Shown here: piece after piece, positions 1 to 35,478 of the stretch | Layout of the letters: every line of letters starts with the position of its first letter | Position numbering within the stretch: the first letter of the stretch is position 1 | Source: Chrysiogenales bacterium | GTDB taxonomy: Bacteria; Acidobacteriota; Aminicenantia; UBA2199 | Length of the DNA: 35,478 nt | Direction: 5' to 3' | Assembly (NCBI GenBank): GCA_004525465.1 | Contig: SPCN01000001.1 | Coordinates: 1 to 35,478, forward strand | Program-made: the position numbers and the translations under genes | The notes under the pieces: model-generated | Databases searched by the model: none | What the model was told of the DNA's origin: nothing | What the model saw: the letters and a program-made list of their open reading frames with translations, nothing else

Positions 1-2000
1 GCTTCCAGCAGCGGCGCGGCCGATATTTCCTCGCCCACCGCGTTCTTCATCCACAGCTGTGGAATGATGCGCCCGGCCTGGCACATGCGCTCCATTTCCG
101 TGCCCAGGTTCCTGCCGCCAAGATAGCTCTCCAACTGGAATGAGATCAGATGGCCCAGGGGATAGTCGGGGAGGTAGAGGGCGGCGTCGATCAGGTGCGA
201 GTAGGCGGCCAGGATGATCTGGTCGCGGCAGCCGAAGATCTCCGCATAATATTTGTTCCAAACCTGGCGGGCGCAGCCTATGACCGCCTTGCGCAATGCT
301 TCCGGATTGGCCCCGGGATTCTTGTAGAGCCAGCTCCACACTTTCATGTCCACCAGCGCCACTCCTGCGATCTCAAAGGTCATCCAGAGCGTATCCAGGG
401 CTTTCAGCTGCAGGGTGCTGTGTGTTTTGTTCTTCAGGCCGAGGATCTCCAGGTCGCGGTTCTGGAAAAGGAAGGCGAAGGCCTCGCTGACTGCCGTATT
501 GGGCACGCCGGCCAGGAGGTAGGAGTCGACCTTGTGCAGCGAAAGCGTCTGCTCGACGCAGTGGCCGAGCTCGTGCATGGCCACGTTGAAGCTCTGGTAG
601 TTCATGCCGCCGCGATCGGCCCGGGTGCGCAACCGCGACCTCTCCGAGCGCATCATGGCCCCCCAGGCGTGGCCGGCGCCGCGGGCCGGGTCCACGGCAA
701 CGCGGGCGGCAATGAAGTCGGCGCTTTTGGCCGTGAAGCCCAGTTCCTGGAGAATGGCGCGCATGTCCTTGGCAAAGGCGTTCAGGTTGGCGTATTTCTG
801 GCCGACGCGGCGGTCCAGTTCGCCTTGCGAAATTTTTGCATTGGGCTTGAAGCCGTTGTACCAGATGTCGAAGGGTTTCAGTTTTCGTCCCAGGCGCTTT
901 TCCACAAGAACGGCCGTGTCTTTCACCTCGGTTGAATTCAGCACTTCCTCGAAAAGTTTTTCCGTGGCGGCCTCGTCCAGCTCGCGTTCCAGTTCGAATT
1001 TACGCTGGGCATGGCTGGGCAGTGACGGAAAATACTCATCCATGTCTTTCATGGCCTTGAATATGTTGAGCAGCTGCAGGTAGCGGGTATTGGGCTCCGG
1101 GGTCCAGCCGATCTCTTTGCTGTCTTTATAGACCTTGTTCCTGAATGGATTCCAGAAAAAATCCCCGCGGTTGACCATGGTTTTGGGAATATCCTGCTGG
1201 ATGATGCGCTTGAGTACTTCGTGGATCATCTCCTGGCCTTCCAGGCCGTGCTTTTCGGCATAGAGGCCCTTGAGGTGGTCGCGCAGCCCCCAGTGGCTGA
1301 TGAGGTGCAAACTTTCCGGGAAAAATGATTTCCCCTGGTTGTCGAGCAGGCGCCCCATGTGGATGTTGTATTCGGATATGTAGGTTTCGGCTTCGTTCAG
1401 GGCCGCGGCCGCATTCTGGTTTGTCCGGGCCGGCAGCCGGGAAAGGATCAGGTCGCCGCAGCGGGCATAGGCCCAGTCGCGCCGGTCCCAGGCCGGCCCC
1501 AGCTCGGTCTTTTCGGCCAGGGTATAGGAGGGGAAGTTCAGCAGGATATCGAAGGCGATCTGGCTTTCGAACAGGTCTTCGCTGAGGTGGGCCATGGGGT
1601 CGAAACGGCCGAAGCGCTGGTCGATAGGCAGTATCCCGCCCCAGTCCAGTTGCAAAGGTCTTTTCAGGTCCAGGCTGATCTTGTTCAGATGGCCGTAAAG
1701 CGATTCGAAGTTGCTCTCGAGTCGTTTGAAGAGGACTTGCAGCTTGTCCGGATCGGCGATAAAGTTCAGCTTGCAGAATTTCATGAATTCATCAACGCTG
1801 CCGTCGGAGCTGCGCCAGAAGGCTGCGGTTTGCTGCACGCCGCGATCGATGCGCAGCTTCTGTGTATCGCCGTACCTGCCCAGAAGATATTCGCGGATGC
1901 TGTCCTGGGTATCCTTGTCGATAAACATGGTATCGCCTCCCAAAGGCGCGAAAAACATCAGCGCCAATGCTATTGTTAAGAATATGCTGTTTTTTTTCAA
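1..2000 (-). CDS. Secreted Zn-metallopeptidase, gluzincin type (HEXXH plus downstream Glu-Ala; M2/M3-like), 3-prime end off window
   Basis: Absent from the ORF track because it has no stop in the window. My reverse-complement translation from TTG at 2000 is open to position 1 (about 666 codons); GGAGG lies at 2010-2006 with a 5-nt spacer. The N-terminus LKKNSIFLTIALALMFFAPLGG is signal-peptide-like. Internal AMHELGHCVEQ...NTAVSEAFAFLFQ gives the HEXXH and third-ligand Glu context. An alternative ATG start is at 1958. The plus-strand ORFs 150-935 and 1359-1979 are its antisense shadows. Confidence 0.75.
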   Translation of the reverse strand, partial: MKKNSIFLTIALALMFFAPLGGDTMFIDKDTQDSIREYLLGRYGDTQKLRIDRGVQQTAAFWRSSDGSVDEFMKFCKLNFIADPDKLQVLFKRLESNFESLYGHLNKISLDLKRPLQLDWGGILPIDQRFGRFDPMAHLSEDLFESQIAFDILLNFPSYTLAEKTELGPAWDRRDWAYARCGDLILSRLPARTNQNAAAALNEAETYISEYNIHMGRLLDNQGKSFFPESLHLISHWGLRDHLKGLYAEKHGLEGQEMIHEVLKRIIQQDIPKTMVNRGDFFWNPFRNKVYKDSKEIGWTPEPNTRYLQLLNIFKAMKDMDEYFPSLPSHAQRKFELERELDEAATEKLFEEVLNSTEVKDTAVLVEKRLGRKLKPFDIWYNGFKPNAKISQGELDRRVGQKYANLNAFAKDMRAILQELGFTAKSADFIAARVAVDPARGAGHAWGAMMRSERSRLRTRADRGGMNYQSFNVAMHELGHCVEQTLSLHKVDSYLLAGVPNTAVSEAFAFLFQNRDLEILGLKNKTHSTLQLKALDTLWMTFEIAGVALVDMKVWSWLYKNPGANPEALRKAVIGCARQVWNKYYAEIFGCRDQIILAAYSHLIDAALYLPDYPLGHLISFQLESYLGGRNLGTEMERMCQAGRIIPQLWMKNAVGEEISAAPLLE

Positions 2001-2019
2001 CGGGGCCTCCCGGGCCTTG

Positions 2020-2048
2020 AATGTAGCATGAGGGGCTCCAAAAATCAA
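2020..2048 (-). promoter_or_regulatory. Candidate sigma70-type promoter for the 1-2000 peptidase gene
   Basis: On the minus strand: TTGATT (2048-2043), 17-nt spacer, TACATT (2025-2020). This sits about 20 nt upstream of the TTG start and implies a very short leader. Confidence 0.3.
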
Positions 2049-2066
2049 GGCAGAAGGGAAAGAGCT

Positions 2067-2210
2067 AGGTGTACGGTGTACGGTATACGGTTGACGGTGA
2101 AGAAAGATGGGCGAAATGAAATCGTTGCCGTCTGCTTGAGAAATCCTTTCTCATTTTATTATTCTCTTTTTCTTTCCTGACCGTAAACCGTCAACCGTCG
2201 GCCGTCTACC
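2067..2210. repeat. Interrupted inverted repeat made of 4 heptanucleotide units per arm (H1)
   Basis: Left arm 2071-2098 is GTACGGT GTACGGT ATACGGT TGACGGT. Right arm 2180-2207 is ACCGTAA ACCGTCA ACCGTCG GCCGTCT. The arms pair as four 5-bp helices separated by 2x2 mismatches, plus GAAAG/CTTTC (2102-2106 with 2172-2176). The loop is 65 nt. Confidence 0.7.
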
Positions 2211-3084
2211 CAGTTTTTCCCATGTTCTCTCTGGTGAACTCGATCTCGGTCGCGAAGAACAGCACTTTGCTCCATTGGCGACAGAGTACATAGAACTGCT
2301 GCCAGAGGAAAACCAGCAGGACCAGCAGCGGGCGGTTCTTGGGCAGCAGGCGGACGATCTCCAGGTAAAAAAATGTCAGCGCCACAAAAACCAGCCCGGC
2401 CAGCAGATAGAGCCCCCAGGCTTTGAAAAATCCCCGCCTCATGAATTTCAGCGTCAGCCAGGTTTCCTTCAGCACTTTTTTCCGGGCGCCGGTCACCAGG
2501 CCGATCTTAATGTAATCGAAAAACATGGCCACCACGGTCAGCAACAGAACCAGGACGAGAAAGCGCAGGTTGCTAACGATCATTGCCGGCCATTCGGTCG
2601 GAGCCCGGCGGCGGAATATCTCCAGGAAAGCCTTGAGTAAAGGATAAAATATTCCTATGAATATGAGATAGACCGGGATGGAGAAGAGGAACAAACGGAA
2701 AAAGCGCCAGAAATAGAGGCCGCAATCGTGAAAAAAATCGGCCAGGGTAGTTTTGGCTTCCTGGCGGTTCAAACAGCCGATGATGCCGCCGTTGAGAAAG
2801 ACCGACAGCAGAAGGTACAAAACCGCCGCCAGCAGCGCCGAGCCAAGGACCGCCGGAGTGACATTCATGTAACGGTAAATGAAATCGGCCAGCCAGAAGA
2901 TATCCAGCTTCTGCAGGGTATGCTCTGCTGAAAAAGAATGGGACATGTGCTTCATTATCAGGAAGAAAAACGGCGTGACGGCGAAAAGCGAAAACAGAAT
3001 ATTAACCGTCCACAGCCTGACGGCCAGGCGGCTCTTTCTGAAACTGAGGATCATAGCCCTGCCTAATATTTTAAAATTACCCAT
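2206..3084 (-). CDS. Polytopic membrane protein of unknown function (292 aa)
   Basis: ORF track. It has several long hydrophobic segments, AAGGAG 5 nt upstream of the ATG, and a start 11 nt after the stop of the upstream M1 peptidase gene. I recognise no family motif. Confidence 0.75.
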   Translation of the reverse strand: MGNFKILGRAMILSFRKSRLAVRLWTVNILFSLFAVTPFFFLIMKHMSHSFSAEHTLQKLDIFWLADFIYRYMNVTPAVLGSALLAAVLYLLLSVFLNGGIIGCLNRQEAKTTLADFFHDCGLYFWRFFRLFLFSIPVYLIFIGIFYPLLKAFLEIFRRRAPTEWPAMIVSNLRFLVLVLLLTVVAMFFDYIKIGLVTGARKKVLKETWLTLKFMRRGFFKAWGLYLLAGLVFVALTFFYLEIVRLLPKNRPLLVLLVFLWQQFYVLCRQWSKVLFFATEIEFTRENMGKTG

Positions 3085-3094
3085 GGTGCACTCC

Positions 3095-5179
3095 TTAGCT
3101 CATGCTGGCGGCGAATTGCAGCAGGTTCTGGATCCAGAACAGCAGTTTTCCGGTCCAGCGCATGGTCCCGGCCATGTTGGCCTTGACGATGAAACTATTG
3201 TTGCTCAGGTTGCGATCGATCAGGAACACGTTGTCGGGATCGATGTGGGCGTACTTGATTTTGCTGGCGCCGGTAAAACTGAACTCTGTCCAGCGGCCAT
3301 GGCCGTCCCAATAATTTGTTCTTTTTGTGCCGTCCTCGAAGGCGGTTATGATTTTGAGCTTGACGCCGGGGCCGGGCCGCGCCTCGCCGAGGCGCCGGAT
3401 CCGGACCAGGGAACGGTACACGGGTTTTTTGTTTTTCTCGTCAAGTTCACGGGCCGCCCGGGCCGTGATCTCACTTTTCTTCCCCTGGCCGTCGAAAATG
3501 CCGCGGCTGGTCTTGATCTCGTGCGAGCTGACGCTGTCGATGGCGTAGTCCCATTCCTTGGTGCTGAAGAACAATTCGTCGAAGAACCAGTTCAGATCGC
3601 GACCGCTGACTTCGTTGGCCGTGGCAATGAAATCTTTGCTGGTTGGATGGCGAAAACGGAAGCGGCTCTGGAAGGCGCGCATGACCCGCAGCATGACCTC
3701 CTTGCCGATGAGATTTTCCAGAGTATTCAAGCAGGTCGACGCCCGCATGTAGACATTTAGTGCATAGCTCATGGAATCATAGAACTTCCAGGTTGTGGTG
3801 ACGACCGGGTCGGTTGTGGCGACCTGGATGGCCGCGGCGCGGTCGCTTTCCTTATCGGTATACGTGAGCGCGCCGCTGTAGCGGGTCAGGGGAATGCCGA
3901 ACAGGGTCAGGGGAAGGGCACCGGATCCGTAGGCCTTGGCCAGCACCTTGCCGGTGGAATAGGTGTTGATGCCCTCGTCCAGCCAGGCCTCCTCGAATTC
4001 GTTGCTGGCCGCAAGGCCGTACCAGTAGCCATGGCCGAATTCATGGATGATCACCATTTCGGGATGGTTGGCCTGCGGGCTGGGCAGGACCTGGGTGCCG
4101 GCGGTGAAAATGGTCTGGTATTCCATGCCGCCGCTGCGACTGCGAAAGGGCGGGTCGACCAGGGTGACCTGCGCGTATGGGTAGGGCCCGTACCAGAGGC
4201 CGTAATATTTCAGGGCCATGCGCAGGGCCTTGAAATGGCGCTCGACCTGGGCGCGGTGCTCGGGGTTGATCAGCAGGATCATTTTCACGTCGGGCAGTTT
4301 CACCGCTTCCAGGGGCAAGCGCAGGGTGCCGGCGATTTCCCGGTACTCGGCCGGGCTGACCTCGTTGGCGGCGATGAAATCGCGTTCGATCTTGATGTAA
4401 TCTGGGTCGGCGGTCCAGGCGAAATCGTGGATGCGCTCCTGCTCGAAGGTATAGGTTGAGGTTTTGCGTCCCGAATCGTTCTTGCGGGCCGTCTCTTTCC
4501 CGGCCGCGCCCACCACGTATTCATTGGGCACGGTGATATGCACCCGGAAACGGGCGAAGTCGGCGAAAAATTCGCTGTTCAGGTGGTACTGGTGGCAGTT
4601 CCAGCCCTTGCCCTGCTGGTAGACGCCGGGCTTGGGGAACCACTGGCCGATGAAGTAGCCGTTATGGTAATAGCCGGAGCGGCTGATTGTTCTCGGCACC
4701 CGGGCCTTGAAATTTAATTCCAGCTTCACGGTTTCCCCGGGCAGCAGCGGCTTGGGCAGCTTGACGCGCATGACGGTCTGGTCGTCGCGATTGCGCGGTT
4801 CATCGGGGCTCATGAACTGTATGGCAGCGGTCAGGTCGGTCCCGTCGGCCAGGCGGATCTTTTCCACGTCGATCCAGCCCCAGCCTCCGTCCGGGACCCT
4901 GGTGTCGCCGTTGAAGGTGCCGGAAGGGTCTTCGCGCCGGGCTTCGCTCATCAGGACGCTTTTTTCATTTTTAAAGGCGTTCCAGTAAAGGTGGAACCAG
5001 AAATCCGGGATGGCGTCGCGGCTGGTGTTGGTCCAGCTGATGGTCTCCCGTCCCTGCAGCATTTTTTTGGCCGGGTCGAGACGGACCCAAATTTCATAAT
5101 CGATCGGGTCCTTGCTCGCCTCGGCGGCCAAGGCCAGGAACAGCAAGAAAAGCAGAAAGGACATTAGGGTTCTCTTCAT
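3095..5179 (-). CDS. Secreted M1-family zinc metallopeptidase (aminopeptidase N-like)
   Basis: Signal peptide MKRTLMSFLLFLLFLALAAEA. The motif HEFGHGYWYGLAASNEFEEAWLDEG is an exact HEXXH-X18-E M1 gluzincin signature. GAGGTG RBS lies upstream. Confidence 0.9.
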   Translation of the reverse strand: MKRTLMSFLLFLLFLALAAEASKDPIDYEIWVRLDPAKKMLQGRETISWTNTSRDAIPDFWFHLYWNAFKNEKSVLMSEARREDPSGTFNGDTRVPDGGWGWIDVEKIRLADGTDLTAAIQFMSPDEPRNRDDQTVMRVKLPKPLLPGETVKLELNFKARVPRTISRSGYYHNGYFIGQWFPKPGVYQQGKGWNCHQYHLNSEFFADFARFRVHITVPNEYVVGAAGKETARKNDSGRKTSTYTFEQERIHDFAWTADPDYIKIERDFIAANEVSPAEYREIAGTLRLPLEAVKLPDVKMILLINPEHRAQVERHFKALRMALKYYGLWYGPYPYAQVTLVDPPFRSRSGGMEYQTIFTAGTQVLPSPQANHPEMVIIHEFGHGYWYGLAASNEFEEAWLDEGINTYSTGKVLAKAYGSGALPLTLFGIPLTRYSGALTYTDKESDRAAAIQVATTDPVVTTTWKFYDSMSYALNVYMRASTCLNTLENLIGKEVMLRVMRAFQSRFRFRHPTSKDFIATANEVSGRDLNWFFDELFFSTKEWDYAIDSVSSHEIKTSRGIFDGQGKKSEITARAARELDEKNKKPVYRSLVRIRRLGEARPGPGVKLKIITAFEDGTKRTNYWDGHGRWTEFSFTGASKIKYAHIDPDNVFLIDRNLSNNSFIVKANMAGTMRWTGKLLFWIQNLLQFAASMS

Positions 5180-5200
5180 GGGCGCACCTCAATTGATTCC

Positions 5201-5229
5201 ATTATCCGTTAAACGGCCGTCGGATTCAA
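5201..5229 (-). promoter_or_regulatory. Candidate sigma70-type promoter for the M1 peptidase operon
   Basis: On the minus strand: TTGAAT (5229-5224), 17 nt, GATAAT (5206-5201). The spacer contains palindromes CCGTTAAACGG (5205-5215) and ACGGCCGT (5213-5220). Confidence 0.35.
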
Positions 5230-5255
5230 ATGTTTCAAGAAAAGAGTGGAAATTT

Positions 5256-5391
5256 AAATCCCAAATTCCAAGCACCAAATCACAAATAAGCTCCAAGCAC
5301 CAATTTCCCAATGACCCAAACAAAAAAAGATTTGCAAAAGCTCTTGTTTTGGACATTTAATTTTGGAATTTGGTGCTTGTGATTTGAAATT
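5256..5391. repeat. Interrupted inverted repeat made of heptanucleotide units (H2)
   Basis: Left array 5256-5290 is AAATCCC AAATTCC AAGCACC AAATCAC AAATAAG. Right array 5362-5391 is TTTGGAA TTTGGTG CTTGTGA TTTGAAA TT. Positions 5257-5286 pair with 5391-5362 as 3 bp, 2 mismatches, 5 bp, 2 mismatches, 12 bp, 2 mismatches, 4 bp. The loop is 75 nt. Confidence 0.7.
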
Positions 5392-5403
5392 ATATTTGTT
5401 CTT

Positions 5404-5438
5404 CAACATCGAACATCGAACTTCGAACTTGGAACCTC
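5404..5438. repeat. Tandem heptanucleotide array, 5 units (H3)
   Basis: CAACATC GAACATC GAACTTC GAACTTG GAACCTC, ending 6 nt from the stop codon (5445-5447) of the CBS-ATPase gene. I found no inverted partner in the window. Confidence 0.65.
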
Positions 5439-5444
5439 TGTTTT

Positions 5445-6392
5445 CTAGATCAACGGCCAGGTCTGCGTGGGCAGATAGAAGATCATCTCCACCTGGGTGC
5501 CGACTTTCTTTTCGGAAATGATCACCAGTTTGTCGGCGAAGCGCTTCATGTTGGCGATGCCCATGCCGGCGCCGAAGCCGCGCTCGCGGATGTAATCGGG
5601 GGCGGTCGAGTACCCTTCCTTCATGGCCTTGTCCAGGTCTTCGATACCGATACCATTGTCCACCACACGCACGATGAAGCGGTCTTCATGCTGAAAAAAG
5701 TAGATATCGCCCTGACCGCGGCTATGGATGACCACGTTGGTCTCGGCCTCATAGGTGGCCACGCCGACGCGGCGCACAATGTCGCTGTGAAAACTCTTAC
5801 CGGTCAGGAACTGTTTGAGCATGGCGGCGCCCGTGCCGGCGGCGTCGATGTCGCTGCTGTCGATCTGGTAGTGGAATTCGGCTTCCTCGATCTTCAGCTT
5901 TTCGCCGGTAATGGCCGAGTATTCGGTGTTCAGGGTGCTGGTGCGTTTCTGGTCGTGGATGTAGATGAGGTTGAACTTTTCCAGGATGCCATGCAGGATG
6001 TCTTCCTTGCTGATGATGCCGCAGACGCGTTTATCGTCGTCGACCACCGGGAAGCGGCCGTACTTGTAATTTTCGAACTTGTCCACCACATCGGCCAGCG
6101 AGTCGTCCTTGTGGATGGTGACGACCTGGGTAGACATGATCCGGTGGATGGGGTCGTTGATCTTGTTGAATTCGAAGGCGTGAATGATGTCCTCGATGCT
6201 GATGATGCCGATCAGCTGCTTGTTCTCGTCGACCACCGGCATGCCCGAGATCTTCTTGATCTTCATCAGTTCCTTGGCGTGGGCGATCTTTTTGTCGGCG
6301 GAGATCTCGACCACGTTGGAACTCATGATCTCTCCGGCCTTGATATCCTCAAAAATGGCCGCGTAGCGGGCCAGCTTGTTATTTTCCGACAT
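5445..6392 (-). CDS. CBS-pair domain protein fused to a GHKL (RsbW/SpoIIAB-like, HATPase_c) ATPase/kinase domain
   Basis: I start at the internal Met (MSENNKLARY, ATG at 6392) rather than the track start at 6485, whose Pro/Ala/Cys-rich extension overlaps the DRTGG gene. Two CBS-like repeats are present (IMSSNVV...GMPVVD and IMSTQVV...RFPVVD). The C-terminus carries YEAETNVVIHS (N-box), VDNGIGI (G1) and GFGAGMG (G2). Confidence 0.8.
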   Translation of the reverse strand: MSENNKLARYAAIFEDIKAGEIMSSNVVEISADKKIAHAKELMKIKKISGMPVVDENKQLIGIISIEDIIHAFEFNKINDPIHRIMSTQVVTIHKDDSLADVVDKFENYKYGRFPVVDDDKRVCGIISKEDILHGILEKFNLIYIHDQKRTSTLNTEYSAITGEKLKIEEAEFHYQIDSSDIDAAGTGAAMLKQFLTGKSFHSDIVRRVGVATYEAETNVVIHSRGQGDIYFFQHEDRFIVRVVDNGIGIEDLDKAMKEGYSTAPDYIRERGFGAGMGIANMKRFADKLVIISEKKVGTQVEMIFYLPTQTWPLI

Positions 6393-6735
6393 CGCTGCCC
6401 CGCAATCCGGTGGCGTAGAGCTTGCCGCACGAGGAATAGAGGTAGCTGCGGGTGCGCAGCAGGAGAAAATCGTTCTCGCGGGCATAGGCGATGGTTTCCG
6501 GGGCGATGTTCTTGCCGCGGACCACGATCAGTCCCAGCAGATCGGTGACCAGGGCGGTGCGGATCACCTGCGGATAAGTGTAGCCGGTCAGAACCATCAT
6601 CCCGGGTTGGGTCAGGGCCAGGATGTCGCTGATCATATCGCTGGCTCCAACCGATTTCACCTCTTCATCCAGTTTGCTTTCCCCGGATAGGACTTCGGCC
6701 TCAAGCAGGGCGACGATGTCGCGGACTTTGATCAT
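6379..6735 (-). CDS. DRTGG-domain protein (paralog 1)
   Basis: 118 aa. VRDIVALLEAEVLSG...ASDMISDILA...VLTGYTYPQVIRTA...IVVRGKNI...LLLRT is the standalone DRTGG pattern and aligns clearly with the 7642-7977 product. It overlaps the downstream CBS-ATPase start by 14 nt. Confidence 0.75.
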   Translation of the reverse strand: MIKVRDIVALLEAEVLSGESKLDEEVKSVGASDMISDILALTQPGMMVLTGYTYPQVIRTALVTDLLGLIVVRGKNIAPETIAYARENDFLLLRTRSYLYSSCGKLYATGLRGSDVGK

Positions 6736-6782
6736 GTTTTTAAACCTCGCCGCGACGCCGGGCGGTTGGCGCCGCCGCTATT

Positions 6783-7337
6783 TCAGTTTTCAGTGTAGAT
6801 TTCCTTTTCGTACCAGGTCTCCAGGCGCAGTTTGTGCTTGGCTTCTTCCTGGGCCAGGGCCAGGAAGGTCTCGCGCATGGGCTCGTCCTCGGCCATAGCC
6901 GCCAGGTCATTGTAGAATTTGAACGAGGCTTTTTCCCGGCGCATGGCCACGATCAGGGCTTCCTGGTAGTCCATGTCCGGTGTGGGTAAGATGTCGACCA
7001 GGTAGTCGACGATTTTAAGGTCGGTCACCTGCTTGGCCGAGGGTTTGAAGGTGCTGCCGCTCTTGACCCGCTGCAGCTTCTCTTTGTGCTGGTTTTCCTC
7101 GCCGGCGAACTGAATGAATTGCTCGCGCAGGGCCTTGTTGTCCAGCTTGTTCGACCAATCCAGGTAGAATTGGCGGGCTTCTTCTTCTTTTTCGATGGCG
7201 AAATCCAGGACTTCCTGAACGGATTTGAATGTGGAAAGAATCATCATGGGTTCGCCGCAACAGACCAGCTGTCCCTTGCCTTCGGCGATCACCTTGACGA
7301 TCTTCCCGCAGATGGAGCATTTGTAAAAATCGGTCAT
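6783..7337 (-). CDS. Desulforedoxin-like domain fused to a ferritin-like/rubrerythrin-family diiron four-helix bundle (no C-terminal rubredoxin)
   Basis: The N-terminus [31 protein letters not shown] matches the desulforedoxin CxxCG...CCG FeS4 motif. The remainder has [26 protein letters not shown] and QEEAKHK, i.e. E / ExxH / E / ExxH diiron ligand spacing. GGGGAGG RBS. Confidence 0.85.
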
Positions 7338-7367
7338 GGGTACCTCCCCAGATTTGTGAACTTCCTG

Positions 7368-7396
7368 ATTTTAGCACTGAAATAAAAAATCCGCAA
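7368..7396 (-). promoter_or_regulatory. Candidate promoter of the Dx-ferritin / DRTGG / CBS-ATPase operon
   Basis: On the minus strand: TTGCGG (7396-7391), 17 nt, TAAAAT (7373-7368), preceded by TGC (extended -10). Confidence 0.35.
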
Positions 7397-7417
7397 ATCC
7401 CAAGTTCGTCGAGCTAT

Positions 7418-7445
7418 CGTGATGCGTGATGTGTTATGCGTGATG
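7418..7445. repeat. Tandem heptanucleotide array, 4 units (H4)
   Basis: CGTGATG CGTGATG TGTTATG CGTGATG, located in the divergent promoter region. Confidence 0.65.
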
Positions 7446-7455
7446 AGAGAAGAGG

Positions 7456-7483
7456 GTAGGGGCGCGGCCTGCCGCGCCCCTAC
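7456..7483. repeat. GC-rich REP-like perfect palindrome (R1)
   Basis: GTAGGGGCGCGGC ct GCCGCGCCCCTAC, with 13 complementary positions per arm. Its right half is near-identical to 17732-17744 (GCCGTGCCCCTAC). Confidence 0.7.
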
Positions 7484-7530
7484 GCCCGGAATTTTCTTAT
7501 CTAAAATAAAATTTTTATTCAAATTATATC

Positions 7531-7559
7531 TTGACTTTTAAGCCGATTTTTTATAACAT
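7531..7559 (+). promoter_or_regulatory. Candidate sigma70-type promoter of the formate dehydrogenase operon
   Basis: TTGACT (7531-7536), then either TATAAC (7552-7557, 15-nt spacer) or TAACAT (7554-7559, 17-nt spacer). An AT palindrome ATAAAA-T-TTTTAT lies just upstream at 7506-7518. The leader to the ATG at 7642 is about 80 nt. Confidence 0.35.
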
Positions 7560-7641
7560 GAATTTTACATGTGACTCCGGCCGCGGATTGCGTCCAGGGT
7601 CAGGTTTTTTACCCGCGGATACGCTGAAGAGGAGAAAATAG

Positions 7642-7977
7642 ATGTTGGTCAAAGAGGTTGCCGACAAGCTGGACTTGAAAATTCTGGCTGCTGGTGTCGA
7701 TCAGGAAGTGACAAGCGGATACGTGTCCGACCTGCTGTCCGATGTCATTGCCAACGCCGAAGAAGGTTGCCTGTGGATCACCGTGCAAAAGCACCTGAAC
7801 ATCGTGGCCGTGGCCCAGTTGAAAAAACTGGCCGGCATCGTCCTCAGCCGCGGCAGCGAACCCGAAGCCGCCGTTTTGGCCCGGGCCGGGCAGGAAGGCC
7901 TGTTCATTCTTTCCGGAGCCGAGGATTCCTTCACCATTGCCGGCAAATTGTACGCCCTCATTTCCGCATCGAAGTAA
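7642..7977 (+). CDS. DRTGG-domain protein (paralog 2), first gene of the FDH operon
   Basis: 111 aa. VKEVADKLDLKILAAG...VSDLLSDVIA...ITVQKHLNIVAVA...IVLSRGSEP...FILSG aligns with the 6379-6735 product. GAGGAG RBS lies 8 nt upstream. Confidence 0.8.
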   Translation: MLVKEVADKLDLKILAAGVDQEVTSGYVSDLLSDVIANAEEGCLWITVQKHLNIVAVAQLKKLAGIVLSRGSEPEAAVLARAGQEGLFILSGAEDSFTIAGKLYALISASK

Positions 7978-8040
7978 TGCGATCTTGTCCAGGGCAAGGC
8001 AGGGGATATCATGGTCTTTCACTCTCAAAAGGAGGCTTGC

Positions 8041-8571
8041 ATGGAAGCTCAACCGCTCCATATCCCGGATAATGCCCATTACCAGGAACTGAAAAAATTC
8101 ATCGAGGCTAACCGCAATGTTCCCGGCCCCCTGATCCAGGTCCTGCACCGGGCCCAGAAAATTTTCGGTTATCTGCCCTTGGAGGTCCAGCACTTCGTTG
8201 CCCGTGAATTGAATGTGCCCTTGGCTAAAGTTTTCGGCGTGATAACCTTTTACAATTTTTTCCGCCTGGACCCCATCGGCGATCATATCATCAACCTCTG
8301 CTTGGGCACGGCCTGCCATGTCAAGGGGGCATCGGACATCATCAAGGTCATGGAAAAGGAATTGGGCATCAAGGTGGGTGGCACCACGGCCGATCGCTTC
8401 TATACCCTGTCCACGGCCCGTTGTTTCGGAGCTTGCGGACTGGCCCCGGTCATGATGCTCGACGAAGAGGTGCACGGCCGGCTCAATCCCCAGAAGACCA
8501 TCAAGATTTTGCGAGACCTGAAAGCCGAAGCCGCCGGCCCTGGGCAAACCAAAAACAAGGAGAAAAAATGA
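8041..8571 (+). CDS. NuoE/HydC/FdsG-like thioredoxin-fold [2Fe-2S] subunit (copy 1)
   Basis: Start moved to the ATG at 8041 (AAGGAGG 5 nt upstream). Cluster motif is LCLGTACHVKG ... CFGACGLAPV (C-x4-C ... C-x3-C). The stop overlaps the next start (ATGA). Confidence 0.9.
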   Translation: MEAQPLHIPDNAHYQELKKFIEANRNVPGPLIQVLHRAQKIFGYLPLEVQHFVARELNVPLAKVFGVITFYNFFRLDPIGDHIINLCLGTACHVKGASDIIKVMEKELGIKVGGTTADRFYTLSTARCFGACGLAPVMMLDEEVHGRLNPQKTIKILRDLKAEAAGPGQTKNKEKK

Positions 8572-8930
8572 AACTCGAGGATTTAAAGAAGATAAGGGAA
8601 AAAACGGAAAAGGACATGCTGCTGCGAGCCGGAAAAACGCGGCTGCAGGTGGTTGTGGGCATGGGTACCAGCGGCATCGCTGCCGGCGCCCGTGAAACCC
8701 TGAAAGTGTTGCTTGAAGAAGTGGAAAAACGCAACCTGCGCGACGTCATCGTCCGTCAGGCCGGTGAACGCGGTTTGAGCTCGCACGAACCGATCGTCAC
8801 GGTCATGGAGGAAGGCAAGCCATCCGTGGTTTACGGTAATGTCAGCGGCGAAATGGCCCGCAAGATCGTAGCCGAGCACCTGGTAAACGGCAATCCCCTT
8901 TCGGAATCCATCATCGAAGTCAAGGAATAA
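8568..8930 (+). CDS. HndB/HydD-like small thioredoxin-fold subunit, completely Cys-free
   Basis: Start at the ATG at 8568 (AAGGAG upstream); the track ORF 8421 extension is out of character. VVVGMGTSGIAAGA ... AGERGLSSHEPIV is the fold signature of the small 2Fe-2S-ferredoxin-like subunits, but the 120 aa contain no cysteine. Confidence 0.75.
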   Translation: MKLEDLKKIREKTEKDMLLRAGKTRLQVVVGMGTSGIAAGARETLKVLLEEVEKRNLRDVIVRQAGERGLSSHEPIVTVMEEGKPSVVYGNVSGEMARKIVAEHLVNGNPLSESIIEVKE

Positions 8931-8942
8931 AGCGAGGGCGAT

Positions 8943-11900
8943 ATGAACAAACGGCTGGATGTGCTGATCTGCGGAGGAGGTGCCTGTATCTCTTCCCACA
9001 GCCATGAACTCAAGAAGAAACTGCTGGAGGAGATCGAAAAAAACGGGTTGAGTGAAGAAGTTATCGTTGTGGAAACAGGCTGCATGGGCCCCTGCGAACT
9101 GGGGCCGGTCATGGTCGTTTATCCTGAAGGTTCCTTTTACATAAACTTAAAGGAAGAAAACGCCGAGGAGATCGTTCAGGAGCATTTCCTCAAAGGGCGG
9201 CCGGTGCAGAAATTTCTCTGGCAGGTCCCCGAGGCTCGCAGGATCGTCGAGCAGAAGAAGCAGATCCCTTTTTTTGAAAAGCAACTTAAGATCGTTTTAT
9301 CCAACTGCGGCAAGATCGATCCGGAAAACATCGGCGAATACATTGCCCAGCGCGGCTATGAGGCCCTGGGCACGGCCGTGACCCGCATGTCCCCCGAACA
9401 GGTCATCGATACCCTCACCAGGTCGGGGCTGCGCGGCCGCGGCGGTGCCGGCTTTTCCACCGGCCTGAAATGGAAATTCGCTTTTGACAGCAAAAGTGAC
9501 CAGAAATACGTCCTCTGCAACGCCGACGAAGGTGATCCAGGGGCTTTCATGGACCGGGCCGTGCTCGAGGGTGACCCGCACGCCGTGCTGGAAGGCATGG
9601 CCCTGGCCGGCTACGCCATCGGAGCCGACAAGGGCTATATCTACGTCCGAGCCGAATACCCCCTGGCCATAGAACGCCTGAACACGGCCATCGGCCAGGC
9701 CCGCGAAATGGGGCTGCTGGGCAAAAATATTTTCGAGACCTCTTTCCATTTCGACATCGAACTGCGCATGGGCGCCGGCGCTTTTGTCTGCGGGGAGGAG
9801 ACGGCGCTCATGGCCTCTGTCGAAGGCCAGCGCGGCCAGCCCAGGCCCAAACCGCCTTTTCCGGCGGTCAAGGGCTTGTGGGGCAAGCCTTCGGTGATCA
9901 ACAATGTCGAGACCCTGGCAAATGTCCGCCACATTCTGCTCAACGGCTGGGAGTGGTTCAGCGCCATCGGCACCGAAAGGAGCAAAGGCACCAAGGTCTT
10001 CGCCCTGTCGGGCAAGGTGACCAATACCGGCCTGGTGGAAGTGCCCATGGGCATCACCTTGGGCGAACTGGTATTCGATATCGGCGGCGGTATCCCCGGC
10101 GGCAAGGCCTTCAAGGCCGCCCAGACCGGCGGACCCTCGGGAGGCTGCATCCCGGCCAAGTACCTGAATACCTCCCTTGATTACGAGTCGCTGAAAACAT
10201 TAGGCTCGATCATGGGTTCCGGCGGCCTGATCGTCCTGGACGAGGACAGCTGCATGGTCAACATGGCCAAGTATTTCCTGGAGTTTTCTTTGGAGGAATC
10301 CTGCGGCCAGTGTGTTCCCTGCCGGGTAGGCTTGAAGCAGATGTACGACTTGCTGGAAAAAATCACCACCGGCAGCGGCACCATGGCCGACCTTGAAAAA
10401 CTCGAACAACTTGCCTATACGGTACGGGCTACTTCACTCTGCGGCCTTGGTCAGGCGGCACCCAACCCGGTTATTTCGACCATCAAATATTTCAAGCACG
10501 AATATATCGAACATATACAGGAAAAAAAATGTACGGCCGGCGTGTGCGCGGCCTTATTCCCGGCTCCCTGTGTCAACGCCTGCCCGGCCGGGGTTGATGC
10601 CGCCTCCTATGTTTCGCACATGGGCGACGGCCGCCTGCGCGAGGCCTATTTTCAGCACATGCAGAACAACCCGTTTCCCATCGTCTGCGCCCGGGTCTGT
10701 CCGGCTTTCTGCGAAAGCAAGTGTTCGCGCGGCAAGTACGATCAGGCCGTGGCCATACGCGAAGTCAAGCGCCTGTTCGCCGACTGGGCCATCGACCAAG
10801 GACTGGGATTCGCACCGCCGCTGCCGGCGCACAAGGAAAAAGTAGCCGTGGTCGGCGCCGGGCCGGCCGGGCTGGCCTGCGCTTTCTACCTGACCCGTCT
10901 GGGCTACAAGCCGGTGGTTTTCGAAGCCCTGAAAGTGGCCGGCGGCATGATGAAGGTCGGCATCCCCGATTTCCGCCTGCCCAAGGACAAGCTGCAGGCC
11001 GAGATCGCGGTCATCGAAAAGGCCGGGGTGCAGATCAAACTGAATTCTCCGGTGGCCAATATAGACGAATTGACGAATAGTGGCTATGCCGCCGTGTTCA
11101 TCGGCAGCGGCGCTCATCAGGCCCAGAAGCTGAATATCGAAGGCATCGACCTCAAGGGCGTGATGTCAGGCATCGATTTCCTGCGCGAGGTCAACCTGGG
11201 CCGCAAAATAAATATCGGCAATGACATAGTGGTGGTCGGCGGCGGTTCGACCGCCATGGACGCCGCCCGCCTGGCCCGCCGCCTGGGGGCCGGCAACGTG
11301 CGCCTGGTCTACCGGCGCACCCGCAGTGAAATGCCGGCCCTGCTTGAAGAAGTGGTCGGGGCCGAGGCAGAAGGCGTGGAAATGGATTTCCTGGTCAATC
11401 CGCTCAAAATCGTCGGCCGCGCCGGCAAGATCAGCGGCATCCATTGCATCAAGACCGAGCTGGCCGATTTTGACGATTCAGGCCGCCGCCGGCCGGTCCC
11501 GGTCGATGGCAGCGAGTACACTATCCGCGCCAGTTTCATCATCTATTGCCTGGGCCAGAAGCTCAGCCTGGGACTGACCGGGGGCAAGCTGGACCTGGAT
11601 AAGCGCGGCCATATCGCCGTGGATGCGCGCACCATGGTCACCAGCGCCGCGGGAGTATTCGCCGGCGGCGACGCCGTCAATCCCGCGACCGTGATCGAAA
11701 GCGTGGCTCAAGGGCGCCTGGCGGCCGTGAGCATCGACCGTTATTTCGGCCGTGAAGGCCGGCTCTATGACCAGCCGCGCCGGGTGGTCGAGGTCCATTA
11801 TGACGAAGAGGCCTACCTGAAGACCATCGAGCGCAAGGAGCCCCTGCTCGAGGATGCCGAAAAGCGCGTTAGCGAATTGGCCCTGGAGGTCAGCCGCGGA

Positions 11901-12017
11901 TTGACAGCGGATGAGGCCGTGGAAGAGGCGCGGCGCTGTTTGCACTGCGATCGCGACCAGGCACCGGAAAAGGAAGCCAGCACGACCGAATCATTGGCCA
12001 TTGAGGCCATGCTGTGA
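8943..12017 (+). CDS. Fusion protein: Trx-like [2Fe-2S] domain + NuoF/HydB-like FMN/NADH module + GltD/NfnB-like 2x[4Fe-4S]-FAD-NADPH module
   Basis: aa 1-95: ICGGGAC ... TGCMGPCELGP. NuoF core: GLRGRGGAGFSTGLKW, ADEGDPGAFMDR, ESCGQCVPCRVG ... LCGLG. From Cys530 (nt 10530): CTAGVCAALFPAPCVNACPAG ... VCARVCPAFCESKCSRG, then VAVVGAGPAGLA (FAD), VVVGGGSTAMDAA and VRLVYRRTRSEMPA (NADPH-type), and GVFAGGD. Confidence 0.9.
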   Translation: MNKRLDVLICGGGACISSHSHELKKKLLEEIEKNGLSEEVIVVETGCMGPCELGPVMVVYPEGSFYINLKEENAEEIVQEHFLKGRPVQKFLWQVPEARRIVEQKKQIPFFEKQLKIVLSNCGKIDPENIGEYIAQRGYEALGTAVTRMSPEQVIDTLTRSGLRGRGGAGFSTGLKWKFAFDSKSDQKYVLCNADEGDPGAFMDRAVLEGDPHAVLEGMALAGYAIGADKGYIYVRAEYPLAIERLNTAIGQAREMGLLGKNIFETSFHFDIELRMGAGAFVCGEETALMASVEGQRGQPRPKPPFPAVKGLWGKPSVINNVETLANVRHILLNGWEWFSAIGTERSKGTKVFALSGKVTNTGLVEVPMGITLGELVFDIGGGIPGGKAFKAAQTGGPSGGCIPAKYLNTSLDYESLKTLGSIMGSGGLIVLDEDSCMVNMAKYFLEFSLEESCGQCVPCRVGLKQMYDLLEKITTGSGTMADLEKLEQLAYTVRATSLCGLGQAAPNPVISTIKYFKHEYIEHIQEKKCTAGVCAALFPAPCVNACPAGVDAASYVSHMGDGRLREAYFQHMQNNPFPIVCARVCPAFCESKCSRGKYDQAVAIREVKRLFADWAIDQGLGFAPPLPAHKEKVAVVGAGPAGLACAFYLTRLGYKPVVFEALKVAGGMMKVGIPDFRLPKDKLQAEIAVIEKAGVQIKLNSPVANIDELTNSGYAAVFIGSGAHQAQKLNIEGIDLKGVMSGIDFLREVNLGRKINIGNDIVVVGGGSTAMDAARLARRLGAGNVRLVYRRTRSEMPALLEEVVGAEAEGVEMDFLVNPLKIVGRAGKISGIHCIKTELADFDDSGRRRPVPVDGSEYTIRASFIIYCLGQKLSLGLTGGKLDLDKRGHIAVDARTMVTSAAGVFAGGDAVNPATVIESVAQGRLAAVSIDRYFGREGRLYDQPRRVVEVHYDEEAYLKTIERKEPLLEDAEKRVSELALEVSRGLTADEAVEEARRCLHCDRDQAPEKEASTTESLAIEAML

Positions 12018-12024
12018 GGAATGT

Positions 12025-12483
12025 ATGAACCGTGAAAAAATACTGCATAATTACGAGGCTTCGGACGACAACCTGCTGGCCATCCTGCACGATATCCAGG
12101 ATGCCAGTCCCGAGCACTACCTGAGCGAAGCCGACCTGCGAGCCGTCGCCGACTACCTCGGCTTGGCCTACAGTTTCGTGTACGGCGTAGCCACGTTCTA
12201 CACCATGTTCAGCCTGAAACCCCGGGGCAGGCACCTCATCCGCGTCTGCCAGTCTCCTCCCTGCCACCTGCTGGGCTCCACGAATATCGCCAAGGAGTTG
12301 ATCCGGCTGCTGGGAATCGGTTTCGGCGAAACCAGCGCCGACAAGCGCTTTACCTTGGAAATGTCATCCTGCCTGGGCGTGTGCGGAGTGGCTCCGGCCA
12401 TGATGGTCAATAGCCAGGTCTACGGCAACCTGACCCCCGATCTCATCGCGGAAGTCATCGAAGGGTTGCGGAGGGGAAAATGA
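12025..12483 (+). CDS. NuoE/HydC/FdsG-like [2Fe-2S] subunit (copy 2)
   Basis: Start at the ATG at 12025 (MNREKIL) after GAGGAA; the track ORF start at 11911 lies inside the upstream gene. Cluster motif is VCQSPPCHLLG ... SCLGVCGVAPA. The stop overlaps the next start. Confidence 0.9.
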   Translation: MNREKILHNYEASDDNLLAILHDIQDASPEHYLSEADLRAVADYLGLAYSFVYGVATFYTMFSLKPRGRHLIRVCQSPPCHLLGSTNIAKELIRLLGIGFGETSADKRFTLEMSSCLGVCGVAPAMMVNSQVYGNLTPDLIAEVIEGLRRGK

Positions 12484-14078
12484 GCATTTACCGTACGCAC
12501 ATCCTGCTGCCGATCGACGAGGGAACAGTTCTGGCCGGGGTTTTCCAAGTCAAACGCCGGCTGGAAAGAGAGTTGCAATCGAGAAAAATGCAGAATGAAA
12601 TAAAAGTCTTGGAAAGCGGCAGCGTCGGCATTGTCGGAAAAGGCGTCATCCTGACCGTTTTTCCCGACCGCATGTACTATTTTCAGGTCAAGGAAAACGA
12701 CATCGCCCGCATCATCGAGGAGCATTTGCTCAAAGGGCGGATCGTCGCCGACCTGGCCCACGGCCACGTGGCCGACATGACTGCGGACCTGACCGCTGCC
12801 CGCGTCGGACTGACGCGCGAGCAGCGCCGCGTGGTGCTGGACAAAGCCTGGGCCGTGGATCCGCAAAACATCAATGAAGTCCTGGCCGCCGGCGCTTACC
12901 GGGCCCTGGAAAAAATATTCAGCGACAAACTCAGCCCGGAACAGGTGATCGAAGAAGTAAAGCGATCGGGGCTGCGCGGCCGCGGCGGCGCCGGATTTCC
13001 CACCGGCATGAAATGGGAATTCACGCGCCAGGCGGCGGGCGCTGAAAAATACATCATCTGCAACGCCGATGAGGGTGAGCCCGGAACCTTCAAGGACCGG
13101 CTGATCCTCGAGGGTGATCCGCACAAACTTATCGAGGCCATGACCATCGCCGCCTTCGCCATCGGCGCCGGCCGCGGCTATGTCTATATCCGCGGCGAAT
13201 ACGGGCTCTCCATCGAGCGCATGCAAAAGGCCATCGACCAGGCCCGGGAATTCAACCTGTTGGGTAAAAACATCCTGGAGACCGGCTTTGCCTTCGAACT
13301 GGAAATCAAAAAGGGCGCCGGAGCCTATATCTGCGGCGAGGAAACGGCGCTGATCGAATCGCTGGAAGGCAAGCGCGGCAACCCGCGCGTCAAGCCGCCT
13401 TACCCGGTCAGCAAAGGGCTGTGGCAGAAACCCACCGCGGTCAACAATGTTGAAACCCTGGCCAATATTCCGGCCATCATCAGCAACGGCGCCGGCTGGT
13501 TCCGCAAGATCGGCACCGAAAAGTGCCCGGGCACCAAGGTGTTTACCATTCTCGGACACGTCGAGTACCCGGGGCTGATCGAGACCGACATGGGCACGCC
13601 CTTGCGCGAGATCATTTTCTCGTTCGGGGGCGGCATCAAGGGCGGCAAAAAATTCAAAGCTGCTTTACTCGGCGGCGCCGCCGGTGTGTTCCTGTCCGAA
13701 CCCCTGCTGGACGTGAAGATGGATTTCGAGAACCTGAAGGAAAGCAAGGCGGTGCTCGGTTCCGGGGCCGTACTGGTCATGAACGAGGACACTTCGATCG
13801 TGGACATGCTCTTTTCCATCGCCAAGTTTTTCGCCCACGAATCCTGCGGCCAGTGTGCGCCCTGCCGCATCGGCACCAGGCAGATCCTCAATATCGTCTA
13901 CCGCATCCGCCGTGGAGCCGGGAAAAAGGGTGACCCGCAGACCCTGCTGCATCTGGCCGAGACCATGTTCAAATCATCGCTCTGCCCGCTGGGTCAGTCG
14001 CTGGTCATGCCGGTCAAGAGCGCCCTGGAAAATTTTAAAGACGAATTCGCGTTGGCCATCAGCCAATCTGAGAAATAA
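12480..14078 (+). CDS. NuoF/HydB/FdsB-like FMN/NAD(H) [4Fe-4S] subunit (copy 2) with a degenerate, Cys-free N-terminal Trx-like domain
   Basis: GLRGRGGAGFPTGMKW, ADEGEPGTFKDR, ESCGQCAPCRIG ... SLCPLGQS. The N-domain ESGSVGIVGKGVILTVFPDRMYYFQVKENDIARIIEEHLLKGR aligns with ETGCMGPCELGPVMVVYPEGSFYINLKEENAEEIVQEHFLKGR of the fusion protein, but all Cys ligands are replaced. There is no C-terminal ferredoxin domain. Confidence 0.9.
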   Translation: MSIYRTHILLPIDEGTVLAGVFQVKRRLERELQSRKMQNEIKVLESGSVGIVGKGVILTVFPDRMYYFQVKENDIARIIEEHLLKGRIVADLAHGHVADMTADLTAARVGLTREQRRVVLDKAWAVDPQNINEVLAAGAYRALEKIFSDKLSPEQVIEEVKRSGLRGRGGAGFPTGMKWEFTRQAAGAEKYIICNADEGEPGTFKDRLILEGDPHKLIEAMTIAAFAIGAGRGYVYIRGEYGLSIERMQKAIDQAREFNLLGKNILETGFAFELEIKKGAGAYICGEETALIESLEGKRGNPRVKPPYPVSKGLWQKPTAVNNVETLANIPAIISNGAGWFRKIGTEKCPGTKVFTILGHVEYPGLIETDMGTPLREIIFSFGGGIKGGKKFKAALLGGAAGVFLSEPLLDVKMDFENLKESKAVLGSGAVLVMNEDTSIVDMLFSIAKFFAHESCGQCAPCRIGTRQILNIVYRIRRGAGKKGDPQTLLHLAETMFKSSLCPLGQSLVMPVKSALENFKDEFALAISQSEK

Positions 14079-14092
14079 CAAAGGAGGCATGC

Positions 14093-16816
14093 ATGTCGGA
14101 AACGGTAATTATTAATATTGACGGCAAGGAGATCAAGGCGGCCAAGGAAGCCAACCTGCTGCAAGTGGCCCGGGACAACGGCTTTGATATTCCCGGTTTG
14201 TGTTTTTACGAAAAAGTGACCGCCAGCGGCGATTGCCGGTTGTGCGTGGTGAAAATAGAAGGAAGGCCGGGCATGGTCCCCGCCTGCCTGGTCAAGGTCG
14301 AGGCGGGCATGAAAGTCACGGCTTTTGATACGCAGCTGGAAGAAACGCGCAGAATGCTGGCCGACCTGCTGCTCTCCGAACACAATGACGACTGCATCAC
14401 CTGCGAGCGCGACGGCGACTGCGGCATCCAGGACCTGGCCTTCCGCTACGACCTCGACACGCCCAAGCGCACTTTCGCTGCAGTCTGGAAGGAGATTCCC
14501 CAGGCCCCGGATGCTTCGGCGCCGGTGCTGTTCTATGATTCATCCAAGTGCATCAAGTGCGAACGCTGCGTCAAGGCCTGCTTCGAGATCCAGGGTAAAG
14601 GTGTTTTGAGTATGGCCCAGCGCGGTATTCATAGCCATGTCGTGGCCGGAACCGGCCAGTGGTCGGGATCGGAATGCGACGGCTGCGGTGACTGCGTGCA
14701 GGCCTGCCCGGTCGGAGCCCTGATGGAAAAGCCGGTCTACGGCCAGAAACTTAAGAAAAAGGATGTGCAGAATAAAGTGGTTACCACCTGCCCTTATTGC
14801 GGTGTCGGCTGCCAGCTTGAACTCTGGATCAAGGACGAGAAAATCGTCAAGGTCAAGGGGGCGGACTCGGTGCCCAACTACGGCGCCGCCTGCGTCAAGG
14901 GCCGTTTCGGCCTGGATTTCGTCCAGCGCCCCGACCGCTTGACCAAGCCCTTGGTGCGCAAGGAAGGCAAACTTGTCGAATGCTCCTGGGACGAAGCCCT
15001 GGACACGGTGGCCAATAAGCTTGGCGCCATCAAGAAAGAGCACGGGCCTGCCGCCCTGGCCGGCCTCTCTTCGGCCAAGTGCACCAACGAGGAAAATTTT
15101 GTTTTTCAGAAATTCGTGCGCACCGCCTTCGGTTCCAACAATGTCGATCACTGCGCCCGTTTGTGCCACGCCTCGACCGTGGCCGGCCTGGCCCGCACTT
15201 TCGGCTCCGGCGCCATGACCAATTCCATTGAGGAGCTTGAGCGGGCAGAGGTCATCCTGGTTACCGGCTCCAACACCACCGAGACCCACCCGGTCATCGC
15301 CACGCGCATCAAGAAGGCAGTCCTTTTTCACGGCGCCAAGCTGATCGTGATCGATCCGCGTAAAATAGAGCTGGTCAAATACACCGAAAAATACGGCGGC
15401 CTGTGGCTGCGCCAGAAAAACGGCAGCGACGTGGCCTGGGCCAACGGCATGATGCAGGTGATCATCAGTGAAGGGCTGCTCAATGAGGAATTCATAAAAA
15501 CTCGCACCGAGGATTTTGAGGCTCTAAAAAAAATGGTCGAGGGTTTCACTCCGGAAAAAGTGGAAAAAATCAGTGGCATTCCCGCCAAACAACTGCAGGC
15601 GGCGGCTCGTTTGTACGCCAAGGCCAAGAGCGGTTCCATTGTCTATTCCATGGGCATTACTCAGCACACCACCGGCACCGACAATGTCATGTCCATGGCC
15701 AACCTGGCCATGGTCACCGGCAATGTGGGCCGCGAGTCGGTGGGGGTCAACCCCTTGCGCGGCCAGAACAACGTGCAGGGGGCCTGCGACTTGGGTGCTT
15801 TGCCCAATGTCTATCCCGGCTACCAGGCCGTTACCGATGCCGCTATCAGGGAGAAATTTGAAAAAGCCTGGGGAGTCAAGCTCGACGACAAAGTAGGTTT
15901 GACCGTAGTGGAAATCATGCACGCTGCAGCGGAAGGCAAGATTAAGGGCTTGTACATCATGGGCGAGAACCCGATGGTGTCGGATCCCGACCTCAACCAT
16001 GTCAAGCTGGCCCTGGAGAAACTCGATTTCCTGGTGGTCCAGGACATCTTCCTGACCGAGACCGCCCAACTGGCCGATGTGGTGCTGCCGGTGGCATCGT
16101 TTGCCGAAAAGCAGGGCACCTTCACCAATACCGAACGCCGGGTGCTGTGGGTGGAAAAAGCCGTTGCAGCTCCGGGCCAAGCGCGCATCGACTGGGAGGT
16201 CATCCGCGACGTGAGCACGCGCATGGGCTATGCCATGGATTACAAGTGCCTGGAAGACATCGTTAACGAGGTTAACCGCCTGGTGCCGCAATATGCCGGT
16301 ATCACCTATCAGCGCCTGCTCAACGGCGAAAAACTGCAATGGCCCTGTCCCAATCCCGAGCACCCGGGGACGAAATTCCTGCATCGCGACAAATTCAGCC
16401 GCGGCCTGGGCAAGTTCTTCGCCATCGATTACATCCCGCCGGCCGAATGGCCCGACGCCGAATATCCTTTCCTGCTGTCTACCGGGCGCATCCTGTACCA
16501 TTACCATACCGGTTCCATGAGCCGGCGCACCGTGGCCCTGCCGCAGTACGTCGCCGGCCCGTACATGGAAATGCACGCCCAGGACATGAAAAAAATGGCT
16601 ATCGTTGACGGCGAGGAAGTGCGGGTGGCGTCGCGGCGCGGCGAGATCAGGATCCCGGCCCAAGAAAGTCCTCGCGTTGACTTGGGTTCGGTGTTTATCC
16701 CTTTCCATTTCGCCGAGGCAGCGGCCAACGTGCTGACCAACGACGCCTTCGACCCGATCGCCAAGATACCCGAGTTCAAAGTGGCAGCCTGCCAAATAGA
16801 AAAAATTAAATCATAA
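14093..16816 (+). CDS. fdhA: Formate dehydrogenase catalytic subunit, NuoG-like N-terminus + Mo/W-bis-PGD domain (FdsA/FdhA type), Cys at the Sec position
   Basis: [2Fe-2S] CFYEKVTASGDCRLC; His-ligated cluster HNDDCITCERDGDC; 2x[4Fe-4S] CIKCERCVKAC and CDGCGDCVQACP; MopB cluster TTCPYCGVGCQ; active site NVDHCARLCHAST (Cys codon 15164-15166). AAAGGAGG RBS. Confidence 0.9.
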   Translation: MSETVIINIDGKEIKAAKEANLLQVARDNGFDIPGLCFYEKVTASGDCRLCVVKIEGRPGMVPACLVKVEAGMKVTAFDTQLEETRRMLADLLLSEHNDDCITCERDGDCGIQDLAFRYDLDTPKRTFAAVWKEIPQAPDASAPVLFYDSSKCIKCERCVKACFEIQGKGVLSMAQRGIHSHVVAGTGQWSGSECDGCGDCVQACPVGALMEKPVYGQKLKKKDVQNKVVTTCPYCGVGCQLELWIKDEKIVKVKGADSVPNYGAACVKGRFGLDFVQRPDRLTKPLVRKEGKLVECSWDEALDTVANKLGAIKKEHGPAALAGLSSAKCTNEENFVFQKFVRTAFGSNNVDHCARLCHASTVAGLARTFGSGAMTNSIEELERAEVILVTGSNTTETHPVIATRIKKAVLFHGAKLIVIDPRKIELVKYTEKYGGLWLRQKNGSDVAWANGMMQVIISEGLLNEEFIKTRTEDFEALKKMVEGFTPEKVEKISGIPAKQLQAAARLYAKAKSGSIVYSMGITQHTTGTDNVMSMANLAMVTGNVGRESVGVNPLRGQNNVQGACDLGALPNVYPGYQAVTDAAIREKFEKAWGVKLDDKVGLTVVEIMHAAAEGKIKGLYIMGENPMVSDPDLNHVKLALEKLDFLVVQDIFLTETAQLADVVLPVASFAEKQGTFTNTERRVLWVEKAVAAPGQARIDWEVIRDVSTRMGYAMDYKCLEDIVNEVNRLVPQYAGITYQRLLNGEKLQWPCPNPEHPGTKFLHRDKFSRGLGKFFAIDYIPPAEWPDAEYPFLLSTGRILYHYHTGSMSRRTVALPQYVAGPYMEMHAQDMKKMAIVDGEEVRVASRRGEIRIPAQESPRVDLGSVFIPFHFAEAAANVLTNDAFDPIAKIPEFKVAACQIEKIKS

Positions 16817-16831
16817 AAAGGAGAATGTAAA

Positions 16832-17686
16832 ATGGAGTACGACTGCAAATCCCCGGCCATGGTGGCCGCGGACCTGAATGAGAACATTTGCGTCAAGAAA
16901 ACCACGAACAATGCGTTCAAACTGCTGGTGCTGGGCATCCTGGCCGGCGCCTACATTGGTTTCGGCGGCGAACTGTCGAATATGATCGGCCATGACGCGG
17001 CCAAGTTCGTCGGCGCCGGCCTGGCCGCCTTCATCAAAGGCGCGGTGTTTTCCACCGGCCTGATGCTGGTCGTCATTGCCGGGGCGGAGCTGTTCACCGG
17101 CAACACCCTGATCACCATTTCGGTGCTGGACGGTAAATCCAAGTTCAGCGGCCTGCTGTACAACTGGTCGGTCATCTACGTGGCCAACCTGATCGGCTCG
17201 CTGTTGATAGCCTACCTGATGTTCGGCAGCGGCCTTTTGGAAGGCGCCAACGTGGCTGTCGGCGCCGCCGCCTTGAAGACAGCCGCCGGCAAGGTCGGGC
17301 TGGCCTTCTGGCCGGCTTTTTTCCGCGGCATTCTCTGCAACTGGCTGGTCTGCCTGGCGGTGTGGATGGCGCTGGCTTCGCGCAATACCATCGGCAAGGT
17401 CTGGGCCATCTTCTTTCCGATCATGGCCTTCGTGGCCTCAGGCTTCGAGCATAGCGTCGCCAACATGTATTTCATCCCCGTCGGCATGCTGCTCAAAGGG
17501 GTTAACGAAGTGGTGGCGGCCGCGAGCGCTGCCGGCTTGTCTGCCGAATCCCTGGCCAATGTCGGCTGGTACGGCTTCCTGGTCAGGAACCTGGTGCCGG
17601 TCACCCTGGGCAACATCGTCGGCGGCGGCTTCTTTGTGGCCACCCTGTATTGGTTCACCTATATCCGCAAGGGCAAAAAAGCCTAA
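16832..17686 (+). CDS. focA: Formate/nitrite transporter family channel (FocA-like)
   Basis: 284 aa, about 6 TM. Contains ELFTGN, GFEHSVANMYF and ILCNWLVCLAVW, which are characteristic FNT motifs. AAAGGAGA RBS; 15 nt after the fdhA stop. Confidence 0.85.
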   Translation: MEYDCKSPAMVAADLNENICVKKTTNNAFKLLVLGILAGAYIGFGGELSNMIGHDAAKFVGAGLAAFIKGAVFSTGLMLVVIAGAELFTGNTLITISVLDGKSKFSGLLYNWSVIYVANLIGSLLIAYLMFGSGLLEGANVAVGAAALKTAAGKVGLAFWPAFFRGILCNWLVCLAVWMALASRNTIGKVWAIFFPIMAFVASGFEHSVANMYFIPVGMLLKGVNEVVAAASAAGLSAESLANVGWYGFLVRNLVPVTLGNIVGGGFFVATLYWFTYIRKGKKA

Positions 17687-17720
17687 ATCAGGGCACGACA
17701 ACCCGGGAGGCGGAGACATT

Positions 17721-17740
17721 GGGCACGGCACGCCGTGCCC
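17721..17740 (+). terminator. REP-like hairpin R2 (possible operon terminator/RNA stabiliser)
   Basis: GGGCACGGC ac GCCGTGCCC followed by CTAC. It lies 35 nt after the focA stop and has no U-tract. Confidence 0.4.
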
Positions 17741-17799
17741 CTACAAAACGGCAAGTTTTCCGATTTGCATGTTGATTGGCGAAAGACATATTCTGGAAT

Positions 17800-17822
17800 A
17801 GGGGCGGGGTTTCCTCGCCCCT
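17800..17822 (+). terminator. REP-like hairpin R3
   Basis: AGGGGCGGGG ttt CCTCGCCCCT (7 GC-rich bp plus G.U and 2 further bp), followed by GCTTTCC. The left half TAGGGGCG is shared with R1. It sits exactly at the GC drop. Confidence 0.4.
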
Positions 17823-17859
17823 GCTTTCCATAAATAATTTAACAATTTCAAGGAATTAG

Positions 17860-17887
17860 TTGACAAAATGATAAATTGATTTATAAT
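17860..17887 (+). promoter_or_regulatory. Near-consensus sigma70 promoter with embedded palindrome (possible TetR operator)
   Basis: TTGACA (17860-17865), 16 nt, TATAAT (17882-17887). The palindrome ATAAAT-tg-ATTTAT (17871-17884) overlaps the -10. It lies 33 nt upstream of the TetR gene. Confidence 0.5.
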
Positions 17888-17919
17888 TAATAGTGAGCGT
17901 TAACTAACAATAGGATAAA

Positions 17920-18519
17920 ATGGCGCGATTAAACACCGTAGAAAGACAAAAACATATAGTTGAGCAAGCAATAAAAATTATTAATGCCAACGGCTATTCC
18001 TCGCTCTCGATCAGAGAACTCGCCCATAAAGTGAGAATAAGCGAAGCGGCGATTTACAGGCACTTTCTAAACAAAGAAGATATTATTCTTGGCATCCTGA
18101 CACTTTTTTGCGGTTTTGATAAGCAGTTGAATCAGGAAATCGCGCTTCTTCATAATCCTTTGGAAAAACTGAAACACTTCATGCTGTTTCATTTTACATA
18201 TTTGGAAAAACATGTGGCCATGACCTCGGTCATATTCTCTGAGGATATATTCAACCAAAGCGAGATTCTAAAAAAGAAAATGCAGTCTATCATTAAAAAT
18301 AGAAAGAAGGCTCTATTTGACATTGTCAGCGCCATAAAATCGGAAAATTGCATATCGGAAATGGATGTCGAAGAATTTGTTGTGATAATTTTAGGCTATA
18401 TAAGACTTATAGTATTGGAATGGAGATTAAGTAACTATGCTTTTTCCCTAAAAGCCAGAGGAAATAAGGCCATAAAGTTTGTAAAAACAATTCTGCCGAA
18501 AAAAATTAAAAGTATTTAA
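17920..18519 (+). CDS. TetR/AcrR-family transcriptional regulator
   Basis: N-terminal HTH: IVEQAIKIINANGYSSLSIRELAHKVRISEAAIYRHFLNKEDI. Confidence 0.9.
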   Translation: MARLNTVERQKHIVEQAIKIINANGYSSLSIRELAHKVRISEAAIYRHFLNKEDIILGILTLFCGFDKQLNQEIALLHNPLEKLKHFMLFHFTYLEKHVAMTSVIFSEDIFNQSEILKKKMQSIIKNRKKALFDIVSAIKSENCISEMDVEEFVVIILGYIRLIVLEWRLSNYAFSLKARGNKAIKFVKTILPKKIKSI

Positions 18520-18535
18520 ATGAGAGGTAAATAAA

Positions 18536-19501
18536 GTGAAATCAATTAAAGGACTTGTAATGGCACTTCTTGCGCTGCTGCTTTACTCATGCTCCACCGG
18601 GGGAGACAAAGCTGTCATTCAGGCAAGCGGCACAATAGAATCAACAAATGTTACTATCAGTGCAAAAAATGCCGGGGAAATAAAATCCATTATTGCCGCT
18701 GAAGGCGAACAGGTCAATGCCGGCGCTACAATTCTCATAATTGACCACGAAGTGCTGGGCTTCCAGCTTGAACAGGCCGCGGCGTCGGAACAAATAAGCG
18801 AGGCACAACTTAAATTGCTGCTTAAAGGCGCGAGATCCGAGGATATAAAGCAAGCTGAAGAAATGATGAAGCAAACCGAGATTAATTTTAATCTGACAAA
18901 AAGCGATTTTGCAAGATACAGCAAGTTGTGGGACAGTAAATCAATAACCCGGAAGCAATATGAAGATATATCTGCCCGCTATCAGGTAGCAATTGCTCAA
19001 TTCTCATCTGCAAAAGAAAATTATATGAAAGTGAGAAAAATAATCAGACCAGAAGAGATTGATCAAGCCAAAGCCAATTTGCATAAAGCCACAGCATCCG
19101 TCAATCTTTTGAAAAAGCAAATTAAAGACAGCTATGTAATATCACCAATAAATGGTTTTGTAGTTAAAAAGTTTGTGGAAGTCGGCGAAATGGTCGCCCC
19201 AATGTCGTCACTTGTGAAGATAGCAAATCTGGCGAGCGTGAACCTGATTATTTATGTCTCTGAAGTTGAATTGGGAAGGATAAAGCTCGGACAAAAGGCG
19301 GAAATAACCATGGATACTTACCCAGATAAGAAATATGAAGGCAAAGTAACTTACATCTCCCCCGAAGCAGAGTTTACTCCGAAAAATATTCAAACCAAGG
19401 ATGAGCGCACCAAGTTGGTGTTTGCCGTTAAGATTGAAATAGCAAACAAGGATTTTGATCTAAAACCAGGCATGCCCGCTGATGCTGAAATTATATTATA
19501 A
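18536..19501 (+). CDS. HlyD/YbhG-like periplasmic adaptor lipoprotein
   Basis: GTG start after GAGAGG. Lipobox LLLYSC. Barrel-sandwich/coiled-coil pattern: ASGTIESTNVTISAKNAGEI, a long Q/E/K-rich coiled coil, then ISPINGFVVKK ... GMPADAEI. Confidence 0.85.
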   Translation: MKSIKGLVMALLALLLYSCSTGGDKAVIQASGTIESTNVTISAKNAGEIKSIIAAEGEQVNAGATILIIDHEVLGFQLEQAAASEQISEAQLKLLLKGARSEDIKQAEEMMKQTEINFNLTKSDFARYSKLWDSKSITRKQYEDISARYQVAIAQFSSAKENYMKVRKIIRPEEIDQAKANLHKATASVNLLKKQIKDSYVISPINGFVVKKFVEVGEMVAPMSSLVKIANLASVNLIIYVSEVELGRIKLGQKAEITMDTYPDKKYEGKVTYISPEAEFTPKNIQTKDERTKLVFAVKIEIANKDFDLKPGMPADAEIIL

Positions 19502-19517
19502 AAATATAGAGTAAACA

Positions 19518-20453
19518 TTGGCAGAAGCAATAAAAATAATTGATTTGAAAAAGAGTTATGGTTCAGTATTGGCCGTTGCCGGCGTAAACTATCATGTGAA
19601 CCGTGGTGAAATGTTCGGATTAATCGGACCGGACGGCGCCGGAAAAACAACGACCATTAGAATGCTGGTCGGCTTACTTGTACCGGAAAGCGGTTCGGCA
19701 GAAGTTTTGGGATTTGATCTGTTATCTCAAAAGAATTTAATAAAAAACGAAATCGGTTATCTTTCGCAAAAATTTTCACTTTATGGTGATTTAACCATTG
19801 ATGAGAACGTTGAATTCTTTGCGGACATTCATGGCGTAAAGCATTTTGCAGAACGAAGAAACGAACTGCTCGAGTTTACTAGACTTACGCCATTCAGGGA
19901 CAGGCTTGCCGACAAACTTTCCGGCGGCATGAAACAAAAACTTGCCCTGGCTTGCACATTAATTCATAAGCCGAAAATAATTTTTCTTGATGAGCCGACC
20001 ACAGGTGTTGATCCGGTTTCACGGAGAGATTTCTGGAAGATTCTATCAAACCTTTTAAAAGAAGGAATTACAATATTTATGTCCACTCCTTACCTGGACG
20101 AAGCTGAAAGATGTAACAGAGTGGCACTGATGGACAAAGGGAAAATACTCAGCTGCGATACGCCGAAAAATGTAAAAGACTCTATGAATCTGCAAATACT
20201 GGAGCTAGTCTGCACACCAGTGCGAACGGCGTATAACCTCATTAAATCAACAACGGATTTTGAAGTGCAAATGTATGGCGACAGACTAAATATCGCAGTA
20301 TCTGAATATGAGAAAGATTATGCTCTTATTAGTAAATTGTTTTTAGAAAACTCAATTGTGGAAATAAGCAAAAGAATGATCACGCCCACATTGGAAAATG
20401 TATTTATCCATTATATGGGCAAGAAAGCCGATGCAAATTTAAAAGGAAATTAA
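19518..20453 (+). CDS. ABC transporter ATP-binding protein (1 of 2)
   Basis: Walker A GPDGAGKTT, signature LSGGMKQK, Walker B IIFLDEPTTGVD. TTG start as in the track (uncertain). Confidence 0.85.
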   Translation: MAEAIKIIDLKKSYGSVLAVAGVNYHVNRGEMFGLIGPDGAGKTTTIRMLVGLLVPESGSAEVLGFDLLSQKNLIKNEIGYLSQKFSLYGDLTIDENVEFFADIHGVKHFAERRNELLEFTRLTPFRDRLADKLSGGMKQKLALACTLIHKPKIIFLDEPTTGVDPVSRRDFWKILSNLLKEGITIFMSTPYLDEAERCNRVALMDKGKILSCDTPKNVKDSMNLQILELVCTPVRTAYNLIKSTTDFEVQMYGDRLNIAVSEYEKDYALISKLFLENSIVEISKRMITPTLENVFIHYMGKKADANLKGN

Positions 20454-20454
20454 A

Positions 20455-21768
20455 ATGAAAAAGTTATTAATTGTTATTTTTATGGCGAATTCGTTGTTGG
20501 CCCAGGAGAAAATCCTGAGTCTTAAAGAAAGTTTGGCAATAGGATTGCATAACAGCAGGGATCTCAAAAACTATAATTCCAAAATTAATTATGCAGAATC
20601 TAAACTGACAGAAATAAGCAGTCAATTCTTGCCGCAATTCAAATTGTTCGGAAATTACACAAGACTAAGTGATAATATTCCCCCTTTTGAAGTAACCATG
20701 CCTTTTGTTCCGAATCCGATCAGAATTTCCGAAGCGCTACTGAACAACTACATCTTCAAGCTCGGTTTCAGCCAGCCGCTTTTTACCGGCGGCAAATTAC
20801 TTTCGTTAAAAAAATCTGCGAAATTAAACTTACTGGCTTCAGAAAAAGATTACGCCAAAGAGGAAAATGAAGCTGCATTTGCCATTTACAGCACTTATTG
20901 GAATTATTATAAAGCCGCTGAGATCAATAAATTAGTTAGGCAAAGTCTTCAACAGATGGCAGAACATCTAAAGAATACAAAAAGTTTTTATGAGAACGGA
21001 CTGCTGGCCAAGAATGATCTGTTGAAACTGGAAGTTCAATATGCCAACACGCAACTTTTACTCATTGAAGCGGAAAATAATTTAGAGTTTGCCAGAATCA
21101 CTTTTAATAAGGCTATTGGAATCGATCTAACTTCAGCGACCAGAGTTGCTGCCAGCGAACCAGCGGTTAATAGTGATGAGTATCAAATTGCCGATATTAT
21201 CAGCGAGGCCACCGCCAATCGCCAGGAGTTGAAATCATTGTTTTACCGTGTTGAGGCAAGCAGGAAAAGCGTAAGCGCCGCCAAAGCCAATCGGCTTCCG
21301 GCAGTTTATTTAAGCGGAAATTATAATTACGGTAATCCAAATCCAAGATTTCAACCGGCCAGGAATGAATTTAATTCCAACTGGGATTTGGCTGTAACAT
21401 TCAGCTGGGACATTTGGAACTGGGGTTTGACGCAATCTCAAGTTTCGCAAGCAGTACAAACTGAAGTTCAACTTGAAACCAATCTCGAGCAGCTCAAAGA
21501 AAACATTCAATTGGAAGTGTATGCAAACTACCTTAATCTAAAAAAGAACGAATCAAGAGTAAACGTAAGCAAGGTGACACTAAATCATGCGCTTGAAAAT
21601 TACCGCATTACTTCTGAAAAATATAACATGCAGTTGGCAACCAGTACGGATTTAATTGATGCAGAAACTTTAAAATTGCAGGCCGAAACAAATCTGAAAA
21701 CAGCGGAAGTTGATTCTCGGGTCGCCCAAGTAAAATTGGAAAAATCTTTGGGAAGGGTTATTTATTAA
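20455..21768 (+). CDS. TolC-like outer membrane efflux protein (OEP family)
   Basis: Signal peptide MKKLLIVIFMANSLLAQE. Two repeated halves show the alpha-helical/beta pattern typical of outer membrane factors (LSLKESLAIGLHNS...; RQELKSL...). The gene sits between the two ATPase genes. Confidence 0.8.
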   Translation: MKKLLIVIFMANSLLAQEKILSLKESLAIGLHNSRDLKNYNSKINYAESKLTEISSQFLPQFKLFGNYTRLSDNIPPFEVTMPFVPNPIRISEALLNNYIFKLGFSQPLFTGGKLLSLKKSAKLNLLASEKDYAKEENEAAFAIYSTYWNYYKAAEINKLVRQSLQQMAEHLKNTKSFYENGLLAKNDLLKLEVQYANTQLLLIEAENNLEFARITFNKAIGIDLTSATRVAASEPAVNSDEYQIADIISEATANRQELKSLFYRVEASRKSVSAAKANRLPAVYLSGNYNYGNPNPRFQPARNEFNSNWDLAVTFSWDIWNWGLTQSQVSQAVQTEVQLETNLEQLKENIQLEVYANYLNLKKNESRVNVSKVTLNHALENYRITSEKYNMQLATSTDLIDAETLKLQAETNLKTAEVDSRVAQVKLEKSLGRVIY

Positions 21769-22709
21769 TGAATGCCATAGAAGTAAGTCATCTGACCAAG
21801 AGCTTTGGAAAATTTACCGCGGTAGATCAAATCTCATTCAATGTCAGGCCCGGCGAGATATTTGGTTTCCTGGGTGCTAATGGAGCCGGCAAATCCACTA
21901 CAATAAGAATGCTGATCGGAATATTGGAACCGACATCCGGCAATGCGTTCGTCAGTGGCTTTAGTATTAAAAAAGAAGCAAACTTGGTGAAAAAAAACAT
22001 AGGCTATATGTCGCAAAAATTCTCTCTTTATAACGATTTGACCGTTGCCGAAAACATCAGATTCTTTGCCGGAGTGTACGGATTGGGCGGAAGGAAATAT
22101 GAGGATAGAAAAAAATGGGTGTTGAAAGTGGCCAATCTTGAGAACATGGAAAATGTCATAACCGGCTCTTTGCCGGGAGGAATCAAGCAACGCTTGGCTT
22201 TGGGCACCGCGGTTATTCATGAACCAAAGATTGTGTTCCTTGACGAACCGACAAGCGGAGTCGATCCGATCTCGCGCAGAAATTTTTGGGATTTGATTAA
22301 CGACCTTTCAGGAGGCGGAACTACGGTTCTTGTTACAACTCACTATTTGGATGAAGCAGAATTTTGCAATGATATTGTTTTTATCAATTCCGGCAGGCTG
22401 ATTGCCCAGGGAAATTCTGAAGAACTCAAAACAAATTACATAAAGAACCCAATACTTGAAATAGAAAGTGACCGGGTAATTGACAGCTTGGAAATATTAG
22501 AGAAAGAAAAATGGGTTGGCGAGACTTCAATCTTCGGTAACTATATCCACGTTATTTTGAACGACAGCACTATCAATGAAAAGCACATATATGAATTGTT
22601 GAGAGACAAAAACGGAATACCCGTAAAGCGTGTAGAAAAAATAACTCCAACGCTTGAAGATGTATTCATTCATTTAATTGAAAAGGACAACAGGATAAAT
22701 GTTCAATAG
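21768..22709 (+). CDS. ABC transporter ATP-binding protein (2 of 2)
   Basis: Walker A GANGAGKST, signature LPGGIKQR, Walker B IVFLDEPTSGVD. TAATG overlap with the TolC-like gene. Confidence 0.9.
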   Translation: MNAIEVSHLTKSFGKFTAVDQISFNVRPGEIFGFLGANGAGKSTTIRMLIGILEPTSGNAFVSGFSIKKEANLVKKNIGYMSQKFSLYNDLTVAENIRFFAGVYGLGGRKYEDRKKWVLKVANLENMENVITGSLPGGIKQRLALGTAVIHEPKIVFLDEPTSGVDPISRRNFWDLINDLSGGGTTVLVTTHYLDEAEFCNDIVFINSGRLIAQGNSEELKTNYIKNPILEIESDRVIDSLEILEKEKWVGETSIFGNYIHVILNDSTINEKHIYELLRDKNGIPVKRVEKITPTLEDVFIHLIEKDNRINVQ

Positions 22710-23829
22710 AATCCTGGCAATTTCAAAAAAGGAAGCGCGCCAGCTCAGGCGGGATACAAGGATGCTGTTCATAGTGTTTTTCTTCCCGGTTGTGCTTCTG
22801 GCGATTTTCGGCTATGCGATCAACTTCGACGTGCATCATATAAAAATCGCGGTGTATGATCAGGACAGGTCGGAATACACCAAGGATTTTATAGGCGGAT
22901 TGATCAGTTCGGAGTATTTCGACCTTGTCACTTACATTGATAATGATGATCAGATAAAAAGATTATTGGACCAAAAAATTGCCCAGGTTGTGGTTGTTTT
23001 TCCCAAGGACATGTCCAGAAAATTATTGTCCAAGCAGGAAGTAAAAGTTCAGTTTTTAATTGATGGCGTGGATGGAACTTCGGCAAACGTTATTAGTCAC
23101 TATGTTAATGCCGCCACCTACAGCTATTCGCTGCAGTTCACTAAGGAGTATTTGCTGGCAGCCGGTAAAAAAATGGTTGTGCCAATCGATTTGCAGCCGC
23201 GCTTTTGGTTTAATCCTGATTTGCAGTCAATACGTTTTCTTATTCCCGGTCTGATGGCAATGATATTGATTATTACTGCGGTTATTTCAATCTCGCTCTC
23301 CATTGTGCGAGAAAAGGAACGGGGCACGATTGAACAGATCAATGTTTCGCCGTTATCTTCAATTGAATTTATTATCGGCAAAACAATCCCCTACATCGTA
23401 ATATCACTGATCAATGCCGCTATTGTCTTGCTTGCCGGTTACGTTCTCTTTGGCATAGCTATTAAAGGGGATTTGTTTTTACTGCTGCTCGGAACATTCG
23501 TATTTTTGTTTGCCGCCTTGAGCCTGGGCGTATTTATCTCAACAATAGCTGATTCGCAGCAAGTTGCCTTTCAAGCCGCGGTCGTAACGTCATTACTGCC
23601 GTCATTCATTTTATCCGGATTTATTTTCCCGATAGAAAGCATGCCGAGTGCTATTCAGCTGTTGACCAATGTTACTCCGGCAAAATTTTATATCGTTATT
23701 CTCAGGGCAATTCTTTTAAGAGGCGTGGGAATTTCCGCTTTCTGGGAACAATTAATCTATCTCGCAATATTTGGAGTGATTTTCACAATGCTGGCAATTT
23801 TAGTTGATAAAAAATCAAAAAATAAATGA
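22699..23829 (+). CDS. ABC-2 type transporter permease (YbhS/YbhR-like)
   Basis: N-terminal EARQLRRDTRMLF, one TM, a large extracytoplasmic loop, then 5 TMs. It is paralogous to the next gene. 11-nt overlap with the upstream ATPase gene. Confidence 0.85.
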   Translation: MFNRILAISKKEARQLRRDTRMLFIVFFFPVVLLAIFGYAINFDVHHIKIAVYDQDRSEYTKDFIGGLISSEYFDLVTYIDNDDQIKRLLDQKIAQVVVVFPKDMSRKLLSKQEVKVQFLIDGVDGTSANVISHYVNAATYSYSLQFTKEYLLAAGKKMVVPIDLQPRFWFNPDLQSIRFLIPGLMAMILIITAVISISLSIVREKERGTIEQINVSPLSSIEFIIGKTIPYIVISLINAAIVLLAGYVLFGIAIKGDLFLLLLGTFVFLFAALSLGVFISTIADSQQVAFQAAVVTSLLPSFILSGFIFPIESMPSAIQLLTNVTPAKFYIVILRAILLRGVGISAFWEQLIYLAIFGVIFTMLAILVDKKSKNK

Positions 23830-24965
23830 GAGCCATGAAAACGATTTATCAATTCATTATCAAAGAGCTGTTGCAGGTCAGGCGGGATAAAAAAATGCGC
23901 GTAGTGATTTTTATCGCTCCCATCCTGCAGCTGATATTTCTCGGCTACGCCGCCAATATGGATGTTAATGTTATTCATACGACTATTTATGATCAGGATA
24001 AAACTTCAACAAGCCGGGTTTTCAGCAAACGGTTCGAACAATCGGGATATTTTAAAATAGATTACTATGTGAACGATTACGAGGAAGTAACCGATCTTTT
24101 AAATATGGGGAAAACTCTAGTGGCCATTGTGATCCCCAAGGATTTCGAAAAAAAAATAAACAGACGCGAAACGACCCCGCTGCAAACTCTATTTGAAGGA
24201 TCCGACGGTAATAAGGCATCAATTGCGCTCGGCTACATCCAGGGAATTACGACCGCTTTTTCAAAGAGCATAACCATGGATATAAAGGACAAACTGGGGT
24301 TGAAAATCGCCGTGAGCGGTTCACTGATCCCTGAAGTCCGCGTTTGGTACAATCCGGAAATGAAGACACGCAATTACATGCTGCCGGGAATTTTAGGCCT
24401 GCTCCTGATGATCTCAACGATCTCCTTGATGTCAATGGCGGTTGTAAGAGAACGCGAGATCGGCACGCTTGAGCAATTGATCGTTACGCCGATAAGGAAT
24501 TATCAACTTATACTTGGCAAATTAATTCCTTTTACCCTTATAGGCTTTGCTGTTCTATTAATTGTAATGGTGGTAATGACCCAGTGGTTTGGCATCGTCG
24601 TGCGTGGCAGCATACTGTTTCTTCTTTTCGCCTCATTGCTTTTTGTTCTGTCGAATTTGGGTATCGGTTTATTTATTTCAACAGTATCCAAAACCCAACA
24701 ACAGGCAATGATGGCCTCTGTGTTCGCCGTAATGATGCCCATGATTTATCTTTCCGGTTTTGCTTTCCCGATAGAAAACATGCCGCGGATCGTTCAATAT
24801 GTGACCTATTTAATACCTTTGAAATATTACATTATTATCCTGCGCGGCATTGTGCTGAAGGGAATCGGTTTTTCATCCCTTTGGTTTGAGACTTTAATGC
24901 TTTTTGCCATGGGCGTAACTCTCTTGATATTAAGTTCGTTAAGATTCAGCAAAAAATTGGAATAA
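23826..24965 (+). CDS. ABC-2 type transporter permease (YbhS/YbhR-like)
   Basis: KELLQVRRDKKMRV, then the same topology as the preceding permease. ATGA overlap. Confidence 0.85.
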   Translation: MRAMKTIYQFIIKELLQVRRDKKMRVVIFIAPILQLIFLGYAANMDVNVIHTTIYDQDKTSTSRVFSKRFEQSGYFKIDYYVNDYEEVTDLLNMGKTLVAIVIPKDFEKKINRRETTPLQTLFEGSDGNKASIALGYIQGITTAFSKSITMDIKDKLGLKIAVSGSLIPEVRVWYNPEMKTRNYMLPGILGLLLMISTISLMSMAVVREREIGTLEQLIVTPIRNYQLILGKLIPFTLIGFAVLLIVMVVMTQWFGIVVRGSILFLLFASLLFVLSNLGIGLFISTVSKTQQQAMMASVFAVMMPMIYLSGFAFPIENMPRIVQYVTYLIPLKYYIIILRGIVLKGIGFSSLWFETLMLFAMGVTLLILSSLRFSKKLE

Positions 24966-25114
24966 TAAATAACAATAAAAAAATAAAATGAAGCGGGATA
25001 GATGACATTGCCGGTCTTTTTTTATTTTTAGAGTTTGCTGTTTCTTTGCTGCTCCTGACGAAGTATTCATAGCCGCTTTTACGCTTATATGATTTTTCCT
25101 TGCGACAAATTATC

Positions 25115-25123
25115 TGCTATAAT
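25115..25123 (+). promoter_or_regulatory. Extended -10 promoter element upstream of eno
   Basis: TGCTATAAT (TGn + TATAAT) lies 39 nt upstream of the eno ATG. The -35 is only weak (TTTCCT at 25095-25100). Confidence 0.4.
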
Positions 25124-25143
25124 AGTGGAGAATTTTACAATAA

Positions 25144-26445
<1,302 letters not shown>

Positions 26446-26452
26446 AGCGTAA

Positions 26453-26472
26453 GGGTTTGATTCATCAAACCC
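26453..26472 (+). terminator. Hairpin after eno
   Basis: GGGTTTGA ttca TCAAACCC, a perfect 8-bp stem 8 nt after the stop codon. No clear U-tract. Confidence 0.4.
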
Positions 26473-26491
26473 CTGGCACCCTGGAACGCTA

Positions 26492-27679
26492 TTGATCGTG
26501 AATAACGAATCGCCAAAAATCAGCAGCAATTTCCGGAAAATGTACGCTTTCAAGTTCCTGGGCGAATTTTACCTGATCGCCCCGGTACTGATCCTGTATT
26601 ACACTGCCAACGGCCTGAATTCCACCCAGATCTTCACGATCCAGGCCGCTTTCCATCTGTCGGTCCTGCTGCTCGAAGTACCTTCCGGATACCTGGCCGA
26701 TGTCATCGGCCGCCGGAAAACGCTGATCGTAGCGGGGATTTTCATGCCGCTGGGCCTTGCCGTCTACACCATCGGCCGCAGCTTTCCCGTTTTTGTCCTG
26801 GCCGAACTGACTTTGGCCGTAAGCATCAGCATGCGCTCGGGCTGCGATTCGGCGCTGATCTACGACAGCCTGCGCCAGCTCGGGCGCCAGGGCGAATACA
26901 AGCACATTGAAGGCCGGGCCGTCCTGTTCACGCGCACGGGCACGGCGCTGTCATCGGTGGCCGGCGGCCTGCTGGCAACGGTCTTCCTGCGCCTGCCGTT
27001 CCTGCTCAACGCCTTCTCCACCGTGTTCATGCTGCCGCTGGCCCTGGCCATGGTTGAGCCCGAGCGCGAAAAATGCCCCGGAAAAGATCCCCTTCGCGAT
27101 ATCCTGCGCATCTGCCGCTTCTGCCTGAGCCAGGCCCAACTCCGCCCGCTGGTCCTGTTTTCCGGACTGCTCATGGCCTGCCAGCTTGCCGGGGTGTGGG
27201 CCTACTTTCTCCATTACCGGGAGCTGGGCATCGGGGTGGCGTGGTTCGGCATCCTGTTCGCCGTCTTCCAGCTGGCCGGCGCCTGGGGCGGTTCCCGCTC
27301 CCACCGTTTCTGCGAGCGCTTCGGCACGAAACTGCCGTTGTTCCTGGCTTTGCTCAGTCCGTTTTTCTTCATTGGCCTGGGCCTTTTTCCCAGCCCCTGG
27401 CTGCTGTTCCTGGTCCCGGCCAACGCTTTTTTGTGGAACCTGGCCTACCCGGTGCTGATGGAGCGACTGAACCATGCCGCGGGTTCCGATGTCCGGGCCA
27501 CGGTGCTCTCGGTTGCTGCCATGGCCGGCAGCGTGACCTTCGTGATCATCTCACCGCTGTTCGGGCGCCTGGTCGACGCCTTTTCCCTGTCCGCAGCCTT
27601 TGTTGCCCTGGGCGGATTTTTCCTCCTGGCCGGAGTGCCGCTGCTGGTCTCGATGCTGAGGCACTGGCAGGAGGGGTAG
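26492..27679 (+). CDS. MFS-family transporter
   Basis: About 12 predicted TM segments. An MFS loop 2-3 type motif GYLADVIGRRKTL is present. The start codon is uncertain (TTG 26492, GTG 26498, or the downstream ATG at MYAFKF). Confidence 0.75.
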   Translation: MIVNNESPKISSNFRKMYAFKFLGEFYLIAPVLILYYTANGLNSTQIFTIQAAFHLSVLLLEVPSGYLADVIGRRKTLIVAGIFMPLGLAVYTIGRSFPVFVLAELTLAVSISMRSGCDSALIYDSLRQLGRQGEYKHIEGRAVLFTRTGTALSSVAGGLLATVFLRLPFLLNAFSTVFMLPLALAMVEPEREKCPGKDPLRDILRICRFCLSQAQLRPLVLFSGLLMACQLAGVWAYFLHYRELGIGVAWFGILFAVFQLAGAWGGSRSHRFCERFGTKLPLFLALLSPFFFIGLGLFPSPWLLFLVPANAFLWNLAYPVLMERLNHAAGSDVRATVLSVAAMAGSVTFVIISPLFGRLVDAFSLSAAFVALGGFFLLAGVPLLVSMLRHWQEG

Positions 27680-27753
27680 GGGATGAATCTTTTCTTAATT
27701 GAATTATTGCTTTATATTTTGCATACTATGAACAATTCGACAGGGAGGCGTTG

Positions 27754-28464
27754 ATGAAGGATCTGACATACTCAATCGCCAACGAGGTGTTCGCCCGCTT
27801 TCCCGAGTACCGGCGCGGGGTAGTCCTGGCTTATGAGGTAAAAAACGGTGATTCCTCCCCGGAATTGGTCGAGATGCTGCGCCGGGAGGAGGCGCTTGCC
27901 CGTGAGCGGCTGAACGCGGAAACGCTGACCGCGGAACCGCGCCTGGCCTCCTGGCGCGAAGCGTTCCGTCAACTGGGCTACAAGCCCGGCGATAACCGCC
28001 CTTCGATCGAAGCGCTGCTGCGCCGGGTGCTGCGCGGCCAGGAGCTGCCTGCCATCAACGCCCTGGTCGACATCGGCAATATCGTCTCCCTGCGCCATCT
28101 GCTGCCCGTGGGCAGCCACGCCATCGATGTCCTGGCGCAGGATATTGCGTTGCGCCCGGCTTCAGGCGGCGAAGAATTCGTTGCCTTCGGCTCGGAGGCG
28201 ATCGAAAACCCGCTGCCCGGGGAATTCGTTTTTGTCGAGGGAAGCAAGGTCCTGACCCGGCGCTGGATCTGGCGCCAGGCCAATCATACTTTGACCCTGC
28301 CGCAAACGACTGCTGTCGAATTCAATCTTGATGCCCTGCCGCCGCTCGCGGCAGCGGACCTGGAAGCTGCCGCCAAGGATGTGAAGGACCTGGTCGAACG
28401 TTTCTGCGGCGGACAAACGCGTTTTGAAATCCTTTGCCGCTGTCAGCCGTATATGAAACTGTGA
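27754..28464 (+). CDS. B3/B4 tRNA-binding-domain protein (PheT B3/4-like, standalone)
   Basis: ATG at 27754, 5 nt after GGGAGG (the track begins one codon earlier at TTG). WREAFRQLGYKPGDNRPSIEALLRRVLRGQELPAINALVDIGNIVSL is the B3_4 signature region as I remember it. Confidence 0.7.
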   Translation: MKDLTYSIANEVFARFPEYRRGVVLAYEVKNGDSSPELVEMLRREEALARERLNAETLTAEPRLASWREAFRQLGYKPGDNRPSIEALLRRVLRGQELPAINALVDIGNIVSLRHLLPVGSHAIDVLAQDIALRPASGGEEFVAFGSEAIENPLPGEFVFVEGSKVLTRRWIWRQANHTLTLPQTTAVEFNLDALPPLAAADLEAAAKDVKDLVERFCGGQTRFEILCRCQPYMKL

Positions 28465-28523
28465 GGCGACCCATGGCTGGCAATGCGGGAACATCATAAT
28501 TAAGCCGGAAAGGAGGTTATACA

Positions 28524-29039
28524 ATGAGCAGTCCGTCAATCAAGTTATACCGCCTGCGCGGTATCTTTGTTGTCTATTTTGTTTTGAAATCCGTCGTCGG
28601 GGCCGTTGTGGCCACGCTCGTCCTGAAACCGTTTCAAAGCGGTGACTTCGGGCGGTTCGGCTGGCGCGGATTACCCTCCGGCTCTCTGCTGTTTTTCAGC
28701 CTGACGGTCGCGGCCGTGATCCTGATTATTGCCTGGCGCATCTTCGGCCAATTGCTGCTGCGCAAGAACTGGGCGCGGGTGCTGCTGCTGGTCGTAGCCT
28801 GGCTGACGGTCTTGAGTGCTGTTTTCAGCCTGCTGGCCTCGGCGCAGATCGGCAACCTCAGTTCATGGGCTGCCCATTGGCTTCCGGATCTCGATTGGCA
28901 AAAACTGATGAGCTTCGACCGCGTACAGAAGGTTTTCGAACTCCTGTTCTGGGGCTACCTGATCTCGGTCCTGCAATTCGATAGCGTGGTCAGAGATGAG
29001 TTTTTCCCCCATCCGCCCGCCGGCGATGCTGGTAACTAA
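28524..29039 (+). CDS. Small membrane protein, unknown function
   Basis: AAAGGAGG RBS. 3-4 hydrophobic helices. No recognisable motif. Confidence 0.6.
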   Translation: MSSPSIKLYRLRGIFVVYFVLKSVVGAVVATLVLKPFQSGDFGRFGWRGLPSGSLLFFSLTVAAVILIIAWRIFGQLLLRKNWARVLLLVVAWLTVLSAVFSLLASAQIGNLSSWAAHWLPDLDWQKLMSFDRVQKVFELLFWGYLISVLQFDSVVRDEFFPHPPAGDAGN

Positions 29040-29141
29040 GGGATTTGCCGGCTGTTGCGCCTGATGATTTGGGTGGGCGATCGCTTAGCGAGTGAATAAC
29101 TGGCGAGTTAAAAATATTTTTTATCGTAAGGAGGAATTAGC

Positions 29142-29558
29142 ATGAAAAGAAGATGCTTTGTGGAAAAAGCCGGATGCGGATTGGTGGGCATGGCTGTTGG
29201 TGCTCCGCTGCTGGCCGGTTCCGGGCAACAGCAGGCAACGCCGGCAGCAACACCCGAAAAACCGCGGCGCTACAAAATTGAAATTGAAATTGTTGAAGCC
29301 CGTCCTGACAGCTGGTGCCACAAGAAGGGCGACAAGTTCGCTTACCCGGCCGACATGGGCAAGATCTGCCCCTGGCTGCTGGGCAGCATGCATGATTTTA
29401 TCATCCTGCTGCAAAAAGGCGTCACCCTGCCCTGGAAATATAAGAATACTCCCTATGAAAAAGTGATCGATCCCCAGGGCGTGACCACCGAGTTCGTCCG
29501 CTGCCCCGATCCCACTTCCGACCTGGTGGCCAGGATCACCCGCACGTGCCAACCATAG
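29142..29558 (+). CDS. TIGR04076-like small Cys protein with a twin-arginine (Tat) signal peptide
   Basis: AAGGAGG RBS. MKRRCFVEKAGCGLVGMAVGAPLLAGS resembles an RRxFxK Tat signal. The core WCHKKGDKFAYP..GKICPWLLGSMHDFIILLQKG ... FVRCPDP resembles the TIGR04076 pattern (assignment from memory). Confidence 0.6.
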   Translation: MKRRCFVEKAGCGLVGMAVGAPLLAGSGQQQATPAATPEKPRRYKIEIEIVEARPDSWCHKKGDKFAYPADMGKICPWLLGSMHDFIILLQKGVTLPWKYKNTPYEKVIDPQGVTTEFVRCPDPTSDLVARITRTCQP

Positions 29559-29577
29559 AAATCAGGGTGGGCCGACC

Positions 29578-30447
29578 ATGAAAGCAATCAGGAAAGTCAA
29601 AGAGGTCAGGCCGAGCGTTCCCACCCTGGAAGGGGCCGGCGTCCGGCTGCGTCGTGCTTTCGGTTTCGAAAACGCTCCCGGGCTCGATCCCTTCCTGCTT
29701 CTCGACGATTTTCATTCCGACGATCCCGACGATTACCTCGCCGGCTTCCCCTGGCACCCGCACCGCGGCATCGAGACCATCACCTATGTGCTGAAAGGGA
29801 AGATCGAGCACGGCGACAGCATGGGCAATCGGGGCGTGATCGGAGCGGGCGACGTGCAGTGGATGACCGCCGGCTCGGGCATCATCCACCAGGAGATGCC
29901 CCTGGAAACCGAGGACAGCGTGCTGCAGGGGTTCCAATTGTGGGCCAACCTTCCAGCCGTAGACAAGATGATGACGCCGCGCTACCGCGATGTAAAAAGC
30001 CGGCAGATCCCGGTGATCGACCGGAAGAACGGCGTGAGGATCAGGCTTGTCTGCGGCAGCATCGATGGCGTGGCGGGTCCGGTGCAGGGGATCCAGACAG
30101 GTCCCGAATTCCTTGACGTCGAGGTCCAGGCCGGAGCAGGATTCAGCCAGCCGCTGCCGGCGGGTCATACTGTTTTTGCCTATGTTTTTTCCGGACAGGG
30201 GCATTTCGATCTCCTTAAAAAGACTTTGATCGGTCCGGAAAACCTGGTGATCTTCGGCGACGGTGACGGACTGGAAATAACCGGGGGAGAAAAAGGTGTG
30301 CGCTTCCTGCTCGTTTCCGGCAAGCCGTTGCGCGAGCCGCTGGCCTGGCGCGGCCCCATCGTCATGAATACGGAGTCGGAGCTGCGGGTCGCCTTCAGCG
30401 AATATGCCAACGGAACATTTTTAAAGCACAAGGCCGTGCTGGAATGA
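29578..30447 (+). CDS. Pirin-family bicupin protein
   Basis: FPWHPHRGIETITYVLKGKIEHGDSMGNRGVIGAGDVQWMTAGSGIIHQEMP carries the pirin metal-site motifs. Confidence 0.9.
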   Translation: MKAIRKVKEVRPSVPTLEGAGVRLRRAFGFENAPGLDPFLLLDDFHSDDPDDYLAGFPWHPHRGIETITYVLKGKIEHGDSMGNRGVIGAGDVQWMTAGSGIIHQEMPLETEDSVLQGFQLWANLPAVDKMMTPRYRDVKSRQIPVIDRKNGVRIRLVCGSIDGVAGPVQGIQTGPEFLDVEVQAGAGFSQPLPAGHTVFAYVFSGQGHFDLLKKTLIGPENLVIFGDGDGLEITGGEKGVRFLLVSGKPLREPLAWRGPIVMNTESELRVAFSEYANGTFLKHKAVLE

Positions 30448-30504
30448 TATCACGTTTCCCTGGATGATTCGCTAAGGGAGACCGCGCTTTTTTATGCGGA
30501 GGAA

Positions 30505-30783
30505 ATGGCCATGAAAGAGACACTGCAAACGTTGGTCGGCAAGCAGGTCGTCGTCGACACCCGCTCGCCCTGGATCTACATCGGCCGGCTGGAGTCGGTG
30601 CAGGCTGACAGCCTGCTGCTGCGCGACGTTGACGTCCACGACAGCGGCGAGACCTCTACCCCCAAGGAGCGCTATGTGCTTGATTCCAGCGACTCGGGTA
30701 TTAAGGCCAACCGCCGCTCGGTCTACGTCAACCTGGAATACGTGGTCAGCGTTTCCCTGCTGTCCGAGGTCATTAAGTTCTAG
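30505..30783 (+). CDS. Small Sm-like (LSm-fold) protein, hypothetical
   Basis: LVGKQVVVDTRSPWIYIGRLESVQADSLLLRDVDV fits the Sm1-type pattern G-x-V-x-V...G-x-L...D...L-x-L-x-D. GGAGGAA RBS. Confidence 0.55.
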   Translation: MAMKETLQTLVGKQVVVDTRSPWIYIGRLESVQADSLLLRDVDVHDSGETSTPKERYVLDSSDSGIKANRRSVYVNLEYVVSVSLLSEVIKF

Positions 30784-30787
30784 CGCC

Positions 30788-31081
30788 GTGAAAATCTGGT
30801 ACCTCTATTTGGTTCGCTGCGGCGACGGCAGCATCTATACGGGTGTCTCCACCGATGTGGCCCGGCGTTTGGCCGAGCACCGCAGCGGCCGGGGCAGGGG
30901 CGCGCGTTATTTGCGCGGCCGCGGCCCGCTGCTCATGGTCCGCAAGATCCGTATCGGCGACAAAAGTACCGCATATAAACTGGAATGGCGGGTGAAGCGA
31001 TTTTCCCGCGCCGATAAAGAAGATTTAATAAAAGGAAAAATCAAATTAAATGAATTGCGCAAAAAAGTTGCTCTAAATTGA
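30788..31081 (+). CDS. GIY-YIG nuclease-superfamily protein (UPF0213/YhbQ-like)
   Basis: GTG at 30788, 5 nt after the upstream stop. WYLYLVRCGDGSIYTGVSTDVARRLAEHRSG is the GIY-YIG core. The track ORF start at 30629 overlaps the upstream gene out of frame and is rejected. Confidence 0.75.
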   Translation: MKIWYLYLVRCGDGSIYTGVSTDVARRLAEHRSGRGRGARYLRGRGPLLMVRKIRIGDKSTAYKLEWRVKRFSRADKEDLIKGKIKLNELRKKVALN

Positions 31082-31109
31082 ATGAAAGTTTTCAGGAATT
31101 CCGGGACAC

Positions 31110-31583
31110 TCAGCCGCCGGAGGTCTGCGGGAAAGCGGTGTTGGAATAGAGGTACTCGACCTTTTCCTTGTGTTTCAGCTCCTGGTTGGCCATTTGCAGC
31201 AGCATATCCCTGACTTCACCGCCGGGCTGCGCCTCGGCCAGGCCCTTGTAAAAATTGTATGAATTCCATTCGCGGTGGGCGGCCACCAGGTAAACCTCGC
31301 TGCTGTTCATGTTTTTCTCAAGGTCTGGCTTGTCGGCGTACTGGGCGATATGGTAGTCGATGGGCGCGTCCATGGCCAGGGCGACAAATTTTTTCTCGCC
31401 TTTGAGATAGGCCAGCAGGAATTCCTTGTGGGCGAGCTCCTGGCCGGCCAGGTATTGCAGCGTCTCCCTGGCCAGGGGATCTTCCACCAGGTCGAACAGG
31501 CCGAGGTAGAAGGCCCGGGCCTCTTCTTCGTTTTTCACCGCTTTTTCGATCAGGTTCTTCAAGCTCTGCGCTTCCATGGTCAT
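31110..31583 (-). CDS. Ferritin-like/rubrerythrin-family diiron four-helix-bundle protein (paralog of the C-domain of 6783-7337)
   Basis: NEEEARAFY, GQELAHKE, HREWNSYNFY and NQELKHKE, with the same E/ExxH/E/ExxH spacing as the Dx-fused paralog. Confidence 0.8.
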   Translation of the reverse strand: MTMEAQSLKNLIEKAVKNEEEARAFYLGLFDLVEDPLARETLQYLAGQELAHKEFLLAYLKGEKKFVALAMDAPIDYHIAQYADKPDLEKNMNSSEVYLVAAHREWNSYNFYKGLAEAQPGGEVRDMLLQMANQELKHKEKVEYLYSNTAFPQTSGG

Positions 31584-31656
31584 ACCTCCACTTGTATTTT
31601 TGCATCATAGCAGAAGAATCCGCGGGATTCAAACCGCCGCCGGCTTTGGCCGTGCA

Positions 31657-32409
31657 TCAGAAATTGAGCAGGATCGGCCGCGGCTTGAGCACGTGGCCGA
31701 TCAGGGTCAGGCCGCTGTGGCGCACGATCTCCAGGGCCTTGCCGGTCAGGGTGGTTTGGGAAACCAGGGCCGGCATGCCGGCATGCAGCACCTTCAGGGC
31801 CATTTCCGCCGAAACGCGGCCGGTGATGAAAAGGGCGGTGCGGGCGAAATCAGCGCCGTGGACAAGCCCCCAGCCGATGACCTTGTCCACGCTGTTGCTG
31901 CGGCCGATGTCTTCCCGGCTGACCAGGATGCGCTGCTCCCGCATGTCGACCAGCATGGAGCAGTGGATGCCGCCGTGCTTTTTGAATAGGGGCGTTCGCC
32001 CGGGCAGCTGCTCCATCAGGCGGATCGCCTGCGGCAAGGTGAAATCGTAACACCTGGACACCTTGGGCAGATTGTTGAACAGGTCGGGTTGCACATCGCC
32101 GCCCGAGCAGGCAACCACCTGGACCGGGTGGTAATGCTCCAGGCGCGGCGCGGCCGAGGGCCGCAAACGCACCAGGGCCCGGTCGGCCTGGATGCGCAGA
32201 GCGGCGGCATCGCCCGGGGTCTGCAGCAGGCCCTGGGAGAAAAGCCAGCCCAGGACCAGTTCCTTGCGGTCGACGGGCGAGCAGCTCAGGCGGCTTAAGG
32301 GGCGACCGTCGACCTCGATGGTCAGCAAAACCTCTTCGGGCAGAGGCACCAGCCCCGTTTCCCGGCGCTTTTCAGGAGTCGGATTTTTTTTCGTTCTGCA
32401 GGTAGGCAT
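31657..32409 (-). CDS. fdhD: Formate dehydrogenase accessory sulfurtransferase FdhD
   Basis: REDIGRSNSVDKVIGW (GRHxxxDK-type motif) and FITGRVSAEMALKVLHAGMPALVSQTTLTGKALE ... GLTLIGH. The start at 32409 overlaps mobA by 38 nt and is not certain. Confidence 0.8.
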   Translation of the reverse strand: MPTCRTKKNPTPEKRRETGLVPLPEEVLLTIEVDGRPLSRLSCSPVDRKELVLGWLFSQGLLQTPGDAAALRIQADRALVRLRPSAAPRLEHYHPVQVVACSGGDVQPDLFNNLPKVSRCYDFTLPQAIRLMEQLPGRTPLFKKHGGIHCSMLVDMREQRILVSREDIGRSNSVDKVIGWGLVHGADFARTALFITGRVSAEMALKVLHAGMPALVSQTTLTGKALEIVRHSGLTLIGHVLKPRPILLNF

Positions 32410-32962
32410 GGTATTCCTCCAAGGTGTTCAAATTCTTGAGCCATTTTTGCCCGTCAATGGGCACGAAGCCGGTGCGGCAGGTCCGGAACAGGGACGATAT
32501 CCTCAGGTCCCCGGTACTGATCTGTCTTTCGATGGCCGCGATGATGCTGCGGTGATAAAAGGCAAAAAGCGGTTCGAATTTTCCGTCTTGATAACGCGGG
32601 ACCACGATCTCATGTCGCGGCGACCGGGCCAGGATCATTTGCACGAATGGAATATGGATGACGGGAATGTCGCAGGCCAGGATGAAATTGCCGGCCTGGG
32701 GCGAGGCGCGCAGTGCCGACAGAATGGCCAGCAGCGGTCCCTGGCCCGGCGCTTCGTCCACAATGACCGGCAGTTCCAGGAAAGCGAATTTGTCCTTGTT
32801 CCCGGCGCTGATCATAATGCTGTCGAAAATGGGGCGGAGCTGGGTGATGATCGTTTCGATCAAAGGCCGGCCGCTGCTATCCAGGAGCAGGGACTTTTCC
32901 CGGCGCATGCGCCGGCTGCGCCCCCCGGCCAGGACGATGGCCGCGACCGCATCGGGATTCAT
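32372..32962 (-). CDS. mobA: Molybdenum cofactor guanylyltransferase MobA
   Basis: AIVLAGGRSRRMRREKSLL ... VDEAPGQGPLLAILSAL ... LACDIP. Confidence 0.85.
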   Translation of the reverse strand: MNPDAVAAIVLAGGRSRRMRREKSLLLDSSGRPLIETIITQLRPIFDSIMISAGNKDKFAFLELPVIVDEAPGQGPLLAILSALRASPQAGNFILACDIPVIHIPFVQMILARSPRHEIVVPRYQDGKFEPLFAFYHRSIIAAIERQISTGDLRISSLFRTCRTGFVPIDGQKWLKNLNTLEEYHAYLQNEKKSDS

Positions 32963-32977
32963 GGAATCTCGAAAACC

Positions 32978-33376
32978 TCAGGAACCTGGCTGGATTTTGT
33001 CTTTGCTGATGAAGCCTTCTTCCAAACCGTCCGACTTTTTCTTTAAAAAAGTGACCAGGAATTTTCGCTGCTGCTGGTCCAGGGTATTGAACCTGGCACC
33101 GACGGAAAAGAGCAGGCCTGGCGCCAGGGCGGAATACTTTTGTGGGTCAAAAGCGGCGACTTCGGCGCGGCTGATCTCGATTTCGAAATCCTGCTGGCTG
33201 CCGTCGGAGTTGGGGATCAGGTATATCTTGTACGTCGAGCCGATGACCGGCTGAAAATTGCAGATCAGGTTGACGCCGTCGATGCTGATGTTGTTGACCA
33301 GGAAGCTGACTACGTTGTACAGCTTGCCTTTCATTTCCTGCAGAACGTCGTAGCGGGTGTTTTTTCTTTTTTCCAT
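32978..33376 (-). CDS. PilZ-domain (c-di-GMP receptor type) protein
   Basis: I use the internal ATG at 33376 (AAGGTAAGGTG upstream) rather than the track start at 33538. EKRKNTRYD gives RxxxR and VNNISIDGV gives (D/N)xSxxG. The stop is 15 nt before the mobA start. Confidence 0.7.
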   Translation of the reverse strand: MEKRKNTRYDVLQEMKGKLYNVVSFLVNNISIDGVNLICNFQPVIGSTYKIYLIPNSDGSQQDFEIEISRAEVAAFDPQKYSALAPGLLFSVGARFNTLDQQQRKFLVTFLKKKSDGLEEGFISKDKIQPGS

Positions 33377-33488
33377 GCTGCACCTTACCTTGAAGTGATC
33401 AATCATATTACCACAAAAAATATTTTTAGCAACTGTCGGGCGCGGCAATTTTTCAGGTCCAGGCCCGGGAGGCGGCTGCCATGCGAAA

Positions 33489-33517
33489 TTGTCAGCCGGC
33501 TGCTTTGCTGATATACT
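33489..33517 (+). promoter_or_regulatory. Candidate sigma70 promoter of the tri-domain gene
   Basis: TTGTCA (33489-33494), 17 nt, TATACT (33512-33517), 23 nt upstream of the ATG. Confidence 0.4.
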
Positions 33518-33540
33518 GATACAGCCAGGGGAAAACAAAC

Positions 33541-35478
33541 ATGAAGAACCGCGATCTGTCGTTTTTGCAATCCAAGCCCAAGTTCACAGAGCTTGACGCG
33601 GCCGCCATTGTAAAAAATGTGTATGCGCTGCCGGCAATGGCCCAACCTCTTCCCAGCGAGCGTGACCAGAATTTTTTAATGAGCGCTGCGACCGGCGAGC
33701 GCTATATTCTGAAAATTGCCAACGCCAAAGAAGATCGGATCCAGTTGGAAACCCAGAATCAGGCCATGTGCCATTTAAAAAATCATTTGTCTTTTTGTCC
33801 GCAGGTCGTAGCCGCGAAAAACGGTGAGTTTATCAGCGAAATCACTTCCCCGGCCCGGGACAAGCATTTTTTGCGACTTGTTTCTTACTTGCCGGGCCGA
33901 CCGCTGGCCAATGTCAAAAGGCATAGCCCCGGCCTTTTGAGCGATCTGGGCCGCTGTATGGGTGAGATCGACAAGGGCCTGGCTGATTTCGATGCTGCCG
34001 GCGCCCACCGGGATTTTTACTGGGACCTGGCCCAGGCCCCAGCTGGCATTGAAAAATATCTTCCGCTTATAGAAGATCCCCTGCTCAAAAAGCTGATCGA
34101 AGCAGGCAGTGCCGATTTCAACCGCCAGGTCGGCCCCTTGTTGCCGGATTTGCGCCGCAGTGTGATTCTAAATGATGCCAATAATTACAATGTCCTGGTC
34201 GGCGGCGGCGGCGACCTTTTTACAAAAGACCAGCAGGTGGTCGGCATAATCGATTTCGGCGACCTGGTCTACAGTTACACGGTCGGCGATCTTGCCGTGG
34301 CCATGGCTTACGCTGTCCTTGATAAGCCCGATCCGCTCGCCGTGGCCGCTCAAATTGCCGCCGCTTATCACGCCGTCTTTCCCCTTGAAGAATCGGAAAT
34401 GGCCGTTCTTTTCGACCTGGCGCGCCTGCGCCTGTGCCTGAGCGCCTGCCTGGCCGTTAAGCAGCAAAGCCAGCGGCCAAAGGATGAATACCTGTCCATC
34501 AGCCAGCAATCGATCCGCCGCTCCTTGCCGCAATTGTTTCGCATCCAGCGGCGTTTTGCCGAAGCCAGGATCCGCCAGGCCTGCGGTTTGCCCCCTTTGC
34601 CAAAGGCCGCTGCGATCAGGGAGTGGCTGCGAAAAAATAGAAAAAACATGGCGGCGGTCTGCGGCCATGATCTACGTCATGAACCGCTTTTGATCTTTGA
34701 TTTGGGCATCGCCAGTCACCATTTGGCTGGAGATTGCGAGAACAACCTTGAGCCCGATCTCAGCAAGCGGCTCCGGGCTGCCATGGACCAGGCCGGGGTG
34801 AAGATCGGCATCGGCCGCTACAACGAAGCCCGTCTGCTTTATACGTCGCCTTTGTTTGCCGGGAACGATCTCTTTGCCGAAAACAATCGCACCGTGCATT
34901 TGGGCATGGATGTATTCATGGCTGCCGGGTCAGCGGTTTGCGCCCCGCTGAGCGGCGAAGTGTTTGCCTGCGCCCGCAATCAGGCGCCTCTGGATTACGG
35001 GCCGGTGATCGTCCTGCGCCATCAAACCGGAGCCGGCGAGCCTTTCTTTACGCTGTACGGCCATCTGAGTCTTGATTCGCTGGCAGGGTTGCAGACGGGA
35101 CAGTTGGTGAAAAAAGGGCAGATCATCGGCAGGATCGGCAATGCCGATGTCAACGGCGGCTGGACGCCCCACCTGCATTTTCAGATTATACTGGATTTGC
35201 TGGAAATGGGCGGCGATTTTCCCGGGGTGGCCGCCGCCGCTGATCGGGAATTGTGGGGCGCGTTTTCTCCCGATCCGAACCTGATCCTGGCTGTTCCGGA
35301 AAAGCTGTTCCCGGATCCTGAACCGACCAGGGTCGAGACCCTGGCTTCGCGGCGGATGTCCATCGGCGCCAGCGTGAGCCTCAGTTACCGGGAACCGCTC
35401 AAACTGGTCCGCGGCTGGATGCAATACCTTTTTGATGAAAACGGACGCCGCTACCTGGACGCCTACAACAACGTCCCC
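33541..35478 (+). CDS. Tri-domain protein: APH/choline-kinase-like phosphotransferase + M23 (LytM) domain + class-III aminotransferase (only the first residues in window), 3-prime partial
   Basis: Not in the ORF track (no stop in the window). My translation from the ATG at 33541 is open for 646 codons. Kinase-like: VILNDANNYNVLV and GIIDFGD. M23: VHLGMD (HxxxD), LYGHL and TPHLHFQI (HxH). Aminotransferase start: EPLKLVRGWMQYLFDENGRRYLDAYNNVP. Confidence 0.8.
   Translation, partial: MKNRDLSFLQSKPKFTELDAAAIVKNVYALPAMAQPLPSERDQNFLMSAATGERYILKIANAKEDRIQLETQNQAMCHLKNHLSFCPQVVAAKNGEFISEITSPARDKHFLRLVSYLPGRPLANVKRHSPGLLSDLGRCMGEIDKGLADFDAAGAHRDFYWDLAQAPAGIEKYLPLIEDPLLKKLIEAGSADFNRQVGPLLPDLRRSVILNDANNYNVLVGGGGDLFTKDQQVVGIIDFGDLVYSYTVGDLAVAMAYAVLDKPDPLAVAAQIAAAYHAVFPLEESEMAVLFDLARLRLCLSACLAVKQQSQRPKDEYLSISQQSIRRSLPQLFRIQRRFAEARIRQACGLPPLPKAAAIREWLRKNRKNMAAVCGHDLRHEPLLIFDLGIASHHLAGDCENNLEPDLSKRLRAAMDQAGVKIGIGRYNEARLLYTSPLFAGNDLFAENNRTVHLGMDVFMAAGSAVCAPLSGEVFACARNQAPLDYGPVIVLRHQTGAGEPFFTLYGHLSLDSLAGLQTGQLVKKGQIIGRIGNADVNGGWTPHLHFQIILDLLEMGGDFPGVAAAADRELWGAFSPDPNLILAVPEKLFPDPEPTRVETLASRRMSIGASVSLSYREPLKLVRGWMQYLFDENGRRYLDAYNNVP

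Follow-up and report, generated by a model that had tools for sequence, protein, structure and literature searches.

A predicted formate dehydrogenase operon from an Aminicenantia bacterium encodes one catalytic subunit and two different NuoE/NuoF modules, one of them fused to a GltD-like domain

Electron-bifurcating enzymes of the Bfu/HydABC family are now defined by an invariant, ferredoxin-reducing BfuBC core, and the mechanism by which they bifurcate is debated. In the scheme of Schut et al. 2022 it is the B3/B4 ferredoxin-type domain (IPR017896) that defines BfuB. In HydB of Acetomicrobium mobile, which serves here as the reference, the B2 ligands are C438, C/T476, H525, C531 and C536, and the Bfu-specific residues are A202/M204 (PMC9304861). 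A sub-type I BfuB, in which B3/B4 are replaced by a DPD_II (Fer4_20) domain and an FAD/NAD(P) domain, was described in 2024, in silico only, for [FeFe]-hydrogenases of Hydrogenedentota, and homologues were listed in Spirochaetota, Planctomycetota, Verrucomicrobiota and Thermodesulfobacteriota (PMC11406978). HydB homologues of the Syntrophomonas wolfei or sub-type II kind are considered non-bifurcating.

The window analysed here, that is, the whole stretch of 35,478 nt, comes from contig SPCN01000001.1 of assembly GCA_004525465.1 (Chrysiogenales bacterium; Acidobacteriota, Aminicenantia, UBA2199). All eight ORFs that the first-pass annotation had placed in one operon were found on the plus strand between 7642 and 17686, in the order DRTGG, NuoE-1, HndB-like, NuoF-1::GltD, NuoE-2, NuoF-2, FdhA and FNT channel (Table 1), and the domains ascribed to them were upheld by Pfam and NCBIfam profile matches. 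The genes had also been described as translationally coupled. This is true of two junctions, which overlap by ATGA (8568 and 12480), but not strictly of the other five, where gaps of 33, 12, 7, 14 and 15 nt represent tight packing.

Table 1. Predicted features of the operon and its surroundings in the window
Feature	Coordinates	Strand	Remarks
CBS + HATPase_c protein	5445..6485	-	Divergent; Pfam CBS 113 bits, HATPase_c_2, HATPase_c
Second DRTGG/PucR-like small protein	6379..6735	-	Divergent; Pfam DRTGG 27.7 bits, PucR 30.6 bits
Rubrerythrin with desulfoferrodoxin-type N-terminal domain	6783..7337	-	Divergent; Pfam PF06397, PF02915
Promoter-like site	7531..7559	+	AT-rich intergenic DNA 5′ of operon; TTGACT-17-TAACAT, 9/12 consensus matches
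DRTGG-domain protein, operon gene 1	7642..7977	+	Pfam PF07085 27.4 bits
NuoE-1 (BfuC/HydC-like), [2Fe-2S] thioredoxin-like ferredoxin	8011..8571	+	PF01257 160 bits
HndB/HydD/BfuD-like 120-aa protein, cluster Cys lost	8568..8930	+	GMGTSG..., QAGERGLSSHEP
NuoF-1, BfuB-type part	8943..10526	+	N-terminal [2Fe-2S], FMN/NADH site with PGAFMDR, B1, B2 ligands
NuoF-1, GltD/NfnB/StnC-like part	10527..12017	+	Pfam Fer4_20 74 bits, Pyr_redox_2 93 bits
NuoE-2, second [2Fe-2S] NuoE-type subunit	12025..12483	+	PF01257 163 bits; NuoE NF005722 139 bits
NuoF-2, stripped, probably non-bifurcating type	12480..14078	+	532 aa; FMN/NADH + B1 [4Fe-4S] only
FdhA, Cys-type Mo/W-bisPGD FDH catalytic subunit	14093..16816	+	TIGR01591 876 bits vs cut-off 666
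FNT-family channel (FocA-like), last gene of operon	16832..17686	+	PF01226 268 bits; TIGR00790 246 bits, above cut-off
FdhD/NarQ-family sulfurtransferase, FDH maturation factor	31657..32409	-	PF02634 162 bits; 14 kb downstream

Several of the flanking genes recur in related loci, which carry L numbers below. The DRTGG gene is kept at the first position of the operon in L001, L004, L007 and L090, and a rubrerythrin gene occupies the equivalent position in L001 and L003/L004. The CBS + HATPase_c gene type, which is an accessory or regulatory type recurrent near HydABC-type loci, adjoins the cassette in L001, L003, L005 and L008. At the other end, the FNT channel scores 235 with the FocA profile TIGR04060, under the cut-off of 290, and in L003 an MFS transporter takes its place. 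Promoter-like sites are no commoner than in shuffled sequence, and the one in Table 1 is a consensus match only.

NuoE-1 is matched best among the NCBIfam profiles by HoxE (174 bits) and, like NuoE-2, retains four Cys. Met11 (8041) is a possible alternative start of this gene, and in L001 the later start was chosen by the gene caller. The following HndB-like protein had been called Cys-free, and it does contain no Cys at all; a Pfam search gave no match, and the only profile match is a weak one to a 2Fe-2S ferredoxin (fdxn_Clost, E 2e-7). The third protein of the module, the NuoF-1::GltD fusion, is 1024 aa long and consists of a thioredoxin-like N-domain, Complex1_51K (159 bits), NADH_4Fe-4S (112 bits), Fer4_20 and Pyr_redox_2. 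Its BfuB-type part aligns without gaps to A. mobile HydB (7t2r_B, 791 bits), and ligands are present for B5 in the N-terminal thioredoxin-like [2Fe-2S] domain (C10, C15, C47, C51), for the [4Fe-4S] cluster B1 (C454, C457, C460, C500) and for the [2Fe-2S] cluster B2 (C437, T475, H524, C530, C535), together with the Bfu-specific pair A201/M203. By alignment, C530 and C535 probably belong to B2 rather than to the dicluster of the GltD part. This pattern of B2, B5 and A/M residues is common to all fusions and to the canonical HydB proteins of 597 aa.

Where canonical relatives have a tail of 61 aa with eight Cys, NuoF-1 continues for 489 aa with Fer4_20 and FAD/NADPH domains. The Fer4_20 Cys are C543, C547, C582, C586, C590 and C594; FAD and NADPH Rossmann folds (VYRRTRSEMPA) and a C-terminal EARRCLHC (C999, C1002) follow. 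The best PDB matches to this part are the GltD domains of 9bov_A, 9n5u_A (NfnA) and 8oh5_C (StnC), the aligned stretches spanning the YRR and RCLxC motifs, and the residues listed here are invariant across an alignment (A1) of 14 diverse sequences. As judged from the domain architecture, the GltD domain replaces the ferredoxin-binding B3/B4 (2x[4Fe-4S]) domain of a BfuB-type subunit, so that NADP(H), the specificity predicted by alignment, would sit at the ferredoxin position. The Bfu-like character that the first-pass annotation gave to this module is therefore upheld by its domains and ligands, but the GltD domain, which had been cast as an addition, is better regarded as a replacement. In the terms of Schut et al. 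2022, the FMN/NADH site with B1, B2 with the A/M signature, B5, BfuC and the NuoG-like A1/A2 are all present, whereas a B3/B4 ferredoxin-type domain is absent from both NuoF-1 and NuoF-2.

In both NuoF copies the FMN, NADH and [4Fe-4S] motifs are intact. The N-domain of NuoF-2 had been described as cluster-less; it indeed lacks Cys, and there is no C-terminal extension either. At the five B2 positions NuoF-2 has S, R, A, K and a gap, the protein ending before the position of C535, and it has T/K where NuoF-1 has A201/M203. Its motifs PGTFKDR and AYICGEETALIESLEG are of the complex-I type. The loss of B2, B5 and the PGAFMDR features, combined with these motifs, points to a non-bifurcating subunit. 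In sequence NuoF-2 resembles HydB (549 bits) more than FdsB (375 and 316 bits), and in the tree the second-copy NuoF proteins, NuoF-2 among them, form a distinct clade (60/60 bootstraps).

The Sec position of FdhA, as read from the sequence, is occupied by Cys (NNVDHCARLCHAS), and the motifs CARLCHAS and RGQNNVQG are present. Its NuoG-like N-terminus, matched by the Fer2_4, NADH-G_4Fe-4S_3 and Fer4_Nqo3 profiles, would hold one [2Fe-2S], a His-ligated [4Fe-4S] and two more [4Fe-4S] clusters. The best PDB matches are 7vw6_A/7e5z_A and the FdsA protein 6tg9_A (about 740-764 bits), the alignment with 6tg9_A (741 bits) covering residues 5-902. The earlier statement that the operon encodes no hydrogenase-type subunit holds, the Fe_hyd_lg_C domain being absent from it and the A-type subunit being FdhA; likewise, the cofactor set and the full-length FdsA alignment agree with the proposed FdsGBA-like layout of NuoE-2/NuoF-2/FdhA.

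The census of related loci comprises the best 80 of at least 600 matches to the pattern GAFVCGEE, which is biased towards Bfu-type NuoF. Of the loci sampled, about 60 bear the fusion, and wherever the flank suffices the fusion module lies directly beside a NuoG-type partner. This partner is HydA in 22 loci, FdhA in 13 and of the NiFe type in 6, the rest being HoxU-like, GltB-like or HdrA-like; in apparent "HoxU-only" loci a GltB-like catalytic gene comes next, and the 7 loci with no visible partner are all on contigs too short to judge. In most sampled loci the fusion module is the sole diaphorase module. It had been argued that routine occurrence of module 1 apart from an FDH gene would count against a link with formate. 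In the literal sense module 1 does occur so in most sampled loci, but it does not stand alone there and sits with hydrogenases. It is a generic diaphorase module and not an FDH-specific one. Operons of the type NuoE-NuoF::GltD-FdhA(-FocA), with a single module (L017, L036, L046, L092), indicate that module 1 can serve an FdhA by itself.

A double cassette is found with FdhA in the window, L001, L003 and L048, with HydA in L007, L090, L091, L031 and L070, and with a NiFe partner in L005 and L080. The gene order C1-D-B1-C2-B2-A is held while the A partner changes. The tail of NuoF-1 in these cassettes is of the GltD or the ferredoxin type, and the two are exchanged between close relatives in an otherwise identical cassette (L048 versus the window). 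HndB is Cys-free in every double-cassette locus except L031, while the HndB of single-module loci retains three Cys (GMGTCG...TGCxGxC); the Cys-free form is a mark of the double cassette. Two NuoE/NuoF pairs are also present in the HydA loci L078 and L086, neither NuoF having a GltD or ferredoxin-type tail, and in L008, L011 and L023 the two module types stand in tandem, each with its own HydA. The trees of copy-1 and copy-2 NuoF concur on the group of the window, L003, L007 and L048 (59/60 and 57/60 bootstraps), the pairwise identities of the two copies are correlated (r = 0.90; Mantel 0/5000), and both copies are 50-82% identical across phyla, with no frameshifts. The two-module layout is thus a separate, co-inherited cassette with marks of its own, namely the Cys-free HndB and the stripped NuoF-2.

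We think it somewhat more probable than otherwise (roughly 55%) that the operon encodes one cytoplasmic FDH system, in which a single FdhA is served by two different, co-inherited NuoE/NuoF modules that link formate to NAD(H) and NADP(H). The operon packing, the one FdhA gene and the FdhD gene within the window also support this reading. Module 1 (NuoE-1, the cluster-less HndB and NuoF-1) would be a Bfu/HydBC-type core that keeps FMN, B1, B2 and B5, its GltD/StnC-like domain with dicluster, FAD and NADPH site placing NADP(H) where ferredoxin would dock, and module 2 (NuoE-2/NuoF-2) would supply a complex-I/FdsBG-like NADH site free of bifurcation features. Formate/CO2 would in this way be linked to the pools of NAD(H) and NADP(H) alike, with no ferredoxin involved, and formate may pass through the adjacent FNT channel. 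Both modules would dock on FdhA, either in one mixed oligomer, (FdhA.B1C1D)(FdhA.B2C2), or in two isoforms with FdhA in common, and the module-1 branch may catalyse 2 formate + NAD+ + NADP+ -> 2 CO2 + NADH + NADPH, or the reverse.

The single super-complex suggested by the first-pass annotation would agree with a co-inherited double cassette, but an arrangement of two isoforms around a common FdhA suits the data just as well. Any two enzymes held in one operon would be expected to co-diverge too, and the loci in which each module has its own HydA (L008, L011, L023) suggest that two separate enzymes were ancestral. If a non-bifurcating NADH site drew on the same Fe-S wire, it would short-circuit bifurcation, which argues against a tightly coupled super-complex and for isoforms or gating. 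More tentatively, the six redox proteins may form one hetero-oligomeric FDH whose Bfu-type core, by way of the fused FAD/GltD domain, takes NADP+ rather than ferredoxin as its second acceptor; formate, or H2 in sister cassettes, would then drive an obligatorily coupled reduction of NAD+ and NADP+, with the co-evolved NuoE-2/NuoF-2 arm and the cluster-less HndB serving as a scaffold or a controlled bypass.

Alternatively, NuoE-2/NuoF-2/FdhA could be an ordinary FdsGBA-type, NADH-dependent FDH, and NuoE-1, HndB and NuoF-1::GltD an independent enzyme that only shares its transcript, namely an A-less NADH:NADP+ transhydrogenase with a possible link to ferredoxin. Module 1 holds all the cofactors for electron transfer between NAD(H) and NADP(H), "Type 4" Bfu enzymes with no BfuA are reported by Schut et al., and Stn-like genes beside an FDH gene have been noted, unexplained, in Dehalobacteriia. 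The constant NuoG-type neighbour in sampled loci with enough flank nevertheless makes such a stand-alone enzyme, which had been the other early reading, unlikely, as does the fact that in most of these loci the fusion module is the only diaphorase module present. The "HoxU-only" loci are no exception, given their GltB-like catalytic neighbour. The tandem loci, where the module types belong to separate enzymes, could be cited in its favour, but their modules keep their own HydA and hence are not A-less; the order C1-D-B1-C2-B2-A, kept while A is exchanged, also speaks against it.

We likewise find it doubtful that the complex contains two bifurcation centres, as Zheng & Huang suggested for sub-type I BfuB (PMC11406978), and couples formate, NAD(H), NADP(H) and ferredoxin. 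In favour of this idea, the GltD domain has a homologue in NfnB/NfnL (4ylf_B, 305 bits; 5jca_L, 248 bits), where the FAD is the bifurcating site and ferredoxin is reduced by two [4Fe-4S] clusters, and it retains the conserved Arg (R678) of the GIPxYRLPK motif. Its nearest relatives, however, are StnC and NfnA (369 and 366 bits versus 305 for NfnB), and the FAD of StnC has been shown to be non-bifurcating (PMC10482914). A Pfam scan found no gene for a high-potential partner of the NfnA/NfnS type (FNR-like, [2Fe-2S] + FAD) in the operon or among the 20 flanking ORFs of the window, and the dicluster, placed covalently beside B2, may serve as an internal wire and not as an exposed site for ferredoxin. 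Very improbable, finally, is the idea that one module alone is catalytically relevant and the other a degenerate or regulatory relic, for example in redox sensing with the DRTGG, CBS and HATPase genes. Degeneration is visible in the Cys-free HndB and in a NuoF-2 that has lost three clusters, and regulatory-type genes (DRTGG, HATPase, PHP, CBS) accompany such loci; but the intact FMN, NADH and [4Fe-4S] motifs of both NuoF, the four Cys of both NuoE, the canonical complex-I active-site motifs of NuoF-2, the conservation of both copies across phyla and the invariant GltD residues speak against a relic.

If such an obligatorily coupled reduction of NAD+ and NADP+ takes place, it would represent a new class of electron bifurcation, one between both pyridine-nucleotide pools. 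If formate or H2 is coupled to NADH and NADPH, anaerobes would have a way to NADPH that bypasses ferredoxin, and redox balances would have to be redrawn in metabolic reconstructions of many uncultured phyla. Such genes are currently annotated as "hydrogenase," "NuoF" or "FAD-dependent oxidoreductase" in uncultured phyla. In the widespread variant that has an NADPH/FAD domain for the ferredoxin domain, nature has in effect carried out a domain swap on the low-potential branch. For cryo-EM the double cassette offers a well-defined object and a concrete question: how can a bifurcating and a non-bifurcating NADH site operate on one catalytic subunit without a short circuit?

Among the closest described systems is the sub-type I BfuABC(D) of group A3, in which the domain replacement matches that of NuoF-1 and BfuC and an optional BfuD (HndB) occur; the partner there is an H-cluster HydA and here FdhA, and that study makes no mention of an FDH, of a BfuD that lacks its cluster or of a further NuoE/NuoF pair in the gene cluster (PMC11406978). 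The fusion is thus already known in silico for [FeFe] hydrogenases, while the FDH version and the double cassette appear new: our literature search found no published description of either, nor any biochemistry of the fusion. With Bfu HydB (7t2r; 7q4v, 7p5h) NuoF-1 shares all B1, B2 and B5 ligands, residues 4-540 aligning at 791 and 769 bits; NuoE-1 resembles HydC, and the N-terminus of FdhA the A1-A4 part of HydA. Unlike the Bfu enzymes (NiFe-HydABCSL of A. mobile, [FeFe] HydABC), our system would have NADP(H)/FAD for B3/B4, and it has an additional, probably non-bifurcating NuoEF pair.

The repertoire of NuoE, NuoF and GltD-type FAD/NADPH cofactors is that of StnABC/NfnABC (Nfn-Bfu; 8oh5, 9n5u, 9bov), whose GltD domains are the best matches (369 to 315 bits, including YRRTxxEMPA and RCLxC). 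There, however, GltD is inserted in a NuoG-like A subunit with no other catalytic site (StnC/NfnA), on the mid-potential path, and BfuB retains B3/B4, whereas here BfuB carries it, fused in place of the ferredoxin domain, and the catalytic FdhA stands as the A subunit. FdhA itself aligns over its full length (741-764 bits) with the Cys-type subunits of FdsABG(D) (Rhodobacter capsulatus 6tg9, Cupriavidus necator 6vw7) and Methylorubrum FoDH1 (7e5z/7vw6), and NuoE-2/NuoF-2, with FMN, one [4Fe-4S], a cluster-less N-domain and one [2Fe-2S], resemble FdsG/FdsB. No FdsD was seen, and unlike FdsABG there are two NuoE/NuoF pairs before one fdhA gene, one of them Bfu-type.

Coupling of an FDH to a Bfu-type NuoEF core is known from HylABC-FdhF2 of Gottschalkia acidurici and FdhA-HytA-E of Clostridium autoethanogenum, which use ferredoxin via B3/B4, a separate BfuA (HylA/HytD), a Sec/W FdhF-type subunit and a single BC pair, with no GltD. 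In contrast to HylABC-FdhF2, the NuoG-like N-terminus here is part of FdhA itself, Cys stands in place of Sec, and NuoF-1 has no B3/B4. Clusters B3/B4 and B5 are missing from NuoF-2, as they are from the non-bifurcating HydABC of S. wolfei and from sub-type II BfuB; unlike these, NuoF-2 also lacks the B2 ligands, lies 3′ of a Bfu-type pair and has a catalytic gene in common with it. An analogy, in a host subunit that is not homologous, is offered by HdrA of ANME-1, where an NfnB-like insertion in the ferredoxin domain suggests the use of NADPH for ferredoxin (PMC9012536).

The eight open reading frames of the operon were confirmed on the forward strand at the positions proposed in the first-pass annotation. 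Its parts list was also right, the profile matches (Pfam, NCBIfam) for the encoded proteins being unambiguous. The gaps between successive genes are 33, -4, 12, 7, -4, 14 and 15 nt, and an AT-rich stretch with a weak promoter-like site lies upstream of the first gene. FdhA carries Cys at the selenocysteine position (NNVDHCARLCHAS).

Features of the formate dehydrogenase operon and the associated maturation gene
Feature	Position	Strand	Evidence or remark
DRTGG protein	7642-7977	+	profile match
NuoE-1	8011-8571	+	PF01257, 160 bits
HndB-like protein, 120 aa	8568-8930	+	no Cys; weak 2Fe-2S ferredoxin match
NuoF-1::GltD, 1024 aa	8943-12017	+	thioredoxin-like N-domain, Complex1_51K, NADH_4Fe-4S, Fer4_20, Pyr_redox_2
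NuoE-2	12025-12483	+	profile match
NuoF-2, 532 aa	12480-14078	+	stops directly after the NuoF [4Fe-4S] motif
FdhA	14093-16816	+	TIGR01591, 876 bits (cut-off 666); NuoG-like N-terminus
Formate/nitrite-family channel	16832-17686	+	profile match
FdhD maturation gene	31657-32409	minus

The NuoF-1::GltD protein is identical to TFG81093.1, which is recorded as "hydrogenase" from a MAG labelled Chrysiogenales. Relatives of at least 90% identity are labelled Aminicenantes, and those of 77% identity Spirochaetes; with labels that differ in this way, even among near-identical copies (Chrysiogenales versus Aminicenantes), the taxonomic label is unreliable. Database names for the family likewise vary between "hydrogenase," "NADH-quinone oxidoreductase subunit F," and "FAD-dependent oxidoreductase."

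GC-rich hairpins flank the operon at 7456-7483 and 17722-17744, with ends reading G[CT]GCCCCTAC, a motif that occurs three times where 0.09 occurrences are expected; they are possibly REP-like elements or structures at transcript ends. A low-GC island follows at 17860-24965 (GC 0.36-0.41, versus 0.51-0.63 elsewhere in the window), and a perfect match to the sigma-70 consensus, TTGACA-16-TATAAT, stands at its start (17860-17887). Its genes, which are unrelated to the operon, specify a TetR regulator, an HlyD-type membrane-fusion protein and an ABC ATPase. The island genes also follow FocA in L001, a 97%-identical locus, where genes for an outer-membrane factor and another ABC ATPase stand at matching positions. 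The island resembles an efflux operon gained by horizontal transfer. An ORF with a GIY-YIG nuclease domain (30629-31081) has a pirin gene on one side and FdhD on the other; it is a possible sign of a mobile element or of a homing-type nuclease.

The two NuoF proteins are of different kinds. Bifurcating BfuB/HydB subunits are defined by five clusters, including an unusual [2Fe-2S] cluster, B2, whose ligands in Acetomicrobium mobile HydB are C438, C476, H525, C531 and C536; the C476 position is Thr in two-thirds of sequences, and residues A202 and M204 are not present in non-bifurcating homologues (Schut et al., PMC9304861). NuoF-1 aligns without gaps to this HydB (7t2r_B, 791 bits). Its equivalent residues are C437, T475, H524, C530 and C535, and it keeps A201/M203 (PGAFMDR) together with the four N-terminal Cys of cluster B5. 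In NuoF-2 the B2 positions are occupied by Ser, Arg and Ala, the motifs PGTFKDR and AYICGEETALIESLEG match complex I, the N-domain is free of Cys and the C-terminal domain is missing; overall it is nonetheless nearer to HydB (549 bits) than to Nqo1 (415 bits) or FdsB (375 and 316 bits). Since the B2/B5 ligands and the Ala/Met signature of NuoF-1 are lost in NuoF-2, module 1 (NuoE-1, the HndB-like protein and NuoF-1::GltD) is, by its ligand set, a Bfu-type core, and module 2 (NuoE-2 and NuoF-2) a stripped, predicted non-bifurcating relative. The likeness to electron-bifurcating enzymes drawn in the first-pass annotation was right for module 1.

In canonical HydB relatives, a tail of 61 aa with 8 Cys begins after the equivalent of C535; it holds clusters B3/B4 and forms the ferredoxin path. 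The 489 residues that follow C535 in NuoF-1 comprise instead a Fer4_20 domain (C543, C547, C582, C586, C590 and C594), two Rossmann folds and a C-terminal EARRCLHC that is invariant in the alignment of fusion sequences. At the level of the alignment, the GltD half thus substitutes for the B3/B4 ferredoxin domain. The closest solved structures to it are the GltD domains of StnC/NfnA (9bov_A, 369 bits; 9n5u_A, 366 bits; 8oh5_C, 315 bits), followed by NfnB/NfnL at 305 and 248 bits, and the alignments cover both VYRRTRSEMPA and the C-terminal RCLxC. FAD and NADPH are both bound by the GltD domain of StnC, in which the FAD is non-bifurcating (PMC10482914); from this likeness we infer that the GltD half of NuoF-1 is specific for NADP(H). 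Two [4Fe-4S] clusters would be held by eight Cys, namely the six of Fer4_20 with C999 and C1002, leaving C530/C535 to cluster B2. A role for C530/C535 as ligands of the first GltD cluster appears less likely, as unfused canonical HydB share the spacing H-x5-C-x4-C and the invariant C-terminal RCLHC can complete the dicluster, as it does in StnC and NfnA.

Full-length relatives of the fusion, at 43-97% identity, are widespread across MAGs labelled Spirochaetes, Chloroflexota, Desulfobacterota, Verrucomicrobiota, Planctomycetota, Acidobacteriota, Bacillota, Omnitrophota and a Loki archaeon. For a census of gene neighbourhoods, reference domains were placed by tblastn on 89 loci (L001-L089) and the window, and three more loci (L090-L092) were added from Pfam-annotated contexts. 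Frequencies in it are rough: of at least 600 pattern hits the best 80 were taken, and the pattern GAFVCGEE, being specific to Bfu-type proteins, biases the sample toward these. Within this capped sample, the majority of fusion loci hold a single module, NuoE(-HndB)-NuoF::GltD; the fusion module is directly followed by [FeFe] HydA in 20 loci, by FdhA in four (L017, L036 with FocA, L038 and L046) and by a NuoG-like protein with NiFe small and large subunits in four, and is preceded by FdhA in seven. Less usual partners were also found. In L033 (11248-13074) the partner, 609 aa long, joins a NuoG-like N-terminus to what reads as an HdrA-like flavoprotein domain, and in L092 (5724-13756) EtfBA lies directly upstream of NuoE, the fusion and a Sec-type FdhA (split at UGA), such that two differing bifurcation-type modules adjoin one formate dehydrogenase.

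The gene order NuoE-1, HndB, NuoF-1, NuoE-2, NuoF-2, catalytic subunit, which we term the double cassette, recurs with three types of catalytic subunit: FdhA (window, L001 and L003), HydA (L007, L090 and L031, with L091 carrying HydA and a Sec-type FdhA) and a NuoG-like protein with NiFe subunits (L005). The same cassette is found with a ferredoxin-type NuoF-1 in L048 (FdhA and FocA) and L070 (HydA), the L048 protein being 73% identical to NuoF-1 of the window over residues 1-530. L080 (NiFe) has the components in another gene order, and in the double layouts of L078 and L086 (HydA) the tail of the first NuoF is short and Cys-free, neither GltD nor ferredoxin-type. In L091 (1149-13258), HydA, a 193-aa protein, the Sec-type FdhA (its gene split at UGA) and an RnfC-like gene come after the cassette, and hydrogenase and formate dehydrogenase may here be combined on one cassette.

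In neighbour-joining trees with midpoint rooting, the second-copy NuoF proteins form one split (60/60 bootstraps), and both copies recover an inner clade of the window, L003, L007 and L048 (copy 1, 59/60; copy 2, 57/60). Pairwise identities of the two copies are correlated over 11 loci (r = 0.90; Mantel, 0/5000), a co-divergence that speaks for co-inheritance and not for physical contact. Deep monophyly of all double cassettes is without support in these trees (26/60 and 7/60 bootstraps), and only the inner clade is robust; within it, the catalytic subunit (formate dehydrogenase or [FeFe] hydrogenase) and the NuoF-1 tail (GltD or ferredoxin-type) have both been swapped, with the two-module core left intact. 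The trees and identities, together with the Cys content of the HndB-like protein, support the double cassette as a probably distinct, co-inherited lineage. The HndB-like protein is Cys-free in all double-cassette loci except L031 and keeps three Cys in single-module loci; as this loss of cysteines tracks the second NuoE/NuoF pair almost perfectly across the window and L001-L089, it suggests that the small subunit has an altered, perhaps scaffolding, role.

The first-pass annotation left open whether both modules serve one FdhA or module 1 is a separate transhydrogenase-like enzyme. The latter is unlikely. In the sampled loci a NuoG-type partner stands beside the fusion wherever this could be judged, the seven loci with no visible partner all being on contigs too short to judge, and the fusion module thus appears to behave as the diaphorase unit of a catalytic subunit and not as a free-standing enzyme. 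In six loci (L024, L044, L047, L049, L051 and L053) the sole neighbouring partner is a small HoxU-like Fe-S protein. Two of these were inspected, L049 (9319-15231, Loki archaeon MAG) and L053 (8983-15361, Gemmatimonadaceae MAG), and share the series NuoE-NuoF::GltD, HoxU-like protein (226-237 aa), glutamate-synthase FMN-domain protein, surrounded by glutamate/leucine dehydrogenase genes. On account of the Glu_synthase FMN-domain gene, the reading as stand-alone transhydrogenases was rejected, and L049 and L053 may specify an enzyme of Bfu type whose third substrate is amino-acid-linked. The two module types can belong to separate enzymes all the same, for in L008, L011 and L023 a GltD-type and a TK-type (non-Bfu motif) module lie in tandem with a HydA for each; the TK-type NuoF of L008 and L023 retains the B2 and B5 cysteines, and the arrangement may be an ancestral state, intermediate in the origin of the double cassette.

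From the cofactor-binding repertoire, domain replacement and conserved neighbourhoods observed here, a mechanism may be proposed in which FdhA would oxidise formate (or reduce CO2), with electrons passing along its NuoG-like cluster chain. NuoF-2/NuoE-2 would act as a simple NAD(H) site like that of FdsABG, and NuoF-1/NuoE-1 a Bfu-type FMN/B1/B2/C1 centre whose low-potential branch leads to FAD/NADP(H) and not to ferredoxin. The in vivo E' values usual in the bifurcation literature are approximately -280 mV for NAD and -370 mV for NADP; on these and textbook potentials, formate oxidation would be energetically the most sensible direction. Exergonic NAD+ reduction would then pull near-equilibrium NADP+ reduction (2 formate + NAD+ + NADP+ -> 2 CO2 + NADH + NADPH), and the reverse reaction, with formate as electron sink, would also be possible. 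Tight coupling would be short-circuited by a freely reversible NADH site on the shared wire, and this is the chief objection to a single super-complex with full coupling. As HydABC and FdsABG enzymes are built as oligomers of protomers, one fdhA with two diaphorase sets could yield either mixed oligomers or a pair of isoforms.

Schut et al. selected BfuB through the ferredoxin-type domain IPR017896, and in the classification, phylogeny and mechanism parts of that study (PMC9304861) there is no mention of a BfuB fused to GltD or of two BC pairs per cluster. Zheng & Huang (2024; PMC11406978) described "sub-type I BfuB," by their account not reported before, in [FeFe]-hydrogenases of Hydrogenedentota; in it DPD_II, the domain here named GltD, and an FAD/NAD(P) domain take the place of B3/B4. 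They noted homologues in further phyla and proposed, in silico, a second bifurcation centre. We found no biochemistry of any NuoF::GltD protein in the open-access literature, nor any description there of the fusion linked to a formate dehydrogenase or of two NuoEF pairs in one formate dehydrogenase or hydrogenase operon. The enzyme of the window would thus be a Bfu-type enzyme of the in silico "sub-type I" sort, on a formate dehydrogenase, within a previously undescribed, co-inherited two-module cassette.

On the low-potential branch of Bfu enzymes, which is contested, the fusion variant represents a natural domain swap. In a study of Dehalobacteriia, Stn-like genes were noted next to a formate dehydrogenase gene and described as "of unclear significance." An analogous case is that of ANME-1 HdrA proteins in which an NfnB-like insertion lies within the ferredoxin domain. 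In Stn and NfnABC, the NuoG-like subunit bears the GltD domain, which feeds the mid-potential path, whereas in NuoF-1 it is joined to BfuB at the ferredoxin position.

Follow-up and report, generated by a model that had tools for sequence, protein, structure and literature searches.

A fusion of a bifurcating-type B subunit with an NfnL/GltD-like module in a formate dehydrogenase operon

A stretch of 35,478 nucleotides from a Chrysiogenales bacterium (the window) contains a single open reading frame in which a NuoF/HydB-type half appears to continue directly into a GltD/NfnB-type half. The locus raises two questions, namely whether such a chain is real or a missed stop codon or frameshift merged separate nuoF and gltD genes, and what a real chain could contribute to electron transfer in the complex encoded around it.

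The fusion is a genuine gene and not an assembly artefact, because clustering of its full-length homologues at 90% identity gives more than 120 groups (52–100% identical, from independent assemblies) and the same architecture occurs at ~55 further genome loci in more than 15 phyla. The homologues are ~1000–1030 aa long with the same architecture as the window's fusion, and copies 96–97% identical to it are present in independent JGI, ENA and Logan assemblies (loci L088 and L089 among them). The frame is continuous in translation with no internal stop (8943..12017, + strand), the pairwise identities of the two halves co-vary across the fusions (r = 0.70), and a CxxC near the C-terminus would be needed for a cluster whose remaining ligands directly follow the junction. 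No support was found for a merger of separate genes, which is refuted for practical purposes. The architecture is common and was already known from an in silico study of 2024 (PMC11406978). By sequence comparison, we assign the fusion as the electron-transfer flavoprotein (B) subunit of a cytoplasmic formate dehydrogenase (FDH) related to the Bfu/HydABC enzymes.

Table 1. Coordinates of the fusion, its parts and neighbouring genes in the window
Feature	Position	Strand	Basis
Divergent CBS-HATPase gene and DRTGG/PucR-like gene	5445..6735	-	Pfam
DRTGG-domain gene, first of the operon	7642..7977	+	Pfam DRTGG, E 3.1e-6
NuoE1, BfuC/HydC-like thioredoxin-like [2Fe-2S] subunit	8041..8571	+	Pfam 2Fe-2S_thioredx, E 3e-47
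BfuD/HydD-like protein, 120 aa	8568..8930	+	Similarity to fusion N-terminus
BfuB::NfnL fusion, 1024 aa	8943..12017	+	
Thioredoxin-like domain, 4-Cys [2Fe-2S] site (B5 of Bfu enzymes): C10, C15, C47, C51	8943..9227	+	
FMN/NAD(H) Rossmann domain, SLBB and four-helix bundle with N3/B1 [4Fe-4S]	9417..10514	+	Pfam
Bfu-specific linker motif H524-x5-C530-x4-C535	10512..10562	+	Alignment to B subunits
Fer4_20 (DPD_II) region, most ligands of two [4Fe-4S]	10563..10799	+	Pfam
FAD and NADPH Rossmann domains	10839..11714	+	Pfam Pyr_redox_2
Displaced helix and CxxC (E995, R998, C999, C1002)	11832..11951	+	NfnB alignment
NuoE2, NuoE/FdsG-like subunit	12025..12483	+	Pfam 2Fe-2S_thioredx, E 1.3e-47
NuoF2, NuoF/FdsB-type flavoprotein, 532 aa	12480..14078	+	Pfam Complex1_51K, NADH_4Fe-4S
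FdhA, NuoG-like N-terminus fused to Mo/W-bisPGD formate dehydrogenase	14093..16816	+	Pfam, TIGR01591
FocA-type formate/nitrite transporter, last gene of the operon	16832..17686	+	Pfam Form_Nir_trans, E 9.6e-80
FdhD/NarQ-family FDH maturation protein, ~15 kb away	31657..32409	-	Pfam FdhD-NarQ, E 3.5e-47

The two halves and their junction

The division into two halves made in a preliminary description of the locus is backed by Pfam and by PDB sequence and fold matches. Strong family matches were obtained to Complex1_51K (aa 159–329, E 7.7e-47), NADH_4Fe-4S (aa 441–524, E 1.4e-32), Fer4_20 (aa 529–619, E 9e-21) and Pyr_redox_2 (aa 633–924, E 2.1e-26); SLBB was also matched, and the match to 2Fe-2S_thioredx at aa 5–80 is weak. 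The top PDB matches are bifurcating B subunits, namely 7t2r_B (A. mobile HydB, E 1e-236) and 7q4v_B (6e-230), and identity to A. woodii HydB is 58%; matches to NuoF and FdsB are weaker (1e-118 to 1e-113). We classify aa 1–540 as a bifurcating-type B subunit (BfuB/HydB) rather than a plain NuoF because the B5 cysteines and the Zn linker are kept, both of which are missing in FdsB-type proteins and in NuoF2, the second NuoF of the operon. No variation is seen at the B5 cysteines in 24 homologues; GRGGAGF, NADEGDPGAF and GAFVCGEETAL are likewise invariant motifs, and the ligands of the N3/B1 cluster (C454, C457, C460, C500) are conserved.

The linker (HI..KKC.A..C) is common to 7q4v_B, 7t2r_B, 8oh5_B and 9bov_B, and alignments of non-bifurcating NuoF end short of it. 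According to the literature it is the Zn (B2) site tethering the C-terminal domain, the Zn-stabilised linker of BfuB (PMC10482914). Homology to bifurcating B subunits extends through ...EYIEHIQEKKCTAGVCAAL to ~aa 540 and NfnL/GltD homology begins in the alignment at A541-P-C543. The junction is thus at ~nt 10562/10563, about 11 residues downstream of the 10525–10530 first proposed, and CTAGVC, initially taken as part of the GltD cluster motif, belongs to the BfuB linker. The cofactor inventory drawn up at the same time was correct as to the cluster ligands and the FAD and NADPH motifs, which are conserved, but it overlooked the Zn-linker site, whose two cysteines it assigned to the GltD region.

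The second half, aa 541–1003, is classified from its sequence as an NfnL/GltD-like module of the Stn/NfnABC kind, its best matches being Csac NfnA, Tsi NfnA and StnC and not NfnL. The Fer4_20 match covers profile positions 18–111 of 113, so that the domain lacks its N-terminal beginning. Residues 46–461 of T. maritima NfnB (4ylf_B) align to fusion aa 542–937, and NfnB residues 4–43 (...EEALEEAQRCLQC) align to aa 964–1003, bearing out the earlier remark that EEARRCLHCD (aa 994–1003) is displaced to the C-terminus. The CxxC segment likewise follows the NfnL domain in StnC and Csac NfnA (residues ~560–567). Of the 77 fused sequences, 76 have C999 and C1002. The segment has a pLDDT of ~89, and this C-terminal helix is expected to supply the remaining ligands of the distal [4Fe-4S] cluster. 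The di-cluster ligands (C543, C547, C586, C590, C594, C999, C1002 and K609) are conserved, with the Fer4_20-region cysteines in 77/77 fused sequences and position 609 occupied by Lys in 71 and by His in six. Ungapped alignment with Csac NfnA (9bov_A) and StnC (8oh5_C) equates their A7/C7 ligands C108/C147/C151/K170 with C547/C586/C590/K609; NfnB has Glu where these lysines align.

The FAD and NADPH motifs are GAGPAGL (aa 638–644), GGGSTAMDAA (aa 766–775) and YRR (aa 790–792), with LVYRRTRSEMPA spanning aa 788–799. GGGSTAMDAA, LVYRRTRSEMPA and EEARRCLHCD, all three present as originally quoted, are invariant or nearly so (24 and 77 homologues), and the motifs of the FAD/NADPH domains, including GGGxxAxD and YRR, are conserved in 76–77 of 77 sequences. 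These domains are 42% identical to the NfnL domain of Csac NfnA and are predicted with pLDDT mostly above 90. The single chain as a whole has a pTM of only 0.66, so the mutual placement of the halves is uncertain. We infer from motifs only which of NAD and NADP either flavin would prefer.

Replacement of the ferredoxin-like domain

An orthologous operon at locus L043 has the same nine genes, 60–75% identical gene by gene. Where the fusion has the NfnL module, the F1 protein of that operon (~596 aa) terminates in a Fer4 domain with 2x[4Fe-4S], in agreement with the earlier view that a GltD-type di-cluster region stands in place of the HydB ferredoxin domain. This comparison indicates that the ferredoxin-like C-terminal domain (B3/B4) is swapped for an NfnL/GltD-like module at the Zn-tethered linker. 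The B subunits closest to the N-terminal half belong to HydABC, NiFe-HydABCSL and HylABC-FdhF2 of the Bfu family, with which the window shares the B5 cysteines, FMN, B1, the Zn linker and an operon grammar of DRTGG, NuoE, small thioredoxin-like D, B and A. However, the fusion lacks their defining B3/B4 domain; it therefore falls outside the canonical Bfu enzymes under the definition published for their invariant BfuBC core, and ferredoxin is probably not a substrate of the window's complex.

The same replacement of B3/B4, by a DPD_II (Fer4_20) di-cluster and a C-terminal FAD/NAD(P)-binding domain, was described in silico only as sub-type I BfuB in group A3 [FeFe]-hydrogenase clusters of Hydrogenedentota and other phyla, where BfuC and often BfuD adjoin; homologues were reported from Spirochaetota, Planctomycetota, Verrucomicrobiota and Thermodesulfobacteriota (PMC11406978), in agreement with the phyla of the loci surveyed here. 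That description covers [FeFe]-hydrogenase clusters only, whereas the catalytic subunit in the window is a Mo/W formate dehydrogenase, with FocA as the next gene, and a second, non-bifurcating NuoEF pair is intercalated in the operon.

S. ovata StnABC (8oh5), C. saccharolyticus NfnABC (9bov) and T. sibiricus NfnABC (9n5u) are assembled from the same two components, namely a BfuBC core and an NfnL-like module that is permuted, has a Lys ligand at its proximal [4Fe-4S] and carries FAD and an NADPH site; identity to the fusion is 38–42% over aa 541–1003 and 52–55% over aa 4–540. In these enzymes the module lies inside the NuoG-like A subunit, as the preliminary description had stated for Stn (StnC residues 102–566), and feeds the mid-potential path FAD-A7-A6-A3-A2-A1-B1, while the ferredoxin-like domain is retained on the B subunit and ferredoxin serves as a substrate. 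In contrast, the window's module replaces that domain on the B subunit, alongside an A subunit of the active FDH type. NfnSL (NfnAB) and GltD share the fold and cofactors of aa 541–937 (4ylf_B, 1.4e-89; 5jca_L; 6s6s_G), but their CxxC helix is N-terminal, the proximal-cluster ligand of NfnL is Glu rather than Lys, and they partner NfnS or GltB; the window has no NfnS gene.

An operon with two NuoE/NuoF pairs

The gene order is DRTGG, NuoE1, BfuD-like, fusion, NuoE2, NuoF2, FdhA and FocA, and from 8041 to 17686 the genes are separated by at most 15 nt or overlap by 4 nt. The DRTGG gene, a regulatory accessory typical of HydABC/Bfu operons, has the same position at L001, L043, L085, L088 and L090. 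A promoter-like site at 7531–7559 is weak, and such sites are no commoner here than in shuffles. The divergent gene pair upstream, of accessory regulatory type, also adjoins related operons (L001, L003, L085, L088, L090), and FocA also closes the operon at L043 and L088. NuoE1, whose top NCBIfam match is HoxE (under its cut-off), has a homologue immediately upstream of the fusion at nearly all loci. The BfuD-like gene overlaps the NuoE1 stop by 4 nt and is kept in many related operons; its product has no Pfam or NCBIfam match and is 36% identical to fusion aa 4–97 (E 4e-15), where other residues stand in place of each of the four cluster cysteines.

NuoE2 (top NCBIfam match NuoE) starts 7 nt past the fusion stop codon. 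NuoF2 passes the NuoF equivalog NF010120 and is 46% identical to the N-terminal half of the fusion; its N-terminal domain is cysteine-free, and both the Zn-linker motif and a C-terminal domain are lacking, features by which we classify the NuoE2/NuoF2 pair as non-bifurcating. FdhA carries [2Fe-2S] and [4Fe-4S] clusters in its NuoG-like N-terminus (Fer2_4, NADH-G_4Fe-4S_3, Fer4_Nqo3, followed by Molybdop_Fe4S4, Molybdopterin and Molydop_binding), scores 876 bits against TIGR01591 Fdh-alpha (cut-off 666) and has Cys instead of Sec in its active site (HCARLCHAS). NuoE2-NuoF2-FdhA follow the fdsG-fdsB-fdsA order of FdsABG (R. capsulatus 6tg9, C. necator 6vw7) and resemble FdsABG and HoxEFU in the cluster-less N-terminal domain and missing C-terminal domain of F2 and in the NuoG-like N-terminus of FdhA, but Fds operons have neither a second BC pair nor an NADPH module, and no gene resembling FdsD was noticed in the window.

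This canonical order, together with a non-bifurcating F2 and one A subunit for two BC pairs, could mean that an A-less complex made up of NuoE1, the BfuD-like protein and the fusion exchanges electrons between NADH (FMN) and NADPH (FAD) and is merely co-transcribed with a separate Fds-type NAD-dependent FDH so that formate-derived NADH can become NADPH. The literature recognises BfuBC cores that have no A subunit (Type 4 Bfu), and the layout E1-D-F1-E2-F2-A recurs with three types of A, as expected if E1-D-F1 were an add-on. However, uncoupled electron transfer from NADH to NADP+ is endergonic at physiological pool potentials, and L043 has the identical double layout and an F1 of the ferredoxin type. 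Elsewhere the partners of the fusion are [FeFe]- or [NiFe]-hydrogenases, FDHs and GltB-like proteins. At most loci it is the sole B subunit, beside HydA, FdhA or HoxU-Y-H and with no second NuoEF, and at no fewer than 40 loci (FeFe 19, FDH 17–19, NiFe 4–6) it accompanies an A-type catalytic subunit without another B subunit; it thus normally docks to an A subunit, like ordinary BfuB. We therefore consider a stand-alone transhydrogenase unlikely.

A possible NADPH branch

In Bfu enzymes, B3/B4 are the low-potential acceptor and ferredoxin site, and C1 swings between FMN and B3/B4 (PMC11829005, PMC12018979, PMC10482914). The reading that we prefer, with belief and doubt about equally weighted, is that NADP(H) takes the place of ferredoxin on this low-potential branch, with both NAD(H) and NADP(H) coupled to formate/CO2. 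Formate would be oxidised at the Mo/W site of FdhA. Electrons would then cross the NuoG-like clusters of this subunit and reach the B1-FMN-C1 centre that the fusion builds together with NuoE1, where FMN would reduce NAD+. The classical branch from C1 through B3/B4 to ferredoxin would be rerouted from C1 to the distal [4Fe-4S], the Lys-ligated proximal [4Fe-4S], FAD and NADP+. The net reaction, 2 formate + NAD+ + NADP+ <-> 2 CO2 + NADH + NADPH, would be reversible and ferredoxin-independent, with coupling probably by gating of the NuoE domain as in Bfu enzymes, and the complex would bring formate/CO2 into equilibrium with the NAD (~-280 mV) and NADP (~-380 mV) pools at their mean (potentials from PMC9304861, Table 1). 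The FAD would simply convert between two-electron and one-electron transfer, as it does in Stn, and would not be a further site of bifurcation, and NuoE2/NuoF2 would be a conventional NAD-only diaphorase pair (cf. FdsGB, HoxEF) serving the same FdhA. The presence of two BC pairs for one FdhA in the window counts against this reading, which leaves it unaccounted for.

Coupling need not be obligatory. With formate at E0' -420 mV, reduction of NAD+ and of NADP+ is downhill under standard conditions (PMC9304861, Table 1), so obligatory coupling is not thermodynamically required, and formate could reduce NAD+ at the FMN or NADP+ at the FAD with no gating. The NfnL module would then act like the GltD-like beta subunit of Moorella thermoacetica FdhAB, an Fe-S flavoprotein through which an FDH already exchanges electrons with NADP(H) (PMC5736913). 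In Moorella this subunit is by itself enough for NADP-linked FDH activity, and the FAD module here is of the Stn type, held to be non-bifurcating by the Stn authors. However, the Moorella beta subunit is separate and has no NuoF/FMN module, NAD site or NuoE partner. The N-terminal half of the fusion retains the B5 cysteines, the Zn linker and a paired NuoE1, while its non-bifurcating paralogue NuoF2 has lost the Bfu features, and the NfnL module sits exactly on the gated low-potential arm and not on the A subunit. Uncoupled reduction of the two cofactors thus seems rather unlikely.

The sole published comment on the architecture suggests that the FAD could be a second bifurcation centre, contrary to our preferred reading. 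As put forward for sub-type I BfuB (PMC11406978), the FAD would bifurcate as in NfnSL jointly with the FMN-FeS centre, and ferredoxin would still dock at the distal [4Fe-4S] of the module, again as in NfnSL, for which the sequence leaves room. [quoted passage not shown] Nevertheless, the Lys ligand and Stn-type permutation point to a non-bifurcating FAD: K609 (71/77) is as in Stn/NfnABC, whose FAD has been argued not to bifurcate, NfnL has Glu, and the module is most closely related to NfnA and StnC, not to NfnL. Moreover, the window encodes no NfnS/PyrK-like partner for a high-potential branch. We regard two bifurcation centres as distinctly improbable.

The NADPH arm that we propose for this formate dehydrogenase would belong to a design common among anaerobes, which has been mentioned once before, in silico and for hydrogenases.

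Occurrence and domain architecture of the fusion

The reading frame of the fusion runs through 1024 codons without interruption. A full-length search of 5.8 billion proteins, suggested in the preliminary description as a measure of taxonomic spread, found more than 120 clusters of ~990-1030 amino acids that carry the same domain list at 52-100% identity. Copies at 96-97% identity occur in independent JGI, ENA and Logan assemblies, the whole operon of the window is repeated in two related loci (L088 and L089), and a scan of the genome collection yielded at least ~55 further full-length fusion loci. From these independent clusters, assemblies and loci we conclude that the fusion is real and not an assembly artefact. 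A frameshift or stop artefact, against which the preliminary description had cautioned, is ruled out by the open frame combined with the recurrence of the same architecture across independent clusters and loci, and the proposal of a single-chain NuoF/HydB-GltD protein holds.

The genome-collection scan covered 600 candidates, and its phylum counts are minimum values; it placed the fusion in at least Chloroflexota, Desulfobacterota, Spirochaetota, Verrucomicrobiota, Planctomycetota, Acidobacteriota, Bacteroidota, Bacillota, Armatimonadota, Omnitrophota and Nitrospirota as well as in one Promethearchaeota (Asgard) MAG. The fusion is also found in a fragment from Atribacteria (locus L087), and ~12 full-length fusion clusters are among the best 150 matches in a library clustered at 50% identity. 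The nearest named homologues in the protein search are from Spirochaetes MAGs (77% identity), and the matches listed in the genome-collection scan include no named organism closely related to that of the window. NCBIfam holds no full-length model for the fusion, and both halves score under the equivalog cut-offs.

Pfam profiles support the assignment of both halves made from the sequence, with strong matches to Complex1_51K and NADH_4Fe-4S in the N-terminal half and to Fer4_20 and Pyr_redox_2 in the C-terminal half (see the table). When residues 4-540 are compared with sequences in the PDB, the B subunits of bifurcating Bfu enzymes match far better than non-bifurcating NuoF or FdsB chains. [quoted passage not shown] The possibility that the N-terminal half is an ordinary NuoF of complex I or a B subunit of the Fds type was rejected because the bifurcating subunits score ~120 orders of magnitude better in the PDB comparison; it is also contradicted by the Bfu-specific B5 and Zn-linker motifs.

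Alignments to the bifurcating B subunits extend through EYIEHIQEKKCTAGVCAAL and end near residue 540, and those to ordinary NuoF end ~15-20 residues earlier. Residues H524, C530 and C535 align with the HI..KKC.A..C motif of 7q4v_B, 7t2r_B, 8oh5_B and 9bov_B, the putative B2/Zn site following the four-helix bundle, and since only the bifurcating-subunit alignments reach this far we consider these residues a part of the BfuB linker. In Bfu enzymes this linker is Zn-stabilised and tethers the C-terminal ferredoxin-like domain (PMC10482914, PMC11829005). The domain itself (the Fer4 dicluster with B3/B4) is absent from the fusion; BfuB homology ends at about residue 540, and Fer4_20/NfnL begins. 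The domain boundary thus differs by 11 residues from the junction first proposed, and the CTAGVC cysteines, initially assigned to the GltD region as the first half of its cluster motif, belong to the BfuB linker motif instead, the missing GltD CxxC being found at residues 999-1002. Apart from this shift the original observation is confirmed and its overall interpretation supported.

Homology to the NfnL module starts at A541. The alignment to T. maritima NfnB is split: NfnB residues 46-461 correspond to residues 542-937, and N-terminal residues 4-43 (...EEALEEAQRCLQC) to residues 964-1003. The helix-plus-CxxC segment that is N-terminal in GltD and NfnB is therefore displaced to the C-terminus of the fusion, as had been suspected from the EEARRCLHCD motif. 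StnC and NfnA show the same permuted order, with the CxxC segment after the module, and C999 and C1002 align with their RCLEC motif (residues ~563-567). In an ungapped alignment the residues reported to bind the FAD-proximal cluster in NfnA/StnC (C108, C147, C151 and K170) map onto C547, C586, C590 and K609, which leaves C543, C594, C999 and C1002 for the distal cluster. In 76-77 of the 77 fused sequences both the module cluster cysteines and the two NADPH-type motifs (GGGxxAxD and YRR) are kept; at residue 609, 71 of them have Lys and six have His, and the corresponding residue of NfnSL is Glu.

The AlphaFold2 model of the single chain (pLDDT 81.7, pTM 0.66) is confident in both halves, including the C-terminal helix. 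Foldseek matched each half on its own (highest query TM-score 0.45) and found no solved chain spanning both.

Features of the window, matches to the fusion protein, and related loci (aa, residues of the fusion)
Feature	Location	Strand	Match or remark
DRTGG gene	7642-7977	+	
NuoE1	8041-8571		
BfuD/HydD-like protein	8568-8930		paralogue of the N-terminal domain of the fusion, lacking cysteines, 36% identity, E 4e-15
Fusion	8943-12017	+	
NuoE2	12025-12483		
NuoF2	12480-14078		
FdhA	14093-16816		
FocA	16832-17686		
FdhD gene	31657-32409		
Desulfoferrodoxin-N/rubrerythrin fusion protein	6783-7337	-	184 aa
Second rubrerythrin	31110-31583	-	
G+C-rich stem	7456-7483		12 bp, perfect
TTGACA-16-TATAAT	17860-17887		perfect promoter consensus
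Low-G+C block	17860-24965		
Thioredoxin-like [2Fe-2S] domain	aa 5-80		Pfam, weak
Complex1_51K	aa 159-329		Pfam, E 7.7e-47
SLBB	between Complex1_51K and NADH_4Fe-4S		Pfam
NADH_4Fe-4S	aa 441-524		Pfam, E 1.4e-32
Fer4_20	aa 529-619		Pfam, E 9e-21; profile positions 18-111 of 113 only
Pyr_redox_2	aa 633-924		Pfam, E 2.1e-26
7t2r_B, A. mobile NiFe-HydB	aa 4-540		E 1e-236
7q4v_B, A. woodii HydB	aa 4-540		E 6e-230
9n5u_B, T. sibiricus NfnB	aa 4-540		E 2e-198
8oh5_B, StnB	aa 4-540		E 4e-194
Non-bifurcating NuoF/FdsB chains	aa 4-540		E 1e-118 to 1e-113
9bov_A, C. saccharolyticus NfnA	from A541		residues 102-567, E 4.5e-109
9n5u_A, T. sibiricus NfnA	from A541		residues 105-530, E 4.2e-108
8oh5_C, S. ovata StnC	from A541		residues 102-566, E 8e-93
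4ylf_B, T. maritima NfnB	from A541		residues 46-461, E 1.4e-89
HoxU-like + GltB-type locus L019	4008-6421		
HoxU-like + GltB-type locus L042	5270-7167		
HoxU-like + GltB-type locus L044	12928-15228		Promethearchaeota Loki_b31
HoxU-like + GltB-type locus L046	12892-15384		
HoxU-like + GltB-type locus L048	13033-15358		

The operon of the window and its relatives

The genes of the operon (8041-17686) are close-packed, with gaps of at most 15 nt or 4-nt overlaps. The neighbours expected of a BfuB-type protein are present: NuoE1 lies directly upstream of the fusion, and FdhA, which has a NuoG-like N-terminus, belongs to the same operon with NuoE2 and NuoF2 intervening. NuoF2 is 46% identical to the N-terminal half of the fusion and has no N-terminal cysteines, linker motif or C-terminal domain, for which reasons we assign it to the non-bifurcating FdsB/HoxF type. 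FdhA combines its NuoG-like N-terminus with a Mo/W-bisPGD domain, has the active-site Cys, and passes the Fdh-alpha equivalog TIGR01591 (876 bits, cut-off 666). HydA is not in the window, where FdhA is the catalytic gene, and neither a ferredoxin gene nor an NfnS/PyrK-like gene is among the window ORFs scanned.

Scanning the window against Rfam and for tRNAs gave no matches, and counts from the promoter and terminator scan do not exceed those of shuffled sequences. Within the 300 nt that separate the operon from the divergent gene upstream is a perfect G+C-rich stem (GTAGGGGCGCGG...CCGCGCCCCTAC) that has no match in Rfam. The operon is flanked by CBS-HATPase and two DRTGG-domain genes (5445-6735, reverse strand, and 7642-7977, forward strand), a conserved accessory set of HydABC-type operons that in relatives also includes PHP and HATPase. 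The desulfoferrodoxin-N/rubrerythrin gene is divergent from the operon and the second rubrerythrin gene is near FdhD; these oxidative-stress genes occupy the same place in loci L001, L088 and L090. Beyond FocA, G+C content drops from ~0.57 to ~0.39-0.41 over a block of TetR, HlyD-like, ABC ATPase, OEP, ABC ATPase and two ABC-2 permease genes, preceded by a perfect promoter consensus. The block is probably a horizontally acquired efflux island and is syntenic in L088, a 97%-identical relative.

Neighbours were classified for 57 fusion genes from 56 loci by BLAST against reference proteins with Pfam spot checks. The adjoining partner is the [FeFe]-hydrogenase HydA in 19 cases, NuoG::FDH in 17-19, a HoxU-Y-H-type [NiFe]-hydrogenase in 4-6, and a HoxU-like protein with a GltB-like 'Glu_synthase' FMN protein in five; in nine cases the contig ends before a partner is seen. 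Among cultured organisms, Syntrophus gentianae and Desulfotignum balticum carry the hydrogenase version. The commonest order is NuoE, (D), fusion, A, where D is the BfuD-like protein and A the catalytic subunit, so that the fusion is normally the sole B subunit of a BfuABC-like enzyme. The window belongs to a different layout, in which two pairs of NuoF-like and NuoE-like subunits (BC pairs), one bifurcating-type and one non-bifurcating-type, precede a single A subunit that may be FDH, NiFe or FeFe. L001 and L088 show the same layout with FDH, L003 shows it with NiFe, and L026 and L085 show it with FeFe; it is also found in the Atribacteria fragment. We found no description of such a two-diaphorase operon in the literature.

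Five further loci (L043, L065, L073, L075 and L081) have the two-BC-pair layout with an unfused first NuoF-like subunit that carries a ferredoxin domain. In L043 nine genes correspond to those of the window (HATPase, DRTGG, NuoE1, the BfuD-like gene, the first NuoF-like gene, NuoE2, NuoF2, FdhA and FocA) at 60-75% identity, and the ~596-aa counterpart of the fusion ends in a Fer4 2x[4Fe-4S] domain. Comparison of the two operons indicates that orthologous enzymes carry either the NfnL module or the ferredoxin-like domain, as alternative cassettes, on one and the same linker. A neighbor-joining tree of the N-terminal half, which carries no support values, mixes fused with unfused B subunits, and the two halves of the fused proteins co-vary (r = 0.70). 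Despite this correlation, a single ancient fusion followed by strictly vertical descent is unsupported given the interleaving in that tree.

The fusions of L090 and L085, both accompanied by HydA, are 88% and 69% identical to that of the window, respectively. L090 (GCA_936414655.1, CAKYNO010000108.1, 6163-20781) reads DRTGG, NuoE1, D, fusion, NuoE2, NuoF2, followed by HydA, HydF, HydG, HydE and a 907-aa FdhA, and thus has two catalytic subunits for two BC pairs. This arrangement is a hint that the pairs might work with different catalytic subunits or form alternative complexes, and the window looks like an operon of this type minus the hydrogenase segment.

Several other arrangements were observed. 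In the five HoxU-like/GltB-type loci listed in the table, downstream of the fusion come a short HoxU-like Fe-S protein and a ~530-aa GltB-type 'Glu_synthase' FMN-domain protein, which suggests a putative NuoEF-GltD-GltB-like oxidoreductase, in one case in an Asgard archaeon. In L086 (5724-13756) EtfB and EtfA lie directly upstream of NuoE, fusion and FdhA; FdhA is broken into two ORFs, 354 and 527 aa long, and the break is probably a selenocysteine TGA. Around FdhA of L033 (6941-17866) there are three NfnL/GltD-like modules, namely a StnC-like NuoG-N::NfnL gene, the fusion and a separate GltD, and L017 (6892-9813) has a 974-aa FdhA::NuoE fusion ORF upstream of a NuoF::GltD-type fusion.

Relation to described enzymes

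With the Bfu B subunit (PMC9304861) the fusion shares the FMN/NAD(H) domain with B1, the B5 site, the linker motif and the BfuC/BfuA neighbours; it differs in lacking the ferredoxin-like B3/B4 domain, that is, the ferredoxin site, whereas its orthologue in L043 has a Fer4 domain. As defined in that paper, a Bfu B subunit also implies electron bifurcation with NAD(H) and ferredoxin. The paper does not mention the fusion. The architecture was noted in an in silico study (PMC11406978), which recorded homologues in several phyla and speculated on a second bifurcating centre. The sub-type I BfuB of that study likewise has Fer4_20 (DPD_II) and a FAD/NAD(P)-binding domain in place of B3/B4, but belongs to a group A3 [FeFe]-hydrogenase cluster in which bfuA is hydA; the window has FdhA instead. 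Beyond this remark, full-text searches turned up no biochemical or structural work on a NuoF::GltD protein.

Stn/NfnABC enzymes have the same type of module, with a Lys ligand at the proximal [4Fe-4S] (K609 corresponds to K170 of StnC) and the CxxC after the module. In those enzymes, as the preliminary description stated for Stn, the module resides in the NuoG/Fdh-like A subunit, which has an inactive pterin domain, whereas here it is on the B subunit; their B subunit keeps the ferredoxin-like C-terminal domain, unlike the fusion, and FdhA of the window differs from their A subunit in its active-site Cys and equivalog match. Membership of the fusion in Stn/NfnABC is ruled out by the subunit placement and the active-type FdhA. 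NfnSL (NfnAB) differs as well: NfnL has an N-terminal CxxC helix, a Glu ligand and the PyrK-like partner NfnS, whereas in the fusion the helix is C-terminal and the ligand is Lys, and no PyrK-like gene was found among the window ORFs scanned. The FdsABG-type NAD-dependent FDH is matched by NuoE2/NuoF2/FdhA, but not by the fusion, in its G-B-A gene order, a B subunit free of extra clusters, and an A subunit with a NuoG-like N-terminus and Mo/W-bisPGD domain. Judged by its sequence, the fusion is a new FDH-linked member of a widespread BfuB variant noted once in silico. What appear to be new here are the link to FDH, the two-BC-pair form of the operon, the cassette swap in an orthologous operon, and the Stn/NfnABC type of the module (Lys ligand, permuted order).

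Possible electron path and its meaning

In Bfu enzymes, as described by cryo-EM, mid-potential electrons pass via the A-subunit clusters to B1 and FMN, where NAD(H) reacts; the C1 [2Fe-2S] cluster, located in a mobile C-terminal domain of the NuoE-like subunit, swings from FMN to B3/B4 of the BfuB ferredoxin-like domain, which is the docking site of ferredoxin (PMC11829005, PMC12018979, PMC10482914). In the fusion, this acceptor domain is replaced by a predicted chain leading from the distal [4Fe-4S] through the proximal, Lys-ligated [4Fe-4S] and FAD to NADPH. [quoted passage not shown] Judging by the Lys ligand and the Stn-type topology, the FAD of the module more probably acts as a simple converter, a role that has been proposed for Stn, than as a second site of bifurcation.

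The potentials quoted in PMC9304861 are about -280 mV for the NAD pool, about -380 mV for the NADP pool and -420 mV for formate. If the enzyme is coupled, formate/CO2 would be set against the average of both pool potentials, about -330 mV; by our own reasoning this would help the production of NADPH when formate is dilute, or an NADPH-driven production of formate from NADH. A more far-reaching reading, possible but in our view rather unlikely, is that of a ferredoxin-free bifurcating/confurcating enzyme combined with a two-diaphorase assembly on one catalytic subunit. Electron pairs from formate, or from H2 in relatives, would then be split between NAD+ and NADP+, the ~100 mV difference between the pools would serve instead of ferredoxin as the energy-coupling partner, and bifurcating and non-bifurcating BC pairs would share one catalytic subunit in a previously unseen architecture. 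In its stronger version, one chain would hold two bifurcating flavins, FMN and FAD.

To our knowledge, the low-potential partner of every experimentally known bifurcating enzyme of the NuoF type (Bfu) is ferredoxin, which binds to the C-terminal domain of its B subunit. The fusion family, where this domain has been exchanged for an NADPH-FAD module in orthologous operons, is thus a natural experiment on how the low-potential branch is connected, and the fusion offers a compact single-chain target for structural study of Bfu gating. The practical value of the window is modest, as an FDH-linked case with two BC pairs that is added to a family so far noted but not investigated. Its importance is moderate as it stands and would be high if ferredoxin-free NAD/NADP bifurcation were demonstrated. 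Genes of this kind are currently read as 'NuoF' or 'Fd-dependent confurcating FDH/hydrogenase'. If NADP(H) does replace ferredoxin, many anaerobes would tie formate or H2 directly to both pyridine-nucleotide pools, and such a ferredoxin-free link would alter models of redox balance and energy yield in syntrophy, acetogenesis and fermentation.
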